Shown: positions 1-64,000 of the stretch, one piece after another
Position numbering within the stretch: position 1 is the stretch's first letter
Layout of the letters: every line of letters begins with the position of its first letter
The notes under the pieces: model-generated
Databases searched by the model: none
The model's input: the letters and a program-made list of their open reading frames with translations, nothing else
Told to the model about the DNA's origin: nothing
Position numbers and translations under genes: made by a program
Assembly (NCBI GenBank): GCA_016720545.1
Contig: JADKKK010000003.1
Coordinates: forward strand, 537,516-601,515
Reading direction: 5' to 3'
DNA length: 64,000 nucleotides
Source: Myxococcales bacterium
GTDB lineage: Bacteria > Myxococcota_A > Polyangia > Polyangiales > Polyangiaceae

Positions 1-422
1 TCGCGGACGCGGAGCGAGGGGACCGTGGCCGCCCGCCTGACGTCGGCGTCGCGGACGAAGGCCTCGAGGTCGACCTCGCGCGAGGGGTTGGCGGTGGCCA
101 GCGCGTGCGCGCGGGCCTCCGCGATCGGCAGGGGCTCGACCAGCACTTCTCCGGTCGGCTGGGTCTTGTCGCGCACACGCTGAGGCACGCCCGCGCCGCC
201 CGAGAAGCGCGCGTTCTTCGCGCCGGCCGAGTCGGGGCGCTCGGGGATCGCGGGCGTGCCTCGCGCGGCGTCGAGCAGCTCGTCGAAGTAGCCGTCCGGC
301 ACCGGCGCCTCCGAGGGATGCCCGCCCTGCAGCAGCGCGGGGCGCCCGGGCGCCGTGTCGAGCAGCTCGCTCGGCAGGTTCTCTTCGCCGGGAAAGGGCT
401 TGGTCTTCATGGGCGGGTTCAT
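1..422 (-). CDS. hypothetical protein (5' part of gene; 3' end lies outside the window)
   Basis: Minus-strand reading frame open to the window edge, with in-frame ATGs at 422 and 410 (MNPPMKTKPFPGEENLPSELLD...). GC3-rich codons. No recognisable domain. Confidence 0.4.
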   Translation of the reverse strand, partial: MNPPMKTKPFPGEENLPSELLDTAPGRPALLQGGHPSEAPVPDGYFDELLDAARGTPAIPERPDSAGAKNARFSGGAGVPQRVRDKTQPTGEVLVEPLPIAEARAHALATANPSREVDLEAFVRDADVRRAATVPSLRVR

Positions 423-674
423 GGTGGACGGGCGGATCGCCCCCCGCGGCGAAGTGTAGACGCCTCGCCCCGGAGAAGTCGAACCCACGACGTATCGGGC
501 CCACGACACCCTCGACCGACTCGCGGGGCCGAAGCGGCCCGTTGCGGCGGTCGCGCGGGGCCGATAGCCTCCAGCGTTAGGGGATAGCGGTGCGCTACGT
601 CTCCGCGGCTCCCGCTCCTTCCCCCTTCGCGCACGCCCACCGCCGCCCGCCGCCCGCCTCGCCGCGCCCGCCCC

Positions 675-2246
675 ATGCTCTCGACCACCGGCCTCGCCTC
701 CTCCACCGACTCGAGCTCTGGCAGGGCCGGAGCGACCTATGGGCGCGGCGACGTGCTTCGCGCGGGGCCGCAGGCCTTCCGTGTGCTTCGCTGCCTGGGG
801 ATAGGCGCGATGGGCGAGGTCTACGAGGTCGAGGACCAGAACCTCGGCGTCACCCGAGTCGTCAAGCTGCTGCTCCCCGAGATCGCGCGCGCCCACGCCG
901 GGTTGGTCGACCGCTTCGTGCGCGAGGCGAAGGTGCTCGCGAAGCTGCAGCACCCGAACGTGGTGCGGGTGCTCCAGGCCGGGCGCCTCGACGAGGGCAC
1001 GCCGTTCTACATGATGGAGAAGGTCGAGGGCGTGAGCCTCGCGAGCTTCATCGCGAAGAAGGCGCCGCTCGCGCCGAGCGTGGTGATCCCGATCGTCGTC
1101 CAGCTCGCCGCCGGCCTCGAGGCGGTCCACGCGAGGGGCGTCGTGCACCGCGACGTGAAGCCCGACAACATCCTCATTTTCAAAGATCGCGGCGAACTTC
1201 GGGCGATCTTGCTCGATTTTGGCGTGATGAAGCTCGCGAGCGATCCCACGCCGGAGGGCTACTGCGGCACGCCGCTCTACTCGGCGCCCGAGCAGATCCT
1301 GGGAGAGCCCGTCGACGCGAAGATGGACGTGTTCGCGCTGGGGCTCGTGGCCTTCGAGATGCTCACGCGGAAGCGGGCGTACGAGGACTTCCCGAACCCG
1401 CTCCACCGCGTCACGGTGCCGGCGCCGCTCGTCTCGGACGTGGGCCCGCGCGTGAGCGACGCGCTGTCGCTCGTGCTGACCGACACGCTGTCGCTCGATC
1501 CTTCGAAGCGGCCCGCGGCCGACCTCTTGGCGAACCGCCTCCTCGAGTGCCCGGAGGCCACGGCGCGCTCGGCGCCGCTCAGCGACGTCGCCGCGATGAC
1601 CCAAGAAGAGCTGCTCGCGATCCCGCCGCTCTACGAGGCGCCCATCACCGTGGGCGAGCTCGACCAGCACACTGTGCCCGGCGGACCGCCACCGGAGGTC
1701 CTGGAGGCCGCGCGGCGGGCGCTCAACCCGACCCTCCGCGGACAGACGCACACCGGCGGATCGGCGGCGTTCAGCGACGACGTGGTCTACCAGACGGCGG
1801 CGAACGACGGCGGCGACACCTTCGACGTGATGGCGCACGCGATGAATATCGCGAAAGAAAAAGCGAGGTTACGCGCGGCCACCACGCGCACCGCGCTCCC
1901 CGGGCGCGCGCCCGAAGGCCCTGGCAACGCAGGCCCGGGCGGCACCGCCCGCATGAACGGCACGGCCCGCATGGGGAACCCCGACGTCCCGACCGGCCCC
2001 ACGGGCACCGCGCTGCTCGCCCCCGGTGCAGAGCGCGCCCCGTCCTCCGCGGGCTCGTCTCCGGGCGCCACCTCGGCGCCCGAGCCCGAACAGGTGGCGA
2101 GCGCGGTGGACGCGGCGCGAGAGGCCCATGACGCCGAGCGCCTCCAGAGCGCGGCCCAGCGGCGCACGATCGCGCTCGCGTGCGTGCTCGTCGTGCTTGG
2201 CGCCGGCTCCCTGATCGCGGCGCGCATGCTGGCAGATTCGCCATGA
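675..2246 (+). CDS. Hanks-type serine/threonine protein kinase with C-terminal transmembrane anchor
   Basis: Gly-loop/VAIK-like LGIGAMGEVYEV..VVKLL, catalytic loop HRDVKPDNILI, DFG motif DFGVMK, and APE (SAPEQ). A C-terminal hydrophobic segment TIALACVLVVLGAGSLIAA. Confidence 0.85.
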   Translation: MLSTTGLASSTDSSSGRAGATYGRGDVLRAGPQAFRVLRCLGIGAMGEVYEVEDQNLGVTRVVKLLLPEIARAHAGLVDRFVREAKVLAKLQHPNVVRVLQAGRLDEGTPFYMMEKVEGVSLASFIAKKAPLAPSVVIPIVVQLAAGLEAVHARGVVHRDVKPDNILIFKDRGELRAILLDFGVMKLASDPTPEGYCGTPLYSAPEQILGEPVDAKMDVFALGLVAFEMLTRKRAYEDFPNPLHRVTVPAPLVSDVGPRVSDALSLVLTDTLSLDPSKRPAADLLANRLLECPEATARSAPLSDVAAMTQEELLAIPPLYEAPITVGELDQHTVPGGPPPEVLEAARRALNPTLRGQTHTGGSAAFSDDVVYQTAANDGGDTFDVMAHAMNIAKEKARLRAATTRTALPGRAPEGPGNAGPGGTARMNGTARMGNPDVPTGPTGTALLAPGAERAPSSAGSSPGATSAPEPEQVASAVDAAREAHDAERLQSAAQRRTIALACVLVVLGAGSLIAARMLADSP

Positions 2247-3343
2247 GCAGCGGCGCGATGCCGCCGACCGCTTGTTTGCCGCCCGAAGCGCACTCTCCCG
2301 GGGTGGGGCAGGTCCTCCCTGGCACGAAGTATTTGCTCCTCTCGAAGCTGGGAGAGGGCGGCATGGGCGTGGTGTACGAGGTCCTGAAGCCGCCGGAGAT
2401 CGCCGGCGTGCTCAAGCGCATGAGCCTCGATCTCGCGCGGAGCAGCCGCGCCAAGGCGATGTTCCTCGCCGAGACGAGCATCCTCGCCCAGCTCGACCAC
2501 CCCAACATCGTGCGTGTGTACGACTTCGACGAGGACGCGTTCGGCGTGCCCTTCTTCGTGATGGAGCGCCTGATGGGGCGCACCGTGCGCGATCTGCTGC
2601 TGAGCCGGAGCCGCGTACGTCCCGCGGAGGCCTACGAGATCACGCGGCAGCTCCTGGAGGCGCTCCACGCAGCGCACACCCACGACACGCCCGTCGTGCA
2701 CCGCGACGTGAAGCCGGAGAACATCTTCCTTCACCAACCGAAGCACGGCGCCGCGGCGCTCAAGCTCATCGACTTCGGCATCGTCGCCGACGCTGGCGAG
2801 AAGGCCGGCGAGTTCGTCGGGACGATCGACTACGCCGCGCCCGAGCAGCTCTTCGGCCAGCGGGTCACGGCGAAGGCCGACCTCTACGCGGTGGCGTCGG
2901 TGCTCTACGAAATGTTGAGCGGGCGCCTCCCCTTTCCCGGCAAGACCCTCGCCGAGACCGGCGCGGCGAAGGGCCGCGGCGCGTTCCCGCCGCTGCGGAG
3001 CTTCGTGCCCGAGATCCCCGAGGCGGTGGCGGCGCTGGTCGCGCGGGCCCTCGCGAAGGACCCGGCGGCGCGCCCCGCGAGCGCGAGGCACTTCCGCGAT
3101 CTGCTCGACGCGGCGATCGCGACGGGCGACGGCCCGATCGCCACGAAGGTCCCCGCCTTCACGCGCCCAGGGCTCGAGGTCGAGCGCGAGGCGGCGGGGG
3201 CGCGGTCCGACGGCGCCGCCTACGCCCGCACGACCCTCGAAGAGCCCCAGGGAGGCCGCTTCTTCGCGCTGCTCCCATCGATCGCGGCCGGGGTCGTGGC
3301 CGGCGCGGCGCTGCTCGCCGCGCTCCACTGGACGCTGCGCTGA
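2243..3343 (+). CDS. Hanks-type serine/threonine protein kinase, paralogue of the upstream kinase, with C-terminal TM anchor
   Basis: GEGGMGVVYEV, HRDVKPENIFL, DFGIV and APEQ motifs. A C-terminal TM segment FFALLPSIAAGVVAGAALLAAL. The ATG at 2243 overlaps the upstream TGA (ATGA), so the two are translationally coupled. The track ORF 2180 is an N-terminal over-extension. Confidence 0.85.
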   Translation: MSSGAMPPTACLPPEAHSPGVGQVLPGTKYLLLSKLGEGGMGVVYEVLKPPEIAGVLKRMSLDLARSSRAKAMFLAETSILAQLDHPNIVRVYDFDEDAFGVPFFVMERLMGRTVRDLLLSRSRVRPAEAYEITRQLLEALHAAHTHDTPVVHRDVKPENIFLHQPKHGAAALKLIDFGIVADAGEKAGEFVGTIDYAAPEQLFGQRVTAKADLYAVASVLYEMLSGRLPFPGKTLAETGAAKGRGAFPPLRSFVPEIPEAVAALVARALAKDPAARPASARHFRDLLDAAIATGDGPIATKVPAFTRPGLEVEREAAGARSDGAAYARTTLEEPQGGRFFALLPSIAAGVVAGAALLAALHWTLR

Positions 3344-3355
3344 GCGAGAGGGCCG

Positions 3356-4130
3356 CTACGGGAAGGTGATCTCGGCGCTGCCCGTGTAGGTCTGGCCGGC
3401 CACGCTCGTCGTCGCCGCGACCTTCACGCTGCCGCTGGTGGGCTTGCCCGCGGTGTACTTGACGTCGTTGAAGGTCGTGTCGGAGGTCCACGCGACCGTG
3501 CCCACGCCCGCGGGCGCGCCGGAGTCGCCGAGGTTGAGCGAGGTGCTGCCGGTCGACTTGACGAAGCCCTTCAGCGACGAGGCCGACGCCTGCACGTCGC
3601 AGTCGAGGGTGATCTTGGTCTTGCTGCCGCCCGTGGTCGCCGCGGAGATGTCGTAGGTGAGGCCTACGCACTTGAGGTTCCCGCCGGTCCACGAGAGCAC
3701 GCCGGAGATCGTGACGCTGCTCTGCGGGGTCTCGGTGCCGCACCCCTTGAAGTCGCAGGTGGTGCCCGTGCACGCGCCCTCGCAGCTGGTGATCGCCTGA
3801 GACACCTGGCCGACGAAGTCGCGCAGCGCCACGTTGGAGGGCTTCGCGGCCCCGCCACCGGCCGAGGGTGTCACGACGCTCTGGCTCTGTTGGGCGCCCT
3901 GGATGAGCAGCGCGAGCGAGGCGTTGCCGTCGTTGCCGTCGACCGCCTTGGACACGCCACCGACGAGGGTGGTGGAGCTCGACTTTGCGGCCTGAGGGTT
4001 GACGGTGCCGGGCGTGCCCGGCGGCCCCGCGTCGGCCGCGGTCGTGGTGTCGGAGCTACAAGCGAGCCAGCACGAGGCCCCGAGGGCGAGCGAGGCAAGC
4101 GAAAAATACAGCGATTTCATGATGTTCATT
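3356..4130 (-). CDS. secreted Ser/Thr/Gly-rich protein, probable lipoprotein
   Basis: Signal peptide MNIMKSLYFSLASLALGASCWLACSS. Low-complexity T/S/G-rich mature part with a beta-rich C-terminus. The start is trimmed from the track's 4162 to the ATG at 4130 (or 4121). Confidence 0.55.
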
Positions 4131-4278
4131 CTCCAAACTTGAACCACGGGGGGAGCGCGCACGGGGCGACGCTCGGGCAGAGTGGACTCTAGCTTGACGT
4201 GGCTGGGGTCAGAAGATTCTGACCAATCTCAACCCGTAGGACCCGGCGCCCACGTTGGCCCCGCGCATACGCCGGCCT

Positions 4279-4740
4279 TCAACCCCGGACGCGACCCGCC
4301 CACGGCTTGGCGCGGAGGTGGGCGACGAGCGCGCCGAGGTCGAGCTGCTCGACGGCCTCACCCTCGAAGATCACCGCGCCGCCGCCGGCAGCTTCGTCGA
4401 AGTGGCCTACCGCGACGACCTCCACGCCCGAGAGGCCGAGCCGCTCACCCTCGTGCAGGCAAATCAGGAGCGGGCGCGAGGCGGCGGTGGCGGCGCGGTC
4501 CACCACGGGTGGGCGGGTCGACCTGTGGCGCGCCCCGCAGCCCAAATCCAACACCGGGACGAGCGCGCCGGAGACCGCCGCGACGCCTACGAGGGGGAGT
4601 GTCCCACCGACGACCGGCGTCGTCTTGGGCATGGGCGCGAGCGCCTCGATGGACGCGACGCCAACGAAGGCGCGCACGTCCCCGTGGTCTCCGCGGTGCC
4701 GCACCACGACGCCACCCTGCCTCGCTCCCATGGAAGACAC
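4279..4740 (-). CDS. hypothetical protein (weak call)
   Basis: The 153-aa minus ORF has a protein-like composition (hydrophobic stretches, LICLHEGERLGLSGVEVVAVGHFDE). It sits in an otherwise unexplained 800-bp gap. The antisense plus-frame ORFs there are Arg-rich junk. Codon-position GC cannot separate the frames. Confidence 0.25.
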   Translation of the reverse strand: MSSMGARQGGVVVRHRGDHGDVRAFVGVASIEALAPMPKTTPVVGGTLPLVGVAAVSGALVPVLDLGCGARHRSTRPPVVDRAATAASRPLLICLHEGERLGLSGVEVVAVGHFDEAAGGGAVIFEGEAVEQLDLGALVAHLRAKPWAGRVRG

Positions 4741-4970
4741 GGTACCGCGAGTCGCCGCGCGCGCCCACGCGAAGGCGCTCGTCGCGCTCTACGGGGGCAC
4801 GGAGAACGCCGAATCCCAGGGGGTTTCAGAGGTTTCGGATCGCCTCGCGCGCTGGCTCTGCCCGCGCCACTGGCGCGCCAACCCGGGCCGCGCGAAATCG
4901 TCGGACCCGCGACTGGACCCGTGCTCTAGACTCAGCGCGCGATGCGCGAACCCGACCTCACGGGGGTGGC

Positions 4971-6338
4971 ATGAGCCGCTCCTCCACGACGCTCCCCGCG
5001 CGGGAGTCGGTGCTTGTCACTGGCGGCCGGGTCGTCACCTGCGATCCGGACGATCGCGTCGTCGACGGCGACGTCCTGATCGAGGACGGGCGCATCACCG
5101 CGATAGGCCCCGACGCCCTGTCGAAGCGCTCGCGCCCGGGCCTCGTTCGGGTGCTCGACGCCTCGGGCTGCGCCGTGCTCCCGGGCTTCGTGCAGCCGCA
5201 CATCCACCTCTGTCAGACGCTCTTCCGCGGCATGGCGGACGACCTGCCGCTCCTCGATTGGCTTCGCGAGCGCGTGTGGCCGCTCGAGGCCGCGCACGAC
5301 GAGCGCTCACTGGCCGCCAGCGCCGAGCTCGGCCTGCTCGAGCTCGTCCTCGGTGGGACGACGACCCTCCTCGACATGGGCACTGTGAGCGGCCACGACG
5401 CCGTGTTCGACGCGTGCGCGCGGAGCGGCCTCCGCGTGTTCTCGGGCAAGGCCATGATGGACTCCGGCGCGGGCGTGCCGAAGGGCCTCCGCGAGACGAC
5501 CCGCCGGAGCCTCGACGAGAGCGACGCGCTCTTCGCCCGCTGGGACGGCGCGGCGGAAGGGCGGCTCCGTTACGCCTACGCCCCGCGCTTCATTCTCTCG
5601 TGCACCGAGGGCCTCTTCCGGGGGGTGGTGGAGCGCGCGCGCGAGAACGGCGCGAAGCTCCACAGCCACGCGGCGGAGCACCCAGGGGAGCGCCGCGCCG
5701 TGCGCGAGCTGCTGGGACAGGACGACGTGGATGTGCTTGAATCTTATGGGTTTTGCGGCGAGAACACGCTCCTCGCCCACGGCGTCCAGCTCACGAAGGC
5801 GCAGGAGCGCCGCGCCGCCAAGCTGGGCACGCGCTTCATCCACTGCCCCAGCTCGAACCTGAAGCTCGGCTCCGGCATCGCGCGGGTGGCCGATCTGCTC
5901 GCGTCGGGAGTGAAGGTCGGGCTCGCCGCCGACGGCGCTCCCTGCACGAACAACCTCGACGCCTTCACCGAGCTCCGCCACGCCGCCCTGCTGGCCAAGA
6001 CACGCTCGGGCACGACCAGCCTCCCGGCGCGGCACGCGCTGCGCCTCGCGACCGTGCTCGGCGCGGAGGCCCTCGGCATCGCGGATCAGGTGGGCTCGCT
6101 GGAGCCCGGTAAGCGCGCCGATCTCCAGGTGGTGCGCGTCGACGGGCCCCACGTGGAGCCGGGCGGCGACGTGTTCTCTCGCCTCGTGTACGCGTGCCGC
6201 TCGAGCGACATCGTGCATGTGCTCGTCGACGGTCGCCTGCTCGTCAAGCTGGGCGAGTCGCGAGTGTACGACCGTGAGCGCGTGACCCGCGTCGCTCGCG
6301 TCCAGGGCGACGCGGTCCGCGCCAGAGCAGGCCTGTAG
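4971..6338 (+). CDS. amidohydrolase, MtaD/SAH-deaminase-like (metal-dependent hydrolase superfamily)
   Basis: MSRSSTTLPARESVLVTGGRVVTCD..DGRITAIG..LPGFVQPHIHLCQTLFRG is the HxH metal-binding start typical of MTA/SAH deaminase and guanine-deaminase-like enzymes. The track ORF 4182-6338 carries a 263-aa Arg-rich artefactual extension; the true ATG is at 4971. Confidence 0.8.
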   Translation: MSRSSTTLPARESVLVTGGRVVTCDPDDRVVDGDVLIEDGRITAIGPDALSKRSRPGLVRVLDASGCAVLPGFVQPHIHLCQTLFRGMADDLPLLDWLRERVWPLEAAHDERSLAASAELGLLELVLGGTTTLLDMGTVSGHDAVFDACARSGLRVFSGKAMMDSGAGVPKGLRETTRRSLDESDALFARWDGAAEGRLRYAYAPRFILSCTEGLFRGVVERARENGAKLHSHAAEHPGERRAVRELLGQDDVDVLESYGFCGENTLLAHGVQLTKAQERRAAKLGTRFIHCPSSNLKLGSGIARVADLLASGVKVGLAADGAPCTNNLDAFTELRHAALLAKTRSGTTSLPARHALRLATVLGAEALGIADQVGSLEPGKRADLQVVRVDGPHVEPGGDVFSRLVYACRSSDIVHVLVDGRLLVKLGESRVYDRERVTRVARVQGDAVRARAGL

Positions 6339-6359
6339 CGACGCGCGTTCCGGCTCGGG

Positions 6360-9218
6360 CTACTCGCCGTCGTGCGAGGCCTGGGCCTCGGTGGCCTCGA
6401 TCTGCGCGAGGACCACGGCGAGCGCGTCTTTCGCGCGGTCGAGCGACGCGCGGTCCGCGTCCCACTTGCTGGCCGCCGCGCGCGCACGCTCGCGCTCCTT
6501 GGAGAGATCGAGCTCGACGGCCGCGAGGCGCGCCAGGGTCGACTCGTGCGACGCCTGCAGGGCCGTGTAGAGCCCGTCGAGCGCGAGGCCGTGCCGGCGC
6601 GCGACCTCGAGCTCGGCGAACACCCCGTCGCGCTCGCGCGCGCGTTCGGCGACGGACTGCTCGAGCGTGGCCGCGCGCCGCGTCTCGGCGTCGAGGCTGG
6701 CCCGCGTCTCGCCGAGCACCCCCTCGAGGAAGGCCACGCGAGAGGTGAGGTCGGCGTTGAGCGACGCGAGCGCGTCGTGCCGCGCGTGGGCCTCGCCGAG
6801 CGCCTCGACGCCGGCCGCGCGCGCCGTCTGCGCGGCCTGGAGCTCCTCGCGGGTGGCCGCGTGCCCGGTCTGCTCAACACGGAGATCTTCGCGGGTGGTC
6901 GCGAGCGAGGTCTGCTCGGCGCGCAGCTCCTCGCGGGTGGTCGCGAGCGAGGTCTGCTCAGCGCGGAGCTGCTCGCGGGTGCTCCCGAGCGAGGCCGCGA
7001 GCCCCTCGAGCTGCTCGGTGAGCTCGGCGCGCGTGTCCTGAAGCGCGGCCTGCTCCCGCGCGAGCGCGCTCGCCGTGTCGTCCCGCGCGGTCGCGAGGTC
7101 GCGGGCGGTTGCCGTGAGGCGCGCGACGTCCTCGGCGTGGGCGGCCTCCGCGACGGCCACGGCCTCGCCGTGGGCGGCTTCGGCGCGGGCCAAAGCCTCC
7201 GCGCGGGCGGCCTCCGCGACGGCCAAGGCCTCGGCGTGGGCGGCTTCGGCGCGGGCCAACGCCTCGGCGTGGCCGGCCTCGGCGCGGGCCAACGCCTCGG
7301 CGCCCGCGGCCTGGCGCTCGGCGAGCGACCGCCCGAGTACGTCCTCGAACATCGCCTCGAGGGAGGCGGCCTGCTCGGTCAGCGCGGCGTCGCGCTCGGC
7401 TTCCTTCTCGACGATCGTCCTCGCGACGTCGGCGGCGGCTTCCCGGCGCGCGGCCTCGAGCTCCGCCACGCGGCGGCCCTCGGCTTGGGCGAGCGCGGTC
7501 TCGTGCGCAGCCTGCGCCTGGAGAGCGGCCGCGGTGGCGGCGTCGATGCGCGCGTCGCGCTCCGCGATCCATGTGTCGCGCACCACGGTGTCGTTCGTGC
7601 GTTCGGCGAGGCGCAGCTCGCGGTCGACCAGCATCGTGTTGAGGGTCTGGATGGCCTCTTCGCGATCGACCAGGGCCCGGCTTCGCTCGGCGATCGTCGC
7701 GTCCCGCTCGGCGATCGTGCCGTCCCGCTCGGCCAGCAAGGCCTCGAGGGAAGTCCGCCGGGTGTCGCCCTCCGCCATCCTGGCGTCGCGTTCCCTGAGG
7801 CTCGCCTCGACCGACGCGTGGGAGGCACGAAGCTCGTTGAGCACCGCCTCCCGGTCCGCGAGCGTCGCCGTCTGCTCCAGCAGGTGGGCGCGCAGCGAGC
7901 CGACGGCGGCGTCGCGCTCGGCGATGGTCGCCTCCGCGGTGGCGAGCGAGCTACGCGCGGCGTCCGCGAGGCGCTTCGCCTCGTCGAGCTCCCACTGCGC
8001 GGTCTGCGCGCTCTCCCGGGCGTCCGAGAGCTCGCGCTCTTTCGCGATCACCCTGTCTTCGAGATCCGCGCTCGCGCGCTCCACGGCGAGGGAGCGATCC
8101 CGGGACTCGGTGATCTCGTGATCTTTCGCGGAGAGATGCTCTCTAAGTGATAGTATCTCCTTGTCTTTTCGGTTCAGTGCCTCGCGCAGATCGAGGAACT
8201 CGCGGCTCGTCGCGGGTGCGACGGCTCGCTGCGGCGCGGCGTTGATGCGACGGCGGAGCTCTTCGACTTCTCGCTGGAGGGCAGCGACCTCGGCGGCCCG
8301 GGGATCGACCGCGGCCATCACCAGCGTCGGGTACACGGGCGGCGGCTGCGAGGCGGCGACGGGGCTGGGCGCTCCAGGAGGTGGCGCGGTCTCGACGAGC
8401 GAGGCCGAGGGCGCGGGAGGTGGCGCGGCGGTGCGCGTCGGGACGGCGGGGCGGTCGAGCTCGTCGAACGCGGGGGGCGGGGCGGGTGGGCGGCCGGTCT
8501 GCGCGATGCGCTCGCGCGCCTCGCCCCGGCCGGGGTCCGGCACGGCGACGGTGTCTGGATTGTCGCTGCCGCTCGGGACCACGACGCTGCTCGGCGGCGA
8601 CGCGCCGTAGGGGACCGGCATGCCTGGCGTCGTCACGGGGCGGGCGGAGAGGGGGTTCTCGCGGTGGCCGGGGATCTCGACGGTCTTGTCGATCGCGTCG
8701 TAGGCGGGCGGGGGCACGGCCAGGGTGATCTCCCCCGAGCCGTGCCTCAGGAGCGGGCGGGCGGCGACCGTGATCTCCCCCTCACTGCTGAGATCGTCGT
8801 CCTGGACGTCGATCGACACGTCGTACGAGTCGTCGCGCGAGTCGCCGAAGTCGACGAAGGTCTCGATGCGTCGGATGAGGGAGTCGACGGCGATAGGCTT
8901 GTGGACGTACTCCTCCGCCCGCGTGCGGAGCTTGCGGTGCTGCTCGAAGGTCTCCTCGCTCGACTCGCTCGAGAGGATGACCAGGGGCACCTCCCGAAAG
9001 ACCATGTCCTTCTTCAGCTTGTTGCAGACCGAGAACCCGTTCATGCGGGGCAGCTCGATCGCCAGGAGGATGAGGTCGGGCTTGAGCTGCGACGCGAGCA
9101 TGAGCCCCGCGTTGCCGTCCTCGACGATCTGAACCGCGCAGCCTTTCGCTTCCAAACCAGCGCGAAGCGCCGCCGCGAAGGCGGGGTCGCCCTCGAACAC
9201 TAGGACGTTGAGGGGCAT
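6360..9218 (-). CDS. pseudo-receiver domain + Pro-rich linker + long coiled-coil protein (FrzS/AglZ-like)
   Basis: N-terminal CheY-like receiver (LVFEGDP...KPDLILLAIELPRMNG...LVILSSESSE...VHKPIAVD) with the phospho-acceptor Asp replaced by Ala (LLAIELP). Then a PAPPPA-rich region and ~600 aa of heptad-rich Ala/Glu/Arg/Leu sequence with internal repeats (AEALARAEAAH.., TREELRAEQTSLATT x2). Confidence 0.8.
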   Translation of the reverse strand: MPLNVLVFEGDPAFAAALRAGLEAKGCAVQIVEDGNAGLMLASQLKPDLILLAIELPRMNGFSVCNKLKKDMVFREVPLVILSSESSEETFEQHRKLRTRAEEYVHKPIAVDSLIRRIETFVDFGDSRDDSYDVSIDVQDDDLSSEGEITVAARPLLRHGSGEITLAVPPPAYDAIDKTVEIPGHRENPLSARPVTTPGMPVPYGASPPSSVVVPSGSDNPDTVAVPDPGRGEARERIAQTGRPPAPPPAFDELDRPAVPTRTAAPPPAPSASLVETAPPPGAPSPVAASQPPPVYPTLVMAAVDPRAAEVAALQREVEELRRRINAAPQRAVAPATSREFLDLREALNRKDKEILSLREHLSAKDHEITESRDRSLAVERASADLEDRVIAKERELSDARESAQTAQWELDEAKRLADAARSSLATAEATIAERDAAVGSLRAHLLEQTATLADREAVLNELRASHASVEASLRERDARMAEGDTRRTSLEALLAERDGTIAERDATIAERSRALVDREEAIQTLNTMLVDRELRLAERTNDTVVRDTWIAERDARIDAATAAALQAQAAHETALAQAEGRRVAELEAARREAAADVARTIVEKEAERDAALTEQAASLEAMFEDVLGRSLAERQAAGAEALARAEAGHAEALARAEAAHAEALAVAEAARAEALARAEAAHGEAVAVAEAAHAEDVARLTATARDLATARDDTASALAREQAALQDTRAELTEQLEGLAASLGSTREQLRAEQTSLATTREELRAEQTSLATTREDLRVEQTGHAATREELQAAQTARAAGVEALGEAHARHDALASLNADLTSRVAFLEGVLGETRASLDAETRRAATLEQSVAERARERDGVFAELEVARRHGLALDGLYTALQASHESTLARLAAVELDLSKERERARAAASKWDADRASLDRAKDALAVVLAQIEATEAQASHDGE
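6840..7340. repeat. intragenic tandem repeats (~42-bp and ~48-bp units) inside the coiled-coil gene
   Basis: cgcgggtggtcgcgagcgaggtctgctcggcgcgcagctcct repeated ~3x at 6880-7010. gcctccgcgacggccaNggcctcgScgtgggcggcttcggcgcgggccaa repeated ~3x at 7141-7320. These encode the coiled-coil repeats. Confidence 0.7.
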
Positions 9219-9347
9219 GGCGTCTCAACGATACGAGGGCCCCAGAAGCAGTGTCAAACCCGGTCTTCTCGAGACCAGGGCGGCCACGACATTCCGCGAG
9301 GGCGACGACTTCCGCGCAGCCTCGCGGGTTTTCTGCGATGGTGCGCC

Positions 9348-10292
9348 GTGGCCCGTGAGACGCTCGCCTTCGCGACCCCTCGAAAGCTCCCGCGGGCGAA
9401 GGACCTCGAGGGCCGCGTCGCCGTGCTCGACGTGGCCTTCGCGTCGGAGGCCTCGGGCGGCGGCTTCGACAAGATCACCCTCCCGCTGATCGAGGGCCTG
9501 GGCACCCGCCTCGCGGCCTGGATCGATCACCACGACCACGTCCTGCACGGGCGCTACGCCGCGGATCCGCGCTTCGTGCTCGCGACCAAAGCGCAGCACG
9601 GCGCCTGCCCCGAGATGCTGAGCCCCGAGCGGGTGCGCCGGCTCGGCCCGGTCGACACGATCGTGTGCCACACCGACTTCGACGGGCTCGCGAGCGCGGC
9701 GAAGTGGATGCTCGGCGGCGAGGAGCCGTACCCCGGCTGCGACGACGACGCGCGGGCCATCGACACGCGCATCGGCGCGCCGAGCCCCATCGCCGCGCGA
9801 GTCGACCGGGCCCTCCGCGCGCGTGGGCGCGATCCGGCGCTGTTCGGCGCCGTCGTGCGCCTGTTGGTCTCGCGCCTCGCCGACGCCGCGCTCTGGGAGC
9901 CCATCGACCGCGCGGGCGCGGAGCTCGTCGTCATCGAGCGGGCCACGCGCCGAATCGCGGAGGGCTACGCGCGCGTCGAGCTGCGCAAGTGCCCCTTCCC
10001 CCGCGTCACCACGCTCGCCTACCTCGACGCGACCGGCGCGACCGCGCGCGGCGAACGCTACGACCGCACTCAGCTCTTGCTGCTCGGCCAGGAGCGCGCG
10101 AGCGTCGCGTTGCTCGTCGACCGCGACAACCTCACGCTCGCCGCGCCGTTCGACAGCGGGGTTAACTTCCTGAAACTACTAGGTCTTTCCGGCGGGATGC
10201 CGACCCTCGTCTCCGTGCCCAAGGCGCGCCTCGGTGAGGCGCTGGCGGGGCTCGGCGTGGGCGCCGACGACGCCTCCCGCCTCGTCGGCTGA
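9348..10292 (+). CDS. hypothetical protein with DHH-phosphoesterase-like motifs
   Basis: GTG-initiated 314-aa ORF. Motifs AWIDHHDH and CHTDFDGLASAAKW resemble DHH-family motifs, but the order is atypical. No confident family assignment. Confidence 0.5.
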   Translation: MARETLAFATPRKLPRAKDLEGRVAVLDVAFASEASGGGFDKITLPLIEGLGTRLAAWIDHHDHVLHGRYAADPRFVLATKAQHGACPEMLSPERVRRLGPVDTIVCHTDFDGLASAAKWMLGGEEPYPGCDDDARAIDTRIGAPSPIAARVDRALRARGRDPALFGAVVRLLVSRLADAALWEPIDRAGAELVVIERATRRIAEGYARVELRKCPFPRVTTLAYLDATGATARGERYDRTQLLLLGQERASVALLVDRDNLTLAAPFDSGVNFLKLLGLSGGMPTLVSVPKARLGEALAGLGVGADDASRLVG

Positions 10293-10347
10293 TGACCGCG
10301 ACCACGTCACTCCGGCCGCGCGCGCGAAGGCGAGGCAGCGCCGGGCG

Positions 10348-11757
10348 TCAGAGCGGTCTGCCGAGGGCGGCGAGCTCTTCGTAGAGGTACACGTTCGCGG
10401 CCACGGTCTTGCGGTACACGCCGAGGTGCATCGACTCGTTCGGCCCGTGCGCGCCGGTCTCGGGGTCGATGACCCCGTTCAGGATGAGCGGGAGGGTGGA
10501 GAAGCGCTCGCCGAAGAGCGCGACGAACGGGATCGAGCCGCCGATGCCGATGCGGAGCGGGGCGCGCCCCCACGCCTTCGTGTACGCGCGATCGGCCGCG
10601 TCGAACGCGCGCCCCTCGGCGACGTAGTCCCACGAGGCCGACGCCGCGGGCAGACGGCGGACCTCCACGGCGAGGCCACCCGGCACGTCGCGCCCGAGCT
10701 CCGCCGACACGAGCGCGAGGAGCTCGTCGCCGGTCTGGCCAGGCGCGACGCGCAAGCTGAGCTTGGCCGACGCGCGGGCGCGGATGGCGTTCTTCTCGGT
10801 GCCCGGCGCGGGGAACGTGGTCGAGAGCACGGTCACCGCGGGCTGGCGCCACGCCCACGCCGCGGGGCTGAGGCCCTTCGCCGGGAGCGGCTCGACGCCC
10901 TCGCGGAGGCGCGCGCCGACCCGGATGACCTCCGGCGTGAGCGGCACGTCCCACGAGCTGGCGAGCCAGCCGGGCTCGATGTCCTTCCGACCGAAGCGCA
11001 GGCGGCCGTCCTCGTCGACCAGGCGAGCGAGCAGCGCGACGAGCGTCACCGCGGGGTCGGGCACGATGTTGCCCCAGAGCCCCGAGTGCACGTCGCTCTT
11101 TGCGCTGGCGAGCTCCACCTCGACCTCCAGCAGACCCCGGAGGCTCACGGTGATCCCCGGGAGGTCGAGGCTGGGGTTCTCGCAGTCGGTGAGGACCATC
11201 GCGTCGGCCCCGAAGGCGTCGGGGTAGGCGTCCATGAAGCGCGCGAGGTTCGGGCTCCCGATCTCCTCCTCGCCCTCGATGAGGAGCTTGACGTTGCAGG
11301 GGAGCGCGCCGGTCTCGCCGAGCCACGCCTCCATCGCGAGCAGGTGGCTTAGCCAGCCGCCCATGTCGTCGGCCGAGCCACGCCCGTAGAGGCGATCGCC
11401 CTTGCGCACGAGGGTGTGAGGGGGCGTGTCCCACGCCTCGCCCGCGACAGGCTGCACGTCGAAGTGCCCGTACACGAGGATCGTCGGCTTGCTGGGTCCG
11501 GCGCCCATCCACTCCGCGGCGACGCAGGGGAGCGCGTCGGGGAGCTCGAGCACCCTCGCGCGGCTCATGCCGAGGGCGCCGAGGTCGGCCACGAGCACAC
11601 GCGCCAGCTCGAGCACGTGCGGGGCACGCGACGGATCGCTCGAGATGGGCGCGAACGACAGATAGCGGTCGAGCCGAGAGAGCGAGCCCTCGACGGCCTG
11701 CTCGGCGCGCGCGGCGACGCGGACCGCGGGGGATTCGTGGGCGGGGGTCGTGCTCAT
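10348..11757 (-). CDS. M20 family metallopeptidase (dipeptidase/ArgE-DapE-like)
   Basis: GHFDVQPV...GRGSADDMGG...LLIEGEEEIGS are M20 zinc-ligand and catalytic motifs. The track ORF start at 12195 is trimmed to the ATG at 11757 (MSTTPAHE), because the upstream extension is Arg/Pro junk overlapping pdxH. Confidence 0.8.
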   Translation of the reverse strand: MSTTPAHESPAVRVAARAEQAVEGSLSRLDRYLSFAPISSDPSRAPHVLELARVLVADLGALGMSRARVLELPDALPCVAAEWMGAGPSKPTILVYGHFDVQPVAGEAWDTPPHTLVRKGDRLYGRGSADDMGGWLSHLLAMEAWLGETGALPCNVKLLIEGEEEIGSPNLARFMDAYPDAFGADAMVLTDCENPSLDLPGITVSLRGLLEVEVELASAKSDVHSGLWGNIVPDPAVTLVALLARLVDEDGRLRFGRKDIEPGWLASSWDVPLTPEVIRVGARLREGVEPLPAKGLSPAAWAWRQPAVTVLSTTFPAPGTEKNAIRARASAKLSLRVAPGQTGDELLALVSAELGRDVPGGLAVEVRRLPAASASWDYVAEGRAFDAADRAYTKAWGRAPLRIGIGGSIPFVALFGERFSTLPLILNGVIDPETGAHGPNESMHLGVYRKTVAANVYLYEELAALGRPL

Positions 11758-11828
11758 GGTTCGCCGCGTAGCACATCGAGCGACGCCGGGCCTCGCTCGA
11801 TCGCGTCTCAGGTCTGGCGACGAACCGC

Positions 11829-12539
11829 TCAGGGGGAGAGGCGCACGCGGGTCCACGCGCCGTCGGGGCCGCGGGTGTAGCGCACGCGGTCGTGGAGGCG
11901 GCTCGCGCGGCCCTGCCACAGCTCGACCTGCGTGGGCACGACGCGGAAGCCGCCCCAGCCGTCGGGGAGCGGCACCGGTCCGCCCTCGAAGCGCGCCGTC
12001 ACCTCGGCCATCTTGGCCTCGAGCTCGTCGCGCGACGCCAGCACGGCGCTCTGCCGTGACGCCCAGGCGCCGAGCTGGCTCTGGCGCGGGCGCGTGCGGA
12101 AGTACTCCCCCGACTCCTCCCGCGACACGCGCTCGGCGCGCCCCCTCACGCGGACCTGGCGCATCGCCCCGAGCCAGTCGAACACGAGGGCGCACGCCGG
12201 GTCGCGCGCGAGCTCACGCGCCTTGCCGCTCTCGTAGCTGGTATAGAAGACAAATCCCCTTTCATCTCGTGCTTTTAGCAGCACGATCCGGGCCTCGGGG
12301 CCGGCCTCTCCCAGGGTGGCGAGGGTCATCGCGTTGGGCTCGGGGAGGCCCGCCGCGAGGGCCTCGCCGAGCCACACGTCGAACGCGACGAGCGGGCACT
12401 CCGGCAGGGTCGCGGGGTCGATGCCGTGATCGCCGTACTCTTCCCGCAGCGCCGCGAGGGCGACGGGATCCACGCGCGTCGACGAGGGCGTCGAGGGCGA
12501 GGGCGAGGGCGAGGGCGAGGGGCGCGACGAGGGCGGCAT
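11829..12539 (-). CDS. pdxH: pyridoxamine 5'-phosphate oxidase
   Basis: RIVLLKARDERGFVFYTSYESGKARELARDPACALVFDW..RQVRVRG..ESGEYFRTRPRQSQLGAWASRQS...GWGGFRVVPTQVELWQGRASRLHDRVRY aligns along its full length to PdxH. There is an N-terminal (SP)6 extension. ATG at 12539; 12581 or 12620 are possible alternatives. Confidence 0.85.
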   Translation of the reverse strand: MPPSSRPSPSPSPSPSTPSSTRVDPVALAALREEYGDHGIDPATLPECPLVAFDVWLGEALAAGLPEPNAMTLATLGEAGPEARIVLLKARDERGFVFYTSYESGKARELARDPACALVFDWLGAMRQVRVRGRAERVSREESGEYFRTRPRQSQLGAWASRQSAVLASRDELEAKMAEVTARFEGGPVPLPDGWGGFRVVPTQVELWQGRASRLHDRVRYTRGPDGAWTRVRLSP

Positions 12540-12618
12540 CCGCGCGAGGTTACCAGCGGCGGAGCTTCGGGTAGGATGCATTCCGAGGGGTCCGCTGGGG
12601 CCCTTGCGGGAGCGCACC

Positions 12619-14604
12619 ATGACCCACTCGGCGGACACCCCCCCACGCAGCGAGCCGCAAGCGGGCGGCGCGAGCCTCGCGCCCATCGACCCGCCGCGCC
12701 TCTACGACGAGATGAACCGCCTCGCCGAGCGGCTGCTCGAGCTGCCCCACGGCGCGAAGGCCGGGCGCCCGCACCCGCTGCTCGTGTCGCTGCTCCGCGA
12801 CGGGGCGATGGTCGTGTACGTGCCCGCCCGCGTGTGGGACGACGCGCGCTCGCTCGTCGCGCCGTTCGCGCAGCGGTGCGCCGAGGGCACCGCGCTCCTC
12901 GTGCTCGTCGGGCGGCCCCGCTTGCGCGACTACACGCGGGCGAGCGGCCTCGGCATCTCCACGGTGCTCCCCGAAGACGCCTGCCGCGAGGAGCTGGAGA
13001 TCGCGACTGACCGCGCGTTCGAACTGCTCGAGGCGAAGGGCCACGCCGAGAGCCGCGCCGCCTCTCTGTCGCGCTTTCGCTTCGAGACCGACGAGCTCGT
13101 CGACATCGCGCGGGCCATGACCACCGAGCGCGACGTCGACAAGCTGCTCGGTCTCATCCTGCAGAAGAGCCGCTTCGTCACCGGCGCCGACGCGGGCAGC
13201 ATCTACGTCGTGGAGAACGAGGGGGAGACCCTCCGCTTCAAGCTCTCTCAGAACGACAGCATCTCGTTCGACTCGCGCGAGTTCACGATGCCCCTCTCGA
13301 ACCGCTCCATCGCGGGCGCCGCGGCCGTCGAGAAGCGCGCGATCATGATCGAGGACGTGTACGCGCTGCCCCCGTCGTCCACGTTCGCCTTCGACCGCCG
13401 CTTCGACGAGAAGATCGGGTACCGCACGAAGAGCATGATGACCGTGCCGCTCATCTCGCAGCGCGGCGAGGTGCTGGGGGTCATCCAGCTCATCAACAAG
13501 AAGCGCGATCCCCGGGCGAAGGTCGTGGGCGACGACGCCGTGGCGCTCCAGGTGGTGCCCTTCGACGAGCGCAGCGCCGAGCTGCTCGGGCTCGTGGCCG
13601 CGCAGGCGGGCATCTCGCTCGAGACGGCCACGCTCTACCAGGAGATCCAGGCGCTGTTCGAGGGGTTCGTGGGCGCGAGCGTCGAGGCCATCGAGTCGCG
13701 CGATCCGACCACCAGCGGTCACTCGCGTCGCGTCGCGAACCTCACCGTGGCGCTCGCCAAGGCGGTCGACCGCACGGCGAGCGGCCCCTACGCCGCGGCG
13801 ACCTTCGGCCGGGAAGACCTCCGCGAGCTCGAGTACGCCAGTTTACTTCATGATTTCGGAAAGATAGGGGTACGCGAGAGCGTGCTCGTGAAGGCGAAGA
13901 AGCTCTTCGACGAGCGACTCGAGCTCATCCGCGCGCGCTTCGATTTCGTGGCGCGCTCCATCGAGACCGACATCCTCTCGCGCAAGCTGCAGGCGGTGGA
14001 GCGCCAGGCCCCGCTGTCGGAGCTGCGGGCGCTCGACGACGAGCTCACCCGGCGGATCCGCGCGCTCGACGAGTCGATGCAGACCATCCTCGCCGCGAAC
14101 GAGCCCACCGTGCTCGCGGCGGGCGACTTCGCGAAGATCGAGGCGCTCGCGAAAGAGTGGTACCTCGACCTCCGGGGTGAGACCCGCCTCTTGCTCGAGC
14201 CCGACGAGGTCACGGCCCTGTCGGTGAAGAAGGGCTCGCTCACCCCGGTCGAGTACGACGAGATCACCCAGCACGTGACCCACACGTTCCGCTTCCTCTC
14301 GCGCATCCCGTGGGGCAAGGCGCTGCGGCGCGTGCCGCACATCGCGGGGGCGCACCACGAGCGCGTGAACGGCACGGGGTACCCGAACCGCCTGCGCTCG
14401 GAGGAGATCCCCGTGCAGTCGAAGATGATGAGCGTCACCGACATCTTCGACGCCCTGACGGCGAGCGATCGCCCCTACAAGAAGGCCGTTCCGCTCGAGC
14501 GCGCGATCGACATCCTCGAGTACTCGGTGAAGGACGGCCACGTCGACGGCGACCTCGTGCGCATCTTCAAAGAGGCGCGCTGCTGGGAGGCGACACGGCC
14601 GTGA
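12619..14604 (+). CDS. GAF domain / HD-GYP domain protein (putative c-di-GMP phosphodiesterase)
   Basis: Central GAF-like region, then an HD-GYP domain: HSRRV..LLHDFGKIGV...HHERVNGTGYP. Divergent from pdxH. The alternative start at 12604 adds 5 aa. Confidence 0.85.
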   Translation: MTHSADTPPRSEPQAGGASLAPIDPPRLYDEMNRLAERLLELPHGAKAGRPHPLLVSLLRDGAMVVYVPARVWDDARSLVAPFAQRCAEGTALLVLVGRPRLRDYTRASGLGISTVLPEDACREELEIATDRAFELLEAKGHAESRAASLSRFRFETDELVDIARAMTTERDVDKLLGLILQKSRFVTGADAGSIYVVENEGETLRFKLSQNDSISFDSREFTMPLSNRSIAGAAAVEKRAIMIEDVYALPPSSTFAFDRRFDEKIGYRTKSMMTVPLISQRGEVLGVIQLINKKRDPRAKVVGDDAVALQVVPFDERSAELLGLVAAQAGISLETATLYQEIQALFEGFVGASVEAIESRDPTTSGHSRRVANLTVALAKAVDRTASGPYAAATFGREDLRELEYASLLHDFGKIGVRESVLVKAKKLFDERLELIRARFDFVARSIETDILSRKLQAVERQAPLSELRALDDELTRRIRALDESMQTILAANEPTVLAAGDFAKIEALAKEWYLDLRGETRLLLEPDEVTALSVKKGSLTPVEYDEITQHVTHTFRFLSRIPWGKALRRVPHIAGAHHERVNGTGYPNRLRSEEIPVQSKMMSVTDIFDALTASDRPYKKAVPLERAIDILEYSVKDGHVDGDLVRIFKEARCWEATRP

Positions 14605-15855
14605 GCCTGCTCGGAGCCGGGAGGCGCGCGGCCACCCACCTCACACGCCGAGGGTTCCTCGCGGGGTGCGCGGCGTTGGGGGCGAGCGGGGCCAGCGGGT
14701 GCACCTCCACGACGCCCAGCGACGCAGGGGACGCGGGCGACGCGGGCGAGCTCCCGCTCGACGTCTTCGTGACGGAGCAGCTCGCGCTCGCCAAGCTGCC
14801 GGGCCTCTCGGCCGCCATCGTGAAGGGCGGCAAGCTCGCGCTCCTGCGCCACTACGGCGCCGCCGATCTCGAGGCCCGCCGCGCGCCGGCGGACGACACG
14901 GCGTTCTTCCTCGCGTCGCTCTCCAAGACCACCACGGGCATCGGGGCCATGCGCCTCGTGGAGGCCGGCAAGCTCGCGCTCGACGAGGACGTGAACACGT
15001 ACCTGCCCTTCAAGGTGCGCAACCCGCGCTTCCCCGAACAGAAGATCACGACCCGCCACCTCATGACCCACACGTCGGGTGTCCACGAGACCGGCGTTCG
15101 CCTGCTCTCGCTCGCGAAGCCGGGCGATCCGACGACGTCGCTCCAGGAGCTGCTCGAGCCGTACCTCGTGCCGGGAGGCGCGACGTACGTCGCGGGCGAG
15201 AGCTACTCGCCCGAGGTGGCGCCGGGGCAGCGGTTTCTCTACTCGAACTTCGGGGCCGCCCTCGTGGGGCTCGTGATCGAGCGCGTCAGCGGGAAGCCCT
15301 TCGCGGCGTACATGCGCGACGAGGTGTTCGCGAAGCTCGGGCTCGTGAACACTGGGTTTTCTGCTGCGCGATCTCGACGCGGCGAAGATAGCTGTACCCT
15401 ACACCTACGTGACGGGCAAAGGCCAGGTCGCCGAGCCGCAGACGAGCGTGCCCTACCTGCCCGCCACAGCCCTGCGGACACCGGCGAAGGAGCTCGCGAA
15501 GCTGCTGCTCGCGGTGGCGCGCGGCGGCGAGCTCGACGGCGCGCGCGTCCTCTCCGCCGAGACCGTCCGCGAGATGACCCGCGCGCAGGTTCCGGCCGCG
15601 GAGAAGGGCAACGACATCGACGGGCAAGGCCTCTTGTGGGAGCACCGCGTGGTGGCCGGGGAGCGGTGTTACGGCCACGGGGGCAGCTACTACGGCGCGT
15701 CCACGCGCATGCACATCCGCCCCGACGGTCTCGGCGTCATCACCCTCGCGAACGGCGACGTGCACCTGCGGCTCTCGGCCACCCGCCCCGAGGAGCTCTC
15801 GGCCTACCAGGCGATCGAGGCGCGGCTCTTCGCCGAGGGCGCCCGGCTCGGATAG
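14601..15855 (+). pseudogene. beta-lactamase/transpeptidase-like serine hydrolase (class C / EstB family), frameshifted
   Basis: GTG at 14601 overlaps the HD-GYP stop (GTGA). Tat-like signal RRGFLAGCAALGA. SxxK motif FLASLSKTTTG. The frame is lost at the T4 run 15357-15360: deleting one T joins ...NTGF to LLRDLDAAKIAVPYTYVTGKGQ... (track ORF 15409-15855), and the downstream frame carries the conserved C-terminal part (HGGSYYG). Confidence 0.7.
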
Positions 15856-16047
15856 CTCGCCCTCCTCCGGGTCGTGCAGGCGATTCCCTTGGTCGCCGGC
15901 CACCGTGGGCCCTACGGCCTTCGTCTTGACCGACGAGATGCTCGGCGGGCCGGCCTACGGCGAGCGCGACCACGGCCGGCCAAAGAGCGCCGGCGCGACG
16001 CCCGAGCGTGGTCCATACACGTGCATAGTACACATGTCACCGCGACC

Positions 16048-17112
16048 TCAGGGGAGCCGCGACAGGCCAAAGAAGCGCGCCGCGCTCGCGGCCGCGCAGA
16101 CGCCCACGTCGAGCGCGTAGGTGCCGGGGGCGCCGCAGGGCGCGTCGGCCCCGCGCGTGGCCATGGGCGCGCCGTGGCCCATGCCTCGCACGAGGCCGAG
16201 CTCGACCCGCACCGTGCCGGCGGAGTCCTTGTAGGCGCGTCGGGTCACAGCGCCGAGGGTGGTCTCCTCGTCGGCCACGGCGTCGATCCCCGCGACGTGG
16301 GTCCACTGGCTGACCAGCGCGTCGGCGTTGGCGGGCTTCACGATCGGGTCCTGATCGCCGTGCCAGAGCTGCACGCGGACCCGCGCGCTCGGGGCCGCCG
16401 CCGCGCGCACGAGATCGCCCCATTGGGCCGGGGAGAGACTCTTTGGAGCGCTGGCGCACCCCGCGCCCTCGAACGCGGTCTTCGCGCAGCCGAACGGGAT
16501 CGCCGCCTGGAGGCTCGCCGCCTCGAACAGCTCCGGGTACCCCGCGAGGAGCGCGGCGGCCATCGCGCCACCCGCGGACAGGCCGGCGACGTACACGTGG
16601 TCCGCCCCGAGGCGCGCCTTGGCGTCGAGAGCTAGCGCCGCGATCGAGGCGGCCTCGCCCCTGCCCCGCGACGCGTGCTCGGGCGCGAACCACCGGAAGC
16701 AGGTCGTCGGATCGTTCGGCGCCGTCTGCTCGGGGTAGAGCGCCGCGAACCCGTACGCGCGCGCCGCGTCCGACCAGCCGCTGCTCGCCGCGTCGGACGC
16801 GCGCTGCGTGCACCCGTGCAGCACCACGACCAGGGCGCGGGCCGGGTTGCCCGCGGGCGCCTCGGCGAAGGCGACGAGCCCGCCAGGGTTCTCCGGTGGC
16901 GACGCGTACGCGCGCAGCGAGAAGCCCGGCAGGGGCCCGCCGTCAGCCGGCGGCTCGGGCACGGCCGCGTCGACGGGCGTCACGGGTCCCCCGTCGACCG
17001 GCGGGGCGGGCGCCACGGGCCCCGCGTCCCCCGAGGTGGTCGAGGAGCTGCACGCGAGCGGCCCGAGCGAGGTGGTCACGGCGAGGGCGACGAGGGCGGC
17101 AGCGCGCTTCAT
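16048..17112 (-). CDS. PHB-depolymerase-family esterase (LpqC-like), lipoprotein
   Basis: Signal MKRAAALVALAVTTSLGPLACSSS. VVVLHGCTQRASD and GLSAGGAMAA (GxSxG) are typical of the esterase_PHB family. The start is trimmed from 17313 to the ATG at 17112. Confidence 0.75.
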   Translation of the reverse strand: MKRAAALVALAVTTSLGPLACSSSTTSGDAGPVAPAPPVDGGPVTPVDAAVPEPPADGGPLPGFSLRAYASPPENPGGLVAFAEAPAGNPARALVVVLHGCTQRASDAASSGWSDAARAYGFAALYPEQTAPNDPTTCFRWFAPEHASRGRGEAASIAALALDAKARLGADHVYVAGLSAGGAMAAALLAGYPELFEAASLQAAIPFGCAKTAFEGAGCASAPKSLSPAQWGDLVRAAAAPSARVRVQLWHGDQDPIVKPANADALVSQWTHVAGIDAVADEETTLGAVTRRAYKDSAGTVRVELGLVRGMGHGAPMATRGADAPCGAPGTYALDVGVCAAASAARFFGLSRLP

Positions 17113-17584
17113 GGCCGGCACCCTGCCACCGTTTGCACCGTGCTGCAACGCAACACGCCACGCCGAAGCCGTGTGTGAGAGGCGTTGGAAGCCGATGGAT
17201 CTGGATGCTGCGTCGCAACATGGCGCCCGCCCGGGGGATGCAGGTACTCCATCTCGTCGTCGCTCCACATGCTGGACGTCGAGCTCGGCTGGGAGTGGAC
17301 GCTCGTGAGGCACCTCTTCCTGCGCGCCGCGGTGGGCGGCGGTTCACGCTGGGCTCGTCGACGAACATCGCTCCCGAGTTCGCGCGCGCGCGCGCCGCGC
17401 CTCACGGCGGCCTTCGCGAAGGCAGGCGAGACCTACCTCGACGACACGTACCGCTCGTACGTGTTCACACCCGTGGTGTAGGCCTGGCTCGGCTACGCGT
17501 TCTAGATTCACGCCCCGCCGCTGATTTGCTCCCCGCCGACGCGCGCGGCACGGCGACGCGCAACTCTGCTATTTCCACCGGTGC

Positions 17585-19084
17585 GTGGAAGACCTCCCCG
17601 ACACCGCCTACCGACGCACCCTCGATCGCTACGCGCTCTACGGCGAGATCGCGGCCGGGGGGATGGCGCGCGTCCATTTCGGGCGAGTGCTCGGCGCGCA
17701 GAGCGTGCCGCGCGTGGTCGCCATCAAGTGCCTCCTGCCCGAGCTCGCGGTCGACCCCACCTTCGTCCGCATGTTCCTCGCCGAGGGCCGGCTCGCGTCG
17801 CGCGTTCGGCACCCGAACGTCGTCGCGACCCACGACGTCGTGTCGCTGCCCGCCGGCGCGGAGGGCTCGCCCGGCCAGCTCTTCCACGTCATGGAGTACG
17901 TGGCGGGTGACTCGCTGTCGCGGCTGGTGCGCAAGTCGCGCGAGCGCGGCGTCCCGGTGCCACCGCGCGTCGCGGTGAGCGTCGCGTGTGGCCTGCTCGA
18001 GGGGCTGCACGCGGCCCACGAGGCGAAGAGCGAGACCGGCGAGCCGCTCGGCCTCGTGCACCGCGACGTCTCGCCGCAGAACGTGATGGTCGGCGTCGAT
18101 GGCCTCGCGCGCGTGCTCGACTTCGGCGTCGCCACGGCGACCCACCTCGTGGACGAGGCGCCCGACCAGATCAAGGGCAAGGTCGGCTACATGGCGCCCG
18201 AGCAGCTCGCGCACGAGGGGGTCGATCGGCGGACCGACCTGTACGCCGCCGCCGTGGTGCTGTGGGAGACGCTCACGGGTCGACGCCTCTTCAAGGCCGA
18301 CAACCTCTCCGCCCTCATCGTGAAGGTGATGGCCGATCCGGTGGAGGTACCCAGCACCTACGCAGACGGAATCCCTAGCGATATCGACATGATACTCATG
18401 AAGGCGCTCTCGCGCGACGTGCGCGATCGGTGGACGACCGCGCGCGAGCTCGCGGTGTTGCTGGAGGGCGCGCTGCCGCCGGCGCCGGCGCGCGACGTGG
18501 GCGCGTGGGTCGAGGAGGTCGGCGGAGACCGCCTGCGGTACCGGGCCGAGGTCGTCGCGGCGATCGAGGCGCAGTCGATCGCCCACCTGAAGGTGCCGAG
18601 CGCGGCGCGCTCGCTCGGGCGCATCACGGTCGAGAGCGCGAGCTCCGATCTGACCGGCCTCGACGCGGACGCGCTGCCGGGCGCCGTCGAGCAGGCGCTC
18701 GCCAGCGATCCGCAGATCAAGGCCGTCATGCTGCGCCGCTCGCAGCCGCTCTTCGGGGCCGAGCCGTCGACGTCCAGGCTCCCTCAGCTTCAGGCCGGGC
18801 GCGCGAATCCCTGCGCGCCGGAGCGCGGGCAAGAGCCGCCGCCCGGGGCGCAAGCGACTCTTGGGGCCGCGCCCGTCGCGCCCGTCGCGCCCGTCGCGCC
18901 CGCGCCGTTCGCGCCGGTCGTGGACACCCCCGCTCCGACCCCACCGCGACCGCAGCCCGCGCGCGCTGCCAAGCGTGGCCTGAGCAGCGGCGCGCGCTCG
19001 GCGCTCCTCGCCCTCGGGGTGCTCGTGCTCATCGTGTGCGCGGCCTACGCGGGGCTCACCCTCGGCAGGATCGATCCGCCGTAG
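17585..19084 (+). CDS. Hanks-type serine/threonine protein kinase with C-terminal TM anchor
   Basis: GEIAAGGMARVHFG..VAIKCL, HRDVSPQNVMV, DFGVA and APEQ motifs. A Pro/Ala-rich linker, then a TM segment ALLALGVLVLIVCAAYAGL. GTG start. Confidence 0.85.
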   Translation: MEDLPDTAYRRTLDRYALYGEIAAGGMARVHFGRVLGAQSVPRVVAIKCLLPELAVDPTFVRMFLAEGRLASRVRHPNVVATHDVVSLPAGAEGSPGQLFHVMEYVAGDSLSRLVRKSRERGVPVPPRVAVSVACGLLEGLHAAHEAKSETGEPLGLVHRDVSPQNVMVGVDGLARVLDFGVATATHLVDEAPDQIKGKVGYMAPEQLAHEGVDRRTDLYAAAVVLWETLTGRRLFKADNLSALIVKVMADPVEVPSTYADGIPSDIDMILMKALSRDVRDRWTTARELAVLLEGALPPAPARDVGAWVEEVGGDRLRYRAEVVAAIEAQSIAHLKVPSAARSLGRITVESASSDLTGLDADALPGAVEQALASDPQIKAVMLRRSQPLFGAEPSTSRLPQLQAGRANPCAPERGQEPPPGAQATLGAAPVAPVAPVAPAPFAPVVDTPAPTPPRPQPARAAKRGLSSGARSALLALGVLVLIVCAAYAGLTLGRIDPP

Positions 19085-19121
19085 CGCGCGCGGACTCGGG
19101 CTCGCCGCCCGATCCTGCGGA

Positions 19122-19817
19122 TCAGCTGCCCCGCGCGCCCGGCAGGGGGCACGACTCTCGGCCGGTCTTCTCGTCGTACTGCTGGTGGTAGTCCTCCGCC
19201 TTCCAGAAGACCTTGAGCGGCGCGAGCTCGGTGGTGATGGGGCGGGGGCGGCGGGTCTGCTCGGCCGCCATCGACGCCCGCGCGGCCGCGTCCTGCGCCG
19301 CCGAAAACGTGTAGATTGCACTCCTGTATTGGTCGCCCACGTCGGGCCCCTGGCGGTTCTTCGTCGTGGGGTCGTGCGAGCTCCAGAAGGTCTCGAGCAG
19401 CTTGAGGTAGGTGACCTGGCCGGGGTCGAACTCCACGAGGACGACCTCGGCGTGGCCGGTGCCGTGCGCGCACACCGTCTCGTAGGTAGGGGCCTCGGTG
19501 TGGCCGCCCGCGTAGCCGACCGCGGTCGCGACCACGCCCGGGACACGGCGGAAAGTGTTCTCCGAGCCCCAGAAGCAGCCCTCGGCGAAGGCGGCGAGCT
19601 CGTGGCCAGGCGCGGGAGAGAGCGGCGTGCCGCGCCCCGCGTGCCCCGGATCGGCGCCGATCTTGGGCACAGTCTTCGCCGCCACGCCTAGCGCGAGGGT
19701 CGCGTCGGCGGGTGCCGTGGTCGCGCCGCCGCGGCATCCCGCCAGGGTCGCCAGCGCGGCGACGGCGACGGCAGAGGTGAACGCGGAGGTGAGGATTCCA
19801 GGGATGATCGCGCGCAT
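19122..19817 (-). CDS. msrA: peptide methionine sulfoxide reductase MsrA, lipoprotein
   Basis: Motifs AAFAEGCFWGSE...AEVVLVEFDP..YHQQY. Signal MRAIIPGILTSAFTSAVAVAALATLAGC. ATG at 19817. Confidence 0.85.
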   Translation of the reverse strand: MRAIIPGILTSAFTSAVAVAALATLAGCRGGATTAPADATLALGVAAKTVPKIGADPGHAGRGTPLSPAPGHELAAFAEGCFWGSENTFRRVPGVVATAVGYAGGHTEAPTYETVCAHGTGHAEVVLVEFDPGQVTYLKLLETFWSSHDPTTKNRQGPDVGDQYRSAIYTFSAAQDAAARASMAAEQTRRPRPITTELAPLKVFWKAEDYHQQYDEKTGRESCPLPGARGS

Positions 19818-19905
19818 GCTCACCCCTACGCGTGGCGCGTGGCGCGGTATCGCGGCGCGACGCCGCGAGGCCACGACACCGAGGGCCGTGTAGAGTCAGC
19901 GCGAG

Positions 19906-21087
19906 ATGGAACCTGTCGATCCGCGCGCGCTCCGGCCGCACTACGGCGCTTTTCTCCGACCTGGCCGCGTGCTCCTCACCGGGCACTCCCACCAGGCCTG
20001 GCCGGACGCGGCACGCGCGGGCCACCTCGAGGCGTTCGAGGCCGCGGCGGCGCACGTCGACGACAAATGGGCGAGCGCGTTCGAGGCCGCGGGGGCCGTC
20101 CGGGCGAGCGTCGCGTCCCACCTCGGCGTGCGCCCCGGCTCGGTGGCGCTGGGCGCGAGCACGCACGATCTGGTGGTGCGGCTGCTGTCCGCTCTGCCGC
20201 TCGGCAGGAGACGCCACGTCGTGGCGACCGCCGGCGAGTTTCACACCCTGTACCGCCAGCTGACCCGCCTCGCCGAGGAGGGCGTCGAGGTCGAGCTCGT
20301 CCCGACCGAGCCCGTCGCGACGCTCGCGGAGCGCTTGGCGGCGGCCGTCCGCGACGACACGGCCGCGCTGTTCGCTTCGACCGTCCTCTTCGAGAGCGGC
20401 GCGGTGGTCCCGCACCTCGCCGACGCCGCCGTCGCCGCGCGGGCTCGCGGGGCCGAGGTCGTCTTGGACGCGTACCACCACTTCATGGTGAGGCCGCTCT
20501 CGGCCTCGGACTACGCGGGCGGCGACGTGTTCGTCCTCGGCGGCGGCTACAAGTACGCGCAGTGGGGCGAGGGCGTGTGCTTCATGACCGTGCCCGCGTC
20601 GTGCGCGCTGCGCCCGGTGGTGACGGGCTGGTTCTCCGACTTCGCCGGCCTCGGGGCGCCCCGAGGCCAGGGCCCGGTGGGGTACGGGCCGACCCTCGCC
20701 GACCGCTTCGCGGGCTCGACCTACGACCCCACGAGCCACTTCCGCGCGCGCGCCGTCGCGGCGTTCTTCTCCACGCAGGGCCTCACACCTGGGCGCCTCG
20801 AGGAGAGCTACATGCGCCAAACAACACGTATTTTTGAGGGCCTTGCGGGCGCGGGGCTCGCGCTCGTCTCCCCCACCGACGCGCTCGCTCGCGGCGGGTT
20901 CGTGGCCGCGCGCCTCGCGAGCCCGGACGCGGCATCGGCGGTGGTGAAGGGCCTCCGCGACGAGGGCGTGTGGGTCGACGCCCGCGGCCCGTTGGCGCGC
21001 CTCGGGCCCGCGCCGTACGTCACGGACGACGAGCTCGACCTCGGGGTGGAGGCGTTCGTACGCCACGCGCTGGCTGCGCGGTCGTGA
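19906..21087 (+). CDS. class V aminotransferase-fold PLP-dependent enzyme (kynureninase-like)
   Basis: 393 aa with a fold-type-I PLP enzyme layout, resembling the kynureninase/SufS family by eye. The assignment is tentative. Confidence 0.55.
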   Translation: MEPVDPRALRPHYGAFLRPGRVLLTGHSHQAWPDAARAGHLEAFEAAAAHVDDKWASAFEAAGAVRASVASHLGVRPGSVALGASTHDLVVRLLSALPLGRRRHVVATAGEFHTLYRQLTRLAEEGVEVELVPTEPVATLAERLAAAVRDDTAALFASTVLFESGAVVPHLADAAVAARARGAEVVLDAYHHFMVRPLSASDYAGGDVFVLGGGYKYAQWGEGVCFMTVPASCALRPVVTGWFSDFAGLGAPRGQGPVGYGPTLADRFAGSTYDPTSHFRARAVAAFFSTQGLTPGRLEESYMRQTTRIFEGLAGAGLALVSPTDALARGGFVAARLASPDAASAVVKGLRDEGVWVDARGPLARLGPAPYVTDDELDLGVEAFVRHALAARS

Positions 21088-21124
21088 GCGAGCCGTCGTT
21101 TCGAGCGTAGGCGCCCTCGCGTGC

Positions 21125-22102
21125 TCAGCGCGCGAGGAGCGCCCGCAGCGCCGCGAGCGGATCGAACCCGAGCACGCCCGCGAGGTCGGTGTCGCCCGCC
21201 GCCGCGCCCACCGTGTCGCGGAGCAGCGAGAGCACCGGCTCGAGCCTGCGCACGGCGGGGAGCCTCCCGATGCGCTCGGCCGCGAACCTCGCCCCGTCGA
21301 TGCCGAGGGCGAGCGCGATGGCGGGCGGCACCGGGGACACGGACACCTCGCGGATGGCCACCGCGCGGCCCCACTCGCCGGGTCGGGCCTCGCGCTGGAG
21401 GCGCTGGAAGGTGTCGACCTCGGCGAAGACGCCCAGCGCGAGCGGGCCGTAGAGCTCCTCGACGGTACGTGCGAGATACATGTCGTCTCGGCGCCAGTCA
21501 CCCGAGAGGTGCCCCGTGCGAGGGAGCACCTCCGCGGGCCCGGCGAGGACATCGAAGCCGCTGCCCTGCCGACGGAGCACGGCCATCGTGTAGAGCTCGC
21601 CCTGGTCGAAGAGGCCGAGCATCACCGACTTGCCCGACGGGCACACCGAGTCGAGGGCGCGACGCACCACGGTCTGCGTGGGCGGCGGCACGCCGTGCAG
21701 GCGACGCGGCCAGCGCTCGAGCAGTCCCTCGGCGGTCATCTGCTGCACGATCCCCACGAGCGTGAGCGCCTGCGCCGTGAGGTCGTCGCTGCGCCGGAGC
21801 CGCGCGCCGAAGCGCTCCATGATCTCCTCGAGGGCGTAGCGCTCGGCGGCGATCGCGAAGCTCGCGCCGTGGCGCGCGGCGAGCTCCGGGAGCGGGGTCG
21901 GCCAGGGACCGCCCGGCGTGAGCCGGCCGCGCTTCGTGTGGACCAGCTTCCGGATGACGCCGCCCTCGTGGAGCACGAAGAGCCCGCCGCGCGCCCGCTC
22001 GGCCTCGCGATCCTCGGTGCGCGCCCGCGGCTTCCACAGCGCGAGGAACCGAGACCACGACTCGTGGGTCCACCCTTCGAAGCGAACGTCGGCGGTCAAC
22101 AT
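21125..22102 (-). CDS. hypothetical protein
   Basis: 325-aa protein-like C-terminal part of track ORF 21125-24358 (MLTADVRFEGW...). The upstream 750 aa are Arg/Glu junk that overlap real plus-strand genes. ATG at 22102. Confidence 0.55.
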   Translation of the reverse strand: MLTADVRFEGWTHESWSRFLALWKPRARTEDREAERARGGLFVLHEGGVIRKLVHTKRGRLTPGGPWPTPLPELAARHGASFAIAAERYALEEIMERFGARLRRSDDLTAQALTLVGIVQQMTAEGLLERWPRRLHGVPPPTQTVVRRALDSVCPSGKSVMLGLFDQGELYTMAVLRRQGSGFDVLAGPAEVLPRTGHLSGDWRRDDMYLARTVEELYGPLALGVFAEVDTFQRLQREARPGEWGRAVAIREVSVSPVPPAIALALGIDGARFAAERIGRLPAVRRLEPVLSLLRDTVGAAAGDTDLAGVLGFDPLAALRALLAR

Positions 22103-22213
22103 GGGCTGAAAAACAAAGACCCCAAGCGCGCCCGTTCTGCAATCGTTTCCCGCGAGCCCGCGGCGTGTCGCTTCGCCGAGCGGCGCCGCCTCGTGGGCTG
22201 CTAGGTTCGCGCC

Positions 22214-23161
22214 GTGGACGCCACCCCCACGACCGCCGAGTCGCTCTTCCTCTCCCACTTCCTGCCGCTCTACCCCGAGTCGGCCCGCGCCGACCTCGGG
22301 CTCGCCCGGGCGACCGACGCGAACCCGGGCAAGAACCCCGCGCTCGTCGACCAGCTCGAAGACACGGCGCTGCGCTTCGCGGCCCTCTTTCCGCGGCTGG
22401 TAGAGGGCGCCGTCCTCGACTTCTCCGACGCCAGCGTGCACCGGCTGAGCGCGTCGCTCACGAGAGAGCGCCGCGAGGCCTGGGCGAGCGACGGCGGCGC
22501 CGCGGGGGCGGCCGACAACACGCTCTTCAACGTGGTGGTGCATGGCGCCGCGTACGTGGCGGCGTGCATCGTCAAGAACCACGGCGGCCGCTGGGCGGTC
22601 CGCAACCCGCTCTGGGAGAGCCTGGTGTCGCTCACCTCGCGCGCGGGCACGGGCGATCTGCCCGTGTTCCACTGGTGGCTCAAGGCGCTCTCCGACGCGG
22701 CGCTGGCGGGCGAGGCGAACCTCTCGGACCGGTACCGAGCGCAGGTCGAGCTCCCGTGCGCGCGCCCCGAGACCTGGCCGCGATTGTTCGAGGGCGAGCG
22801 GTCGCTGCCGCGCATCACCAAGGTGCGGTACGACGTGCTGCACAAGTACCTGAAGGCGCACGTGCCCGAGGTCCGTGATCTCGGCGTGGTGTTCCCCTCC
22901 CCGGAGCGCTTCGACGAGCTCGGCTTCAAGTGGCTCGACGTGCGGGCGCTCGGCGACAACCGAGTGCTGCTCATCTCGGGCCTCGCGCGCGCCGGGTTTC
23001 ACCTCTTCTTCCTGACGGCGTCCGGCTTCGACAAGGCACTTTACTATCCCGCCGACTCGTTCCCCGAGCCGGTGGTGCGCCCCCGCGGCGACAAGCTGGA
23101 GGTGCACCTCGCCGTCGGCACCCAGCCGGTCGTCCACGAGATGCTCTACTGGGGCCTGTAG
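22214..23161 (+). CDS. hypothetical protein
   Basis: GTG-initiated 315-aa ORF with balanced composition, divergent from the preceding gene. No recognised domain. Confidence 0.55.
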   Translation: MDATPTTAESLFLSHFLPLYPESARADLGLARATDANPGKNPALVDQLEDTALRFAALFPRLVEGAVLDFSDASVHRLSASLTRERREAWASDGGAAGAADNTLFNVVVHGAAYVAACIVKNHGGRWAVRNPLWESLVSLTSRAGTGDLPVFHWWLKALSDAALAGEANLSDRYRAQVELPCARPETWPRLFEGERSLPRITKVRYDVLHKYLKAHVPEVRDLGVVFPSPERFDELGFKWLDVRALGDNRVLLISGLARAGFHLFFLTASGFDKALYYPADSFPEPVVRPRGDKLEVHLAVGTQPVVHEMLYWGL

Positions 23162-23230
23162 CAGCTCGCTCGCGCCGCCCGCGGGCGCCGACCGTGCGGC
23201 GGTTTTCGCGCGCCGTGGTAGAGAGTCCCC

Positions 23231-23842
23231 ATGACCGCGAAGGCCGAGACCCCCGCGCCAAAGCCCGATGAGACCCCCGCGAAGAAGGCCGACCCGTCGG
23301 ATGGCGCGTTCTACGTCGTGAGCCTCGCCGTGGTCGTGCTCGCGCTCCTCTTCGGCTTCTTCGGGCTCCCCAAGATGTTCCGCACGGCGCACGCCGAGCG
23401 CATCGGGAAAGTGGCGCCCGACTTCACCCTGCCGGTCCTCTCCAACGGGGACGCGCTCGGCCCGAAGACCGAGCAGATCGCGCTCGCGTCGCTCAAGGGG
23501 CGGCCGGTGCTGCTCGACTATTGGGCCACGTGGTGCGGCCCCTGCCAGGCCGAGGCGCCCGTCGTCGATCGCATCTACCGTCGCCACAAGGAGCGCGGCC
23601 TCGTGGTCCTCGGCGTGAACGTGAACGCGAAGAACGACCTCGACTCGGTGGCGCCCTGGGTTCAGCGCAAAGGGCTGAGCTTCCCCATCCTGCACGACTT
23701 CGACAACTCGGGGTCGGCCGCGTTCAACGTCACGAACATCCCCACGCTGGTGCTCATCTCGCGCGAGGGCAAGGTGGTCGCGATCCGCACCGGCGTCACG
23801 AGCGACGAGGACCTCGATCGCCTCGTGAAGGAAGCCCTGTAG
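23231..23842 (+). CDS. TlpA/ResA-like thiol:disulfide oxidoreductase (thioredoxin fold), membrane-anchored
   Basis: N-terminal TM segment VVSLAVVVLALLFGFFGL. Thioredoxin active site LLDYWATWCGPCQAEAP. Confidence 0.8.
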   Translation: MTAKAETPAPKPDETPAKKADPSDGAFYVVSLAVVVLALLFGFFGLPKMFRTAHAERIGKVAPDFTLPVLSNGDALGPKTEQIALASLKGRPVLLDYWATWCGPCQAEAPVVDRIYRRHKERGLVVLGVNVNAKNDLDSVAPWVQRKGLSFPILHDFDNSGSAAFNVTNIPTLVLISREGKVVAIRTGVTSDEDLDRLVKEAL

Positions 23843-23956
23843 CGTCGGCTGCTGACCGGCCTCGGCTCGGCCTCGGGTCCGCGGCGGCGCCGAACGCGCC
23901 GGGGCGCGCGGCCGCCCGGGGCGCCCCGGCGGGTTTCCCTTCCTTGGCCACGAAGC

Positions 23957-24403
23957 GTGCGCAATCATGCGGGCGTGTCGGATGACGAGACCCACGGCCC
24001 AACTCCGAGGCCCTTCCCCCCCTTTCCGTCGGTCAAGGCGCCGCCGCCGGGACGCGGCCTCGACCCGCGCCAGGCGCACGCGCTGAAGCTCGACGAGGGG
24101 CTCGCCGGCAGGCTGCCGACCGCGGTCGACACCGGCGTGGGCTTCCGGGCTTCCGCGGTCGATCTCGGAGAATTGAAGGAGCTCATCGAGGGCGGCACCC
24201 GGCGGCTCACCCTCCAGCAGCTCCACACGCGCTGGGACGACGACGTGCGCGGCTTCATCCACTCGGTCGTGACGAGCTGGGTGCAGCGCCCCCGCGACAT
24301 CGCGGGCGAGCTGCTCGCCGATCGGGTGCGCGTGCGCTTCGTGACGCAGGACGACCACGGCGAGTACTCGTACGCGTTCGACGTCTTCCCAAGGAGCCCG
24401 TGA
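23957..24403 (+). CDS. hypothetical protein
   Basis: GTG-initiated 148-aa ORF. Its stop overlaps the next gene's start. Confidence 0.4.
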   Translation: MRNHAGVSDDETHGPTPRPFPPFPSVKAPPPGRGLDPRQAHALKLDEGLAGRLPTAVDTGVGFRASAVDLGELKELIEGGTRRLTLQQLHTRWDDDVRGFIHSVVTSWVQRPRDIAGELLADRVRVRFVTQDDHGEYSYAFDVFPRSP

Positions 24404-24672
24404 CCGCGAGCGACGCGCTCGGCGCGGCCGAGATCGCGCTGCTACGCGAGGTGCGCCTGTCCGACGAGGACCACGGCGGGCTCGACTCGCGCGAGCTCTC
24501 CCGCGACGAGTACGACACCATGGACCGCCTCTGCGCGCTCGGGCTGGTCGAGGCGATCGGCGAATACGGCGAGGCGCCCGACGGCGAGGAAGACGAGCGC
24601 GAGGCGGGCGACTCCGAGATCGTCTACCGCGTCACCGGCGCCGGGGTGGCGGCGCTCGCGGAGCGTGGCTGA
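24400..24672 (+). CDS. small acidic hypothetical protein
   Basis: 90 aa, Asp/Glu-rich. GTG overlaps the upstream stop (GTGA). Confidence 0.4.
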   Translation: MTASDALGAAEIALLREVRLSDEDHGGLDSRELSRDEYDTMDRLCALGLVEAIGEYGEAPDGEEDEREAGDSEIVYRVTGAGVAALAERG

Positions 24673-24816
24673 GGTGGGGCAGCCGGTGCGGCGTGGGTGT
24701 GAGGGCGTTCCCCCCTCACGCTCCCCCCTTCGCGGCGCGTGTTGTCGGCGTGGCTGAGGCGCGCGAGCGGCGAAAGAGAGGGCGCCGCTGCGATGAACGG
24801 GCGTGGCCGCCGTGCG

Positions 24817-25233
24817 TCAGTCGTGAGAGTGCGCCGCGTCGGTGGCGGCGTCCGCCTGGGGCTTCGCGTCGGTCGCGGCGTCGCCCGAGCCCGCGTCGGC
24901 GGTCACCGGCGGCGCGGCCTTGCAGAGCGCGAGGCAGGAGTCCTTCTTCGCCACGCACGCCTCGTCGCTCGTCGCCGACTCCGCCGCTTCGTGGCACTCG
25001 TGGATCTGCCCGGTGCCCGGATCGACCGGGTGGCAGGCGTCGATGATGGCGAGGCACGTGGCGAACGAGGTCGTCCCGTGGGAGTGATCGTCCGAGCACC
25101 CCGCCCCGACGACGAGGGCCATGGTCGCGAGGGCGGAGGCGAAGAGCAGGGAGCGCAGGGAGCGCAGGGAGCGCAGGGAGCGCAGGGAGCGCAGGGAGCG
25201 CAGGGAGAACGAGGCGAGCGACGGCGACTTCAT
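24817..25233 (-). CDS. Cys/His-rich lipoprotein (putative metal-binding), with SLR-repeat signal peptide
   Basis: MKSPSLASFSLRSLRSLRSLRSLRSLRSLLFASALATMALVVGAGCSDDHSHG... The mature part has 9 Cys and HxH/CH pairs (IDACHP, HECHEAA, DAAHSHD). Confidence 0.5.
   Translation of the reverse strand: MKSPSLASFSLRSLRSLRSLRSLRSLRSLLFASALATMALVVGAGCSDDHSHGTTSFATCLAIIDACHPVDPGTGQIHECHEAAESATSDEACVAKKDSCLALCKAAPPVTADAGSGDAATDAKPQADAATDAAHSHD
25145..25210. repeat. 9-bp tandem repeat (AGCGCAGGG x7) inside the signal-peptide coding region
   Basis: Perfect tandem copies. On the minus strand they encode (SLR)n. Confidence 0.85.
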
Positions 25234-25260
25234 GGCGCCAGGGAACCACGTCACGCGCGC

Positions 25261-25359
25261 CTACCCATGCGACCCGTTGTCGCACCATGTTCCTGCCGTG
25301 CTCCCTTCGGTCGCGTGGCCTAGGCACGCCGCTCGCCTGCGGCTCGCTTGCATGTTCAT
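25261..25359 (-). promoter_or_regulatory. copy A of conserved leader element / mini-ORF (MNMQASRRRAACLGHATEGSTAGTWCDNGSHG*)
   Basis: About 60 nt are near-identical to copy C: ATGAACATGCAAGCGAGCC-GCAGGCGAGCGGCGTGCCTAGGCCACGCGACCGAAGGGAG. It ends 28 nt upstream of the lipoprotein ATG at 25233. Confidence 0.5.
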
Positions 25360-25416
25360 GCAACTTGCATGCAGTTCTACTGGGGAGCCCCGAGTGGTTG
25401 CGTGGCGACGGACGCC

Positions 25417-27159
25417 TCACCAGTTCCACGGCGTCGGCGGCGGCCACAAGCCTTCGGCGCTGCCGTTCGCAAAGAAGTACTCCGCCCAGCGCCGCTCCGT
25501 CTGGGCGGCCTCGCCGGTGAGGCGCGGATTGATCGGCGGCGCGCGGAGCGTGCCCTTCTTGAGGCCTTCTTCCATCGTGGCTGCGAACGGACGCTCGAGG
25601 AAATACGCAGCTTCCCTATCGAACTCGCCCAACAAGAGCCTCGTCGCCTCGGCCTCGCCCTTGTTGCTCTCGATCTCGACCCTGACCGAGAGCGGCTCGT
25701 CGAGCACGATGGGCGGGGAGGTCGCGAGGGTGATGCGCTGCCGGACCTTCGCCGTCCAGATGGTGAAGTGGTCGGTCTTGGTCGTGGTCGACGTCTTCAT
25801 CACGGGGCGTTGAGCGGGCGGGAGCTTCTGGATTTCGTCGGCGATCCGCTTCTCTTGCGCTGCGACCAGCGGTCGTAGCTCCGCGGCGCGGCGCTCGGCC
25901 TGCCCCTGTTGGAGCACGGCCGAGCCACACTGGACCTTCGAGTAGACCGGCCCACCGACCCGGCTGTTCGCGCCGGTCTTGCCGGGGTCGACGCCCTCGA
26001 ACTTGTCGCAGCCTCGGTTCGCCTTCGCCGTCTCGATGTCCTTCTCGACCGCGGCGAGCTCGCTCCGCAGCTCTCCGAGCCTTCGATCCAGCTCGCGGAG
26101 CGGGGCGAGCGCCGCCTCGCGCGCCGGGTTCGCTTCTTGAACCGTGAAGTTCTTCGAGACGGTGCTCGTCGAGCGGGTGTTCCCCGCGCGCTTCACGTCG
26201 GAGATGCTGCGCGGGCCGACCGTCACCGCATAGAGGGTCCTGCCCGCCGCGACCGCGTGTTGCTTGAGCGCGTCTGGCTGGTACAGCCTGCCGTCCGACA
26301 TGCAGTATCGGTAGCCGGGCGGGGCGTTCGCGCTGAGGCCGCCTCGAAACCAATAGGCCGTCTCAGGGACTTGTCTCCCCCAATCGACGAGCGGCATCGC
26401 GCGTCCACACGCCGGCAGGAGCGCTCGCAGGAGGCCGTCCCGCGTGTGTCTCGTCAGCGCGTCGTTGACGTCGTCGACGGAGATGCTGAATTTGAGGTGG
26501 TAGTAGATGCCGGCCGCGGTGAACGGGGCTTCGGCCTCCAACTTCGCCGTGCGCGCGAGGAACCGCGAGAACCCGGGCTTGTTGAGCAGCGTCAGCGGGC
26601 TCACCTTCGTGCGGTCCAGCTCGGCGAGCTGGGCGTCTCCGAGGGCGGCCTCCTTGTCGCTCGCGATCTTGGCCGCGGCGCTCTGACGCGCGGCGACTTC
26701 TCGGTCGCGTACGGCCTCGCGAGCCATCACACGCGCGTGCGCCGCCTGGTCGAAGACTTTGTAGGAGGCTCGGGCGGTTTTGTCGCGGGTTCCGTTGATG
26801 TCTTCGGTCGCGCCTCTCCACCCGACGGCGACGAGGCGGCTTCCCTCGAAGACCCACTCGAGCGTCACCGGGACGTCCCGCCTTCGCCCGTCGTCGTACA
26901 GCGGCGCGTCCGTCCGGAGGATCGTCACGTGATAGACCTCGGGGCCTCCGGTGATGCGCTCTCCGACTCGATCGACGAACACCTCAGCGGGCAACGCGGC
27001 GGCCTGTTGCTTGAGGGTCGCGAGGTCGGTCCCTGCGATGGGCATCCCCGCGACCGACTTGCCCGCCTCGAAGTCCGTGAAACGCACGCTCGACACGCCG
27101 CCGCCACACCCTGCGAGCAAGAGAGCGGCGAGGGCACCGAGCGAGAAGAAGGCGCGCAT
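25417..27159 (-). CDS. large lipoprotein, hypothetical
   Basis: Signal MRAFFSLGALAALLLAGCGGG (LAGC lipobox). 580 aa, no recognised domain. Confidence 0.6.
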   Translation of the reverse strand: MRAFFSLGALAALLLAGCGGGVSSVRFTDFEAGKSVAGMPIAGTDLATLKQQAAALPAEVFVDRVGERITGGPEVYHVTILRTDAPLYDDGRRRDVPVTLEWVFEGSRLVAVGWRGATEDINGTRDKTARASYKVFDQAAHARVMAREAVRDREVAARQSAAAKIASDKEAALGDAQLAELDRTKVSPLTLLNKPGFSRFLARTAKLEAEAPFTAAGIYYHLKFSISVDDVNDALTRHTRDGLLRALLPACGRAMPLVDWGRQVPETAYWFRGGLSANAPPGYRYCMSDGRLYQPDALKQHAVAAGRTLYAVTVGPRSISDVKRAGNTRSTSTVSKNFTVQEANPAREAALAPLRELDRRLGELRSELAAVEKDIETAKANRGCDKFEGVDPGKTGANSRVGGPVYSKVQCGSAVLQQGQAERRAAELRPLVAAQEKRIADEIQKLPPAQRPVMKTSTTTKTDHFTIWTAKVRQRITLATSPPIVLDEPLSVRVEIESNKGEAEATRLLLGEFDREAAYFLERPFAATMEEGLKKGTLRAPPINPRLTGEAAQTERRWAEYFFANGSAEGLWPPPTPWNW

Positions 27160-27246
27160 CGTTCGATGTTCTCGTGCGCGTGGCCGCGACGCAACCTCAC
27201 TGGTCGTCGTGGGCGCGCCGCCCCGCGGGCACGCGGGGACGAGAGC

Positions 27247-28023
27247 CTACTTGAGGAGCCAGCCGAACAGCAGCTGCTTGGTGGCCTGTCGGGACACCTG
27301 CGCGATGCTGTCCACCAGGGGGATCTCCTTCGGGCAGACCTCGACGCAGTTCTGCGCCTTGCCGCAGTCGGCCACGCCGCCCTCGCCCATCAGGGTCTCG
27401 AGGCGCTCGGCCGCGTGCATCTTGCCGCTCGGGTGCAGGTTGAAGAGGCGCACCTGGCTGATGGCGGAGGGGCCGATGAAGCTCGACCCTTCGTTCACCT
27501 GCGGGCACGCCTCCATGCAGCAGCCGCAGGTCATGCAGCGCGAGAGGGGGTAGGCCTCCTCCTGGTTCTCGGGCGACTGCCGCGGCGCCGGGCCGAGCTC
27601 GTGCGAGCCGTCCAGGTTGATCCAGGCCTTCACCTTCTTGAGATCGTTGAACATTCGGCTGCGGTCGACGACGAGGTCCCGCACGAGCGGGAACTTGGTC
27701 ATCGGCGCGAGCTCGATCGGCTCGCCGTTCGGGGAGAGCTGATCGATGAGCGCGGTGCAGGACTGCCGCACCTTGCCGTTCACGAGCATCGTGCAAGCGC
27801 CGCAGACCTCCTCGAGGCACACGGACTCCCACACGACGGGCGCCACGGTCTTTCCCTGGACGGTGACCGGGTTCCGCTGGATCTCCATCAGGACGCTGAT
27901 GACGTTCATCTGCGGGTGCCACTCGACGTCGAACTCCTCGACGCGCTTGGTCTCGGGGGAGTGCGGCCCGTCTTGGCGGTGGACGCGCACGCGCTGGGTC
28001 TTCGCGGACTTGTTGGTTGCCAT
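27247..28023 (-). CDS. sdhB: succinate dehydrogenase / fumarate reductase iron-sulfur subunit
   Basis: 2Fe-2S (CxxxxC..C), 4Fe-4S and 3Fe-4S cysteine clusters: SVCLEEVCGACTMLVNG, CMTCGCCMEACP, CGKAQNCVEVCPK. Confidence 0.9.
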   Translation of the reverse strand: MATNKSAKTQRVRVHRQDGPHSPETKRVEEFDVEWHPQMNVISVLMEIQRNPVTVQGKTVAPVVWESVCLEEVCGACTMLVNGKVRQSCTALIDQLSPNGEPIELAPMTKFPLVRDLVVDRSRMFNDLKKVKAWINLDGSHELGPAPRQSPENQEEAYPLSRCMTCGCCMEACPQVNEGSSFIGPSAISQVRLFNLHPSGKMHAAERLETLMGEGGVADCGKAQNCVEVCPKEIPLVDSIAQVSRQATKQLLFGWLLK

Positions 28024-28039
28024 GGTGGTGTCGTTCTCC

Positions 28040-30082
28040 TCAGGCGCTCGCGCCTGCGTCCTTTGCGGCGTCCTTGGGCTCGGCCTTCGCGCCGGTCGCG
28101 GTGGCGCTCGCGGCGCCCGCGGTCTCGTACTTGCGCGCGCGGGGCGTGACGAGCGAGATGTCGACCGCGTCGGTGACGTGAACGCTCTTGCCGAGCAGGT
28201 TGTAGTCGACCGACCGCACGAAGTTGACCTCGCTCTTTCCGCCGTCGCCCTCCTTGTAGAGGGCCATCGTCGTGCGGAGCCAGTTCTCGTCGTCGCGGGT
28301 CTTGAAGGCGGGCTTGAAGTGCGCGCCGCGCGACTCGTCGCGGTTCTTCGCGCCGGTCGCGATGACGCGCGCGATGATGAGCATGTTCTTCAGGTGCCGC
28401 ACGAACTGCGTGCCCTGGTTGGCGCGCGGGCTCGTGTCGGTCACGCCGATGTTGAGGTAGCGCTCCTCGAGCTCGCTCACCTTCTCCAGCACCTTGTCGA
28501 GCACGTCGTTGTGCCGCTCGATCGTGACGTCGCGGAGCATGGTGTCGCCGAGCTCCTTGTGGAGCACGTACGCGTTCTCCTTGCCGTCCATCTTGAGGAT
28601 GGCCTCGTAGCTCTTCTGTTCGCGCTTCTCGGCCTGCTCGAACACCGAAGAGGAGAGGTCCCACGAGCTCTTCTGCAGGTTCGCGCGGTAGGTGGCCATC
28701 GCCGGGCCGGTGACGAGGCCGGCGTAGATGCACGACAGGAGCGAGTTGGCGCCGAGGCGGTTTGCGCCATGGTACTGGTAGTCGCACTCGCCGGCCGCGT
28801 AGAGGCCCTCGATGTTGGTCGCCTGGTTGCGGGGGGAGCCCTTGACGAGGCCTCCGTCCGCGGAGCGCTCGAAGTCGACCCAGAGTCCGCCCATCGAGTA
28901 GTGCACCGCGGGGAACACTCGCATCGGGTTGTGGTACGGGTCCTCGCCGACGAACTTCTCGTAAATTTCGAGAATTCCCGCGAGTTTACGACGCAGCGTG
29001 GCCTCGGGGATGTGGGTCAGATCGAGGTAGACCTCGTTCTCGTTCTTGCCGCTCTTCTGGTTGAAGACGCCCCGGCCGTCGTGGAAACATTTGAGGAACA
29101 GCTCGCGGCTCGCGATGTCGCGCGGCACGAGGTTGCCGTAGCCGGGGTACTTGTGCTCGAGGAAGTAGTCGCGGTCGCGCTCGGGCACGTCCTTGCCGCG
29201 GCGCTTCTCCTTCGGGTCCTTGGGCACCCACACGCGCCCGCCCTCGCCGCGCGCGCTCTCGGAGATGAGGCGCAGCTTGTCGGCGCCCGGGATGGCGGTG
29301 GGGTGCACCTGGATGCACTCGCCGTTGCCGTAGACCGCGCCCTGCCGGTACACCGCGCCGGCGGCGGTGCCCGTGTTGATGACGCTGTTCGTGCTCCGGC
29401 CGAAGACGATGCCGGGGCCGCCGGTGGCGAGGCACACCGCGTCGCCCGGGAACGACTCGATCTGCATCGACTTCAGGTCCTGCGCCACGATCCCGCGCGC
29501 GCGCCCCTCGTCGTCCAGCACGAGCGACAGGAAGTCCCAGAACTCGAACTTGCGGACCATCTTCTCGCCGCGGATGACGATGCCCTTGTCGTCCTCCACG
29601 TCGACGGTCTCGTAGCGCCGCACCTGCTCGTCGAGCGCGTAGAGCAGCTGCTGACCGGTGGTCGCGCCCGCGAACGCCGTGCGGTGGAAGAGCGTGCCGC
29701 CGAAGCGCCGGAAGTCGAGGAGCCCCTCGGGCGTGCGGTTGAACGGCACGCCCATGCGGTCGAGCATGTAGACGATGCCCGGCGCCGCGTCGGCCATGCC
29801 CTTCACGGGGGGCTGGTTGGCCAGGAAGTCACCGCCGTAGACGGTCTCTTCGAGGTGCACCTGGGGCGAGTCGCCCTCGCCCTTCGTGTTCACGCTCGCG
29901 TTGATGCCGCCCTGCGCGCACACCGAGTGCGATCGCTTGACCGGCACGAGTGAGAACAGGTCGACCGGGACCCCCGCCTCGCAGAGCTTGATGACCGTGG
30001 TGAGGCCGGCGAGCCCGCCGCCGACGACGATGACGCGGCGGACTTTGCCGGATTCTGAGGTGGTGGTGGCCTTGGCTGCCAT
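28040..30082 (-). CDS. sdhA: succinate dehydrogenase / fumarate reductase flavoprotein subunit
   Basis: FAD-binding VIVVGGGLAGL. HSVCAQGGINA (covalent-FAD His region). Full-length alignment to SdhA/FrdA. Confidence 0.9.
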   Translation of the reverse strand: MAAKATTTSESGKVRRVIVVGGGLAGLTTVIKLCEAGVPVDLFSLVPVKRSHSVCAQGGINASVNTKGEGDSPQVHLEETVYGGDFLANQPPVKGMADAAPGIVYMLDRMGVPFNRTPEGLLDFRRFGGTLFHRTAFAGATTGQQLLYALDEQVRRYETVDVEDDKGIVIRGEKMVRKFEFWDFLSLVLDDEGRARGIVAQDLKSMQIESFPGDAVCLATGGPGIVFGRSTNSVINTGTAAGAVYRQGAVYGNGECIQVHPTAIPGADKLRLISESARGEGGRVWVPKDPKEKRRGKDVPERDRDYFLEHKYPGYGNLVPRDIASRELFLKCFHDGRGVFNQKSGKNENEVYLDLTHIPEATLRRKLAGILEIYEKFVGEDPYHNPMRVFPAVHYSMGGLWVDFERSADGGLVKGSPRNQATNIEGLYAAGECDYQYHGANRLGANSLLSCIYAGLVTGPAMATYRANLQKSSWDLSSSVFEQAEKREQKSYEAILKMDGKENAYVLHKELGDTMLRDVTIERHNDVLDKVLEKVSELEERYLNIGVTDTSPRANQGTQFVRHLKNMLIIARVIATGAKNRDESRGAHFKPAFKTRDDENWLRTTMALYKEGDGGKSEVNFVRSVDYNLLGKSVHVTDAVDISLVTPRARKYETAGAASATATGAKAEPKDAAKDAGASA

Positions 30083-30201
30083 GGCGACTTGCGACTCCTA
30101 GCTGACGTTGCGGGGGCGGACGGCGAGACGAGACGGACGAGACGGACGAGACGAACGAGCGACACACGGACGAGACGGACGAGACGGCGCGCGGGCAGCG
30201 T

Positions 30202-30960
30202 TCATGGGCAAGCGCTCCCCGCGGGGGCAGACGTGAGCGACGCGGGGAGGCGCGCGCCCGTGGCCACCGAGAGGACCGTGGAGGCGCCAACCAGAAAGAG
30301 CAAGGCCCCAAGCACCGCCGCGACGCGCGAGAGGCGGCGCTGCGCGGCGCGCGAGGTCACGAGGCCCCAGGTGAGGGCGAAGGTGACGAGCCCGTTGGCG
30401 AGGTGAAACACGCTGGCCGCGATGCCGAGGAGGTAGCCGATGGCGATGACGGGCAGGCCGGCCGTCACGGCGGACAGGTGGGCGACGAGCGTGTCGTAGA
30501 ACGCGAGCTCCGACATGCCGAAGAGCCACTTCTGGACGCGAAGCTCCCACAGGTGGGCGAGGACGAAGGCGAAGGTGACGACGCCCGTGAGCCGCTGGAA
30601 GACGTAGGCCCACGCCCGCGCGTAGGGATAGGCGGCCACGTTGGCGCGGCCCCGCGTGGCCAAGTAGACGCCGAAAATCGCGTGAAATGCGAGCGGGAGC
30701 AGCACGCCGAGCACCTCGACGGCGGGCAGCATGGGCGTGCGCTGGATCTCGCCCACAGCGTGGTCGAAGGGCGCGCGGCCCCCGAGGAGCGACGCGTTCG
30801 TCCACAGGTGGACCGCGAGGAACAGCCCGAGGGGCGCCACGCCGGAGAGCGAGTGGAGCCGCCTGAGCAGGAAGGCACGCCGCCGGCCCCCGAGCGAGCC
30901 GCTCGCGGCGTGCTCGCCGCCCGGCGCGGCCGTCGCTGAACCTGTAGACACGGTTCGCAT
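30202..30960 (-). CDS. sdhC: succinate dehydrogenase cytochrome b558 membrane-anchor subunit (single-subunit anchor type)
   Basis: Five predicted TM helices. Conserved His in HLWTN and FHLANGL. Immediately upstream of sdhA-sdhB on the same strand. Confidence 0.8.
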   Translation of the reverse strand: MRTVSTGSATAAPGGEHAASGSLGGRRRAFLLRRLHSLSGVAPLGLFLAVHLWTNASLLGGRAPFDHAVGEIQRTPMLPAVEVLGVLLPLAFHAIFGVYLATRGRANVAAYPYARAWAYVFQRLTGVVTFAFVLAHLWELRVQKWLFGMSELAFYDTLVAHLSAVTAGLPVIAIGYLLGIAASVFHLANGLVTFALTWGLVTSRAAQRRLSRVAAVLGALLFLVGASTVLSVATGARLPASLTSAPAGSACP

Positions 30961-31180
30961 CTAGAAGAAGGGGGCGCCGACGTCAAGGAGCGTGGAGGGC
31001 GCCGAGGGGCCCCCTGAGCTCACGTATCCACTGATTATCACAATACAATTGTGCCGACGCTGCGGCTCGCCCGCCCGCGGCGAAGACGCCCGCCCCCCGT
31101 GCTCCGCGCGGCGCGCGGGGCGAGCGCGCCCCGGCAGCCCGGCCGGTCCGTTCGTTCACGGGCTGCTAAGCTCCCCGGCG

Positions 31181-33124
31181 ATGGGCTCCTCGACGTCGCG
31201 ACGCGCCGCCCGTGCGGTCGCCGTGGTCGGCGCGCTCGCCGCGTGTGCGGCGTGTGCGGCGTGCGGCAGAGGCGCGCGCGACGCACGGCCGGTGTACGCG
31301 ACGGCCAGCACGATGGAGGCGACGCTCGCCTTCGAGGAGCTGCGCGACGCGTGGGAGCGGCGCGACGTAGGCGCCGACCGTCAGCGCGAGGCGCTCGAGC
31401 GGCACCTCAAGCGCTTCCCGGGGGACGGGACGGCGACCACGGCGCAGCTCTACCTCGCGTTCCTGCTCATGCAGGCGGGCGAATATTACAAGGCCGACGC
31501 GCTGCTCGCGCTCCTCGAGTCGAACCCCAGGGCCCTGCGCGCCGGCCCGGAGCGCGACATGTTCGCCGTGGCGCGGGCCAAGTCGCTGCGGCACCGCGGC
31601 GCCCACCCGCAGGCGCTCGCGCTGCTCCAGCCGCTCGCCGGCAAGGCCGTCGACGAGACCCTCCGCGGCATCTTCCTCGAAGAGCTCTGCCTCGCGGCGC
31701 TCGGCGCTGGCGAGGACTACGAGGCGATCGGCTACATGGACGCCTGGCTGCGCGGGGTGTCCGAGGACAAGCGCGTCGCGAGCCGCGCGAAGATCGCAGC
31801 CGGCCTCGAGGGCATGCCGGCCGGCGTGCTCCAGGCCACCTACCGCGCCATGCGCACGGCCCAGCAGACCGGCTACAGCGCGGAGATCCAGCGCCTGGTC
31901 GCGATGAGGGTCGCCGCGATCGTCGTCCAGAACGAGGACGCGACGCTCGCGCGATGGCTCCTCGACGTGACGCCCGGGGGATCCGACGCGCTCGGCGACT
32001 CGGGCCCCACGATCCTCGAGCTCGCCGCGAGCCGACGAGGCCTCCGCGAGGTGCAGGGCCGCACCGTCGGCCTCTTGCTCTCCACGGGCGACGCGGAGCG
32101 CCGAGAGGCCGCCGCCGCCGTGCTCCGCGGGGTCTCTTGGGCCCTCGAGCTCCCGAAGGCGCCGGCGGCGCGCACCGACCCGCTCCGCCTCGTGGTGCGG
32201 ACCGACGCGAGCGAGGGCAAGGGGTTGGCCTCCGACCTGGCGATGGAGGAGCTCTTCGGCGAGGGCGCCGGGGTGGTGCTCGCCGGCCTCGATGGGCGCT
32301 CGGCCGACCACGCGCTCAAGTGGGGCGAGGACCACGGCCTCCCGGTCGTTCTCCTGCATCCCCCCGCGCGCCAGCCAGTCCCCACCCAGGCGGGCTACGT
32401 GATCGGCGAAGCGCGGGCGACGCAGGCCGCCATGCTCGCGCGCGCGCTGGCCCCGCTCGGCGATCGGCGGGTGCAGCTGCTCACCACCTCGCGGGGGAAG
32501 GGCCGCGACGCGCTCGAGGCGGCCCTGGCGCTCGGCGGACTCGGCAGGGCACGTGAGACGGTCGACTGCGACGCCGAGGCGCCGCGCCCGGGCATGCCGC
32601 GATTCCCCTTCGAGGCCTGGGCGAAGGAGCGCGTCCGCACCTTCGTGGTCGCGGGCGCGAGGGAGTGCCTGACCGACACGCTGGCCGAAATCAAGCTCGC
32701 GACGCGTGGCGCCGCCGCCGGTCCAAGACCGCTCGTCGGCGTGGTGCTCGACACCGAGCCGCCCGCAGAGCCCTCCCCTGCCCCCGCGCCGCGGGTGTTC
32801 GCCGTCAGCGCGGGCATCCTGCCGCTCGAGCGGGACCGCGTCGCCGCCCTTGGTGATCCGGAGGTCGCTGCATATTACAACGAATTCGGTCAGGTGCCTG
32901 GGTGGTGGGCCGCGCTCGGGCGCGACGCGGGGATCCTCGCGCGCCAGGCCGTGAGCGTGCTGCCCTCGAACACCACGGCAGACCCCAAGGCGGTCGCCCA
33001 GCGCCACGCGATCGTCGCCGCCGCGCTCGGCCGAGCGCAGGCGCCTTTGTGGACCACCGAGGCCAGCGGCTTCGCGGGCCAGCGCGTGCTCTCGCGCTCA
33101 CTGCGGGTCGTGGAGCTGAAGTAG
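31181..33124 (+). CDS. secreted hypothetical protein
   Basis: Signal MGSSTSRRAARAVAVVGALAACAACAACG. 647 aa, Ala/Leu-rich, with TPR-like helical content likely. The start is trimmed from 30992. Divergent from sdhC. Confidence 0.55.
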   Translation: MGSSTSRRAARAVAVVGALAACAACAACGRGARDARPVYATASTMEATLAFEELRDAWERRDVGADRQREALERHLKRFPGDGTATTAQLYLAFLLMQAGEYYKADALLALLESNPRALRAGPERDMFAVARAKSLRHRGAHPQALALLQPLAGKAVDETLRGIFLEELCLAALGAGEDYEAIGYMDAWLRGVSEDKRVASRAKIAAGLEGMPAGVLQATYRAMRTAQQTGYSAEIQRLVAMRVAAIVVQNEDATLARWLLDVTPGGSDALGDSGPTILELAASRRGLREVQGRTVGLLLSTGDAERREAAAAVLRGVSWALELPKAPAARTDPLRLVVRTDASEGKGLASDLAMEELFGEGAGVVLAGLDGRSADHALKWGEDHGLPVVLLHPPARQPVPTQAGYVIGEARATQAAMLARALAPLGDRRVQLLTTSRGKGRDALEAALALGGLGRARETVDCDAEAPRPGMPRFPFEAWAKERVRTFVVAGARECLTDTLAEIKLATRGAAAGPRPLVGVVLDTEPPAEPSPAPAPRVFAVSAGILPLERDRVAALGDPEVAAYYNEFGQVPGWWAALGRDAGILARQAVSVLPSNTTADPKAVAQRHAIVAAALGRAQAPLWTTEASGFAGQRVLSRSLRVVELK

Positions 33125-33183
33125 ACGAGCTGACGTAGACGAGCTGACGTAGACGAGCTGACGTAGACGAGCTGACGTAGACG
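33121..33183. repeat. 14-bp tandem repeat GTAGACGAGCTGAC x4.6
   Basis: Perfect copies spanning the stop codon of the upstream gene. Every unit contains TAG and TGA. Confidence 0.85.
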
Positions 33184-33216
33184 AGGCGCGATCCTGGGGC
33201 CCAAGCCGTGACTGCG

Positions 33217-33954
33217 TCAGCGCGCGGCCTCCGCCGAAGCGTCGACCACCACCAGCCGGTACGACGCCATGTCGAGGTGAAAGTGGTCCGCGTGGCCCGG
33301 GTAACCCGGGCCGAGCACCACGCGAAACAGCGACGTGTCCCGCGCGAGCCGGAGCGCGAGGCGGTGCAAGAAGCGGCGGTGCAGCGCGCGCACGGGAGAC
33401 TCACGCCCACGGGCCGCCCCGACCGCCCCGAAATGGGCGGCCACGCTCACGTCGAAGGCGCCTCGGAGCGCGCGCGGCGCGCCGGCCGGCAGCGCCGCCC
33501 CAGGGGGCAGCGCGCCGAAGCTGAAGGCGTCGACGTCGATGGCGTTGCCGAGGCCATGCTCGCTCACCAGGTGGGGATACGCCGGGATGCGCCGGCAGTT
33601 GAAGGTCCCCAGGTGGTGCATGCGGATCGGCGGGCGCCCGTACACCTCGATCGCCACGGCGCGCGCGGCGTCCTCGAGCCCGCGGAGCTTCGCGACGAAC
33701 GCCGGGTGCACGCGGGCCGGCGCGTGGAAGCGCAGCGCGCTGCCCGAGTAGTCGGTGAGCGGCATGGCGGGGCAGCGCACCGGCCCCCGCGCGGGGATCT
33801 CCCGCGAGACCTCGTCGAGCGCGTAGGTGTCGTCGGCGCGCGCAGGCGATGTGTGAAGCGCGAAGCCGAGGACGACCGACGCGGCGACCGGAGCGATGCG
33901 TGCGACCGACGCGACCGACGCGACCGACGCGACCGACTGGTTCAGGAGGGTCAT
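33217..33954 (-). CDS. extensin-like C-terminal domain family protein, secreted
   Basis: Signal MTLLNQSVASVASVASVARIAPVAASVVLGFALHTSPARA. C-terminal region with the conserved Cys/His pattern of the bacterial extensin-like family. Contains a 9-bp repeat (GCGACCGAC x4) encoding SVASVASVA. Confidence 0.5.
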   Translation of the reverse strand: MTLLNQSVASVASVASVARIAPVAASVVLGFALHTSPARADDTYALDEVSREIPARGPVRCPAMPLTDYSGSALRFHAPARVHPAFVAKLRGLEDAARAVAIEVYGRPPIRMHHLGTFNCRRIPAYPHLVSEHGLGNAIDVDAFSFGALPPGAALPAGAPRALRGAFDVSVAAHFGAVGAARGRESPVRALHRRFLHRLALRLARDTSLFRVVLGPGYPGHADHFHLDMASYRLVVVDASAEAAR

Positions 33955-34076
33955 GAGGATTCCTCGCGCGAGCGGCGCGACCTGTGACCACCTTTCTCGG
34001 TGGCCGACGAGCGCGCGGCACATACCAAATAGTCAAGCATTCTCGGCTGATTGCGCCATCTTCTGTCGAGCCCACG

Positions 34077-35630
34077 TCACGCCTTCCACACGAGGAGCAC
34101 GGCGAGGAGCGCGAACCCGAGCACGACGACCGCGAGGCCCACCACCACGCTGCCGGCGCTGCCCCGCTTGGCCACGATCGGGGTGCCAGCGCCCTCGCCG
34201 GCTTGCCCGTCGGCCTCGCCGTCCGCCTCGCGCACCGCGATCTCGATCGCGTCGCGCGCCTCGCGCACGGCGGCGAGGGCGAGCATCACCTCGATGACCG
34301 CGGCCGCCAGCAGCCCCGCGAGGCCCATGCCCACGCCCACGCGCTCGCGGAAGGTGTCGTCCCGACGGCGCGACGGGAGCCCATCGAGCAGCTCGGTGCG
34401 CACGAACCCGCTGCCCGGGTGCATCGACAGATCGGCCCGCTCCTCGCACGTGAGCTTGGCCGCGCGCTCCGACCCCGGAGGCTCGCCGGGGGACAGGGCG
34501 CGCACGCGGAAGGCCCGGGCTACCGTCGAGTCCTCGATGCGCTCGGCGCCGCGCGGATCCCCGGAGGTCACGAGCCAGTAGCGACCCGGCGGAAGCGCAG
34601 GCGCCTGGAACGTGGCGCTCGGGCCGAAGCGATCGGGCCGGAGAACGAGCGTGGTGCCGAAGACCCGGCCCTCGGCGCTGTCGATCTCCACGTAGGCCAC
34701 GTCGCGCGTGGCGGGCGCGCGCACCGTCACGGGGAACGGCGTCACGCCGACGTCGCGCGGCGCCTCGACGAGGTTCGCGCCGTGCGCCACCGGCAGAGCC
34801 GCGAAGAGCGTGCCCTCTCGACCGTCCATCGCCTTGGCGGAGACCTGGAGCCCCACGGTGTGGAAGAGCGCGATGAGCTCGCCGAAGGCGTACCCCTCGC
34901 GGCAGGTGCGCGAGAACGGCTTGGCGTCCAGGCCCGGCTCGGGCGTCACGTTCACCTCGGCGCCGTCGACCGGCCTCCCGCGGTCGTCGGTGATCTTGGC
35001 CACCACGGGGACGGGCTGCCCGACCACCAGCCGCTCGTCGGTCACGAAGAGATCGACCGTGAGGCCCCCGGTCCGCTTCGTAGGCCGCGAGGGGGCGACG
35101 CGCTCGCGCGAGGCGGGGCCCGGCCCGAACGGTGGCGCGCCGGTCGAGGGCACGCGCACGTCGCCCTCGGCGAGGGGGAGGCGCTCGCCCGGCGCGGTCA
35201 CCACCACGTGGAGCTCGTCGCCGGGGGCCACGTCGAGCGCGAGGCCGGCCTCTGCGACGCCGTCGTCGTTCGTATCCCCTCGAAATGTAGCGACTTTTCC
35301 GCTGCGTGTGGTCGCAGTGAGTGTGAGGTCCCGCGCCGTGACGGCCTCGCGCACGCCTCGATCGTCGACGAACGTGACGATCTGCCACGCCAGCGTGGTG
35401 CCGGCGGCGGTCTTGCCCGGCGGGGCGCCCCACACTGTGGCGGCGCGCACGGCGCCCTTCGCGCCGACGCGGAGGCCGAGCGCGAGCACCACCACCGCGA
35501 GGAGCGGAGTGACGACGAGGACGAAGGTGCGCAGGCGGCCGAGCACGCCGGCCCTCGGCCCGGGCGGGCGGCGTGGGTGCGCGCGCGGTCCGGGCGGGCG
35601 CGCCGCCGGCGGCTCTTCCTTCACTCCCAT
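34077..35630 (-). CDS. membrane protein, hypothetical (N- and C-terminal TM segments)
   Basis: N-terminal TM segment FVLVVTPLLAVVVLALGL and C-terminal TM segment VVVGLAVVVLGFALLAVLLVW. The large middle region has no recognised domain. Confidence 0.5.
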   Translation of the reverse strand: MGVKEEPPAARPPGPRAHPRRPPGPRAGVLGRLRTFVLVVTPLLAVVVLALGLRVGAKGAVRAATVWGAPPGKTAAGTTLAWQIVTFVDDRGVREAVTARDLTLTATTRSGKVATFRGDTNDDGVAEAGLALDVAPGDELHVVVTAPGERLPLAEGDVRVPSTGAPPFGPGPASRERVAPSRPTKRTGGLTVDLFVTDERLVVGQPVPVVAKITDDRGRPVDGAEVNVTPEPGLDAKPFSRTCREGYAFGELIALFHTVGLQVSAKAMDGREGTLFAALPVAHGANLVEAPRDVGVTPFPVTVRAPATRDVAYVEIDSAEGRVFGTTLVLRPDRFGPSATFQAPALPPGRYWLVTSGDPRGAERIEDSTVARAFRVRALSPGEPPGSERAAKLTCEERADLSMHPGSGFVRTELLDGLPSRRRDDTFRERVGVGMGLAGLLAAAVIEVMLALAAVREARDAIEIAVREADGEADGQAGEGAGTPIVAKRGSAGSVVVGLAVVVLGFALLAVLLVWKA

Positions 35631-37087
35631 CGGACCGGCACCGTGTCTGGGCCGCTCTTCTCGACGGGCGCCCCGGACGCGACGCCGAGCGCGCCCGGCT
35701 TCAGCACCACGGCCCTCACCCCCGAGGCCGCGTGGACGACCACGCGCCCGTCTTTGCCCTCGAGGTCGACGAACGCGTCACTCGCGCCGGCACGCTCGAG
35801 GCGCACGCCGTAGGTCGAGGTGTCCTCCGCGCGCACGCTGCGAAAGGTGACGCGGGCGGGGTGCTCGGGCGCCACGGCGACGGCCGCGCGGCGCACCACC
35901 TCCGCCGCGAAGCGCTCGACGAGGCGCCCTTCGTGGCCCACCCCGGGAGCCCGATCGAACCGTACGGCGAACCCGCGCGCGCGGAGCGCTTGGTCGAGCA
36001 GCTCGCTCTGGCGGATGGGCGAGACCCGATCGGCCTCCCCGTGCACGAGCCAGATCGGCACGTGCCGCGCGTTGTCGATCACGTCGAGCGCGTTCACCGC
36101 GTGCGCGCCGGCCTCGTCGTGGAGGATCGAGCGCACGTACGTGGACAGATCGTAGCGCGCGTCGCCGAAGAAGCTCGTGACGCTGGCGAACCTGTCGGGG
36201 CGGTGGAGGCCGATGGTGGTCGCCCCGGCGCCGCCCATCGACGCGCCCCAGATCGACACGCGCCGCGGATCGACCGGCAGCGCGTGACCGAGGGCCTCGA
36301 GCGCGCGCATCACCTCGGCCTCGGCCTCCGCGACGTAGAGAGAGTTGCCGAGCCCCGAGGGGTGGAGCAGCACCACGTCGAGGCGCTCCGCCTCTTGGAC
36401 CAAATGCGTGTACTGTGCATACGTCCAGATCCCGCCGTTCCACGGGTGGACGCCCACGAGGACGCTCGCGGGTCGAGCGCGGTCGTGGGCCTTGGGCACG
36501 TACACGGCCGCCACGCCGCCCCCGCGCGCCGTCGACGGACTAGGGAACGCGAGGCTGGAGAATCCCCACGGCCCGCGCCCGGGCTCGCCCGCGCGCGGCG
36601 CCTCGCCACACGCGACGCGCCGCTCGTACGGCGACACCACGACGTCGATCGCCACGTCGACCCGCCCGCCGGGCAGCGGCGCGACGAACGGCCCGGACGC
36701 CGCGGTAGGGCGCGTCGACGCCGCGTCCCCTGGCGCGCGGACCTCACGCCCGGCCACGCGTACGGCGCGCCGGCCGCCGCACCACGGCACGCGGAGGGCG
36801 CGGCCCTCGGCCGTGAACGAGAGGGTCACGAGGCCAGGCTCGAGGCGCTTGACGGCCAGCTCGTCGAACACGACGTTCTCCGTGCGCTTTCCGCGCGCCA
36901 GCACCATGTGGGCGATCGCAGGCCCGTCCACCGTCGCGTGCTCGAGCGGATCGCCGGGGCTCGGCTCGGCGTCGGCGCGCGCGGCCGCAGGCGCCACCAG
37001 GGCACCCGCGAGGGCGCAGATCGCGACCCGCGCCGCGCGGGCCGCACGATCCGCGCGCGGGAGGCGCGTTCGCCGAGAGCCGGTCAC
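35621..37087 (-). CDS. alpha/beta hydrolase (S9 prolyl-oligopeptidase/esterase-like), secreted
   Basis: GTG at 37087 gives the signal RAARAARVAICALAGALVAPAAARA. Nucleophile elbow IWGASMGGAGAT, and VHGEADRVSP (catalytic Asp region). The track's upstream extension is junk. Confidence 0.65.
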   Translation of the reverse strand: MTGSRRTRLPRADRAARAARVAICALAGALVAPAAARADAEPSPGDPLEHATVDGPAIAHMVLARGKRTENVVFDELAVKRLEPGLVTLSFTAEGRALRVPWCGGRRAVRVAGREVRAPGDAASTRPTAASGPFVAPLPGGRVDVAIDVVVSPYERRVACGEAPRAGEPGRGPWGFSSLAFPSPSTARGGGVAAVYVPKAHDRARPASVLVGVHPWNGGIWTYAQYTHLVQEAERLDVVLLHPSGLGNSLYVAEAEAEVMRALEALGHALPVDPRRVSIWGASMGGAGATTIGLHRPDRFASVTSFFGDARYDLSTYVRSILHDEAGAHAVNALDVIDNARHVPIWLVHGEADRVSPIRQSELLDQALRARGFAVRFDRAPGVGHEGRLVERFAAEVVRRAAVAVAPEHPARVTFRSVRAEDTSTYGVRLERAGASDAFVDLEGKDGRVVVHAASGVRAVVLKPGALGVASGAPVEKSGPDTVPVRWE

Positions 37088-37554
37088 CGCGGCTCTTCCT
37101 CGCGCCGCGACCTCAGGTAGGGCAAGACCTTGGCGCGGAACGCGTCGGTCCACGCGGTGGAGGTCCGCGTGGCGACGTCGATGCGCACGAGCGCGCGCGT
37201 GCCCACCGCGAAGTCGACGTCCTCGTCCATGGGCATCACGCAGAAGCCGAAGACGAGGCTCGAGCGCCCGAGCCGCTCGATCCAGATGCGCACGCGGACT
37301 TCGCCGGTCCCCACCACCGGACGCAGGTACTCGATGTGGTTTTCCCGCACGAGGTGCTGGGCGTCGACGTTCTCCTGCATGTCGCGCCAGCTGCCCCAGC
37401 CCAGGCGCTGCCAGAACGAGCCGATCGTCCGCTCGATGAGGAGCAAATAACGTGCGTTGTGCAATATCTGGAACGCGTCGAGATCGTCGAAGTAGATGCC
37501 GTGGACGTTCTCGTGGAAGCGGACGCCGGAGGAGAGGGTGGTCACCTCCCACAC
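37084..37554 (-). CDS. acyl-CoA thioesterase, 4HBT/YbgC hotdog family
   Basis: FHENVHGIYFDDLDAFQILHNARYLLLIERT is typical of the YbgC/4HBT family. The start is taken at the GTG at 37554. The track's upstream extension runs through the conserved leader element. Confidence 0.6.
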   Translation of the reverse strand: MWEVTTLSSGVRFHENVHGIYFDDLDAFQILHNARYLLLIERTIGSFWQRLGWGSWRDMQENVDAQHLVRENHIEYLRPVVGTGEVRVRIWIERLGRSSLVFGFCVMPMDEDVDFAVGTRALVRIDVATRTSTAWTDAFRAKVLPYLRSRREEEPR

Positions 37555-37604
37555 GATAGCGGAAGTGGAGGCCGACCGTGCCCCCGGGGACCGTTTCGTC
37601 GGTT

Positions 37605-37643
37605 CTAGCCGCGCCGCTCGCCCGGGCTCGCTTGCATGTTCAT
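37605..37643 (-). promoter_or_regulatory. copy B of conserved leader element / mini-ORF (MNMQASPGERRG*)
   Basis: ATGAACATGCAAGCGAGCCCGGGCGAGCGGCGCGGCTAG... is shared with the copies at 25261-25359 and 40846-40914. It lies 51 nt upstream of the thioesterase start, in the same orientation as that gene. Confidence 0.5.
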
Positions 37644-37758
37644 GGCGAGACCTCGCCTTCGGCTCGGGCACGCCATCGACCTTGGTTCGCCCCTTCGGGG
37701 CTCACTTTCAGGTTCCTCTTGTCAACCCTGGAGAAAGAGTCCTAAACCCGCATCCACC

Positions 37759-38415
37759 ATGTCCGAAGCCACCGCCGACGCCCCCACGAAGACCACCGAC
37801 GGCGCGTTCCTGCGCTCCCGGCTCGGCAGCTTGTTGGCCGTGTTCCCGCTCGGCGTGTGGACCGTGGGCCACTTGTGGAACAACCTCGCCGCCTTCAAGG
37901 GCGGCGGCGCGTGGCAGAGCGCCGTCACCGAGTACCCGCACCCCCTCGCGCACCTCGCGACGATGATCGTGGTGCTCCTGCCCCTCGTGCTCCACATGAT
38001 CTGGGGCATGGCGCGCATGGCGCAGGCGCGCCCGAACCTGCACCGGCACGTGTCGTTCAACAACCTGAAGTACGTCGTGCAGCGCCTCTCGGCGATCGGC
38101 CTCATGCTGTTCCTCGGCGCGCACATCTGGCTCGCGATGCTCCACCCCCGCTTCGTGGAGGGTCACCCCGAGCCCTTTGCCGACATCGCCGGGCAGATGC
38201 GGCACCACGGGCCGACGCTCGCGGTCTACGTGCTCGGCACGCTCGGCGTGTCGTTCCACCTCGCGAACGGCCTCCACACCTTCGCGATGGGCTGGGGCGT
38301 CGTGGCGAGCCGCCGCGCTCTCCGCAAGCTCGACGCCGCCGTGATCGGTCTGTTCCTCGCCCTGCTCGGCATGGGGTGGGCGGTGATCTACGCGCTCTGG
38401 TCCGCCGGCGCCTGA
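37759..38415 (+). CDS. orphan SdhC-like cytochrome b558 membrane protein (paralogue of sdhC)
   Basis: Five TM helices and the same conserved His motifs as sdhC (HLWNN, FHLANGL). No adjacent sdhA/sdhB. The ATG at 37759 is trimmed from the track's 37636. Confidence 0.7.
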   Translation: MSEATADAPTKTTDGAFLRSRLGSLLAVFPLGVWTVGHLWNNLAAFKGGGAWQSAVTEYPHPLAHLATMIVVLLPLVLHMIWGMARMAQARPNLHRHVSFNNLKYVVQRLSAIGLMLFLGAHIWLAMLHPRFVEGHPEPFADIAGQMRHHGPTLAVYVLGTLGVSFHLANGLHTFAMGWGVVASRRALRKLDAAVIGLFLALLGMGWAVIYALWSAGA

Positions 38416-38534
38416 CCCTCGCTCGACGGGAAAAATCGACGCGGTCGAGCGGGCGGTGATCGATCCGCGCCGGCGGCACACCAGACCCCGCGAACCCCAT
38501 CACGACCGCCCCGCGGGGCCGCGGGAGTTTTCTC

Positions 38535-38930
38535 ATGCACGCTTCGTCCGCTGCCCCTCCCTCCCTGGCGACGCCTCACGGGCTCGGGCGCCTCGCTCTT
38601 GCGGGCGCCGTCGTGCTCGCCCTCCTCGCGCTCCACTGCGGCGGAGGCACCCAGGGCGCCGACACGGGCGCGGTGTGCCCGCCGGGCTCGACGCTCACCT
38701 ACGCGAGCTTCGGCAAGCCGTTCATGGACAACTACTGTGTCTCTTGCCACTCGGGCAAGGAGCGCCCGAACCTCGACTCGGCGACCTCCGTCAAGCGCGA
38801 GATCCGCGGGATCCTCAGCACCACGGCCGCCGGCCCCAAGGCCACGAACGACTCGATGCCCACCGACAGCGACGTCCCTCAGGACGAGCGCGTGAAGCTC
38901 GGCGAGTGGCTCGCCTGCGGCGCTCCGTAA
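38535..38930 (+). CDS. small secreted protein with CxxCH haem-binding motif (putative c-type cytochrome)
   Basis: Signal-like N-terminus LALAGAVVLALLALHCGGG. Single CVSCH motif in FMDNYCVSCHSGKERPNL. 120 nt downstream of the orphan sdhC-like gene on the same strand. Confidence 0.5.
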   Translation: MHASSAAPPSLATPHGLGRLALAGAVVLALLALHCGGGTQGADTGAVCPPGSTLTYASFGKPFMDNYCVSCHSGKERPNLDSATSVKREIRGILSTTAAGPKATNDSMPTDSDVPQDERVKLGEWLACGAP

Positions 38931-38944
38931 ACGGGAGGGCGGCG

Positions 38945-39439
38945 CTAGATCATCTCGAAGTACCGCGAGTGGATCGCCACGGTCACGAGGACCGCCACCT
39001 CGCGCGGCACACCGTCGGCCGCCTCCACCACGAAGCGATCCCGCACGTGCGTGAGGCCCTCGCGCTTCTTCACCTCGATGGCCACCTTGCCGGCGGCGTC
39101 GGCGCACCTGAAGTCGTACTCGAGCGCGAGCACGCCCGCGTCGGCGGTGTAGGTCTCGCTTCCCACCTTGAGCGCGAGGGTCTTCTTGAACGCGATCGAC
39201 GGGAAGGTCACGCTCGCGACCTCCTTGCGCTCGCCGTCGAGCACGTGGAACGCGGTCTTGTTGAAGTTGCCCTCCAGGCTCGCGAGCTCCTTGTCGCTCC
39301 CGTCGACGATGGCGAACCGCGGCGTGAGGCTCATCGGCGCGCCGCGCACGGTGAGCGCCACGTCTTCTTTGCCCTTTTCGCGCACGTCGTACGTCGTCGC
39401 GACGGCCGCCAAGCGCTGAACAACCTCGTACTGACCCAT
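38945..39439 (-). CDS. LURP-one-related / tubby-like (DUF567) family protein
   Basis: 164 aa. Composition and spacing resemble the LOR/DUF567 family by eye. The assignment is tentative. Confidence 0.45.
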   Translation of the reverse strand: MGQYEVVQRLAAVATTYDVREKGKEDVALTVRGAPMSLTPRFAIVDGSDKELASLEGNFNKTAFHVLDGERKEVASVTFPSIAFKKTLALKVGSETYTADAGVLALEYDFRCADAAGKVAIEVKKREGLTHVRDRFVVEAADGVPREVAVLVTVAIHSRYFEMI

Positions 39440-39453
39440 GGTGGTACCTTTCT

Positions 39454-39525
39454 CGTGTCGCTCGTGTCGCTCGTGTCGCTCGTGTCGCTCGTGTCGCTCG
39501 TGTCGCTCGTGTCGCTCGTGTCGCT
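39454..39525. repeat. 9-bp tandem repeat CTCGTGTCG x8 (CGACACGAG on the minus strand), immediately upstream of a start codon
   Basis: Eight perfect copies. They end 15 nt upstream of the ATG at 39439, in the divergent intergenic region shared with livK. Confidence 0.9.
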
Positions 39526-39663
39526 CGTCGTAGGGGTTCGCGGCGACGCGTGACCGCTTTGCGGCGGCGCTCGCGCACGGTCACGAGCAGCGTACGGGCG
39601 CCGAGGCGCCGCGGGGAACAAATCTCCACGGTTTCGTGGTACCCGTCCATGCCTGGAGGGATC

Positions 39664-40818
39664 ATGCTCACTCGCCGAAGGTTCACGCTCTCGCTCGCCA
39701 CGCTCGGCCTCGTGGTCGTCGCCGCCGCCGGCTCCACCGGCTGCGAGAAAAAGAGCGACGATCTCGTGGTCGGCGCGTTCCTCTCGCTGTCCGGCAGCGA
39801 CTCCACCTTCGGCACCGACACCCGCGACGGCATCGAGCTCGCGCTCGACGAGACCAACAAGGCCGGCGGCGTGAAGGGCAAGAAGGTCAAGGTCCTTTAC
39901 GAGGACGACAAGTCTCTCCCGCAAGAGGCGTCGAACAAGGTCCGGCAGCTCATCGACCGCGACAACGTGCTCGCGATCCTCGGCGAGGTGGCGTCGAGCC
40001 GCACGATGGCCGGCGGTCTCATCGCGAACACGAAGAAGGTGCCGCTCGTCACGCCTTCGTCCACGGCGGTCGAGGTCACGAAGGACCGCGAGTACGTCTT
40101 CCGCGTGTGCTTCACCGACGACCAGCAGGGCGACGTCGCGGCGCGCTTCGTGTTCGAGACCCTCAAGAAGAAGAAGGTCGGCCTCTTCTTCGCCGCCCAA
40201 GACAACTACTCGTCCGGCCTGGCGGCCTCTTTCAAGGAGCGCTTCGTGAAGCTCGGCGGCCAAATCGTCGTCGACAAGGGGTTTCAGAAGGGCGAGACGA
40301 ACTTCACGACCTACCTCTCCGAGCTGAAGTCGAAGGACCCGGAGGTCATCTTCGTACCTGTATACTACAACGACATGGTGCAGATCGCGCGGCAGGCCAA
40401 GCAGGCCGGCATCCCCGGCACCACGTTCGTCGGCGGCGACGGCTGGGACTCGGCGGAGCTCACGGAGGGTGCGGGCGCGGAGCTCGAGGGCGCCTACTTC
40501 ACGAACCACTACGCGCCAGACGTACCGTGGAAGAACTCGGCGGCCTTCGTGACCGCGTTCAAGGCCCGCTTCAACCGCGAGCCGACGAGCCTCGCGGCCC
40601 AGGGCTACGACGCCGCGAAGCTCCTCTTCGACGCCATCAAGCGCGCGCCCGAGACCAACCGCGAGGCCATCAAGGTGGCGCTCGCCGACACGAAGAACTT
40701 CGAGGGGGCCACCGGGCAGCTCACGATCGACAAGAACCACAACGCGAACAAGCCCATCGTCGTGGTCCAGATCAAAGGCAAGAAGTTCAAGTTCACGACC
40801 CAGCTCATGAGCCAGTAG
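39664..40818 (+). CDS. livK: branched-chain amino acid ABC transporter substrate-binding lipoprotein
   Basis: RBS GGAGGG, then ATG at 39664. Signal and lipobox LVVVAAAGSTGC. LivJ/LivK (periplasmic-binding type I) family similarity throughout. Confidence 0.85.
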   Translation: MLTRRRFTLSLATLGLVVVAAAGSTGCEKKSDDLVVGAFLSLSGSDSTFGTDTRDGIELALDETNKAGGVKGKKVKVLYEDDKSLPQEASNKVRQLIDRDNVLAILGEVASSRTMAGGLIANTKKVPLVTPSSTAVEVTKDREYVFRVCFTDDQQGDVAARFVFETLKKKKVGLFFAAQDNYSSGLAASFKERFVKLGGQIVVDKGFQKGETNFTTYLSELKSKDPEVIFVPVYYNDMVQIARQAKQAGIPGTTFVGGDGWDSAELTEGAGAELEGAYFTNHYAPDVPWKNSAAFVTAFKARFNREPTSLAAQGYDAAKLLFDAIKRAPETNREAIKVALADTKNFEGATGQLTIDKNHNANKPIVVVQIKGKKFKFTTQLMSQ

Positions 40819-40845
40819 GCGGAAGGCTCGGGGCCCGGTCACACG

Positions 40846-40914
40846 ATGAACATGCAAGCGAGCCTCCGGCGAGCGGCGTGCCTATGCCACGCGACCGAAG
40901 GGAGGAAGGCATGA
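40846..40914 (+). promoter_or_regulatory. copy C of conserved leader element / mini-ORF (MNMQASLRRAACLCHATEGRKA*)
   Basis: ATGAACATGCAAGCGAGCCTCCGGCGAGCGGCGTGCCTATGCCACGCGACCGAAGGGAGGAAGGCATGA. The mini-ORF stop overlaps the livH ATG (ATGA). GAAGGGAGG doubles as the livH ribosome-binding site. Confidence 0.5.
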
Positions 40915-41816
40915 AGATCCTCGAAGCGCTCGTCACCGGGCTCACGCAGGGCGCGATGATCGCGCTCGTCGCGCTCGGGTACACGATGGTGTACGGCGTG
41001 CTGAAGCTCATCAACTTCGCCCACAGCGAGGTCTTCATGATGGGCGCGTACATTGGCGTCTTCGTGCTCGGCGCCGTGGGCATCTCGAACCCCTTGTTCG
41101 CTGGCGCCTGCGCGACCGTGGTCGCCATGATCGGCGCGTCCCTCATCGGCATCACCGTCGAGCGGGTCGCCTACCGGCCGCTCCGCGGGCGGGGCAAGGG
41201 CGCGCTCGTGCGCATCACGCCGCTCGTGACGGCGCTCGGCGTCTCGGTGCTCCTCCAGAACGCCGCGCAGCTCTTCTTCTCGGCGCGGTTCCGGTCGTAC
41301 CCGCAGCTCATCGCCGGCAGCGTGCAGGTGCCGGGGGTAGGCCCGGTCGGCACGTCCCGCGTGCTCATCCTCGTGGTCGCCGTGGCGGTCATGGTGGGCC
41401 TCGAGCTCATCGTGAAGAAGACGTGGTTCGGCAAGGCGATGCGCGCGCTCTCCTCCAACGAAGAGGCCGCGCGCCTCATGGGCGTGCACACCTCCCGCGT
41501 CATCTCGACCACCTTCGCGCTCGGCTCGTCGCTCGCGGCGCTCGGCGCGGTCCTCTACTGCCTCGATCAGTCGCAAGCCTACCCCACCATGGGCGTCGTC
41601 ATCGGCACGCGCGCGTTCGTGGCCGCGGTGCTCGGCGGCATCGGCAGCATCCCCGGGGCCATGCTCGGCGGGCTGCTCCTCGGCGTGGTCGGCGAGCTCG
41701 TGAAGCTCACCGATTACTCGGGCGGCGTCGACGTGCTCGTGTTCGTCGTGCTCATCGCCGTGCTGCTCGTCCGCCCCGCGGGCCTGTTGGGCTCGACGCG
41801 CGCCGAAAAAGTGTAG
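40911..41816 (+). CDS. livH: branched-chain amino acid ABC transporter permease
   Basis: MKILEALVTGLTQGAMIALVALGYTMVYGVLKLINFAHSE is a typical LivH N-terminus. Eight hydrophobic segments. No livM/G/F follows. Confidence 0.85.
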   Translation: MKILEALVTGLTQGAMIALVALGYTMVYGVLKLINFAHSEVFMMGAYIGVFVLGAVGISNPLFAGACATVVAMIGASLIGITVERVAYRPLRGRGKGALVRITPLVTALGVSVLLQNAAQLFFSARFRSYPQLIAGSVQVPGVGPVGTSRVLILVVAVAVMVGLELIVKKTWFGKAMRALSSNEEAARLMGVHTSRVISTTFALGSSLAALGAVLYCLDQSQAYPTMGVVIGTRAFVAAVLGGIGSIPGAMLGGLLLGVVGELVKLTDYSGGVDVLVFVVLIAVLLVRPAGLLGSTRAEKV

Positions 41817-41961
41817 CGCACCTGTATCGTCCTGTTCACGCCTCGGCCGCGCAACCGCCCAGCCTGCCGCGTGATGGCGTCGGCCCAGACCTTGCTCTTG
41901 GGAGCCCACCCCCGCGCGCCTCGCTCGCCGAGCGGTCCCGCGCTACCTTGTCGAGGCGCCC

Positions 41962-43056
41962 ATGTCCGCTCATCGTCACGCCGCTCGCCGCCACGCCGCA
42001 CCTCATCGTCCCCCCGCGCGAGTGCGCTCGCGGCTCGCGCTCCTCCTCGTCGCCTGCGGGCTCACGGCGGCGACCCCGGCCGCCGCGCTGCCGCCGCTGC
42101 CCGGGCCCGCGGGGCCAGGCGGCGCAGCCCCGACCGCTCCGACGGCTCCCACGACGACGCCCGCCCTCGGGGCGGCCGCGAACCCGGCCGACCGGGCCCG
42201 CCGCGGCGTGGTCGCGGTCGAGCTTCAGGGCAAGCCCGTCGCCATCGGCACGGTGCTCGCCAACGATGGCCGAATCCTCACCGCCCTCTCGGGCCTGACA
42301 GGGATGGGCACCGCCGAGACCGTGCAGGTGCGCTACGCGGACGGCTCCGCGGTGGCGGCCAAGGTCGGCCACAAAGACGCCGACTGGGACCTCGCGCTCC
42401 TGGTTCCTCAGGCCATCAAGTGGAAGGAGGGCCTCTCCGCGAGCGACATCGAACCGAACGCCACCGATCTCCGCCTCGTGCTGCCGCTGCGCGGAAAGCT
42501 CGGCCCGATCCCGGTGGGGCTCAAGGGACGCACCGACGCGAAGTCGCGGGCCGGCGCGCCGCTCCTGAACACGCTCGACCTCGACATGAAGGGCGCCCTC
42601 GCGGTGCCCGGCGCGCCCGTGCTCGACAGCCGGGGCAACGCGGTCGGGCTGCTGGTGCACGCCTGCCAGGTGCGCTCCACGGCCCGCTGCGCGCCCGTGT
42701 CCGTAGGCGCGCCGATCTCCGCCATCCGCACGTTCCTCATGCGCACGCCGGCCACGGCGGTCACCCCGCAGCCGTGGCTCGGCCTGCGAGGTGCGCCGTC
42801 GCAGGCCGGGAGCATCAAAGGGGTCCGCGTGTTGGCGCTCGCGCCCCACTCGCCGGCGGAGCGGGCCGGCCTCAAGGCGAGCGCAGAGCCCGAGGGCGGC
42901 GACATCATCGTCGCGGTCGACGGCACCCCCGTCGAGACGCCGGAGCAGCTCGCCGACGCCATCGGCCGCAAGTCGATCGGCGACTCGGCCAAGCTGCTCG
43001 TCTTCGACGGCGCGAAGTTCCGCGAGGCGCCCGTCACGCTCCGCCCCGCGCCGTGA
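41962..43056 (+). CDS. HtrA/DegP-like trypsin-fold + PDZ domain protein, catalytic residues apparently not conserved
   Basis: Signal RLALLLVACGL. The DegP-like core aligns by eye: the Asp motif DWDLALLV is conserved, but the His position reads TALSG and the Ser position reads PGAPV instead of GNSGG. A C-terminal PDZ-like region (GVRVLALAPHSPAERAGLKA..GDIIVAVDG). Confidence 0.55.
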   Translation: MSAHRHAARRHAAPHRPPARVRSRLALLLVACGLTAATPAAALPPLPGPAGPGGAAPTAPTAPTTTPALGAAANPADRARRGVVAVELQGKPVAIGTVLANDGRILTALSGLTGMGTAETVQVRYADGSAVAAKVGHKDADWDLALLVPQAIKWKEGLSASDIEPNATDLRLVLPLRGKLGPIPVGLKGRTDAKSRAGAPLLNTLDLDMKGALAVPGAPVLDSRGNAVGLLVHACQVRSTARCAPVSVGAPISAIRTFLMRTPATAVTPQPWLGLRGAPSQAGSIKGVRVLALAPHSPAERAGLKASAEPEGGDIIVAVDGTPVETPEQLADAIGRKSIGDSAKLLVFDGAKFREAPVTLRPAP

Positions 43057-43269
43057 CCCGAGCGCGATGTAGAGAAAGGTAAGCATCGAGCACACAGAAC
43101 CGGCCCGTAACCGGCCCGTACGCCGCGTCGACAGACGTGGTAATGCACGATGAGGCGCCTTCGCCGCTCCTCCCGCGCCCGCGGCAGGAGGGAAAATCTG
43201 CCCGCTCGCGCACTGTTGGGTTGACACATCGGCCCTCCATTCGCGACGATTTCGCCCAGGTACCCGACC

Positions 43270-44046
43270 TTGACCACCACCCAGCTGCGGATAGAAGTCG
43301 CCGGCGAGACCAACGTCGGCATGAAGCGTCAGCACAACGAGGACAACTTCTCGATCCTCGAGGAAGCTGGGCTCTACATCGTCGCCGACGGGATGGGCGG
43401 CCACGCCTCCGGCGAGGTGGCAAGCCAGATGGCGGTCGACGCGCTGAAGGACTTCTTCATCTCGACCTCGGAGGACCCCGAGCGAACCTGGCCCTACAAG
43501 ATGGACCGGTCGCGCGGGTACGAGGAGAACCGCCTCATCACGGGCATCAAGCTCGCGAACCTGCGCATCTACGAGAGCGCCCAGCGCGACGCGCGGCAGC
43601 GCGGCATGGGCACCACGATCGTGGTGCTCTTCGCCGTCGAAGACGGGGTGTACTGCGCCCACGTCGGCGACTCCCGCGGGTACCGCATCCGCGACGGCAA
43701 GATCGAGCAGCTCACCGACGACCACTCTCTCTTGAACGACTACATCAAGATGAAGCGGCTCACGGCGGAGGAAATCGCGAATTTTCCGCACAAAAACGTG
43801 ATCGTGCGCGCGCTCGGCATGAAGGACACCGTCAAGGTGGACACCCGCTTCGAGGCGTCGCGCGCCGACGACGTCTACGTGCTCTGCTCCGACGGCCTGT
43901 CGGGCCCGGTCACCGACGAGGAGCTCCTCGAGATCGTTCAGGGCGCCCCCGACCTGAAGCAGGCGGCGTCGCAGCTCATTCAGCGGGCCAACGAGAACGG
44001 CGGCCCCGACAACATCACCGTCATCCTCGCGCGATGGGTGAGTTGA
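43270..44046 (+). CDS. PP2C-family serine/threonine protein phosphatase
   Basis: Metal-binding motifs of bacterial PPM/Stp: ETNVGMKRQHNEDNF...YIVADGMGGHASGEVAS...CSDGLS. Confidence 0.85.
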   Translation: MTTTQLRIEVAGETNVGMKRQHNEDNFSILEEAGLYIVADGMGGHASGEVASQMAVDALKDFFISTSEDPERTWPYKMDRSRGYEENRLITGIKLANLRIYESAQRDARQRGMGTTIVVLFAVEDGVYCAHVGDSRGYRIRDGKIEQLTDDHSLLNDYIKMKRLTAEEIANFPHKNVIVRALGMKDTVKVDTRFEASRADDVYVLCSDGLSGPVTDEELLEIVQGAPDLKQAASQLIQRANENGGPDNITVILARWVS

Positions 44047-44107
44047 CGGGAGAGCTTGTTGCGCGAGTTGACGTGAGCGCCGCGGGCGAGCCCACGGCGA
44101 GCGCCCC

Positions 44108-45202
44108 GTGAGCGCGCGCGCCGCCCCGACGAGGCTCTCTCGGGTCGACCGCGTGAAGGTGCGGTACGCCGGCCCGATCGTGCGTCACGTTTTTCGCTCG
44201 CCGTGGCTCCGCGAGCGCCTGCTCCGCGCCCGGGAGGCCGACCTCGCGCGTGGCCTCGACCCGGACATCGCGCTGCTCCTCGTCCTCGGCGAGCGCACCG
44301 GCGACGCCGAGGTCGCGGGGCGCTCGCCGGACGCTGCGCGGCGTTCGATCCTGGCGTCGGTCTCGATCATCGAGGACACGCCGAGCGGATCGGTCCGCGT
44401 GCGCGAGCGCGAGCTCCCCGACGCCAACGGGGGCGTCATGCGGGCGCGCTTGTATGAGCCCGCCGGGCTCGCCTCGCCCTCGCCTGGGTTCGTCTTCATC
44501 CACGGCGGCGGGTGGGTCGTGGGCGATCTCGACACCCACGACACGCTCTGTCGCCGGCTCGCGCTCGAGGCCCAGGTGCGCGTGCTCTCCGTCGAGCCGC
44601 GGCTCGCCCCGGAGCACCCGTTCCCCGCGGCCGTGCACGACTCGCTCGCGGCCTTCCGCTACGCGGCGCGCGAGGCGGCCGCGCTTGGCTTCGATCCGGG
44701 GCGCCTTGGCGTGGCAGGCGACAGCGCGGGCGGCAATCTGTCGGCGGTCGTGGGCCAGCTCACCCGTGGCGACGTGGTGCGCCCGAAGCTCTCGCTGTTG
44801 ATCTACCCGGCAGTCGACGCCACGTGCTCGTTCGCCTCGCACCGAGAGCTCGGAGAGGGCTACTTCCTCACCCGCGAGTCGATCGCTTGGTACCTCGATC
44901 GGTACGCGGGCACCACCTCGCAGCCCGGGCACGCCTCGCGCACCGACCCGCTCTTGTCGCCGCTCCACACGAAGGATCTGGCCGGCGCCCCTCCCGCGCT
45001 CGTGGTGGTCGCGGGATTCGACCCGCTGCGCGACGAGGGCGAGGCCTACGCCGAGAAGCTGATCGCGGCGGGCGTCACGGCGGAGGTGCTGCGCTCTCCT
45101 TCCCTGCCCCACGGCTTCGCCCTTATGACCGGCGTGTGCGGCCGCGCGCTCCGCGACACGGAGCACTTCGCGCGCCGCGCCGGGGAGCTGCTCCGCGCCT
45201 GA
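44108..45202 (+). CDS. alpha/beta-hydrolase esterase, hormone-sensitive-lipase (family IV) type
   Basis: Oxyanion motif FIHGGGWVVGD and nucleophile motif GDSAGGNL, then DPLRDEG...H (catalytic Asp/His region). Confidence 0.8.
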   Translation: MSARAAPTRLSRVDRVKVRYAGPIVRHVFRSPWLRERLLRAREADLARGLDPDIALLLVLGERTGDAEVAGRSPDAARRSILASVSIIEDTPSGSVRVRERELPDANGGVMRARLYEPAGLASPSPGFVFIHGGGWVVGDLDTHDTLCRRLALEAQVRVLSVEPRLAPEHPFPAAVHDSLAAFRYAAREAAALGFDPGRLGVAGDSAGGNLSAVVGQLTRGDVVRPKLSLLIYPAVDATCSFASHRELGEGYFLTRESIAWYLDRYAGTTSQPGHASRTDPLLSPLHTKDLAGAPPALVVVAGFDPLRDEGEAYAEKLIAAGVTAEVLRSPSLPHGFALMTGVCGRALRDTEHFARRAGELLRA

Positions 45203-45218
45203 GCGGCGCGATTTCTTA

Positions 45219-47189
45219 CTAGGGTTCGACGGGTGCCGCGGGCTTGGGCGCTGGCTCGACAGGCTTGGGCGCCGGCTCGGCGGGCTTGGGCTCGACCGGC
45301 TTGGGCTCGGCGGGCTTGGGCTCGACCGGCTTGGGCTCGACCGGCTTGGGCGCCGCGGTCTCCGCGGGCTTCGGCTCCGCGGGCTTCGGCTCGGCGGGCT
45401 CGGCGGGCTTCGGCTCCGCGGGCTTCGGCTCGACGGGCGCGGCGGGCTTCGGCTCGGCGGGCTTGGGCGCGACAGGCGCGACCGCAGGCTTCGGCGCGAC
45501 AGGCGCCGAAGGTGCGACGACCGGGACGGCCGCGGACGCCGCGGCGCTCGCGGGTGCTGCAGGGGCCGCGTCGACGGCGGGAGCCGCGTCCTCTCCGGTC
45601 GCAGCGCTGGCGCTGGCGGAGGGTGCAGCAGCCGCCGAGGGCGCCTCGGACGGGGCGGCGGACGGCAGGGGCGCGACGCTCGCCGAGGTCGCCGGGGGCG
45701 CCCCGCCGAACAGGTGCGCCTTGTAGGCGAAGATGCCACCGCCGGCGAGGAGCGCGACCGCGACGACGGCCCCGATGAGCGCCCCACCCCCGCGCTTCTT
45801 GGGCTCCGGGAGCGGCATCACCTGCTGGCCCGCGCTGGCCATCGCGAGCTCGGCGACCGGCGGGGGCGCGGGGGTCGAGGCCATCTGCAGGGGCACGACC
45901 TGCGACGCGCGAGGCTCCGCAGGCTCGTACGCGGGCACGGCGGGCGCTGCGCCCGGGAGCGACGCCCGCTCGGCAGGCTCCGCGCCACGGATGGACGCGA
46001 GGAGGTCGTCGGTGCCGCCGAGCGACGGCGCCGGTCCGCTCGGGAGGCCGCCCGCCACCGTGTACAGCGGGTTGGCCTGCACCTCGTCCATGGAGCCGCC
46101 GGCCTCGCGGAGGGCCTCCTCGAGGAGCTCGGCGGCCTGCTTCATCACCGTGGGCTCGGCGCGCTCGAGGGCGTTCTGCGGCTTGCGCGGGCCATCCACC
46201 GGGAACATCGGCTTGGCCGAAACCGGCGGATCGTCTGGGAAGAGCTTCGACCGATCGAGCGGCAGGGTCGATGCGAAGTCGGTGCCCACGATGGGGCGCG
46301 TGGCCTCGAGCTCGCGCAGCTCTGCTTTCTTGGCGGCCTCGGCCGCGGCGAAATCGGGGAGCGCATCGCGGCTCAGCGGCAGGGTGGACGAGAACCCTTG
46401 GGATTCGTCAGGTCCCGCCTTCGGCAGCGCGATCATCGTGGGCGGATCGGGGTCGAACGGCGACGGGTACCCGACGGGCTCGCGCTCACGCGGCTGCTCC
46501 AGGTTGGCGAAGAACTCGTCGTCGGAGGAGCCAGGGGTGTCGGTGCCGAACGTGAGCGCGCCGAAGGGCTGCGTGGGCGCGGCCACGGGGACGGGCATCT
46601 CGGAGGTCTTGTTGAGTTGGGACGCGAGCCCGAGCGGCACTCCAGCCCGACGCCGCGACTCGACCGGTGCCTCGTCGGCCGGTGGAGGCGGAGGCGGCAG
46701 CGGCTCGGCCGCGGGGCTGGGATCCCAGGGGACCGTGCCTTTCAGGGCGGCGCGCGCGGGGGGAGGTGCGGGGGTGACCGCGCGCGGCGGCGGCGCGGAA
46801 GGCTTCGGCAAGGGCGCGGCGGCCGTCGGCTCGGCCGGCGGGGCGGCCAGCGCGGCGGTCACGAGGCGATCGATGGTCTGCCGCGAGACATCGTCGATCT
46901 TGATGAACTTGACGCCCATGCCAGCGGGGCGCTCCGCCGCGGCCTGGGTCGGCTCGCGCTTCCACACGACCCGCCCGACACCCGTGAGGGAGGACGACTC
47001 GCCCGCGACGATGATCTCGAGCTTCAGGAGGGTGCCCGGAGCGAAAGGGGTCTGGGTCTTGACGAACACCCCACCGACGCTGACGTCGAGCGACTGGTTG
47101 TCGATGAACTCGTCGTTGGTCGCGCTCTTGTACCGGACCGTGAGGCCGGGGACGCGCGCGCGCTTGTCCTTACGCGTATCGGAGGTCAT
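45219..47189 (-). CDS. PilZ-domain protein with long Pro/Ala-rich low-complexity region, TM segment and PAEPK-repeat tail
   Basis: N-terminal PilZ signature RKDKRARV...DVSVGGVF. TM segment ALIGAVVAVALLAGGGIFAY. C-terminal (PKPAEPKPVEP)n repeats encoded by 15-bp DNA repeats at 45230-45480. The start is trimmed to the ATG at 47189. Confidence 0.7.
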   Translation of the reverse strand: MTSDTRKDKRARVPGLTVRYKSATNDEFIDNQSLDVSVGGVFVKTQTPFAPGTLLKLEIIVAGESSSLTGVGRVVWKREPTQAAAERPAGMGVKFIKIDDVSRQTIDRLVTAALAAPPAEPTAAAPLPKPSAPPPRAVTPAPPPARAALKGTVPWDPSPAAEPLPPPPPPADEAPVESRRRAGVPLGLASQLNKTSEMPVPVAAPTQPFGALTFGTDTPGSSDDEFFANLEQPREREPVGYPSPFDPDPPTMIALPKAGPDESQGFSSTLPLSRDALPDFAAAEAAKKAELRELEATRPIVGTDFASTLPLDRSKLFPDDPPVSAKPMFPVDGPRKPQNALERAEPTVMKQAAELLEEALREAGGSMDEVQANPLYTVAGGLPSGPAPSLGGTDDLLASIRGAEPAERASLPGAAPAVPAYEPAEPRASQVVPLQMASTPAPPPVAELAMASAGQQVMPLPEPKKRGGGALIGAVVAVALLAGGGIFAYKAHLFGGAPPATSASVAPLPSAAPSEAPSAAAAPSASASAATGEDAAPAVDAAPAAPASAAASAAVPVVAPSAPVAPKPAVAPVAPKPAEPKPAAPVEPKPAEPKPAEPAEPKPAEPKPAETAAPKPVEPKPVEPKPAEPKPVEPKPAEPAPKPVEPAPKPAAPVEP

Positions 47190-47443
47190 GGACGAGGGAT
47201 CTCCAGCCACAGGAGGCGAGGGGGCGAGAAGGGAACCGAGTGGAGCCATGCTACCCGACCTTCGACAAAAAGAGCCAACTCCTGCGCGGGCGAGTTGGCG
47301 ACAGAAGGTGCGACGAGGGGCGCGGGCCCAATCACCGCGGGCACGCGCCCGAACGCACCGAGCCCACACACCTGCGACGGCGAACCAGAACGCCCACCAG
47401 GAAAGGGACCGCGGGGTGCCGACCGTGATAGGCTCGTCGGCGC

Positions 47444-47779
47444 GTGGAGAGGCCGCATCATTTCCGGTCGCAGGCCCGAAAGAAGGTCCGCTACCCGGCG
47501 CAGCTCACCACCGCGCGCGGCGTGGTGCGTGAGTGCATGTTGCTCGATCTCAGCCTGGCCGGAGCGCGCCTCGAGGCCGTCGACGTCCTGCCGCTTGGCG
47601 AGCGCGTGTCGCTGAGCTTCTCGTCGCCCTCGCGGTGGGATCCCATCGTGGTGCCGGCGCGGATCGCGTGGTCGCGGCCGGGCTCACTGGCCCACCTCGG
47701 GCTCACGTTCGAGTTCTCGAGCTCGACCACGGTGTTCGCCCTGTTCGAGACGATCGCGGCGCTCGAATACGGCGCGTAG
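47444..47779 (+). CDS. small PilZ-domain protein
   Basis: 111 aa. RKKVRYPAQL...DLSLAGARL matches the PilZ RxxxR / D-x-S-x-x-G pattern. Divergent from the large PilZ gene. Confidence 0.6.
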   Translation: MERPHHFRSQARKKVRYPAQLTTARGVVRECMLLDLSLAGARLEAVDVLPLGERVSLSFSSPSRWDPIVVPARIAWSRPGSLAHLGLTFEFSSSTTVFALFETIAALEYGA

Positions 47780-47914
47780 GCAACGATCGGGGTTGACCGG
47801 CCGAGGCGGCCCTCGACCCGCGGACACCCGAACGCCCGATGTGGACAATGGCCACATCGGGCGCTCGGCCCCCTCGGTTGCGCGCTTCCCCGGCGGAGAC
47901 CGCGGGGCCGGGTG

Positions 47915-49759
47915 TCAGTCGGCGCCGGGCTTCGCCTTCGAGTACATCGCCTCGACGAGCTCGGCGTATTTGGTGACGACGACCTTGCGCTTCACCTTGA
48001 GGCTCGCGGTGAGCTCTCCGCCCTCGACGGTCATGGGCGTGGGCACCACCTCGAAGTACTTGATGCTCTCGAACGAGGCGAGCGTGCCGTTCACCTCGAC
48101 GATGTGCGCCTGGAGCACCTCGCGGATGCGCGGGTGGTTGGGCTCGGGCTCGATGCCCTCGTTCTTGGCCCAGTCGGTGAGGTTCTCGGTGTCGAGCGAG
48201 AAGAGCGCGACACAGAAGTTCCGGTTGTCGCCGATGACGACGGCCTCCTGCACGAACGGCGGCGCCTTGAGGCGCGCCTCGATCTTGACCGGGGCGATGT
48301 ACTTGCCACCGCTCGTCTTGAGGAGCTCCTTCTTGCGGCCCGTGATGGAGAGGAAGCCCTCGGAGTCGAGCGAGCCGAGATCGCCCGTGTGGAACCAGCC
48401 GTCGGCGTCGAACGCCTCGCCGGTCGCGTCGGGGCGGTTCAGATACCCCGAGGTGATGTTCGGTCCCTTCGCGAGGATCTCGCCGTCCTCGGCGATCTTG
48501 AGCGTGACGTTCTTGAACGCCTGCCCCACCGTGCCGATCTTCATCTTGCCGGGCCGGTTCGTGGTCAGTCCGGGGCAGGTCTCGGTGAGGCCGTAGGCCT
48601 CGACGAGCGACAAGCCGAGCGCGAGGAAGAACTCGTGGACGTCGGCGCGGAGCGGCGCCGACCCCGAGAGCAAGATCTCGGCGCGGTCGAAGCCGAGGCG
48701 GGCGCGGAGCTTCGAGAACACGAGCTTGTCGGCGATGGCGTGGCGGATCTCCAGCCACGGCGGGAGGGGCTTGCCCTGCGTGACGTAGGGCACGGTCTCC
48801 TTGCCGACGCCCAACGCCCAGTGGAAGATTTTCTGACGGAGGGGAGGAGCCGACGCCACCCCCGCCTCGATCTTGCCCTTCACCTTCTCGTACACGCGCG
48901 GCGCGCCTGGGAAGAAGCCCGGGCGAGCGGTCGCGAGATCGGCCGCGAGCGTGGGCACCGACGAGATGACCAGGGGCGCCTGGAAGAACGGGCCCGCGAG
49001 CTCGATGAGGCGGCCAAACGAGTGGGCGAGCGGGAGAAACAGGAAGAGCCCGCCGTCGCGGGTCTTCGGCCCGAAGATACCCACCGCGTCTGCGCTCTCC
49101 AGCATGGAGAGCATGTTGTCGTGCGTCTGCACGACGGCCTTGGGCGGGCCGGTGGTGCCCGAGGTGTACGTGTAGGTGGCGATGTCCTCGCGCTTGACCT
49201 TGTCGATGCGGCGCTTCATCTCGCCGCGCAGCTCCGTGACCTTGGCCTTGCCGCGCGCCTCGAGGTCGGCCAGGCTCTCCCAGTCGTCGGCCGGCTCGAG
49301 CCCGGTGGGATCGACCACGATGATCTTGCCGCGGAGCTTCATGTCGGCGGGGGTGTAGTCCTTGTCGAAGAAGCGGAAGCCGTCGCGCATGGCCCGGACC
49401 TTGGCGACCTGGCCCTTGTTCTCCGCGATGACGAGCACCACGCCGGGATCGGCGTGCATGAAGCCGACCTCCTCGGGGAGCAGGCTGGCGTACACGGGCA
49501 CGGTCTGGAGGCCGACCGACATGGCCGCGGCGTCGAGGATGACCCAGTCCATCGACGTGTTGCCGATGATGCTCACCGCCGCGCCGTCGGCGAGCTCGGT
49601 GGCCGACAGGAGCCCGGCCGCGATGTGCTCGATGCGCGGGAGCACGTCGCGCCACGGGATGTCGACCCATTCGTCGCCGCGGCGAACGCGGAACGCCGGC
49701 GCGGCGGGATCCTTCTTGGCGCGGTCCAGGATCATTCCTGCGATGTGGACGTCGGGCAT
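47915..49759 (-). CDS. long-chain fatty acid-CoA ligase (AMP-dependent synthetase)
   Basis: AMP-binding motif YTSGTTGPPKAV. Full-length FadD/ACSL-like architecture. Confidence 0.85.
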   Translation of the reverse strand: MPDVHIAGMILDRAKKDPAAPAFRVRRGDEWVDIPWRDVLPRIEHIAAGLLSATELADGAAVSIIGNTSMDWVILDAAAMSVGLQTVPVYASLLPEEVGFMHADPGVVLVIAENKGQVAKVRAMRDGFRFFDKDYTPADMKLRGKIIVVDPTGLEPADDWESLADLEARGKAKVTELRGEMKRRIDKVKREDIATYTYTSGTTGPPKAVVQTHDNMLSMLESADAVGIFGPKTRDGGLFLFLPLAHSFGRLIELAGPFFQAPLVISSVPTLAADLATARPGFFPGAPRVYEKVKGKIEAGVASAPPLRQKIFHWALGVGKETVPYVTQGKPLPPWLEIRHAIADKLVFSKLRARLGFDRAEILLSGSAPLRADVHEFFLALGLSLVEAYGLTETCPGLTTNRPGKMKIGTVGQAFKNVTLKIAEDGEILAKGPNITSGYLNRPDATGEAFDADGWFHTGDLGSLDSEGFLSITGRKKELLKTSGGKYIAPVKIEARLKAPPFVQEAVVIGDNRNFCVALFSLDTENLTDWAKNEGIEPEPNHPRIREVLQAHIVEVNGTLASFESIKYFEVVPTPMTVEGGELTASLKVKRKVVVTKYAELVEAMYSKAKPGAD

Positions 49760-49943
49760 GGTCTCTCCTGAAGCAGAACGGGGCGAGAGCTCGCCGGGGA
49801 GCGTCGAAGGCCCCCCGCGCAGCGCGATACGCTACCTCAAACGCGCCCGCGGGTGGGGCGGCTTCTCGGGCGTCCGCGACGACTCCTCGGCCGCCTCGGA
49901 CGCGGCCACTGCGCCGGCCGCGCCGTCAGGGTACGATGACACC

Positions 49944-50810
49944 ATGCGACGCCGCGAGAGGCTCACGTGGACTGCGCGCTCCGTCGCTCCCCTCGCGATC
50001 GGGCTCGTCGCCTGCGCCAGCGCGGCGGCAGATCCGCCCGTGGGGCCGGGGCCGGCCGCCGCCGACGCGGGCGCGGCCCTCGTCGACGCTGGCGAGGTCC
50101 CGGGCTCTGAGCCGGGCGCGATGGACGCGGCGGTCGACGCGGCGGTCGACGCGGCGGTCGACGCGCGGGCCGGCTGCGGCCCCTTCGCGAGCGCGCGGGA
50201 CCGCTTCGTTTGCGCGGGTAACGGGACCAGCCGCGGGAAGTGCCCCGACGGCGTCTCTCGCCAGGAGGAGGCGTGCCCGCGCGGCTGCCTGCGGGCACCC
50301 TCGGGAAAAGATGCAGTTTGCATGGGAACGACCACGACCTGGTCGTGCACGGGGTCGGCGGCGACGGAGAAGGCGCAGAGCGGGGACTACATCGTCACGG
50401 CGTTCGGCTGCTGGGTCGACGCGGCCGGCGGCAAGCACGGCGACGCGGGTGACAACTGCGTGCCGAGCTGCCTCGGCGACCTCCGGCGCCTCGGGCTCTG
50501 CGCGGCGACGGACGCCGGCCGAACCTGCGAGGAGAAGCTCACCTGGTTCGTGGCCGACGCTGGCCGCTTCGGCTGCGGGGCGCGCGTGCGAGTAGAGAAC
50601 CCAGCGAACGGCAAGGCCGTCGTCGCCGTGTCGATCGACCTCGGGCCGGCCTGCAGCGTCGAGCGCGTGGCGCAGGGGGCGGTGCTCGACGCGAGCGGTC
50701 GCGTGAGCCGCGAGCTCTTCGGCAGCGATCGCGGGGTCGTCGATCGGTCGCTCGTGCACGTGATCGAGGTCGACGCGTCCACGCCGCTGGGCCCCGCGGG
50801 CCCTCGCTGA
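49944..50810 (+). CDS. Cys-rich lipoprotein with RlpA-like double-psi beta-barrel (DPBB)-like C-terminus
   Basis: Signal MRRRERLTWTARSVAPLAIGLVACASAAA. The C-terminus FGCGARVRVENPANGKAVVAVSIDLGP...VHVIEV resembles the RlpA/expansin-like DPBB fold. The coordinate follows the track's frame; the printed line 49921 appears one nt short. Confidence 0.45.
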   Translation: MRRRERLTWTARSVAPLAIGLVACASAAADPPVGPGPAAADAGAALVDAGEVPGSEPGAMDAAVDAAVDAAVDARAGCGPFASARDRFVCAGNGTSRGKCPDGVSRQEEACPRGCLRAPSGKDAVCMGTTTTWSCTGSAATEKAQSGDYIVTAFGCWVDAAGGKHGDAGDNCVPSCLGDLRRLGLCAATDAGRTCEEKLTWFVADAGRFGCGARVRVENPANGKAVVAVSIDLGPACSVERVAQGAVLDASGRVSRELFGSDRGVVDRSLVHVIEVDASTPLGPAGPR

Positions 50811-50822
50811 TCCGGCTCGCCC

Positions 50823-52292
50823 TCAGCGCGCAGGCGGCGCAGGCGGCGCAGGCGGCGCCGTGCTGTCCTTGGGGCCTCTTCGGCGCTCCGCGGCCTCGGC
50901 CGCGACGTCGTCCGGCAAGAACGAGTAGTTCGACCCGATGACGCCCACGAGGTTCCAGCGCGTCAGACGGGAGACCCCCTCCGGCTGCGCGCCGAGGTTG
51001 CTGAGCGAGAGCTCGCCCGTGAGCACCTTCGTGTCGGCCTGGCCGTACGAGAAGCTCGCGCCAAACGAGCCGCGGGTCTGGACGCCAATCAAGCTGAGCG
51101 CCGCGCTCAGCCCGAACATGTGGACGCGATCCTGCTCGCCCTGCGCCGGCACCGACGAGATGTCGGTGAAGGCCCCGACATCGATCGCGACCGAGCGGGT
51201 CACCCGCACCTCCGCGCCCAGGTTCAGGTTGGGCTGGAGCACGCGCTCGAGCTTCGACTCCTCGCCGGCGCCGGGGGTGACGCCGTCGATGGGCACGGCG
51301 GCGAGGTCGTACGCGGTGCGCACCGTGTGGGGGAGGTTCACGGAGGCGTCGGCGCTCAGCGTGGTGCTCTCCGTGGTGTAGGCGACGCCGACCGCGAAGC
51401 GCATCGGGAAGCTGGCGGCGCTCTTTCCGGTGAAGCGCGTGGGGATGGCGTCCGCGAGCGGCTGCCCGGTGGTCCGGTCGATGCCGGCGAGGGTGAGGTT
51501 CGAGCTGCTCGTGTAGCTGCCGAACACGTCGAGCGTGGGGGTGACCAACGCGAGCCCCAGCGACAGCGCGCGCGTGGGCGTCCAGCGCGCGCCCGCCTTC
51601 GCGCGGAGGCCCACGGCGAGGACGTCGCTCTGCAGATCGGCGGCGATGAACTCGGTGCCTCCACCGGCGTTCGGGCGGGTGACGAGGAGCGTGTTCGCGC
51701 CGCTCATCACACGCATCATTCCGCCGAGCGACACCCCGAGGCCGAGGGATGGGGTGATCTGGTAGGCATACCCGACGTCGCCCGCCAGGACGTCGTCGCG
51801 CCAGGTGCCCGAGAGGAAGTTCCGCGTGTTGCTCGAGGGCGCCGTCTTCAGGGCGATCGAGTACGGGATCGACACTGCGAAGCCTAGCGCCTGGCGGCCG
51901 GCGCCCGACGCCTCGCCGTCCGCGAGCACGTACACGCCGCCGACCATGCTGGGGATCGAGTGGTACGTGGTCGCGGAGAGGTTCTGCCCATCGCCGAGCG
52001 CCCTAGGCACCGACAGGCTCTGGATCATGTACGCGTTCGCGACGAGCTCCAGGTGCGAGTGTCGTGCGCAGACGAGCCCGGCGGGGTTGTAGTGCAGCGC
52101 GCCCTCGTCGCAGGCGAGGGCCGTGTAGGCCCCGCCCATTCCAGCGGCGCGACTCCCGATCAAATAGAGCTGATGATTGTCGTAGACAGTAGGCTCTGCG
52201 ACGGCGCCGGCTCGCGCGGCGTACGCGAAGGCCACCAGCCACGCGGCGGCGGCGAGCAGCGTCGAGGCGCGGAGCCTTCCCCCAAGGACCAT
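50823..52292 (-). CDS. outer-membrane beta-barrel-like protein, hypothetical
   Basis: Signal MVLGGRLRASTLLAAAAWLVAFAYAARAGA. Alternating amphipathic beta-strand-like composition rich in Gly/Tyr/Thr/Ser. The track ORF 50823-53891 has a ~530-aa artefactual extension; the ATG is at 52292. Confidence 0.55.
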   Translation of the reverse strand: MVLGGRLRASTLLAAAAWLVAFAYAARAGAVAEPTVYDNHQLYLIGSRAAGMGGAYTALACDEGALHYNPAGLVCARHSHLELVANAYMIQSLSVPRALGDGQNLSATTYHSIPSMVGGVYVLADGEASGAGRQALGFAVSIPYSIALKTAPSSNTRNFLSGTWRDDVLAGDVGYAYQITPSLGLGVSLGGMMRVMSGANTLLVTRPNAGGGTEFIAADLQSDVLAVGLRAKAGARWTPTRALSLGLALVTPTLDVFGSYTSSSNLTLAGIDRTTGQPLADAIPTRFTGKSAASFPMRFAVGVAYTTESTTLSADASVNLPHTVRTAYDLAAVPIDGVTPGAGEESKLERVLQPNLNLGAEVRVTRSVAIDVGAFTDISSVPAQGEQDRVHMFGLSAALSLIGVQTRGSFGASFSYGQADTKVLTGELSLSNLGAQPEGVSRLTRWNLVGVIGSNYSFLPDDVAAEAAERRRGPKDSTAPPAPPAPPAR

Positions 52293-52411
52293 GCGCGGAG
52301 TGTAGCCGCCCCTCGGGGCGACGGGAACCCACCGCGGCCGCGGCGCCTCCCGGTCTTCGGCGAGGTTGTCATGGCTCGTCACGGAGACCGCGCGCCCAGC
52401 ACCCAGCGCCT

Positions 52412-53815
52412 TCAGTACCAGAGGCCCCAGGTCCAGTTCCAATCGTAGTAGTCGCGGGCCACGTCGAGGTTCACGCCCAGGCGAAACGGCACGGCCGAGT
52501 CCCACAGATGGAACACGTGGGACTCGAACACGTGGGCCTCGAGCCCCACTGTGGTGTGGAGTCGCGGGGACGACTGCGCGAAGCGCGTCGGCTCGAGGTA
52601 GGCGCCCGCGCGAAGCCAGAGCCAGTTCGGTAGGGCCTCGGTCTCGACGCCGAGGCGAGGCGTGAACGACGCGTGCCGCCCCGACCGATCGACCCGCTGC
52701 GCGAGGAACGACTCCATGCCCACCGCGTTGACCGTGGGACCGGTGATCATGAAAGAGGTCGTGAGGAGGAGCTTGGGGCGCGGGAAGCGCACGCGTCGCT
52801 GCTGCTCGTACCGGTTGATGAGCACCTGGCGCGTGTCGTCGGGCGACGTGCGAAAGCGCTCGAGCTCGGCCCGGGGGATGGTGCGCGGATCGAGCCAGCG
52901 AACGTTGAGCGGCCGCTCGCCGAGCTGCACGGCGACCCCCCACTCGAGCTCCCATGGGCGCTCGATGGCCCGCGGCAGGTACATGGCGCCTACGCGCAGA
53001 TCGCCCGCGGCGTCGGGCTCGATGTCGCTGCTCGTGGCCTTGCCGACGACGGGCGCGCGGGCGGCCGCCCCGACGCGGAGCTGGTGTGCCCTCGGCGCCC
53101 ACAAAAAGCCAAGCTCGGGGGCGAGGCCCGCCATGGTGAGGAGCCCCTCCGTGCCCGGCACGGCGGTAAGCTCGGACTGGCCAGAGTCGCGGAGCGTGAG
53201 CAGCGCGCCCCGCAGACCGAACCCTAGGTGCACCTCGTCGTCGAGGCTGTAGCCCGCCATCAAGTGAAGGGAGGCGAGGCGCACCGAGGCGCTCTTGATG
53301 ACGGGCGCGCCCCCAATGCGACCGAGCTCGTACTGCTGGACGTCGAGCGCGACCCCGATGCCGAGCGGGCCCTCTTGCACGTAGCCGCTCGTGGAGAGGA
53401 AGACGAAGTCGTTGTAGGCGAAGCCCTTGGTGCCGTTGTTGTCGAAGTCGGTCGTGCCGAGTTGGCTTGGGAAGCGCCACTCGATGCCGGCGTTCCAGTC
53501 GGTCACGGAGTGCGACGAGGGGTAGCGCACGGCCGGCGTCGCGGGGTTCGCGGTCATGATGTCCGCACCCGCCGCCAGCGCGACGACCGAGCCGCCGACC
53601 GCGGTGACGCGGGACGAGCCGATGAGCGGCCCCTGGAACAGGTCGATCGTGTAGCTGCTCGTCGTGATGGGCGAGCCCTGCGCGCCGAGCGGGCCGCCCG
53701 CGTGCGCAGGCGAGCCCACGAGCACCAGCAGCACCGCCAGCGCGAGCGCGGGCACGAGGCCGGACACGATGCGTGGTAGCGACCAGGTTCGCACGGCGAG
53801 CGCGGAAGATAGCAA
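52412..53815 (-). CDS. secreted/outer-membrane hypothetical protein (paralogue of 54088-55548)
   Basis: Signal VPALALAVLLVLVGSPAHA. Ends in aromatic GLWY. Shares blocks GPLG.QG.P..TS.YT.DLFQGPL..S.RVT, RGFAY.NF.F, LNV.WLD and PRLGVETEA with the downstream paralogue. Confidence 0.55.
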   Translation of the reverse strand: MLSSALAVRTWSLPRIVSGLVPALALAVLLVLVGSPAHAGGPLGAQGSPITTSSYTIDLFQGPLIGSSRVTAVGGSVVALAAGADIMTANPATPAVRYPSSHSVTDWNAGIEWRFPSQLGTTDFDNNGTKGFAYNDFVFLSTSGYVQEGPLGIGVALDVQQYELGRIGGAPVIKSASVRLASLHLMAGYSLDDEVHLGFGLRGALLTLRDSGQSELTAVPGTEGLLTMAGLAPELGFLWAPRAHQLRVGAAARAPVVGKATSSDIEPDAAGDLRVGAMYLPRAIERPWELEWGVAVQLGERPLNVRWLDPRTIPRAELERFRTSPDDTRQVLINRYEQQRRVRFPRPKLLLTTSFMITGPTVNAVGMESFLAQRVDRSGRHASFTPRLGVETEALPNWLWLRAGAYLEPTRFAQSSPRLHTTVGLEAHVFESHVFHLWDSAVPFRLGVNLDVARDYYDWNWTWGLWY

Positions 53816-54087
53816 GCTTCAGTGTCCGGCGGGGCGGTACGCGGCGGCCGAGGTCCGCGGCCGCTCGGCGCGGCGAGCGCCCGGGCGCCACGGCTTGGGT
53901 TGGTTAGCACACCTGCGAGACTTCATTCTCGCAGTGGTGGTAGTTGGCCGCGGGAGCGGACAAGCCGGAGGGTGAATCGGCCAGCTTTGTGGCCGAGAGG
54001 GGCGCCGCGCCCCCTACGGGACAGGGCTAGCACTACTGCCGTTCGCGCAGCGAACTGCGTAGCGAGAGGGAACCTCTCGCAGTACTG

Positions 54088-55548
54088 CTAGTTCCAAATG
54101 CCCGCGGTCACGCTCCAGCCGAAGTACTCACGAGCGAAGTCGAGCGAGCCGCCGATGCGAAACGGCAGCGGGTCCTCGTAGAGGCCGAACACGTCGGAAG
54201 AGAAGGTCTTCAGGTCCATGCCGACGGTGCCGTGGAGTCGGCGCGCGCCGCCGCGAAATCGCGTGGGCTCGGAGTAGGTGCCGGCGCGAAACATCATGCG
54301 GTTTGGCCACGCCTCGGTCTCGACGCCCAGGCGCGGCGTGAGCGAGACCCGCTCGCCCGAGCGATCGATCTGCCCGGCGAGGAACGACTCGAGCCCTACG
54401 GCGTTCGCGACGGGGCCGGTCGCGGTGAACGAGATCGAGAGCAGGAGCTTCTCGCGCGGCAGCCGCTCGTAGGCGCGCCGCCCCATGCGCGAGACCACCG
54501 CGGAGCGCGGCTCGTCCGGGGTCTTTCGGTGCGACTCGACCACCTCGTGCTGCACCGCCGTCGAGTCGAGCCACTTCACGTTGAGCGGGCGCGGCCCGAG
54601 CTGCACCGCCACGCCCCACTCGATCTGCCAGGGCACCTCGACGCGGTCGGGGAGGTAGAGCTTGCCGAGCCGGCGATCGCCGGAGGCGTCGACCACGGTC
54701 GTGTCTCCGGGGATGAGCTGCCCGGCGACCGGCGCGCGCAGCGAGAGGCCCATGCGGAGCGGGAGCCGCAGCGGCGCCCACAGCGCGCCCACCTCGGGGC
54801 CGACGCCGGCCATGGTGAGCACGCCGCGCAGGTCGGTGATGCTCGAGAAGCCGATGCCCGAGAGCGCCGCGTCGCGGAGGGTGAACAGCACGCCGCGCAG
54901 GCCGCCGCCGATCGTGAGCTCGTCGCCCACGGCCGTGGCCGCGAGGAGCCGGGCCTGCACGAGGCGAAACGCCACGCTGGAGACGCCCTCCGCGCCGGTC
55001 GTCGCGCCGAGGTCGTACTGCTGCACATCGACCGTGGCGCCGAGCCCGAACGGCCCCTGCTGGACCTGCCCCGCCATCGTCACGAAGAAGAAGTTGTCGT
55101 AGGCGAAGCCGCGCTTGCCGTTGTTGTCGTAGTCGAGGTCGCGGATCCCGCCCGGGAGCGTGAGGCCCGCGCTGATGTCGAACTCGGTCACCGAGCGCGA
55201 CGACGCCGTGCGCACCGCGGGCGAGGCCGCGTTGAACGCGTGCATGTCGATGCCCTCCGCGAGCGGCGCGACGGCGCCGGCGAGGCCCGTGACGCGGTTC
55301 GACGCGGCGAGCGGCCCCTGGAACAGATCGACCGTGTAGCGGCTGGTGTCGAGCGGCGCGCCCTGCCGGCCGAGCGGCCCGGCGGCCTCCGCGGGGGTCA
55401 CCGCGAGCGTGACCAGCAGGGCGAACGCCTGGGAGGCCCACGTGCGCAGGCGCCCCCGCGCCCCACCTCGCGACCGGTGCGGGTCACCCCTTCCGATCCT
55501 CGCGCAGGGCACGCGCGAGTGCGCGCGGGCGGATCGGAGGCCTTCCAC
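54088..55548 (-). CDS. secreted/outer-membrane hypothetical protein (paralogue of 52412-53815)
   Basis: Signal ASQAFALLVTLAVTPAEA. The true start is probably internal to the track ORF. Ends in GIWN. The paralogy blocks are listed under the previous feature. Confidence 0.55.
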   Translation of the reverse strand: MEGLRSARAHSRVPCARIGRGDPHRSRGGARGRLRTWASQAFALLVTLAVTPAEAAGPLGRQGAPLDTSRYTVDLFQGPLAASNRVTGLAGAVAPLAEGIDMHAFNAASPAVRTASSRSVTEFDISAGLTLPGGIRDLDYDNNGKRGFAYDNFFFVTMAGQVQQGPFGLGATVDVQQYDLGATTGAEGVSSVAFRLVQARLLAATAVGDELTIGGGLRGVLFTLRDAALSGIGFSSITDLRGVLTMAGVGPEVGALWAPLRLPLRMGLSLRAPVAGQLIPGDTTVVDASGDRRLGKLYLPDRVEVPWQIEWGVAVQLGPRPLNVKWLDSTAVQHEVVESHRKTPDEPRSAVVSRMGRRAYERLPREKLLLSISFTATGPVANAVGLESFLAGQIDRSGERVSLTPRLGVETEAWPNRMMFRAGTYSEPTRFRGGARRLHGTVGMDLKTFSSDVFGLYEDPLPFRIGGSLDFAREYFGWSVTAGIWN

Positions 55549-55809
55549 GAGACCCCAGCGATAGCACGGAGCGGGCGCTCAGGTGGCGCGGTTGTCTCTT
55601 GCGGCGCCCCAGGTGCGGAGCTAGAAGCAACGCGCGCGCACGGTTGGGTCGTTAGCGAACTGACTGCGCCCGCGAGGCCCACGGCCAGCGGCTTCGAAGA
55701 CTCGAATCGTTTCCGCAAGTTACAGCACGCGACAGTTCTAGCACGAAGTTTGCACGTTGCGGGCCGCCGGCCGCGAGCGCGCCAGGGCACCACAGGGAAG
55801 CGGGAAGCG

Positions 55810-57075
55810 ATGAAGAGAGCAGCAGGATCGTTGGCGTTCGTGTTGGCCGTGGCGGGTGTGGGCGTGCTGGGCGTCTTCTCGGTGCGCCCGGCCTACGCAC
55901 AGAGCGCAGATCCCGCGCCTACGACCACCGCGCCCGCCGCGACGACGCCGCCGCCCGCAGAGCCAGCCCCCGCAGAGCCAGCCGCGGCTCCAGCCGCCGC
56001 CGCTCCGGCCACGGGCCTGACGCTCAGCACGGGCGCCCCGAAGAAAGACGCGGCCACGCCGGCCAAGAAGGAAGAGCCGAAGAAGGCGAAGAAGCCGCGC
56101 CCGTTCGCCGGCACGCAGCTCTTCACGCAGGTCGCGACGGCGACCAGCACGTTCGCGGCGGGGCAGACGCAGTACCAGAACCCCACCACCGACATGACGC
56201 TGTTCTTCCTGCCGCGCTACGCGCTGTCGAAGGACTGGCAGATCCGCGCCCGCACGACCTTCACGTACGAGTTCACGAACAGCGACACCACCACGACGCG
56301 GAACGAGCCGCGCTTCGGCGACACGGGCCTCCAGCTGTTCTATCGGGGCATCCCGGCGTTCGCGGGGATCAAGCCTCAGGTCGCGGTCGGCCTCACGGCG
56401 CCCACCTCTCCCGAGTCGCGCGCGCGCACCATGATCGTGACTCCTGCGCTGACGGTGCAGCTCTTCAAGTCCTTCGAGCTGCCTCGTGAGGGCGAGCTCG
56501 ACGTCATCGGCTTCGCGACCTACTCGCACCCGCTCTACTCGAACACCACGGGCGGAATCCGCGGCGACTTCCCTTACAAGCGCGCCTGCTTCGGCGCGGG
56601 CGCGGGCTGCGACGATCAGCTCGGCGGCTCGGCGAACGCCTCCGACATCCTCTCCTGGTCGGCCATCGTGTCGGTGACCTATGGCAAGTTCAGCCCCGCG
56701 TTCTGGTTCAACCTCTCGCACCAGTTCCTCTACAAGTTCAGCCCCGAGAACGACGTCGACGCCACGCGCGGTCTGACAGCGCAGCGCCTCTCCGACCCGA
56801 CCACGGTCCGCAACGGCACGTACTTCAGCTTCTGGCTCGACTACGAGGCGAACTCGTGGCTCACGCCCGAAATCGGGTATTACATGGGCCGCAGCACCCT
56901 GCGGGCCGACGGCACCTTCGGCAACCCGTTCTTCGATCGCTACCAGGACATGCGCGTTTACCTCGGCGCGAACATCAACATCGACAACCTCGAGAAGGCG
57001 ATCGAGGGCGGCGAGGCCGAAGCCGGCGTCGTGCGCGCGAAGAACCGCACGGGCCCCGCGCTCGGCGCGTACTGA
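55810..57075 (+). CDS. secreted outer-membrane-like hypothetical protein
   Basis: Signal MKRAAGSLAFVLAVAGVGVLGVFSVRPAYA. Pro/Ala/Lys-rich linker, then a Tyr/Phe/Thr-rich beta-like region. The C-terminal residue is aromatic (ALGAY). It is the 3' part of track ORF 54232-57075. Confidence 0.5.
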   Translation: MKRAAGSLAFVLAVAGVGVLGVFSVRPAYAQSADPAPTTTAPAATTPPPAEPAPAEPAAAPAAAAPATGLTLSTGAPKKDAATPAKKEEPKKAKKPRPFAGTQLFTQVATATSTFAAGQTQYQNPTTDMTLFFLPRYALSKDWQIRARTTFTYEFTNSDTTTTRNEPRFGDTGLQLFYRGIPAFAGIKPQVAVGLTAPTSPESRARTMIVTPALTVQLFKSFELPREGELDVIGFATYSHPLYSNTTGGIRGDFPYKRACFGAGAGCDDQLGGSANASDILSWSAIVSVTYGKFSPAFWFNLSHQFLYKFSPENDVDATRGLTAQRLSDPTTVRNGTYFSFWLDYEANSWLTPEIGYYMGRSTLRADGTFGNPFFDRYQDMRVYLGANINIDNLEKAIEGGEAEAGVVRAKNRTGPALGAY

Positions 57076-57258
57076 GCGCGCGCGGCACATCGCGGCTTGC
57101 CCTCGCGCGCACGACCCGCGGCCCCGGCCGTGGGTCGTCCGCGTTTGTTTGTGGGCCGGCGGCGATCCAGGTCCGCGCCCGGGAGCACGCCGGCGCCTCG
57201 GAAAAGCGCGAATAGCGCCGCTGTCCTACATTGGCACACGGAGTGCACCCCGCTGGGC

Positions 57259-58461
57259 ATGCGAGCTCTCCTCTACAGCGCGGCGTGCACCCTCGGACTT
57301 CTTTCGCTCGGGCTCGGCGCGTGCAGCGACGGGCCAACCAGCGCCCCCGGGAGCTCCGACGACTCGATCATCGGCGGCGTGGACGCGACCGGGGCCAAGC
57401 TGAACGCGATCGGCACGGTGGGCCACAAGGCGTTCGACGACACCTTCGACTACTTCTGCACGGCGACGCTCATCGCGCCGACGGTGGTGCTCACGGCCAA
57501 GCACTGCGCGGCCCGCGACCCGAAGAGCGGCCACACGATGCTCGACGAGGAGCCCATCTACTTTGCGGTGGGGCCCGACAGCACCAAGCCGCTGAAGACC
57601 GTCCGGGTGAAGAGCGTGCTCCTCGCGCCGGTGCACGACGCGGGCTTCGTCAGCCTCGGGTCGGACGTGGCGCTCTATTTCCTCGAGGCGCCCATCGACG
57701 ACATCACGCCGCTACGCGTCGACGGCGCGCTGCTCAGCGAGTCGAAGGTGGGCCAGAAGTTCACCGCCGTGGGCTTCGGCGTGCACGATCGGGAGCGCAA
57801 CTCGGGGCAGCGCAAGGCCGGGCAGCTCACCCTGCAAGGCGTGAGCGGCAAGCCGGTGCAGAGGGTGTTCCCCACCTACGAACAGTTCGCGGCGTTCATC
57901 GCGAAGCACGACGGCGAGGACTACGTAAAAGCGCAGGAAGAGCGCATGAAGAAGTTCTACGACCTCGAGCTCCTGAAGGGGTACGAGGCGTACCTCGGCC
58001 TTGGCGACAACGACGCGCAGCCGTGCAGCGGCGACTCTGGCGGGCCGCTGCTCGCGCGGGTGAAGGACGAGAACGTGGTCGTCGCGGTGGTCTCAGGGTC
58101 GTTCAAGGGCCGCACCTACCCCTGCAGCGTCGTCGGCGAGGTCTACGCCACCATCGGCCCGCGGGTGATCGATCTGCTCGACAGCGCCGCGCCCGAGTGC
58201 GCGGGCGTGCCGGTGTGGGGCACCTGCGACGCCACGAACAAAGTGGCCACTCGGTGCGTGTCGAAGAAGGAAGGTCCGCAGCGCGTGAACAAGATCGACT
58301 GCTCGGCGCTCGGGCAGGTGTGCAAGATCAACGCGGAGAACACGGCGTTCTGCGACGACCCCGAGGCGCCGCCGCCGCCGCCCCCGCCCCCGCCGGCCGA
58401 CGCGGGCCCCAGCGACGCGGGCCCCAGCGACGCGGGCCCCAGCGACGCGGGCCCGGGCTGA
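57259..58461 (+). CDS. S1 (trypsin-like) serine peptidase lipoprotein
   Basis: Lipobox LLSLGLGAC. Catalytic triad motifs TAKHC (His), DVAL (Asp region), GDSGGPL (Ser). C-terminal (PSDAG)3 tail. Confidence 0.8.
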   Translation: MRALLYSAACTLGLLSLGLGACSDGPTSAPGSSDDSIIGGVDATGAKLNAIGTVGHKAFDDTFDYFCTATLIAPTVVLTAKHCAARDPKSGHTMLDEEPIYFAVGPDSTKPLKTVRVKSVLLAPVHDAGFVSLGSDVALYFLEAPIDDITPLRVDGALLSESKVGQKFTAVGFGVHDRERNSGQRKAGQLTLQGVSGKPVQRVFPTYEQFAAFIAKHDGEDYVKAQEERMKKFYDLELLKGYEAYLGLGDNDAQPCSGDSGGPLLARVKDENVVVAVVSGSFKGRTYPCSVVGEVYATIGPRVIDLLDSAAPECAGVPVWGTCDATNKVATRCVSKKEGPQRVNKIDCSALGQVCKINAENTAFCDDPEAPPPPPPPPPADAGPSDAGPSDAGPSDAGPG

Positions 58462-58508
58462 ACCTCTCGGTATTTGCAAACGCGCGCGGACGCGAGTAAA
58501 CCGCCGCC

Positions 58509-59624
58509 ATGCGCGCGTCGAGCCTCCTCGCCCTGGGCCTTGGAATCGTGGGTCTGTCCGCTCTGCTCCCCGCCTGCGAGGACAGCAACAAACGAAAGGA
58601 TCCGCCGCCGCCGCCGCCCCACTCGGCCTACCTGGAGGCCCCCGCCTCCTCCGGCGTCACCGTCGACCCGGCGCAGGTCGCCGCCTTCGCGGGGCTTCCT
58701 GCCCGCTTCGAGAGCCCAAAGAACGCCCTCACCGACGAGAAGATCGCCCTCGGGAAGATGCTCTACTTCGAGGCGCGCCTCTCGAAAAACCAGCAAATTT
58801 CCTGCAACTCGTGCCACGACCTCGCCAAATACGGCGTCGACGGCGAGAAGACCTCGCCCGGGCACAAGGGCCAGCGCGGCAACCGCAACTCGCCCACCAC
58901 GCTGAACGCCGCGGCGCACGTCGCGCAGTTCTGGGACGGCCGCGCCCCCGACGTCGAGGCGCAGGCCACGAAGCCCATCACCAACCCCGGCGAGATGGCG
59001 CTCGCGAACGACCAGGCGATCGTGACCGTCCTCGAGTCGATGCCCGAGTACGCCGACGCCTTCAAGAAGGCCTTCCCAGGCGACACCCCGGCCCTCACGG
59101 TCGTGAACGTGGGCAAGGCCATCGGCGCCTTCGAGCGCACGCTGGCCACGTCGTCCCGCTTCGACGCGTTCACCAAGGGCGACGCGAAGGCGCTCTCCGA
59201 CGCCGAGAAGGCGGGCTTCCAGAAGTTCCTCTCGGTGGGGTGCAACACCTGCCACTCGACGGCCACGTTCGGCGGCACCGAGTACAAGAAGCTCGGCCAG
59301 GCGAAGCCGTATCCCCCGCTCGCCGAGGGGAAAGACATCGGTCGCGAGGCGGTGACCAAGCAGGCGACCGACCGCCACTCGTTCAAGGTGGCGAGCCTCC
59401 GCAACGTCGAGAAGACCGGGCCCTATCTGCATGACGGCTCGGTGGCGACGCTCGAGCAGGCCGTGAAGCTCATGGGCAGCTACCAGCTCGGTAAGGACCT
59501 CAGCGACGCCGACGTGGCGTCGATCGTCACGTTCCTGAAGACGCTCACCGCCGAGCCCCTCAAGATCGACCCGCCAAAGCTCCCGGCCAGCACCGCCAAG
59601 ACCCCGAAGCCCGCCGCGGGCTGA
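58509..59624 (+). CDS. di-haem cytochrome c peroxidase (CcpA/MauG family), lipoprotein
   Basis: Two CxxCH motifs (CNSCH, CNTCH). Conserved CCP sequence FWDGRA...; LLPACEDS lipobox. Confidence 0.85.
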   Translation: MRASSLLALGLGIVGLSALLPACEDSNKRKDPPPPPPHSAYLEAPASSGVTVDPAQVAAFAGLPARFESPKNALTDEKIALGKMLYFEARLSKNQQISCNSCHDLAKYGVDGEKTSPGHKGQRGNRNSPTTLNAAAHVAQFWDGRAPDVEAQATKPITNPGEMALANDQAIVTVLESMPEYADAFKKAFPGDTPALTVVNVGKAIGAFERTLATSSRFDAFTKGDAKALSDAEKAGFQKFLSVGCNTCHSTATFGGTEYKKLGQAKPYPPLAEGKDIGREAVTKQATDRHSFKVASLRNVEKTGPYLHDGSVATLEQAVKLMGSYQLGKDLSDADVASIVTFLKTLTAEPLKIDPPKLPASTAKTPKPAAG

Positions 59625-59637
59625 GCCCGCACGGGCC

Positions 59638-60120
59638 GTGATTTATCTGTCGGCGGAGCTCGCCGTTCACCGGAGCCCCGAGCTCGTGTGGGCCGTGCTC
59701 GCCGACAGCGCCGCCTACCCCACGTGGGTCACGGGCCTCGTGGACCTCGTGCACGACGGCGGCCCCGCGTTCGGCCTGGGCTCGCAGTTCTTGGTCACCT
59801 GGAAGCTCGGCCCGAAGCGCGTTCGAGCCTCCACCGAGATCACCGAGTGCACGACGGCGCGCTCGCTCTCCACCGAGACCCGCGTGGGCCCCGAGCTCGT
59901 GCTCCTCGACCGCGTGGTGCTAGAGCGAGAGCAAGGAGCCACGCGCGTCGTGGCGACGAGCGAGCTCGTGGAGCAGGCGGGCGTGCTTCGGCTCCTCTCG
60001 CGCCCCGCGGGCCTGCTCGGCTCGCCGCCCGGCCGCCGCGCCGAGCAGGTGCTCTACGACCGCTGCTTCCGCGAGCTTGGCCTCCTCATCGAGGCGCGCA
60101 CCGCCGCCCCGTACCGGTGA
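59638..60120 (+). CDS. SRPBCC (START/polyketide-cyclase-like) domain protein
   Basis: 160 aa. HRSPELVWAVLADSAAYPTWVTG is a typical SRPBCC N-terminal beta-strand/helix signature. Confidence 0.5.
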   Translation: MIYLSAELAVHRSPELVWAVLADSAAYPTWVTGLVDLVHDGGPAFGLGSQFLVTWKLGPKRVRASTEITECTTARSLSTETRVGPELVLLDRVVLEREQGATRVVATSELVEQAGVLRLLSRPAGLLGSPPGRRAEQVLYDRCFRELGLLIEARTAAPYR

Positions 60121-60152
60121 CCTCACGGGCGTGCGCTCCGGCATCGCCACGC

Positions 60153-60196
60153 GGGTGCGCGCGTGCGCGGGTGCGCGGGTGCGCGGGTGCGCGGGT
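60153..60196. repeat. 8-bp tandem repeat GTGCGCGG x5, immediately upstream of a lipoprotein gene
   Basis: GTGCGCGC GTGCGCGG GTGCGCGG GTGCGCGG GTGCGCGG, ending 15 nt before the ATG at 60211. Confidence 0.85.
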
Positions 60197-60210
60197 GGTA
60201 GACTGGCTCC

Positions 60211-61215
60211 ATGTTCGTGTTCGCCCCCCCACCCCCCGCCCCTCGGTCGCTCGTCGGCGCCACCGCGCGCGCGGCGCGCCTCGCGGCGGTCTGCGCGCTG
60301 ACGTTGGCGCTGGCAGCCTGCAAGTCGCCTCCCCCGCCCTCCCCGGCGACGGCGAGCTCGAGCGCCACGGGAGCTTCACCCCCTCCCACCGGCGCCGACG
60401 CCGCCCACGTCGCGCGGGCGGACGCCTCGCCCTGCGTCGACGTGCCGTGCGAGACCTTCGCGCGCCCCGAAGAGGCCGTCGCGGCGCTGCTCTCGAAGGG
60501 ACCTCGCGTCATGGCGTTCGGCGAGGCCCACGCCCAGAAGGACGGCCCCGGCGGGCCTTCCACCACCAAGCGCTTCACCGACGGGCTGCTGCCTCTGTTC
60601 AAGGGGAAGGCGACCGATCTGGTGCTCGAGCTGTGGGTGGCCAACGGGAGCTGCGGCAAGAAGACCGAGCAGAAGGTCGCGCAGCAGCAGAAGGCCGTCG
60701 CCGCCCCGCAGGCCGCCAGTAACCAGAACGAGTTCGTCACGCTCGGCGCCGCCGCCAAGGCCGCCGGCATTCGCCCGCACGTGCTCACGCCGCCGTGCGA
60801 GGACTACCTGCGCATCCTCGACGCGGGCGGCGGCGACGTCGATCAAATGTTGTCGATGATCGCCCGGCTCACCGCCAGCGACATAGGCAAGTTCCTTGAC
60901 CTTACGGCCGGGAAGGACTCGCTCCTCATCGCGTATGGCGGCGCGCTCCACAACGACGTCGTGCCCAAGAAGGGGCACGAGTCGTGGAGCTTCGGCGCGG
61001 AGCTCACGCGGAAGCTCGGCGCGAAGTACATGGAGGTCGACCTCGTCGTGCCGGAGGCCATTCGCGAAACCGACGCGTGGAGGTCGCTCGCCTGGCACGG
61101 CAAGTTCGTGCGCGAGCGGCAGGGCGACCGCGCGGTGCTCATGACCGTGGGGCCGAGCTCGTACGTCATCTTCTTCCCGCCGCGTGCGGCCTCCGCGGAC
61201 GCCGGTCGCGACTAA
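60211..61215 (+). CDS. lipoprotein, hypothetical
   Basis: AARLAAVCALTLALAAC lipobox. 334 aa, no recognised domain. An internal GTG alternative start (~60253) is possible. Confidence 0.5.
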   Translation: MFVFAPPPPAPRSLVGATARAARLAAVCALTLALAACKSPPPPSPATASSSATGASPPPTGADAAHVARADASPCVDVPCETFARPEEAVAALLSKGPRVMAFGEAHAQKDGPGGPSTTKRFTDGLLPLFKGKATDLVLELWVANGSCGKKTEQKVAQQQKAVAAPQAASNQNEFVTLGAAAKAAGIRPHVLTPPCEDYLRILDAGGGDVDQMLSMIARLTASDIGKFLDLTAGKDSLLIAYGGALHNDVVPKKGHESWSFGAELTRKLGAKYMEVDLVVPEAIRETDAWRSLAWHGKFVRERQGDRAVLMTVGPSSYVIFFPPRAASADAGRD

Positions 61216-61398
61216 CAGCCCGTTGATTTACTCCCGTCGGCCCGTCGCCGCCGCATCCCGACCGCCGTCGTTGCGATCCTGCGGTGCGTGCTCACCTAGA
61301 AACGCCCACCTGGAACACGCTCCGCCCGCTCCTCGGATCGCGCCTTGGCGGGCCGGGCGCGGACGACGCCGAGCCTCGGTCCGTAAATCAACAGGCTG
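61216..61398. mobile_element. 183-bp element bounded by 16-bp imperfect inverted repeats (MITE-like or structured RNA element)
   Basis: Left CAGCCCGTTGATTTAC (61216-61231). Right GTAAATCAACAGGCTG (61383-61398), whose reverse complement is CAGCCTGTTGATTTAC (15/16 match). The AT-rich ends contrast with the GC-rich genome. It begins right after the stop codon of the upstream gene. Confidence 0.4.
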
Positions 61399-61401
61399 CT
61401 A

Positions 61402-61432
61402 AGCGCCGATCCGCTTGATTCGGATCGGCGCT
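61402..61432. terminator. perfect 12-bp-stem hairpin between convergent genes (terminator-like, no U-tract)
   Basis: AGCGCCGATCCG cttgatt CGGATCGGCGCT. 18 nt downstream of the minus-strand esterase stop and ~190 nt downstream of the plus-strand gene. Confidence 0.45.
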
Positions 61433-61449
61433 CTAGAAGCGCACGCGGC

Positions 61450-62394
61450 TCAGAGCGCCTTGAAGAAGTCCCACTGCACCTTCGCGGCCTGGGGCCATAT
61501 CTGGTGTCCCATGCCCTGAATAGGGCAGTAGATCGTGGGCTTTCCGGGCTTGCAGCCCGAATAGGCCTCGCACGGCGCCGAGGCGACCGCGCGCGTCCCC
61601 CCGCAGCCGTTCACGTAGGCCCAATACGCGGCGCTGAACTCGCCGCCGCTGGGCTGGACGGTGCCGTCCGCCAAGCCGTGGATGGCGAGGTACGGGACCG
61701 GCGCCTGGTTCGGGCAGTGTTGGAAGCCGTTGGGCCACTTGTCGTTGGGCGACTCGGGCTCGTAGGGCGCGCCCCCGGAGCTCGACGCGGCGCCACGCAG
61801 CAGCGCGCTCCGGCGGCACGCGAGCTGGTTGACGAAGAAGCCACCGTTGCTCCACCCGGACGCGAATACGCGCGCGCGATCGACGGCGACACGCCCCGCG
61901 AGCTGCGTGAGGATGGCCTCCACGAAGGCGATGTCCTTGTTGCGATCGGCGGGCGTGTAGAGGTCCCACGTGGCGCCCTCGCCGCTCGGGTACACCAAGA
62001 TCGCTGCGTCACCGCTGGCCTCTTGGAACTTGAAGTAACGATAGAGCGAGAAGCCGTCCTCGCCGTCGCCGTGGAAGACGAAGACGAGCGGAGTGGGCGT
62101 CCTCGGATCGTGGTTCTTCGGGAGTCGGAGCCCGTAGGTGCGCGAGCGCCCGGCGGCCGTGACCTGCTCGCGGCTCAAGAGGTCGGGCGGCGGCGCCTCC
62201 GCCTCGCGCGCGTCGGGCGGCGGCTCGGGAGCGCTGGCCGTCGCTGTGGCCGTCTCCGTGGCCGTCGGGGTCGGGGCGGGATCGCCGTCGAGCGTCGGCG
62301 CGGACGGGAGCGGCGCCGGCTTGGAGCACGCGACCGCGAAGAGCGCGACGGCGGCGGCGTGCGCGGGCCACACGAGCGGGCGGTGGACGCTCAC
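61450..62394 (-). CDS. PHB-depolymerase-family esterase (LpqC-like), lipoprotein
   Basis: AAAVALFAVACS lipobox. LVFVFHGDGEDG and the nucleophile motif FASGWSNGGFF. Confidence 0.7.
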   Translation of the reverse strand: MSVHRPLVWPAHAAAVALFAVACSKPAPLPSAPTLDGDPAPTPTATETATATASAPEPPPDAREAEAPPPDLLSREQVTAAGRSRTYGLRLPKNHDPRTPTPLVFVFHGDGEDGFSLYRYFKFQEASGDAAILVYPSGEGATWDLYTPADRNKDIAFVEAILTQLAGRVAVDRARVFASGWSNGGFFVNQLACRRSALLRGAASSSGGAPYEPESPNDKWPNGFQHCPNQAPVPYLAIHGLADGTVQPSGGEFSAAYWAYVNGCGGTRAVASAPCEAYSGCKPGKPTIYCPIQGMGHQIWPQAAKVQWDFFKAL

Positions 62395-63578
62395 GGGCAG
62401 GCCTCCGCCGCGCCGGCGGCTCGGTAGGGATCAGCGGGCGTCGTGTGCGGCGGCACACCTTGCCCGACCGCGGTGAGCGGGTAGCCGCGCCCAACGCCGC
62501 AGCGCCGGGTGAAGTCGTAGGTGTCGGTCGGCGCGTCGAGGCGCAGCACCGACATGTCGCGGTACACGAGCGGCTGCCCCGCCAGCACCCGATCGGGGAC
62601 GCCGCCTCGCACGATGAACGCAGAGCCCGTGGCCCCCTGCCGCAGCGCCCGGCCAACGCCGCGCTTGTCGATGAAGAGCGTCGTGCCCTCGTCCACCGCG
62701 ACGCCATAGACGCCGATGGGCGCGCCGGTGATGACGCCGTCGGCGACCTGCCGCGCCATGAACCCGGCGAGCCGCCCCATTCGGTCGCGCTCGGTGAAGT
62801 GGCTGTCGGTGATGGCCCGCGAGAGCGGCGGGAAGACGAGCATGTTCTGTGTAAAGTGCACAATTGGGTCGTAGGGGTTCGCGAGGAGGGTCTTCGACGT
62901 GATCGGCACCGTGCCCGCGAGCGTCGCGTCGTTCACGCTCGGGCCGAGAATGGCGGCGCCCGCGCTGGTGCCGCCGACCACCCCTCCGCGATCGTAGACC
63001 CCCTGCACGGCCTTCATGAGCGCGCTCCCCTTCCACGCCACGTAGTCGGCCTGATCGCCCCCCGCGAAGAAGACGAGCTCCGCCTTGTCGACGGCGGCCG
63101 CCACGTAGGCGAGATCGCGGGGCGGTGCGAGCGCCGGCACGACGAACGTCTGCACCGAGCTCCACGCCGCGAGGCCATCGAGGTAGGCGTCGTAGGCGTT
63201 GGCGCCCGTCGCCCGGAGGACCACCACGTCGCCGCCGCGCCCGGCGCTCCCGACGACGAGATCGTGAGCCGCCACGAACGCGGCGTCGACGTCGGCGCCA
63301 CCTCCGCCGAGCAGCAGGCCCGGGCCTTGGGGCGCGCGGGCGTCATCGATCGGGGAGCCTCGTCGCGGGTACTCCGTGAGCGTCAGGCCCGCGTCGGCCG
63401 CGGCGTCGGCCGCGGCATCGGGTGAGCTCGCGTCCACCGCTGGCGGCGTCGCGTCCGTCGGCGGGACGCTCGCGGTGGGGGCCGGCGGCGGGGCGGCGTC
63501 CTCGACGCCCGGCGTGGGCGGGGCGGTCGAGGTGCACGCGACGCAGAACGAAAGGATCGCGACGAGTCCGAAGCGCAT
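62391..63578 (-). CDS. S51-family peptidase (cyanophycinase/dipeptidase-E-like), lipoprotein
   Basis: ILSFCVACTS lipobox. GGTSAGAAILG nucleophile motif typical of the S51 family. A 4-bp overlap with the downstream gene's start. Confidence 0.7.
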   Translation of the reverse strand: MRFGLVAILSFCVACTSTAPPTPGVEDAAPPPAPTASVPPTDATPPAVDASSPDAAADAAADAGLTLTEYPRRGSPIDDARAPQGPGLLLGGGGADVDAAFVAAHDLVVGSAGRGGDVVVLRATGANAYDAYLDGLAAWSSVQTFVVPALAPPRDLAYVAAAVDKAELVFFAGGDQADYVAWKGSALMKAVQGVYDRGGVVGGTSAGAAILGPSVNDATLAGTVPITSKTLLANPYDPIVHFTQNMLVFPPLSRAITDSHFTERDRMGRLAGFMARQVADGVITGAPIGVYGVAVDEGTTLFIDKRGVGRALRQGATGSAFIVRGGVPDRVLAGQPLVYRDMSVLRLDAPTDTYDFTRRCGVGRGYPLTAVGQGVPPHTTPADPYRAAGAAEACP

Positions 63579-63596
63579 CGCGTCATGCTAGTCCCC

Positions 63597-63860
63597 GGGG
63601 GGGGGGGTCCCCCCCGGGGGGGGGGGGGCCGCCGCCCCCCCCCCGGGGGGGGGGGGGGGGGGCCGCGGGGGGGGGGGGGGGGGGGTGTGCGGGGGCGGGG
63701 GGGGGGCGCCCGGGGGGGCCACCCCCCCCCCCCCCCGCCCCCGGGGGGGGCGCCCCCCCCCCCCCGGGGGGGGGGGGGGGGGGGGGGGGGGGCGGCCCCG
63801 CCCCCGGGGGGGGGCCCCCCCCCCCCCCCCCGGCCCCGGAGGGGCGACCCGGGCCGGGAG
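63597..63860. repeat. ~265-bp block composed almost entirely of alternating long poly-G and poly-C runs, flanked by 10-bp inverted repeats
   Basis: Runs such as G11, C7, G13, C11, G20, G23 and C16, with very few A/T, then an A7 tract. Flanks GCTAGTCCCC (63587-63596) and GGGGACTAGC (63875-63884). It begins ~20 nt upstream of the S51 peptidase start codon. Confidence 0.8.
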
Positions 63861-64000
63861 AAAAAAAGACTCCAGGGGACTAGCAAATCAGCCGCTGCCA
63901 CGAGCGCGGCGACGGCGATCCGAGAACCATGCCCGCGAGGCGACCACCGAGCGCAGAGCCCCTCCCATGACCCTCAAAGTGAGCAACGAAGGGGCGGCGG

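Follow-up and report, generated by a model that had tools for sequence, protein, structure and literature searches.

A FrzS-family protein of Polyangiaceae type combining a pseudo-receiver domain with a long, repeat-containing helical rod

The gene at positions 6360..9218 of the minus strand, in the window of 64,000 nucleotides (the whole stretch of DNA that was analysed), encodes a protein of 952 aa (stop codon included in the coordinates) that is probably a FrzS-family protein of Polyangiaceae (Sorangiineae) type. It would represent an undivided FrzS-like form, predating the duplication that gave FrzS and AglZ in the Cystobacterineae, and could serve type IV pili as a polar scaffold by analogy with Myxococcus xanthus FrzS. 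The protein divides into a receiver domain (aa 1-125), a Pro-rich linker predicted to be disordered (aa 126-305), and a near-continuous helix of about 610 aa. The original prediction had described a receiver fused to a coiled coil of about 600 aa rich in repeats. At the positions it gave, we found the ORF together with the proposed domain layout and repeats. All features described below are on the minus strand, and structure predictions are from AlphaFold2 (AF2).

We rejected the reading of this ORF as a GC-rich artefact. Its GC3 is 0.92, which is typical for genes of this window of 72% GC, and the nearest available relative, a Polyangiaceae MAG (L001), has a syntenic orthologue that is 78% identical. 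GC3, the conserved orthologue, and synteny thus exclude the artefact and indicate a real gene. A consensus scan also revealed a promoter-like site, TTGACA-18-TATCGT, at 9228..9257 (1 site against 0.0 expected), whose putative -10 element ends 9 nt upstream of the ATG. This block is identical in the L001 orthologue, and the sequence further upstream diverges. The linker (8304..8843) is acidic, contains 20% Pro, and was modeled by AF2 without secondary structure and with pLDDT below 50. The translation of the L001 orthologue was left out of the AF2 input alignment.

The N-terminal domain (8844..9218) matches the Pfam Response_reg profile (PF00072) over aa 5-118 (E=5e-17), and its best PDB match by sequence (phmmer) is the receiver of FrzS (2gkg, E=1e-23). 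AF2 predicts a (beta/alpha)5 receiver fold with pLDDT of 83-90, for which the best Foldseek match in the PDB is again the FrzS receiver (2i6f, TM 0.84, rmsd 2.0). These results bear out the claim of an intact receiver fold. Alignments with CheY, PhoB, and FrzS put Ala53 (codon at 9060..9062) at the position of the phospho-acceptor Asp (D57 in CheY, D53 in PhoB, A53 in FrzS). Since CheY D57 aligns with A53, the register originally set by eye was correct, and the motif LLAIELP does carry the proposed replacement of Asp by Ala. A conserved Asp at this position would have contradicted that claim, and none was present in the 114 scorable sequences among the best 120 homologues (107 Ser, 7 Ala; the other 6 were not scorable). 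In FrzS-type representatives, the residue there is A, S, G, or E. The other CheY equivalents identified by alignment are S83 (T87), Y104 (Y106), and K107 (K109), in accordance with the earlier assignment of a Ser in beta4 and of the Lys in HKPIAVD. The description of an intact acidic pocket EGD has to be corrected: E9 corresponds to CheY D12, but the position of the Mg-binding D13 is taken by G10, and D11 lies one residue beyond. All sequences of both groups, i.e., the clade of this protein and the FrzS-type proteins, have G or S at the D13 position. With A53 in place of the acceptor Asp and G10 in place of the second Mg-binding one, the fold of a receiver is retained, but phosphorylation at the canonical site is not possible. 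Outside this pocket, H94 and Y104, the equivalents of FrzS H92 and Y102, do not vary among the 50 sequences compared, and the conservation of the receiver across families is concentrated in alpha3, alpha4, and beta5. In FrzS, SgmX binding has been mapped to this face (PMC9811614), and the output-face residues H92 and Y102 are reported to be essential (PMC1974792, PMC9811614).

The rest of the protein is an alpha-helical rod, putatively a coiled coil (aa 307-948, 6375..8300), in which AF2 places helices at aa 307-326, 338-534, 546-759, and 777-948, with two short breaks within 338-948. The rod is rich in Ala (25%), Glu (13%), Arg (12%), and Leu (11%), and Pro is absent after aa 335. A crude Fourier test of 3.5- and 3.67-residue periods gave only a moderate heptad signal (z up to 5, weak over aa 533-700). 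Hence, supercoiling of the rod is inferred, and for this Ala-rich rod we relied on the AF2 helices for the assignment. Pfam matches to the coiled-coil families CCDC113 and DUF1664 were below threshold and compositional, and were rejected. Both ends of the rod are conserved in an alignment of 34 sequences of the family. The motif at its start, TSREFLDLREALNRKDKEILSLRE (aa 337-360, 8139..8210), has invariant columns from S338 to L356 and could be aligned with KDTFTLRDAVNKKDKEILRLK of FrzS both by tblastn (E=7e-5) and by hhalign. The C-terminal cap, AASKWDADRASLDRAKDALAVVLAQIEATEA (aa 915-945, 6384..6476), has invariant columns from K918 to I940, and profile comparison matches it to the C termini of FrzS-type proteins (probability 94.7%, E=5.6e-8). 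From these ends we derived KDKEIL at the rod start and RxKxAL...E at the C terminus as operational criteria of membership; both motifs bound the rod of the 952-aa protein. Between the conserved ends, rod lengths across the clade range from 523 to 962 aa.

Homology to FrzS therefore extends beyond the receiver, to the LREALNKKDKEIL motif at the rod start (hhalign) and to the C-terminal cap. Comparison with FrzS-type proteins by hhalign gave a probability of 100% (E=1.7e-53) over 349 columns that cover the receiver, an acidic motif of the linker, and KDKEIL. When the FrzS receiver was searched against a set of 5.8 billion proteins, full-length FrzS was not found, only fragments of at most 216 aa. 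The intact FrzS-type sequences were taken from a search of protein representatives, and we reconstructed a FrzS-like comparison protein from a frameshifted, frz-linked Myxococcaceae contig (L010), to which the match is also strong (E=1.6e-30). The reading as a FrzS/AglZ-like protein is thus upheld by a receiver closest to that of FrzS, the profile match, homologous C-terminal caps, and the layout of the AF2 model. The sequence and structural features of the FrzS/AglZ family in the sense of Guzzo 2015 occur together: a FrzS-related receiver, no phospho-acceptor Asp, a degenerate acidic pair, the H92 and Y102 equivalents, a long C-terminal helix, and the motifs bounding the rod.

The resemblance to M. 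xanthus FrzS (MXAN_4149; 2gkg, 2i6f) includes the order of the parts (pseudo-receiver, acidic/Pro-rich linker, coiled coil, C-terminal cap), the Ala at the phospho-acceptor position, the degenerate acidic pair (E-S/G-D, ESD in FrzS), and the equivalents of H92, Y102, and K107. The alpha3 helix NGxxxCxKLKKD, the alpha4-beta5 region FxQHxKLxTRAxxYV, the KDKEIL motif, and the cap xRxKxALxxAxQxxE are also shared. However, FrzS is a protein of 562 aa with a rod of about 235 aa, the present gene does not adjoin a frz operon, and tandem arrays of 11 residues in the rod set the present protein apart. In addition, our protein has a Ser at the T87 position and an insertion of 3 residues in the beta4-alpha4 loop, and the SgmX-contact residues of FrzS, G88 and A97-H98, are not conserved. 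Its lineage lies outside the Cystobacterineae, which makes strict orthology to FrzS improbable. The split between FrzS and AglZ occurred within the Cystobacterineae, and their relatives have a single FrzS-like copy without a phosphorylation site (Guzzo 2015, PMC4546325). One of these is the homologue of Sorangium cellulosum So ce56, described as a unique FrzS-like copy lacking the phosphorylation site, with 1099 aa, a receiver at 12-133, and a coiled coil at 390-1097 (Guzzo 2015, PMC4546325). Going by this published description, it comes from the same suborder and shares the layout, including the long linker and 600-700 aa of coiled coil, but it is longer than the 952-aa protein. The gene analysed here is part of a large Polyangiaceae clade, which corresponds to the single copy already reported outside the Cystobacterineae by Guzzo 2015. 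Since the split lies inside the Cystobacterineae, the Polyangiaceae protein is best regarded as the undivided form, neither FrzS nor AglZ sensu stricto. The Polyangiaceae source and the work of Guzzo 2015, rather than a tree of this analysis, imply this pre-duplication placement.

Other functions have to be weighed against a role as a FrzS-like scaffold. The protein could be a genuine response regulator phosphorylated at a non-canonical acceptor, such as D11, E55, or, in relatives, Ser53 by Ser/Thr kinases. This seems very improbable. E9, D11, S83, and K107 are kept, most members of the clade have a Ser at position 53, and the window contains Ser/Thr kinase genes at 675-3343 and 17585-19084. 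Yet position 53 of this protein is Ala, not Ser, the D13-equivalent Mg ligand is Gly, and FrzS, with the same losses in the active site, binds neither Mg2+ nor BeF3 and does not need D55 (PMC1974792). It is also improbable that the protein functions like AglZ, i.e., as a long coiled-coil pseudo-receiver that binds MglA-GTP and regulates an Agl-Glt-type gliding motor instead of type IV pili. M. xanthus AglZ (MXAN_2991), compared here by description, is a paralogue of FrzS that joins a pseudo-receiver to a very long coiled coil. At about 610 aa, the rod of the present protein is much longer than that of FrzS and lies between it and that of AglZ (about 1076 aa), and Polyangiaceae are gliding bacteria. 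Still, AglZ is the product of a duplication specific to the Cystobacterineae and acts together with the Agl-Glt motor in gliding, the present rod is short of the >1000 aa that mark AglZ, and the best 150 matches of a FrzS-like receiver among 1.8 billion representatives include no protein of AglZ length with a single N-terminal receiver.

Another alternative is a coiled-coil scaffold of general polar or cytoskeletal function outside motility (e.g., in cell shape, division, or chromosome organization) whose pseudo-receiver would dock another partner. The 64-kb window is devoid of frz, pil, mgl, and sgmX genes, and it has no che or frz genes that would provide the linkage to a frz operon typical of FrzS sensu stricto. 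The conserved neighbors of the gene encode an amidohydrolase and an uncharacterised protein of 314 aa, and the beta4-alpha4 junction is unlike that of FrzS. Hendecad-rich rods also recall Scy/FilP-type cytoskeletal proteins, long rods of mixed heptad and hendecad periodicity with a role as polar scaffolds. These proteins have no receiver domain and belong to another phylum, and to our knowledge they have no detectable sequence homology to the 952-aa protein. Against a function outside motility are the end-to-end homology to FrzS, the retained equivalents of H92 and Y102, which are critical for function, and the chemosensory cluster that adjoins the gene in some relatives, although it is missing here and in L001. 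In two members of the clade (L024 and L025), genes for a PatA-type response regulator and a CheW-like protein are one gene away, followed in L025 by MCP and CheA genes, and in the Myxococcaceae locus L010, CheW and response-regulator genes are about 6 kb off. Such a non-motility scaffold is thus rather unlikely. A gene for an M20 peptidase is also among the neighbors.

We favor the FrzS-like polar scaffold, for which the analogy to M. xanthus FrzS suggests the following mechanism. The rod would dimerise or self-assemble and set the protein at the cell poles, and the pseudo-receiver would be a docking module independent of phosphorylation. Its alpha3-beta4-alpha4 face, the best conserved with FrzS, may recruit a TPR-type (SgmX-like) protein that activates type IV pili, with the MglA GTPase in control. 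The original prediction had presented proteins of this kind as established components of gliding and twitching motility. The FrzS-family identity of this one stands, and a role in motility, in which it would scaffold type IV pili at the pole, is suggested by analogy, with no motility genes in the window. Several observations count against the favored explanation: the window has no frz, pil, mgl, or sgmX genes, the chemosensory cluster of relatives is missing here and in L001, the heptad signal of the rod is only moderate, the beta4-alpha4 junction differs from that of FrzS (S83 in place of Gly, and the 3-residue insertion), and T90 and T99-R100 stand where FrzS has its SgmX-contact residues G88 and A97-H98. 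Given these differences in the receiver, the docking partner could differ. If the assignment is right, the clade, whose members are labeled only "response regulator" or "CheY-like" in databases, should be annotated as the FrzS polar scaffold in its Sorangiineae form. This clade would also mark where to seek the regulation of polarity and pili in a group of myxobacteria whose motility has seen hardly any genetic work.

Tandem units of 7, 11, and 14 residues make up the middle of the rod, and their copy number varies between close relatives. An array of about four copies of the 14-aa unit TTREELRAEQTSLA is encoded at 6813..6994 (TRF period 42 bp, 4.3 copies, score 210). The 11-aa array, with about 5.7 copies of HAEALARAEAA and a higher order of 22 aa (66 bp), spans 7107..7317 (TRF periods 33, 66, and 99, scores 236-276; TRF range of the 33-bp array 7130-7317). 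Three heptad units, LLAERDG/TIAERDA/TIAERSR, form a 21-bp tandem repeat at 7677..7739 (TRF 7684-7733, 2.4 copies). The scores of 210-276 are far beyond chance expectation. Of the repeat units of 42 and 48 bp that had been proposed, the former was recovered and the latter was not, the units being of 42, 33/66, and 21 bp. Their description as near-perfect was overstated: in pairwise DNA comparisons, copies of the 42-bp array are 73-94% identical to each other, as are the first five 33-bp units (58-64% to the degenerate sixth one), and identity is 90% both for units 1 and 2 of the 42-bp array and for the TREELRAEQTSLA pair.

The proposed repeat expansion and variable length are corroborated by the comparison of repeat numbers among relatives. 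The L001 orthologue lacks 35 aa (2.5 of the 14-aa units) in the 42-bp array and has one heptad unit fewer, and another contig (L012), about 99.7% identical outside the gap, is short of exactly one 33-bp unit, a difference that could also result from assembly collapse and to that extent weakens our interpretation. By analogy with FrzS, the repeat-built center of the rod may be a length-tolerant spacer, so its length could change by slippage or unequal recombination without loss of function. It is conceivable, albeit doubtful, that the Polyangiaceae branch is a functionally distinct variant, in which mostly 11-residue (hendecad) arrays expand and contract on strain-level timescales and the remodelled beta4-alpha4 junction docks a partner other than SgmX. 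The rod would then be a length-tunable, partly non-heptad polar spacer. A metagenome contig, L011, terminates within the 21-bp heptad array. The natural series of rod lengths (523-962 aa) could help to test how the coiled coil of FrzS finds the cell pole, which the 2022 FrzS paper leaves as a question.

The gene at 6360-9218 on the minus strand lies in a window of 72% GC and encodes a protein of 952 aa, with a GC3 (0.92) within the range of the real genes in the window. The sole significant Pfam domain in its product is Response_reg (aa 5-118, E=5e-17), and NCBIfam returned only the receiver portions of many response regulators, all far under the cut-offs. The receiver is followed by a stretch with 20% Pro (aa 126-305), modelled by AF2 without structure (pLDDT <50), and by a rod modelled as helix (aa 338-948) with two short breaks (535-545 and 760-776), rich in A, E, R and L and free of Pro beyond aa 335. 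The GC3, Pfam and AF2 results thus bear out the original prediction of an ORF with a receiver and a long rod. The rod had also been described as a coiled coil. The long helix stands on the AF2 model and the composition, and since a crude Fourier test gave only a moderate heptad signal, we take the helix as shown by the model and strongly infer its supercoiling.

The best match of the receiver among PDB sequences is the receiver of Myxococcus xanthus FrzS (2gkg, E=1e-23), with the next unrelated receiver, RpaA, 20 bits lower. The AF2 model, based on an alignment of 33 sequences, has a receiver fold (pLDDT 83-90) whose top Foldseek match in the PDB is FrzS (2i6f, TM 0.84, rmsd 2.0), so the fold is intact, as proposed. 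Aligning the protein with CheY, PhoB and FrzS equated CheY D12 with E9, D13 with G10, D57 with A53, T87 with S83, Y106 with Y104 and K109 with K107. The register read by eye, with Ala replacing the phospho-acceptor Asp in LLAIELP, was right, as was the retention of the beta4 Ser and of the Lys; FrzS itself has Ala at this position (A53 in each protein) rather than Asp. However, the acidic pocket EGD had been called intact, and it is not, since Gly stands at the position of the Mg ligand D13. FrzS has Ser there, and the losses of the phospho-acceptor and of the acidic pocket are common to both proteins. A study of FrzS (PMC1974792) reports that it binds neither Mg2+ nor BeF3, that D55 is dispensable, and that His92 and Tyr102 are essential; the equivalents of the last two are kept here (H94 and Y104).

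A search of 5.8 billion proteins (E<=1e-5) found 552 homologues, all the named ones from Polyangiaceae MAGs. They are 523-962 aa long (median 731), with 32-70% identity over the local alignment and ~40% where at least half of the query aligns. The clade has a receiver core that hardly varies, an invariant S-x-x-F-L-D-L-R-E-x-L-N-x-K-D-K where the rod begins, a rod centre of variable length, and an invariant C-terminal cap, K-W-x-x-D-R-x-S-L-x-R-A-K-D-A-L-A-V-x-L-A-Q-I-E. The best 120 of the 552 homologues have Ser (107) or Ala (7) at the phospho-acceptor position and never Asp, with 6 unscorable. The set of species-representative genomes holds a sole orthologue, at locus L001 of a Polyangiaceae MAG: it has 920 aa, 78% identity overall and 97% in the receiver, the same A53, and matching flanking genes.

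A word-indexed search with the FrzS receiver did not yield full-length FrzS. We turned instead to a frameshifted contig from Myxococcaceae (L010), from which a FrzS-like protein could be reconstructed and where CheW and receiver genes are among the neighbours. In tblastn against this contig the receiver aligns, and the KDKEIL motif at the start of the rod aligns separately (E=7e-5); aligned with the reconstruction by hhalign, the Polyangiaceae family gave a probability of 99.85% (E=1.6e-30, 398 columns). A FrzS-like fragment used as the seed of an exhaustive HMMER search then yielded intact FrzS-type representatives of 500-650 aa. Comparing the profiles of the two families gave a probability of 100% (E=1.7e-53) spanning the receiver, an acidic D-x-D-x-x-x-AF linker motif and the KDKEIL motif. 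The last 90 residues alone match between the two families (94.7%, E=5.6e-8), and the middle of the rod is the only part that cannot be aligned with FrzS. Hence, judged by these profiles, the protein is homologous to FrzS end to end, and together with the PDB and Foldseek matches this makes the FrzS/AglZ-like reading essentially correct. FrzS and AglZ are paralogues that arose by duplication in an ancestor of the Cystobacterineae, whose relatives have a single copy nearer to FrzS; a working phosphorylation site is lacking throughout the family, and homologues are known from Sorangium cellulosum (1099 aa, receiver 12-133, coiled coil 390-1097) and Plesiocystis (737 aa) (Guzzo et al. 2015, PMC4546325). 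Our protein corresponds to these two in the Polyangiaceae. We class it as a FrzS/AglZ family member of the undivided FrzS-like type and, strictly speaking, as neither FrzS nor AglZ. The family, its Sorangiineae representatives and the universal loss of the phospho-acceptor have already been described; our protein adds one of the longer members.

Tandem Repeats Finder placed three arrays inside the gene: a 42-bp unit (TTREELRAEQTSLA, 4.3 copies, 6813-6994), a 33-bp unit (HAEALARAEAA, 5.7 copies, 7130-7317) with a stronger 66-bp higher order, and a 21-bp unit (TIAERDA, 2.4 copies, 7684-7733). The predicted repeats and their 42-bp unit are thus present, and the 48-bp unit is absent from the gene. 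Nor are the copies near-perfect: DNA identity between units is 73-94% in the 42-bp array and in the first five units of the 33-bp array, and 90% between the two duplicated TREELRAEQTSLA blocks. Copy number does vary, as had been supposed. The protein exceeds the L001 orthologue by 35 residues (2.5 units) in the 14-mer array and by one heptad, and the two differ by 7 residues beside the 11-mer array. Two contigs of one metagenome (Ga0073904), L011 and L012, have 99.1-99.6% DNA identity to the window, and L012 has exactly one 33-bp unit fewer, being ~99.7% identical elsewhere. L011 stops inside the 21-bp array, and both contigs break within or close to the repeats of the gene. The sample therefore contained the source organism or a strain very close to it, and assembly from short reads is disrupted by the repeats. 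Collapse of a repeat during such assembly could also account for the L012 difference. Recent slippage or recombination would produce length differences of the kind seen.

Many clade members (P0016, P0033, P0037, P0044, P0100 and others) have 11-residue arrays of their own (ALERARDERIA, SHASELANAQS and similar), at roughly equal places in the rod. Period 11 is the commonest true tandem repeat among the sequences compared (35 arrays, many of the ERDRDERIAxL type), whereas repeats in the FrzS-type representatives are mostly of 7 and 14 residues. This pattern suggests that hendecad units have expanded repeatedly and independently in the clade. Given this variation, the centre of the rod resembles a spacer that tolerates changes in length, with a conserved end on either side.

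In M. xanthus, the coiled coil of FrzS is enough to place it at the pole, and the pseudo-receiver serves as a docking domain: its alpha3-beta4-alpha4 face, after unmasking by MglA-GTP, binds the TPR protein SgmX, taking this activator of type IV pili to the pole (PMC9811614). Comparing the Polyangiaceae and FrzS-type receiver consensus sequences per element, we found identical positions concentrated in alpha3 (6/10), alpha4 (5/9), the alpha4-beta5 loop (4/6) and beta5 (3/4), against 4/13 in alpha1, 1/11 in alpha2 and 1/8 in alpha5. The conserved surface thus coincides with the partner-binding face of FrzS, in support of a putative docking role here. The match is inexact: the SgmX-contacting G88 and A97-H98 of FrzS are T90 and T99-R100 here, and the clade, unlike FrzS, has retained a Ser equivalent to T87 and has three inserted residues in the beta4-alpha4 loop. 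Hence, a docking partner related to SgmX, yet different from it, is possible. The protein is mildly unusual only in its rod, which is rich in hendecads and varies in copy number, and in the remodelling of the beta4-alpha4 junction of its pseudo-receiver.

The gene lies between a convergent amidohydrolase gene (4983-6338, plus strand) and a divergent gene of 314 aa (9348-10292, plus strand) with no Pfam or NCBIfam match, both kept at L001 and at the loci of two more distant clade members (L024 and L025). The mechanical amidohydrolase ORF (4182-6338) is ~270 codons too long upstream, with a likely start at ~4983 (MSRSSTTLPARE...); this high-GC artefact would inflate an automatic gene call. The 314-aa protein, conserved in place at 65% identity in L024, L025 and L001, has DHHDH and HTDFDG motifs loosely reminiscent of DHH phosphoesterases, and it may work with the FrzS-like protein or just share synteny with its gene. 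A promoter-like site, TTGACA-18-TATCGT (9228-9257, minus strand), ends 9 nt upstream of the ATG at 9218, and no Shine-Dalgarno sequence is evident ahead of this start codon. The block is identical in L001, where the sequence upstream diverges with a 22-nt indel. This suggests a putative leaderless or near-leaderless transcript.

Just past the amidohydrolase, L024 (11641-13499) and L025 (12094-16605) have a PatA_N-type response regulator and a 131-aa CheW-like gene, followed in L025 by MCP and CheA (Hpt-HATPase) genes and a large TPR protein. These chemosensory genes recall the frzS-frz linkage of Myxococcus, and they are arranged similarly to pilus chemosensory clusters of the Pix/Pil-Chp type. 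Neither the window nor L001 has this cluster at the corresponding place, and no frz, pil or mgl genes were found within the 64-kb window. Elsewhere it encodes a GAF-HD protein, succinate dehydrogenase, metabolic genes, three Ser/Thr protein kinases (675-2246 and 2180-3343, overlapping as called, and 17585-19084, all on the plus strand) and a PP2C phosphatase (43270-44046); several such kinase and phosphatase genes close together are typical of myxobacterial genomes. A single gene of the window is a candidate for a role related to c-di-GMP or pili: it lies 36 kb from the FrzS-like gene and encodes a 716-aa PilZ-domain protein (45219-47369, minus strand) of the myxobacterial paralogue family TIGR02266 (71 bits, cut-off 68.7).

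Follow-up and report, generated by a model that had tools for sequence, protein, structure and literature searches.

What is a short and almost unvarying sequence, equipped with a start codon of its own, doing in front of genes that have nothing to do with one another? The question is raised by a leader element that recurs in a 64-kb stretch of myxobacterial DNA (here called the window, meaning the whole 64,000 nt analysed), and which the earlier note read either as a regulatory leader-peptide cassette, as a conserved cis-regulatory RNA or as a small repetitive element carrying its own translation-initiation region. The evidence presented below supports the last of these readings. With a probability of roughly 0.7 we propose that the element is a MIRU-like, start-codon-targeting repeat that would keep its host gene expressed via termination-reinitiation coupling.

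The three copies reported for the window proved genuine. The 19-mer ATGAACATGCAAGCGAGCC matches exactly three times, at 25341-25359 and 37625-37643 on the minus strand (copies A and B) and at 40846-40864 on the plus strand (copy C), with zero matches expected and none found in any of 100 shuffles; a profile search of the window revealed no further family-1 copies. Copies A and C, described as near-identical, indeed share 90% identity across 73 nt (25287-25359 with 40846-40918). The estimated size of some 60-70 nt also stands, the unit being 65 nt long, but its bounds had to be redrawn to 25295-25359 for copy A and 40846-40910 for copy C, and the spacer between GAGCC and GGCGAG, given as three or four nucleotides, measures three in both A and C and is shortened by a 1-nt deletion in B.

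Copy C (40846..40910, plus strand; profile score 72.6 bits) is an intact 65-nt unit lying between the stop codon, at 40818, of a gene for a livK-like periplasmic binding protein (39664..40818, plus strand; PF13458; its start was inferred from 384-aa orthologues, the ORF being open from 39550) and the ATG of livH, encoding a branched-chain amino acid ABC permease (40911..41816, plus strand; PF02653), the start codon of which follows the unit directly. This start is well founded, as LivH homologues begin at the same Met and the frame-0 GC3 of the gene is 0.97. The mini-ORF of copy C (40846..40914, plus strand) comprises 22 codons (MNMQASLRRAACLCHATEGRKA) and a TGA that overlaps the livH ATG, stop and start sharing the ATGA at 40911-40914. 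The Shine-Dalgarno sequence (SD) GAAGGGAGG at 40897-40905 falls into the upper stem and loop of a 3' hairpin predicted at 40883..40913 (plus strand) by the RNAalifold consensus. The layout proposed for this copy, in which the mini-ORF stop overlaps the start of livH and the ribosome-binding site is provided by the conserved 3' end, was thus read correctly and turned out to be the rule of the family. The neighbouring genes were identified with mixed success: livH, the livK-like gene and a divergent SdhC-like gene are backed by Pfam, but the alleged thioesterase and two lipoproteins are without a Pfam match at E<=0.001.

The other two copies have decayed, leaving C as the only intact copy in the window. 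Copy A (25295..25359, minus strand; 66.8 bits) is full-length and uncoupled: AGG stands in place of the start codon after the unit, the gene's ATG lies 61 nt further on, and the ORF that begins in the unit runs for 32 codons to a TAG situated 30 nt before that ATG (25233). The downstream ORF (24817..25233, minus strand) encodes a Cys/His-rich putative lipoprotein, one of the two lacking a Pfam match; its N-terminal region contains a 9-nt tandem repeat encoding (SLR)n. Metagenome contig L009 carries an identical locus. Possible decayed units flanking copy A are not claimed, their local alignments to the consensus being no better than those of about 10% of shuffles. Copy B (37592..37643, minus strand), said to keep some 35 nt before diverging, matches model positions 1-56 of the unit (at 37643-37592), though weakly (26.5 bits); the deletion after GAGCC, a degenerate SD and a broken frame, in which the mini-ORF stops after 12 codons, all speak of decay. 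The ORF downstream of it (37087..37552, minus strand), the alleged thioesterase gene, has an uncertain start. Each copy does begin with ATG, as was noted, but only in C does a 22-codon ORF end on the ATG of the gene. Adjoining copy B on its upstream side lies a 74-nt unit of a sister family, family 2 (37644..37717, minus strand), which has its 5' head (GAAC..AAGTGAGCC) in common with family 1 and differs in its 3' half. A family-2-like head (ATGACCCTCAAAGTGAGCAACGAAGGGGCGG) is cut by the window end (63967..64000, plus strand).

Beyond the window, family 1 occurs as a dispersed and sometimes tandem 65-nt repeat at about 20 unrelated loci in Polyangiaceae metagenome-assembled genomes (MAGs) and metagenomes, and both families are specific to a group of uncultured Polyangiaceae, i.e. 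myxobacteria. These loci come from single-shot, pattern-based scans of genomes and metagenomes (the exact 19-mer, and AACATGCRAGCGAGCC-N2-4-GGCGA), which under-sample diverged copies and render the 5' 27 nt of the unit conserved by construction. The positional bias toward 5' leaders, on which the earlier note had staked its reading, is absolute, and exact down to the single nucleotide. Of 17 terminal full-length units, each from an independent locus, 16 have the gene's start codon opening with the base after nt 65; NTGA directly follows the unit in all 17, and the co-orientation with the downstream gene seen in the window holds for every unit. That these are true gene starts is indicated by the canonical N-termini of LivH, PurC, PilN, the RND pump and the epimerase, and by a frame-0 GC3 of 0.88-0.97 at 14 of 16 loci (0.78-0.79 in the lower-GC L002 and L005). 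The genes concerned have no common function; besides livH they include purC-purE, pilN, an RND pump, an epimerase, an MBL hydrolase, zinc-ribbon proteins and lipoproteins. Two further 19-mer matches, in a gammaproteobacterium (L003) and in Massilia (L006), are attributable to chance, as the likeness ends with the 19-mer. The degenerate core had no match in the viral contigs scanned, a tRNA/tmRNA scan returned none, and a literature search yielded no relevant description of such a myxobacterial repeat or of "MIRU-like" elements elsewhere.

Comparison of close relatives reveals filled and empty sites at three loci. At the livK-livH junction, relatives whose LivH is 97, 95 and 88% identical have spacers of 17-39 nt devoid of a unit; the longer (340-aa) LivH homologues, considered as N-terminal extensions through a unit, owe their length to real extra transmembrane segments. 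At tatC-MBL, the empty allele is a plain 4-nt ATGA stop/start overlap and the filled one reads ATGA-unit-ATGA. At the RND-pump locus, empty alleles begin with ATG and the filled allele has ATGAAC at its 5' and TTGAAC at its 3' end, while in a third allele (L036) only AGGGAGAGACGCT TTGAAT, the 3' end of the unit, remains, a deletion footprint that has left the gene with the element's TTG. Copy number varies as well, keeping in mind that the counts derive from MAGs and metagenomes assembled from short reads, a procedure that copes poorly with tandem repeats. Among three genomes, the spacer between purH and purC ranges from 1.5 through 1+1 to at least 6+1 units, and in the near-identical strain L015 the two units of the copy B locus have collapsed into one hybrid unit, producing a 73-nt indel between otherwise identical flanks. 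NTGA(A) is found at both ends of the unit and once in empty sites, and the 3' copy may differ from the 5' one (ATG versus TTG) following the subfamily, which fits an element-borne copy better than a true target duplication. The unit has no terminal inverted repeats such as a MITE would show: the left 25 nt match the reverse complement of the right 25 nt over at most 5 nt (CATGC), a result equalled by 337 of 1000 shuffles.

Within the 3' hairpin, an internal TATGCC pairs with GGCATG, a stretch that in copy C contains the start codon of livH. Because the search patterns predetermine alignment columns 10-33, the evidence for covariation is that of the 3' hairpin. There, 96% of alignment cells are paired, as against 25-40% in slid controls, and compensatory changes affect four pairs, with 21 doubly changed cells versus 7.3 in shuffles (0/500), a statistic that ignores kinship and that perhaps reflects 3-5 independent events common within subfamilies. 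In the TTG-start subfamily, the base facing position 1 of the start codon is A rather than U. The alignment further contains 37 G-U cells, rendering the structure specific to the sense strand, and the folding energies of five variants lie between -10 and -14 kcal/mol (z -2.2 to -3.3).

The model that we propose assembles these features as follows. A short, non-autonomous element, dispersed and amplifying in tandem, would land in sense orientation on NTGA at a gene start, in many cases where the stop and start of adjacent operon genes overlap in ATGA. The start codon that the host gene had used before, driven by its own SD or by the stop of the upstream cistron, would thereby become the start of the 22-codon mini-ORF running through the element. 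At its 3' end the element brings a strong SD (GAAGGGAGG) and, 6 nt beyond it, a new start codon together with the A that comes next, so that the mini-ORF would stop on a UGA overlapping the new start (AUGA, a -4 overlap). In the hairpin the internal anti-start (UAUGCC) would pair with GGCAUG and tie up part of the SD, damping independent initiation, until a ribosome translating the mini-ORF opened it, terminated and re-initiated on the host gene. The host gene would thus still be expressed and coupled to its upstream signals, and the insertion would be nearly neutral. Because each unit has the same NTGAAC at both ends, slippage or unequal exchange could multiply it into chains of coupled mini-ORFs, and old copies would decay, as A and B have done, or be trimmed to a new ribosome-binding site. 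Some of what appears as insertion could be recombination between existing copies.

A bolder version of this model is conceivable, and we entertain it tentatively, considering it somewhat doubtful as a whole. The unit would then be an actively mobile "natural bicistronic coupler" that recognizes NTGA at gene starts and stop/start overlaps, brings its own SD, start and anti-SD/anti-start hairpin, and renders host translation strictly dependent on the 22-codon rider ORF. It would spread by a mechanism new for bacterial repeats (e.g. insertion via RNA or a single strand, with the transcript setting its orientation), would have an origin separate from that of the mycobacterial MIRUs, and would occasionally donate a new ribosome-binding site and start codon, as in the L036 footprint.

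Whether the mini-ORF matters at all is the point at which our model meets its most serious competitor, according to which the unit is a selfish or neutral repeat whose functional part is only the SD and start codon, mini-ORF translation being absent or irrelevant and the frame and TGA overlap resulting from GC content and the NTGA target. Each unit has the 22-codon mini-ORF, the TGA overlapping the next start codon and the strong SD, a layout that recurs from copy C in L001, L002, L005, L008, L012 and L016-L024, with ATGA at both unit ends in L001 (tatC-MBL) and L005 (pilM-pilN). A 22-codon open frame is not rare at 70% GC or more. The competitor gains from several observations: the SD, at an ideal 6-nt spacing, could drive initiation alone; the first codon is no start codon at three loci (GCG, GCG and GAG in L013, L018 and L022, respectively, where an in-frame ATG at codon 3 is kept, this being inside the search pattern and hence conserved by construction); variation shows no third-codon-position excess; and the coupled layout is absent from two of the three window copies, A lacking the overlap and B the frame. 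However, it leaves the irregular arrays unaccounted for. Those at L004 (66+32 nt), L014 (a 65-nt unit with +1/-1 indels, plus 74), L005 (81+65+65) and L008 (107 nt, then 74+65+65) are all still read in frame from the first start codon to the TGA overlapping the gene start, for which the chance is about (1/3)^4, these four being the only independent frame tests, as units of equal length inherit the frame of their founder. It likewise does not foresee that two families of unlike length (65 and 74 nt) should both measure 2 mod 3, or that the unit should hold a hairpin over SD and AUG, which would be harmful unless something opened it. We therefore regard this explanation as unlikely, and prefer the MIRU-like coupled element.

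The position of copy C, between genes for a binding protein and a permease, is the classical position of a REP, and units contain GC-rich hairpins with GNA loops (GCC-GCA-GGC and GCCCC-GAA-GGGGC). It could thus be asked whether the unit is a REP/BIME-like intergenic hairpin protecting the upstream mRNA (yielding, e.g., high livK and low livH) and spread by a RAYT (REP-associated tyrosine transposase). Yet units occur in sense orientation only, at the 5' ends of genes and never in inverted pairs, the sole inverted pair in the window being formed by A and C, on opposite strands at a distance of 15 kb, where each takes the orientation of its own gene. Moreover, many copies reside in promoter-proximal leaders without any upstream cistron to protect, and the exact abutment to start codons and the chain of ORFs have no counterpart in REPs. 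A REP-like nature thus seems quite improbable to us.

A hairpin that covaries, hides SD and start codon, and is nearly invariant across species in its loop and 3' stem sequence might also be expected of an operator for a trans-acting translational regulator (CsrA-like, recognizing GGA/GGGAG in the loop) or of a thermosensor, either of which would define a regulon spread by a repeat. What is conserved in the loop is, however, no more than a strong SD, the genes downstream have no function in common, and tandem multiplication as well as presence/absence between close relatives are unexpected for a regulon operator. Rfam searches of the whole window at gathering score, and of 40780-40960 around copy C at E<=1, gave no match. 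The cis-regulatory RNA envisaged at the outset survives as a structure, in the hairpin with its compensatory changes around the SD and start, but hardly as a regulatory class, and we give such an operator very little credence; a riboswitch is dismissed outright, there being no covariance-model match and no pathway or ligand common to the downstream genes.

Finally, a leader-peptide attenuator or regulatory uORF sensing an amino acid or antibiotic by ribosome stalling on MNMQASRRRAACL..., suggested by the short in-frame ORF conserved upstream of genes and by the amino-acid transporter downstream of copy C, is largely refuted, since a terminator/antiterminator pair is absent and has no room where the mini-ORF stop overlaps the gene start, the peptide varies freely without a sign of peptide-level selection (codon-position entropy 0.74/0.40/0.69), the first codon is no start at three loci, and units precede unrelated genes, multiply in tandem and are inserted into ATGA overlaps between cistrons.

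Taken together, we argue that the MIRU-like coupled element, as read from its anatomy and alleles, would illustrate how a gene can be invaded at its most sensitive nucleotide by a repeat that rebuilds a coupled initiation site. The family offers clean material for experiments and for finding the mobilizing function, comprising filled, empty and footprint alleles, two unit lengths under one frame rule and a covarying SD/AUG hairpin. It is also of practical concern for annotation, as units give rise to false N-terminal extensions and interrupt assemblies made from short reads.

How does such an element compare with known systems? REPs, which are associated with RAYT transposases, consist of imperfect palindromes that lie at gene 3' ends in either orientation, frequently paired as inverted copies, and are devoid of an ORF or SD. 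The Polyangiaceae unit resembles the REPs and BIMEs of enterobacteria and pseudomonads as a short, GC-rich intergenic repeat, often in operons between binding-protein and permease genes, and in its clustering, but differs in being strictly sense, placed at the start codon and conserved as an ORF chain. Rickettsia palindromic elements (RPEs) insert within coding frames and thus end up in the translated protein, and Correia elements of Neisseria have terminal inverted repeats and a TA duplication. With both, the unit shares that small non-autonomous repeats are tolerated by keeping or supplying expression signals (in-frame insertion for RPEs, promoters and RNase III sites for Correia elements), whereas it is itself without terminal inverted repeats. 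A closer functional analogy is provided by synthetic bicistronic designs (BCDs), in which the SD for the second cistron lies within a short leader cistron that ends over the second start, so that the ribosome translating the leader melts local structure and expression becomes insensitive to context. The unit family, having the same two features, would be a natural counterpart of these couplers, which are mentioned in PMC12548453 (ref. 78), with the difference that BCDs are engineered and the Polyangiaceae element is natural, repeated and apparently mobile.

[quoted passage not shown] These have served as typing markers for decades; to our knowledge, their biology has hardly been studied and they had been regarded as restricted to a few mycobacteria. 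In PMC12548453, which cites Supply 1997, they are portrayed as landing on start codons and as containing an ORF that is coupled with a spacing of -4; PMC4213456 gives unit lengths of 77 and 53 bp and limits their reported occurrence to the M. tuberculosis complex and M. leprae. As far as the work of Supply et al. (1997, Mol Microbiol 26:991) is summarized in these two papers, MIRUs and the Polyangiaceae unit have in common short units, intergenic dispersal together with direct tandem arrays of variable copy number, co-orientation with flanking genes, insertion at start codons, an internal small ORF that ends over the downstream start (-4) and may begin over the upstream stop, and a presumed minimal impact on expression through translational coupling. 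Both also obey the same length rule of 2 mod 3 (77 and 53 bp; 65 and 74 nt). They differ in host phylum, Myxococcota (Polyangiaceae) as against Mycobacterium, and in unit lengths and sequence. We know of no record for MIRUs of a covarying SD/start hairpin, of a start codon travelling with the element, or of a deletion footprint that leaves the element's ribosome-binding site as the gene's new one. Being a dispersed and tandem short unit, within some 40-100 bp, co-oriented at the gene start, with an internal ORF and a -4 overlap, the Polyangiaceae unit may be called MIRU-type by architecture, likened by description rather than by sequence homology and not filed as a MIRU; a second and apparently unrelated family of this architecture, in Myxococcota, would point to a recurrent evolutionary solution.

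The window contains the 19-mer ATGAACATGCAAGCGAGCC at 25359 (minus), 37643 (minus) and 40846 (plus) and nowhere else, and it is absent from 100 shuffles; together with an ungapped 73-nt alignment of copies A and C at 90% identity, this bears out the earlier note, in that the repeat is real and not a product of chance. A unit-derived profile run over the 64-kb window found no copy beyond A (25295-25359, minus), B (37592-37643, minus) and C (40846-40910, plus), all intergenic and each co-oriented with its downstream gene. Copy C, the sole intact copy of the three, precedes a gene correctly called livH (PF02653 match). In copy A the start codon is replaced by AGG and the ORF continues until a TAG that lies 30 nt short of the lipoprotein gene's ATG; copy B carries a 1-nt deletion, a degenerate ribosome-binding motif (SD) and an early stop. 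Pfam also confirmed the livK-like binding-protein gene upstream of livH and, divergent from copy B, an SdhC-like gene; it gave no match for the "thioesterase" gene downstream of copy B or for the two lipoprotein genes flanking copy A. Additional decayed units around copy A, sought by similarity, were not significant. Just upstream of copy A (25360-25395, minus), part of the head motif recurs and forms GAACTGCATGCAAGTTGCATGAACATGCAAG, a small palindrome with CATGCAA paired to TTGCATG that is seen at this locus alone. The gene for the Cys/His-rich lipoprotein directly after copy A has a 9-nt tandem repeat, (AGCGCAGGG)n, read as (SLR)n in the N-terminal region (25143-25216), probably another hypervariable feature there.

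Several other repeats were seen in the window. At 63597-63850, the end of a gene and an A-rich stretch enclose about 250 nt made up almost entirely of long G and C runs (G11, C7, G13 ... C17) with many mutual inverted repeats; these may be an artefact (poly-G) of sequencing or assembly, or else a genuine spacer of extremely low complexity. A 9-nt repeat, CTCGTGTCG, stands about ten times in tandem at 39443-39541, in the spacer from which a LOR-family gene (38945-39439, minus) and the livK-like gene diverge, and a 14-nt one, GAGCTGACGTAGAC, about five times at 33113-33185. In-register tandem repeats of 42, 33, 15 and 12 nt (6825-7345, 45258-45516 and 50109-50172) are probably coding repeats, that is, coiled-coil or low-complexity protein segments, and three colinear segments that recur across 52581-55428 at a spacing of 1676-1685 nt and 71-74% identity suggest two tandem paralogous genes.

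Beyond the window, an exact scan for the 19-mer, with each species represented by a single genome, gave eight contigs, six of them from three Polyangiaceae/Myxococcales MAGs (among them L008, which is 2,088 nt of contig DAORJJ010000001.1 in the Polyangiaceae MAG AMR_MDS_5554). The other two, from a Gammaproteobacteria MAG and Massilia, show no likeness outside the 19-mer and were set aside as expected chance matches. A degenerate metagenome scan added 16 contigs, three of which are the window's own loci in a near-identical strain (L009 for copy A, L011 and L015 for copy C), bringing the independent loci to about 20. The viral contigs scanned gave no match, and neither did Rfam for the unit, even at E<=1.

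The family-1 unit is 65 nt long, ATGAACATGCAAGCGAGCC-N3-GGCGAGCGGCGTGCCTATGCCACGCGACCGAAGGGAG-N5-C, with exactly this length in 18 of the 20 aligned units. Read from its first codon it is a 22-codon ORF, followed by a TGA that combines the final TG of the next start codon with the A after it (ATGA); GAAGGGAGG precedes this start codon by 5-6 nt. The 74-nt family-2 unit has a homologous head, RTGAACCTNAAAGTGAGCCCCGAAGGGGCG, and a distinct 3' half ending in GAAGGCGAGGTGTCGCC; it carries a 25-codon ORF that ends in the same way, and it precedes a family-1 unit at copy B and on contigs L008, L010, L017 and L019 and follows one on L014. Outside the columns seeded by the search, entropy at the three codon positions of the mini-ORF is 0.74/0.40/0.69, with no third-position relaxation, and the first codon is GCG, GCG or GAG in three promoter-proximal copies. 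The peptide itself is probably not the selected product; it is the reading frame, and the point where it ends, that appear to be conserved. A rearranged unit before a nuoJ-like gene (contig L007, 440-552) consists of an intact head, two copies of CATGAACCGCT and then CGAACGAAGGACCTCCC-GTGAAC, and it still ends on a GTGA start.

Position was counted over 17 terminal full-length units at distinct loci. In 16, the gene's start codon begins directly after nt 65. The bias toward gene 5' ends, which the earlier note had made its decisive test, is total and exact to the nucleotide. The start codon is ATG at 11 loci (including the purC locus, in L004 and L008), TTG at three and GTG at one; the hexamer after the unit begins NTGA in 17/17 and NTGAA in 13/17. 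Of the 16 downstream genes, 14 have a frame-0 GC3 of 0.88-0.97, and those in the lower-GC L002 and L005 have 0.78-0.79. The seventeenth unit (contig L018) is followed by ATG and only 37 codons before the contig ends, with a GC3 of 0.68, which does not point to a gene. LivH begins MKILEAL, and its homologues share this start Met; N-termini are likewise canonical for PurC-PurE, PilN (MIRVNLLP), an RND pump (MNVSAIAIKRPVF) and an epimerase (MKVLVTGGAGFIG).

Comparison of alleles with and without the unit points to what insertion does. Relatives with LivH identities of 97%, 95% and 88% lack a unit: their livK-livH spacers are 19, 39 and 17 nt long, and their livH starts read ATGAAG, ATGAGA and ATGAGG. 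The window shares these flanks and has the unit in addition. Where tatC is followed by a metallo-beta-lactamase-type (MBL) hydrolase gene, the tatC stop and MBL start overlap as ATGA in relatives at 90%, 88% and 83% identity. The filled allele, L001, reads ...gac ATGA ACATGC...CACGGC ATGA cgcacg; with ATGA at both ends of the unit and a single ATGA in the empty alleles, insertion made one overlap into two. The three units between pilM and pilN in L005 likewise show the overlap at both ends. Empty alleles of the RND pump start ATGAAC (L037, 92%) and ATGAAT (L038, 81%), and the filled allele L024 has ATGAAC at the 5' end of its unit and TTGAAC after it. TTG follows all three members of a subfamily with the 3' end GGGAGGGAC(T/G)C (L020, L023 and L024), before three unrelated genes. 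We infer that the downstream start codon moves with the element and that the host's original start now opens the mini-ORF. A further RND allele, L036 (92%), has no unit; at 388-406 it reads TGA-AGGGAGAGACGCT-TTGAAT directly after the upstream stop codon, i.e. the unit's SD, spacer and TTG, with one mismatch and one extra T relative to the 3' end of L023. This is an apparent deletion footprint, with the element's initiation site in place of the host's, and would mean that, after partial deletion, a gene can come to initiate at the ribosome-binding site and start codon left behind by the element.

Both unit lengths, 65 and 74, are 2 mod 3, so two families of differing length follow the same arithmetic. 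Because equal-length units inherit the founder's frame, the informative cases are irregular arrays. First, between purH and purC, L004 has a 66-nt unit (with an extra A) and a 32-nt truncated unit, 98 nt that form one 33-codon ORF ending on the purC ATGA. Second, in the purH-purC spacer of L014, a 65-nt unit (that extra A again, balanced by the loss of 1 nt) and a 74-nt family-2 unit form two ORFs, the second ending on the purC ATGA. Third, the first 107 nt of the purH-purC array in L008 are one 36-codon ORF to an ATGA, and the chain reaches the purC ATGA through a later 74+65+65 nt. Fourth, between pilM and pilN in L005, an 81-nt unit (internal 13-nt duplication) runs in frame into the next (49 codons), and the last unit ends on the pilN ATGA. 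The ORF chain is thus kept in 4/4 irregular arrays against a chance expectation of 1/3 each, which we read as evidence for selection for termination at the start codon, from few independent cases.

Arrays also vary in length: three genomes differ in the number of units in the purH-purC spacer (1.5, 1+1 and at least 6+1), and the copy B site, with identical flanks on both sides, has a family-2 and a family-1 unit in the window and a single hybrid unit in L015, the difference being a 73-nt indel between two GAGCC heads. In L008 (1986-2088), family-2 units follow the purC-purE stop, whose TGA overlaps the unit's GTG; such units after purC-purE continue into the window's first bases (1-40), and another family-2 head (63967-64000) is cut by the window's end. 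Contig ends and an N run in L008 (223-323) lie inside arrays, so that the repeats probably break short-read assemblies.

RNAalifold predicted a 5' and a 3' hairpin as the consensus of 20 units. The former is uninformative because its columns were fixed by the search patterns. The latter (columns 44-74; 40883-40913 in copy C) pairs UAUGCC with GGCAUG, i.e. the downstream start codon, and C53, C56 and C57 with G65, G63 and G62 of the SD around a GAAG loop. It is paired in 96.1% of cells, as against 25-40% in slid-register controls, and changes on both sides in four pairs: 46-72 (12 UA, 3 AU), 48-70 (13 CG, 3 GC, 2 AU), 49-69 (15 CG, 4 GC) and 52-66 (10 CG, 5 GC, 3 GU). Doubly changed cells number 21, compared with 7.3 +/- 1.9 in shuffles that ignore relatedness (0/500); since these events cluster in subfamilies (the units with AU at 46-72 are precisely those of the TTG subfamily), perhaps 3-5 changes are independent. 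The other strand would read A-C at the 37 G-U cells, and the structure thus belongs to the sense strand, most simply to mRNA. This hairpin also forms in five sequence variants, with folding energies of -10 to -14 kcal/mol (z -2.2 to -3.3).

The element sits in sense orientation on NTGA at gene starts, at sites that are empty in close relatives, and bears an SD and start codon, a covarying hairpin over both and an ORF whose stop overlaps that codon. Ribosomes would start at the host's old start codon, or re-initiate from the overlapping stop of the upstream cistron, and translate the element's 22 codons, thereby melting the hairpin, terminating at UGA and re-initiating at the overlapping AUG. 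Expression and upstream control could thus outlast insertion, and the hairpin would curb uncoupled initiation at a strong SD. Tandem growth may occur because NTGAAC is identical at both unit ends.

Of the readings in the earlier note, the third, a small repetitive element with its own translation-initiation region, was the right one. REP/BIME elements do not fit in orientation or palindromic pairing (no inverted REP-like pairs were found), MITEs have terminal inverted repeats that the unit lacks, a riboswitch is disfavored by the absence of an Rfam match and of a common downstream pathway, and the defining features of a leader-peptide attenuator are missing. We found no account in the literature of such an element in myxobacteria. 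The same architecture is seen in mycobacterial interspersed repetitive units (MIRUs), which are described as inserted at start codons, with a small ORF inside that is coupled to the gene at a spacing of -4 (PMC12548453, citing Supply 1997). MIRU units of 77 and 53 bp stand in tandem between senX3 and regX3, with the M. tuberculosis complex and M. leprae as the only reported sources (PMC4213456). Both MIRU lengths are 2 mod 3, as are 65 and 74 here; the host phylum differs. By architecture and length arithmetic, we would regard the element as a separate new family of the MIRU kind rather than a MIRU, predicted to work like synthetic bicistronic-design couplers. Taken together, the frame rule, the hairpin covariation and the comparison of filled, empty and footprint alleles offer unusually clean comparative evidence for an architecture that is known, yet little studied.

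Follow-up and report, generated by a model that had tools for sequence, protein, structure and literature searches.

We found that the 9-nt tandem array lying between a LOR-like gene and a divergent livK-like gene in the window (i.e. the whole 64-kb stretch of DNA analysed here) is real, perfect, non-coding and lineage-specific, and that it is one of a class of such arrays in the same DNA. The source is an uncultured Polyangiaceae bacterium from activated sludge or wastewater. In kind, the array is a bacterial variable-number tandem repeat (VNTR), a known type of element, and we consider it, with somewhat better than even confidence, a young, slippage-made, homogeneous and nearly neutral VNTR in the LOR leader.

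The array spans 39452..39528 and, on the minus strand, which is the sense strand of the LOR-like gene, it reads ACGAG(CGACACGAG)x8, which corresponds to (CTCGTGTCG)x8.6 on the plus strand. Tandem Repeats Finder (TRF) returned a period of 9, 8.6 copies, 100% matches, no indels and a score of 154, which confirms the perfect 9-bp tandem repeat beside a start codon that the first-pass annotation had reported. Eight full CTCGTGTCG units occupy 39452-39523 and are followed by a partial CTCGT (plus strand); in minus-strand order, ACGAG(CGACACGAG)8 runs into AAAGGTACCACC and then into the ATG at 39439. The placement in the divergent LOR/livK spacer was also right in the first-pass annotation, but its coordinates (39454-39525) were shifted by 2 nt, and the gap to the LOR-like ATG (39439) is 12 nt (39440-39451) rather than 15 nt. 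The distance from the array to the divergent livK-like ATG is 135 nt.

Perfect arrays of at least three copies arose in 0 of 30 order-5 Markov simulations of the window. The 18-mer unit dimer, at three or fewer mismatches, was observed 8 times relative to 0.57 expected, with seven of the eight occurrences inside the array. Hence, the array is far beyond chance. Nor is it an artefact of a single assembly, since 11 independent assemblies, among them contigs of 814 kb and 104 kb, show it between the same flanks.

The gene on the 3' side of the array encodes 164 aa (38945..39439, minus strand) and has a precomputed Pfam assignment, PF04525 (LOR). A local Pfam-A hmmscan gave no hit for this protein even at E ≤ 10, and the NCBIfam and PDB sequences returned nothing meaningful; since the local searches reproduced no hit, the LOR label comes solely from the precomputed PF04525 entry, and the LURP-one name appears weakly founded. 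No signal peptide was evident in the 164-aa protein, and the gene is neither a typical contingency gene nor a surface, restriction-modification or host-interaction gene. On the other side, the livK-like gene (39664..40818, plus strand) encodes a periplasmic binding protein (Peripla_BP_6, E 2e-69), and its ATG at 39664 is preceded by GGAGGG. Between the upstream stop (39580) and the LOR-like ATG, we found no in-frame ATG, GTG or TTG, and the N-terminus MGQYEVVQ is kept in five homologues from other metagenome-assembled genomes (MAGs). Hence, the array is non-coding.

We found that the 12 nt between the array and the LOR-like ATG (AAAGGTACCACC, 39440..39451, minus strand) hold a Shine-Dalgarno (SD) sequence, AAAGG, with a 7-nt spacer; an equivalent SD is conserved in the relatives as AAGAGG or GGGAGG, also 7 nt before the ATG. 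On the far side of the array lies a unique, lineage-variable spacer (39529..39588, minus strand), within which an 8-bp inverted repeat, CGTGACCG/CGGTCACG, occupies 39549-39556 and 39578-39585. This spacer ends at the CGTACGCT block (39589..39596, minus strand), which is invariant in four lineages and contains TACGCT, a candidate -10 of the LOR promoter in that it fits TAnnnT. A second conserved block, GGGGAACAAATCTCCACGGTTTCGTGGTACCC...GGAGGGATC (39613..39663, without strand assignment), adjoins livK, is kept across lineages, and is probably the livK promoter, leader and ribosome-binding site (RBS) together with a shared control region. Seen from livK, the array is upstream of everything conserved. 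As a separate observation, a possible sigma-54 promoter for livK, TGGTA-N-TGC, is kept in two lineages, but its GG..GC spacing is 11, where the canonical sigma-54 spacing is 10.

The sense strand of the array is made of A, C and G only, with no T and no GG. A TAnnnT -10 and a start codon are therefore impossible inside the array due to the lack of T, as is a GG..GC sigma-54 element due to the lack of GG. Together, the T-free array, the conserved SD behind it and the conserved blocks beyond it point to a LOR promoter beyond the array and an array within the leader. In this arrangement, the array is most likely transcribed as part of a LOR 5' leader of roughly 140 nt.

The two sister species (95% protein identity) retain the LOR/livK pair without the array. 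At the array site, they carry a degenerate, T-poor, CGAC-rich tract of different length (e.g. GCGACGAAGCGACGACGCGACCACGCGACCAGG in contig L012), which is plausibly a proto-repeat. A third relative, L036, has a 122-nt spacer and no repeat, and in the alignment all between-lineage length variation falls between the CGTACGCT block and the SD. Compared with the window, L036 is 98% identical in the LOR region and only 88% identical in the livK region, with the break right at the spacer, so recombination may have replaced the livK side; this possible recombination makes L036 unusable for dating the array. The absence from the sister species bears out the earlier suggestion that the array may be recent, and we conclude that it is a recent lineage-specific expansion of an existing CGAC-type motif in a length-variable region.

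Roughly 20 contigs carry an identical 164-aa protein; among them are contigs of the NCBI MAGs GCA_963852875.1 (814-kb contig) and GCA_016704525.1 (104-kb contig) and of wastewater or activated-sludge metagenomes. A scan of JGI metagenomes with the ATG-proximal junction returned one contig and no further ones beyond the known set, and an exact-protein search with livK returned two contigs, one of which ends inside the array. Four Logan contigs (L017, L027, L028 and L038) break inside arrays and were excluded from the copy counts. We found that the conspecific contigs are ~99.9% identical to the window and differ from it almost solely by whole-unit indels at tandem arrays; with all conspecific contigs aligned to the window, nearly every indel sits in an array. 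The proposal that the repeat is a slippage-type substrate was upheld. A block at 40860-40913 in L002 that resembled a 55-bp inversion was rejected, as it is G/C homopolymer junk and not a reverse complement.

The 11 complete conspecific contigs carry 8, 8, 7, 8, 7, 3, 8, 8, 6, 4 and 8 copies, and their flanks are otherwise identical except for a 1-nt insertion in L002. At face value, the counts run from 3 to 8 and are not the uniform eight copies that would have spoken against the first-pass annotation, but 3, 4 and 6 copies match assembler collapse, which leaves 7 vs 8 as the credible difference. The 3-, 4- and 6-copy contigs are from short-read assemblies (MEGAHIT k141_ names and a SPAdes NODE at 3.7x coverage). 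We modelled assembler collapse as the shortest path through the de Bruijn graph of the locus and obtained 3 copies with k of 27-33, 4 copies with k of 37-41, 6 copies with k of 55-59, 7 copies with k of 67-69, and 8 copies with k of 77 or more. The default k lists are 21, 29, 39, 59 and upward for MEGAHIT and 21, 33 and 55 for metaSPAdes, and they predict exactly 3, 4 and 6 copies (k = 29/33, 39 and 55/59, respectively) and not 5. Similarly, the 3-copy sample lacks 15 bp at the 15-bp array at 58398, which is the collapse product of k = 29-41, and the 4- and 6-copy contigs have a private SNP in common, which fits one lineage whose array was sized differently by two assemblers. The 3-, 4- and 6-copy alleles are probably assembly artefacts.

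The 7-copy allele occurs in two assemblies with different private SNPs; i.e. on two haplotypes. It is plausibly real, in that the default k lists do not predict 7 copies, although k = 67-69 would. The credible polymorphism of the focal array is 7 vs 8 copies only, and it is weakly documented. More generally, when metagenome contigs appear to differ in the copy number of a perfect array, the alleles can be nothing but products of the assembler, with sizes predictable from k. Hence, given the match of 3, 4 and 6 copies to k = 29/33, 39 and 55/59, MAG-based claims of repeat polymorphism need read-level checks.

We found 11 perfect arrays in the 64-kb window, the focal one included and six of them with a period of 9 (unit of 5-30 nt, at least 3 copies and at least 24 nt). 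One class of position is just 5' of a start codon: the focal array (-12 nt), the array at 60150 (-13 nt) and the array at 30127 (-45 nt). The 60150 array, (CGCGGGTG)x6 (60150..60197, plus strand), ends 13 nt 5' of the ATG at 60211 of a 334-aa putative lipoprotein, and the 30127 array, of the CCGTCTCGT type with 81% matches (30127..30187, minus strand), lies in the spacer between an sdhC-like gene and sdhA, 45 nt 5' of the sdhA ATG. Four arrays are in signal peptides or N-terminal low-complexity sequence: a perfect 9-bp x 6.9 array that encodes an in-frame (SLR)n in the signal peptide of a putative lipoprotein (25146..25207, minus strand), a perfect 9-bp x 4 array that encodes an in-frame (SVA)n in a signal peptide (33902..33937, minus strand), a 12-bp x 3.5 array that encodes (DAAV)n in the linker after a lipoprotein signal peptide (50124..50165, plus strand), and a 6-bp x 5 array that encodes (PS)n near the N-terminus of a minus-strand coding sequence (12492..12521, minus strand). 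The remaining class is C-terminal or across a stop codon: a perfect 9-bp x 3.9 array in the C-terminal low-complexity part of a coding sequence (18868..18902, plus strand), a 9-bp x 3.4 array that encodes (PPA)n in the last codons of a coding sequence (50828..50858, minus strand), a perfect 15-bp x 3.8 array in the C-terminal tail of a coding sequence (58398..58454, plus strand), and a 14-bp x 5.2 array that spans a stop codon and the 3' spacer of convergent genes (33113..33185, plus strand).

Seven of the 11 arrays are near starts, four are near stops and none is in a gene core; for at most one of 11 in core sequence, which makes up ~58% of the window, the binomial P is about 1e-3 or lower. 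In the coding arrays, the unit length is always divisible by 3, and the arrays with units of 8 or 14 nt are non-coding. Of the four non-coding arrays, three are found no more than 45 nt 5' of a start codon, and this placement might stem from selection as well as tolerance. The arrays do not form a dispersed element family, as their units show no relationship in sequence.

Two of these arrays are robustly polymorphic. Two other assemblies carry a 3-unit allele of the 60150 array, and one of them (sample ERZ965205) resolves the 77-nt focal array at full length, and when collapse was simulated on the window's own sequence, the variant unit of the 60150 array could not be removed. At the 30127 array, one of the two long-contig MAGs has one 9-nt unit more than the other.

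As controls, we used three 50-kb stretches of ~71%-GC actinomycete DNA (Nonomuraea and Streptomyces records) and found 3, 0 and 0 perfect arrays (150 kb in total), and the simulations gave none. With the looser criterion of U'Ren et al. (PMC1853098; TRF arrays of more than 30 bp with at least 80% similarity), the window has 328 arrays/Mbp, Nonomuraea 220-280 and the Streptomyces plasmid 0. The idea that the window is exceptionally repeat-rich by this loose criterion was weakened since Nonomuraea is almost as high. Hence, the excess of the window is limited to perfect, young arrays, and genome-level repeat richness rests on the perfect arrays of a single window. A search of the literature on tandem repeats in Polyangiaceae found nothing.

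The closest likeness among the known systems that we compared is with the VNTRs of Burkholderia pseudomallei (68% GC), in which 6-9-bp repeats are plentiful and frequently sit a short way 5' of ORFs (PMC1853098), at 70-102 arrays/Mbp (U'Ren et al. 2007, PMC1853098). In both, there are many arrays per genome with 6-9-bp units in 4-10 copies (PMC1853098), the arrays are mostly outside gene cores, with ~30% in B. pseudomallei inside ORFs or within 40 bp upstream of them (PMC1853098), units are multiples of a triplet in genes and non-triplet outside, and whole units are gained or lost between conserved flanks. The window is denser, at 11 perfect arrays per 64 kb, but the criteria differ and Nonomuraea is also high by the loose one. 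A further difference is that the host here is an uncultured, environmental, predator-type myxobacterium and no pathogen. The B. pseudomallei VNTRs (PMC1853098) and the ten other perfect arrays of the window speak against the earlier view that high-GC soil bacteria rarely have such repeats.

In Myxococcus xanthus, from the same phylum, ~69% of the spontaneous indels in mutation-accumulation lines were single-unit tandem-repeat changes, including changes of a 16-nt unit (PMC11069108). Slippage thus dominates indels there, so the process operates in myxobacteria; however, the M. xanthus data (PMC11069108) are mutation events rather than standing long perfect arrays, and dense 9-bp arrays are not reported in that work.

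We found that both DNA strands of the focal array are less structured than shuffles (z of +1.0 and +2.6), which argues for plain misalignment slippage without hairpin-stabilised intermediates. We infer that the array originated by replication slippage: simple misalignment of 9-nt units would create the array and keep it homogeneous, and perfect short arrays would accumulate in this genome window wherever they are tolerated. Located between the LOR promoter region and the SD, the focal array would form a transcribed, unstructured, U-free stretch of the leader. Due to the periodicity of the array, the sequence next to the SD is unchanged by unit gain or loss at any copy number of at least 2, and a change in copy number would alter only the length of the leader and not the promoter geometry, the RBS-adjacent sequence or the reading frame. 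The predicted effect on LOR or livK expression is nil or small, and the array would persist as nearly neutral.

A graded effect of the array on expression is possible, and it is the core of another reading, which we regard as unlikely; namely, that LOR (or livK) expression is tuned in a graded way by the copy number of a hypermutable repeat in the leader or upstream. The tuning would act by the length of the leader, by mRNA stability, or by the spacing of the LOR start from the shared control region, in distance and helical phase, and would lead to population heterogeneity. For this tuning speak the position of the array 12 nt 5' of the start codon and adjoining the SD, the true polymorphism of the 60150 array at a like position before a lipoprotein gene, the possible 7- vs 8-copy polymorphism on distinct haplotypes, and the precedents (PMC12721329 and PMC12817950), together with the discussion in PMC1853098. 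In the first precedent, the (ATCTTTC)n 5' UTR repeat of Haemophilus influenzae hmw1A/hmw2A pairs with a G-rich partner into a long hairpin, which is a target of RNase III cleavage (PMC12721329), and hmw expression falls as the repeat number rises (PMC12721329). The 7-bp hmw repeat resembles the focal array in that it is short, lies between promoter and start codon, is transcribed (as we suppose for the focal array) and varies in copy number (as the focal array possibly does).

However, we found no tract complementary to the focal array (the best inverted match is 14 nt at 79%), so an RNase III-type hairpin lacks its second arm here. By itself, the 77-nt array has a folding energy of only -14 kcal/mol, and shuffled sequences fold as well as the native leader does (z = -0.22). 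When leaders with 0-14 units were folded, the mean unpaired probability from SD to AUG was flat, at 0.63-0.64 for 2-14 units; i.e. the predicted accessibility of the start site is independent of copy number.

In the second precedent, the copy number of tandem repeats in Mycobacterium tuberculosis promoters is reported to alter promoter strength and tune expression (PMC12817950). The likeness is in high GC, upstream repeats, and copies that vary among strains (here, possibly) and are obscured by short-read assembly, and the difference is that the 9-nt unit here, with a sense strand free of T, cannot hold a promoter element. Also against tuning, close relatives keep the gene pair but not the array, the downstream gene lacks a signal peptide and is unlike typical contingency genes, and like arrays are also found in 3' spacers and protein tails, positions to which this role does not apply. 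Given these folding predictions and the placement of the array, near-neutrality seems the better description of the focal array.

A very improbable reading is that a regulator of LOR or livK binds the 9-mers as reiterated, iteron-like operators. The layout as direct repeats within a divergent control region would suit such a protein-binding array, as would a unit dimer that is over-represented only here. However, a period of 9 bp puts successive sites on different helical faces, the sister species that retain the gene pair have not conserved the array, single 9-mers elsewhere in the window number three, all solitary, relative to ~2.0 expected, and the window has ten unrelated arrays with unrelated units.

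The contingency loci of Neisseria and Haemophilus have homopolymer or di- to heptanucleotide tracts that lie between -35 and -10 or shift the frame within a coding sequence. The focal array shares with them slipped-strand mispairing and closeness to a gene start, but it is neither in a promoter spacer nor frame-shifting. The first-pass annotation had placed the array inside the -10/-35/RBS spacing and proposed that a change in this spacing (-35/-10 or -10/RBS) switches the gene on and off. A perfect repeat close to a start codon is what suggested such phase variation, which we now find scarcely credible, as both the placement and the switch are contradicted by the anatomy of the locus. The array is 77 bp and a promoter spacer is 16-18 bp, the T-free sense strand excludes a -10 inside the array, and only 12 nt, which hold the SD, remain before the ATG. 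Similarly, the SD-adjacent sequence is identical at any copy number of at least 2, no sigma-70 consensus promoter was found in 39300-39800, and a 9-nt unit in a non-coding array does not shift a frame.

We give almost no credence to a small ORF on the plus strand (39455-39553; 32 aa, hydrophobic, M(SLV)n...VVGVRGDA): the JGI pipeline calls it on L004, L008, L032 and L037, and it has a GTG start with GGTGG 10 nt upstream, but it is antisense to the LOR translation-initiation region and lacks a promoter candidate, it is missing from the sister species, its length would shift at each change in copy number, and a 72%-GC genome has spurious ORFs in all frames. The chance that the array or its length is an assembly or sequencing artefact is negligible: the assembly family of the window does hold artefactual G/C homopolymer junk and short-read assemblers do mis-size the array, but the 8-copy array with identical flanks is found in at least 7 independent assemblies made by different methods, including the 814-kb and 104-kb contigs. 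A riboswitch or attenuator leader was rejected, as the leader had no Rfam match at E ≤ 1 and the start of a leader peptide is impossible in the T-free strand.

The focal array by itself has little importance; it can serve as a marker for strain typing and illustrates, on a small scale, how slippage lengthens leaders. Of greater interest is how densely young perfect arrays occur at the gene ends of this lineage. One may speculate, although we think it rather improbable, that the Polyangiaceae lineage keeps many hypermutable perfect arrays at gene 5' ends as contingency loci for envelope proteins. If so, arrays in leaders (12-45 nt before starts) and in the n-regions and linkers of lipoprotein signal peptides would diversify expression and export within the populations of a predatory social bacterium, the focal array would serve as one of the graded controls of expression, and contingency-locus biology, so far largely that of host-associated pathogens, would extend to environmental myxobacteria. 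If the density of the window holds genome-wide, this lineage would be a good natural system for slippage and selection in a very GC-rich environmental genome.

Among the tandem arrays of the window, the array (CGCGGGTG)x6 at 60150-60197, one unit of which is variant, is a stronger candidate than the focal array (the perfect 9-bp repeat on the leader side of the LOR-like gene, 8.6 copies, 39452-39528) for a repeat that modulates expression. We prefer this array as the candidate because its 8-nt unit is not a multiple of three and because its target is an envelope protein: the repeats stop 13 nt upstream of the ATG at 60211, which opens the gene for a 334-aa putative lipoprotein that had no family match. 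A 3-unit allele of this array is present in two independent assemblies, and assembler collapse, the shortening of tandem arrays in short-read de Bruijn graphs that we had simulated, does not account for it. In addition, DNA folding predicted that the plus strand of the array pairs into a stable hairpin (energy -19 kcal/mol; z -2.5).

A further array, with imperfect 9-bp units, lies at 30127-30187 within an operon, in the interval between the sdhC-like gene and sdhA, whose ATG follows 45 nt downstream. At its centre is GTGTCGCTCGT, the motif of the focal unit on the opposite strand. Two long-contig MAGs differ by one unit in this array, and there is also a difference of a CCC triplet relative to the window.

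Near the focal array, we compared the livK-proximal conserved block of the LOR/livK spacer (39613-39663) with the homologous spacers of the contigs L011 and L012 (L012 is from a sister species) and L036 (SRR25822718, a further relative). The block contains TGGTA-N9-TGC, which is kept in two lineages while the intervening bases vary. From its sequence, this element looks like a sigma-54 promoter, but its GG-to-GC gap is 11 nt rather than the canonical 10. The spacer also holds a CCACG-N4-CGTGG palindrome, and an 8-bp inverted repeat, CGTGACCG-N21-CGGTCACG (39549-39585), is found only in the focal species relative to these three spacers. Aligned to window positions 37696-39885, L036 is 98.2% identical over the Sdh_cyt, 131-aa and LOR genes and only 87.8% identical over livK. 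Since this drop falls exactly at the LOR/livK spacer, the alignment suggests a recombination breakpoint within the spacer of L036.

In the interval that separates the Sdh_cyt-like gene from the 4HBT thioesterase gene, 73 bp (37623-37695) are polymorphic for presence: the window, L001 and L007 carry the segment, L003-L006 lack it, and L002 (GCA_016704525.1) has a 70-bp variant. The segment is bounded by CGGGCTC and CGGGGCTC and contains short inverted repeats such as GGCGA/TCGCC; the polymorphism may have arisen by deletion between short direct repeats, or the segment may be a mobile element of very small size. Because of this polymorphism, the thioesterase ORF is predicted at differing lengths of 153, 156 or 182 aa.

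An intergenic stretch of about 250 nt at 63590-63840 is made of G and C homopolymer runs, and the alignment of the conspecific contig L021 ends at 63596. Similar runs replace the normal 55-nt livK-livH spacer (40859-40914) in L002; this spacer is intact in the window and in the six other contigs that span the position. Most likely, the runs are artefacts that arose when MAGs of this family were assembled or polished, and that mask real sequence at 63590-63840.

Longer degenerate coding repeats occupy large ORFs at 6813-7317 and 45241-45480, with units of 42/84, 33/66/99 and 15/39/54 nt and 62-92% matches over the TRF rows; they are a separate, older class relative to the perfect short arrays. 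At four loci that code for putative lipoproteins and secreted proteins, perfect in-frame arrays also lie in the signal peptide or directly behind it: (SLR)x7 at 25146-25207, (SVA)x4 at 33902-33937, (DAAV)x3.5 at 50124-50165, and (ACA)x2.6 at 31241-31263, which spans a possible lipobox. Gain or loss of units in these arrays would change the length of the signal-peptide n-region or of the linker.
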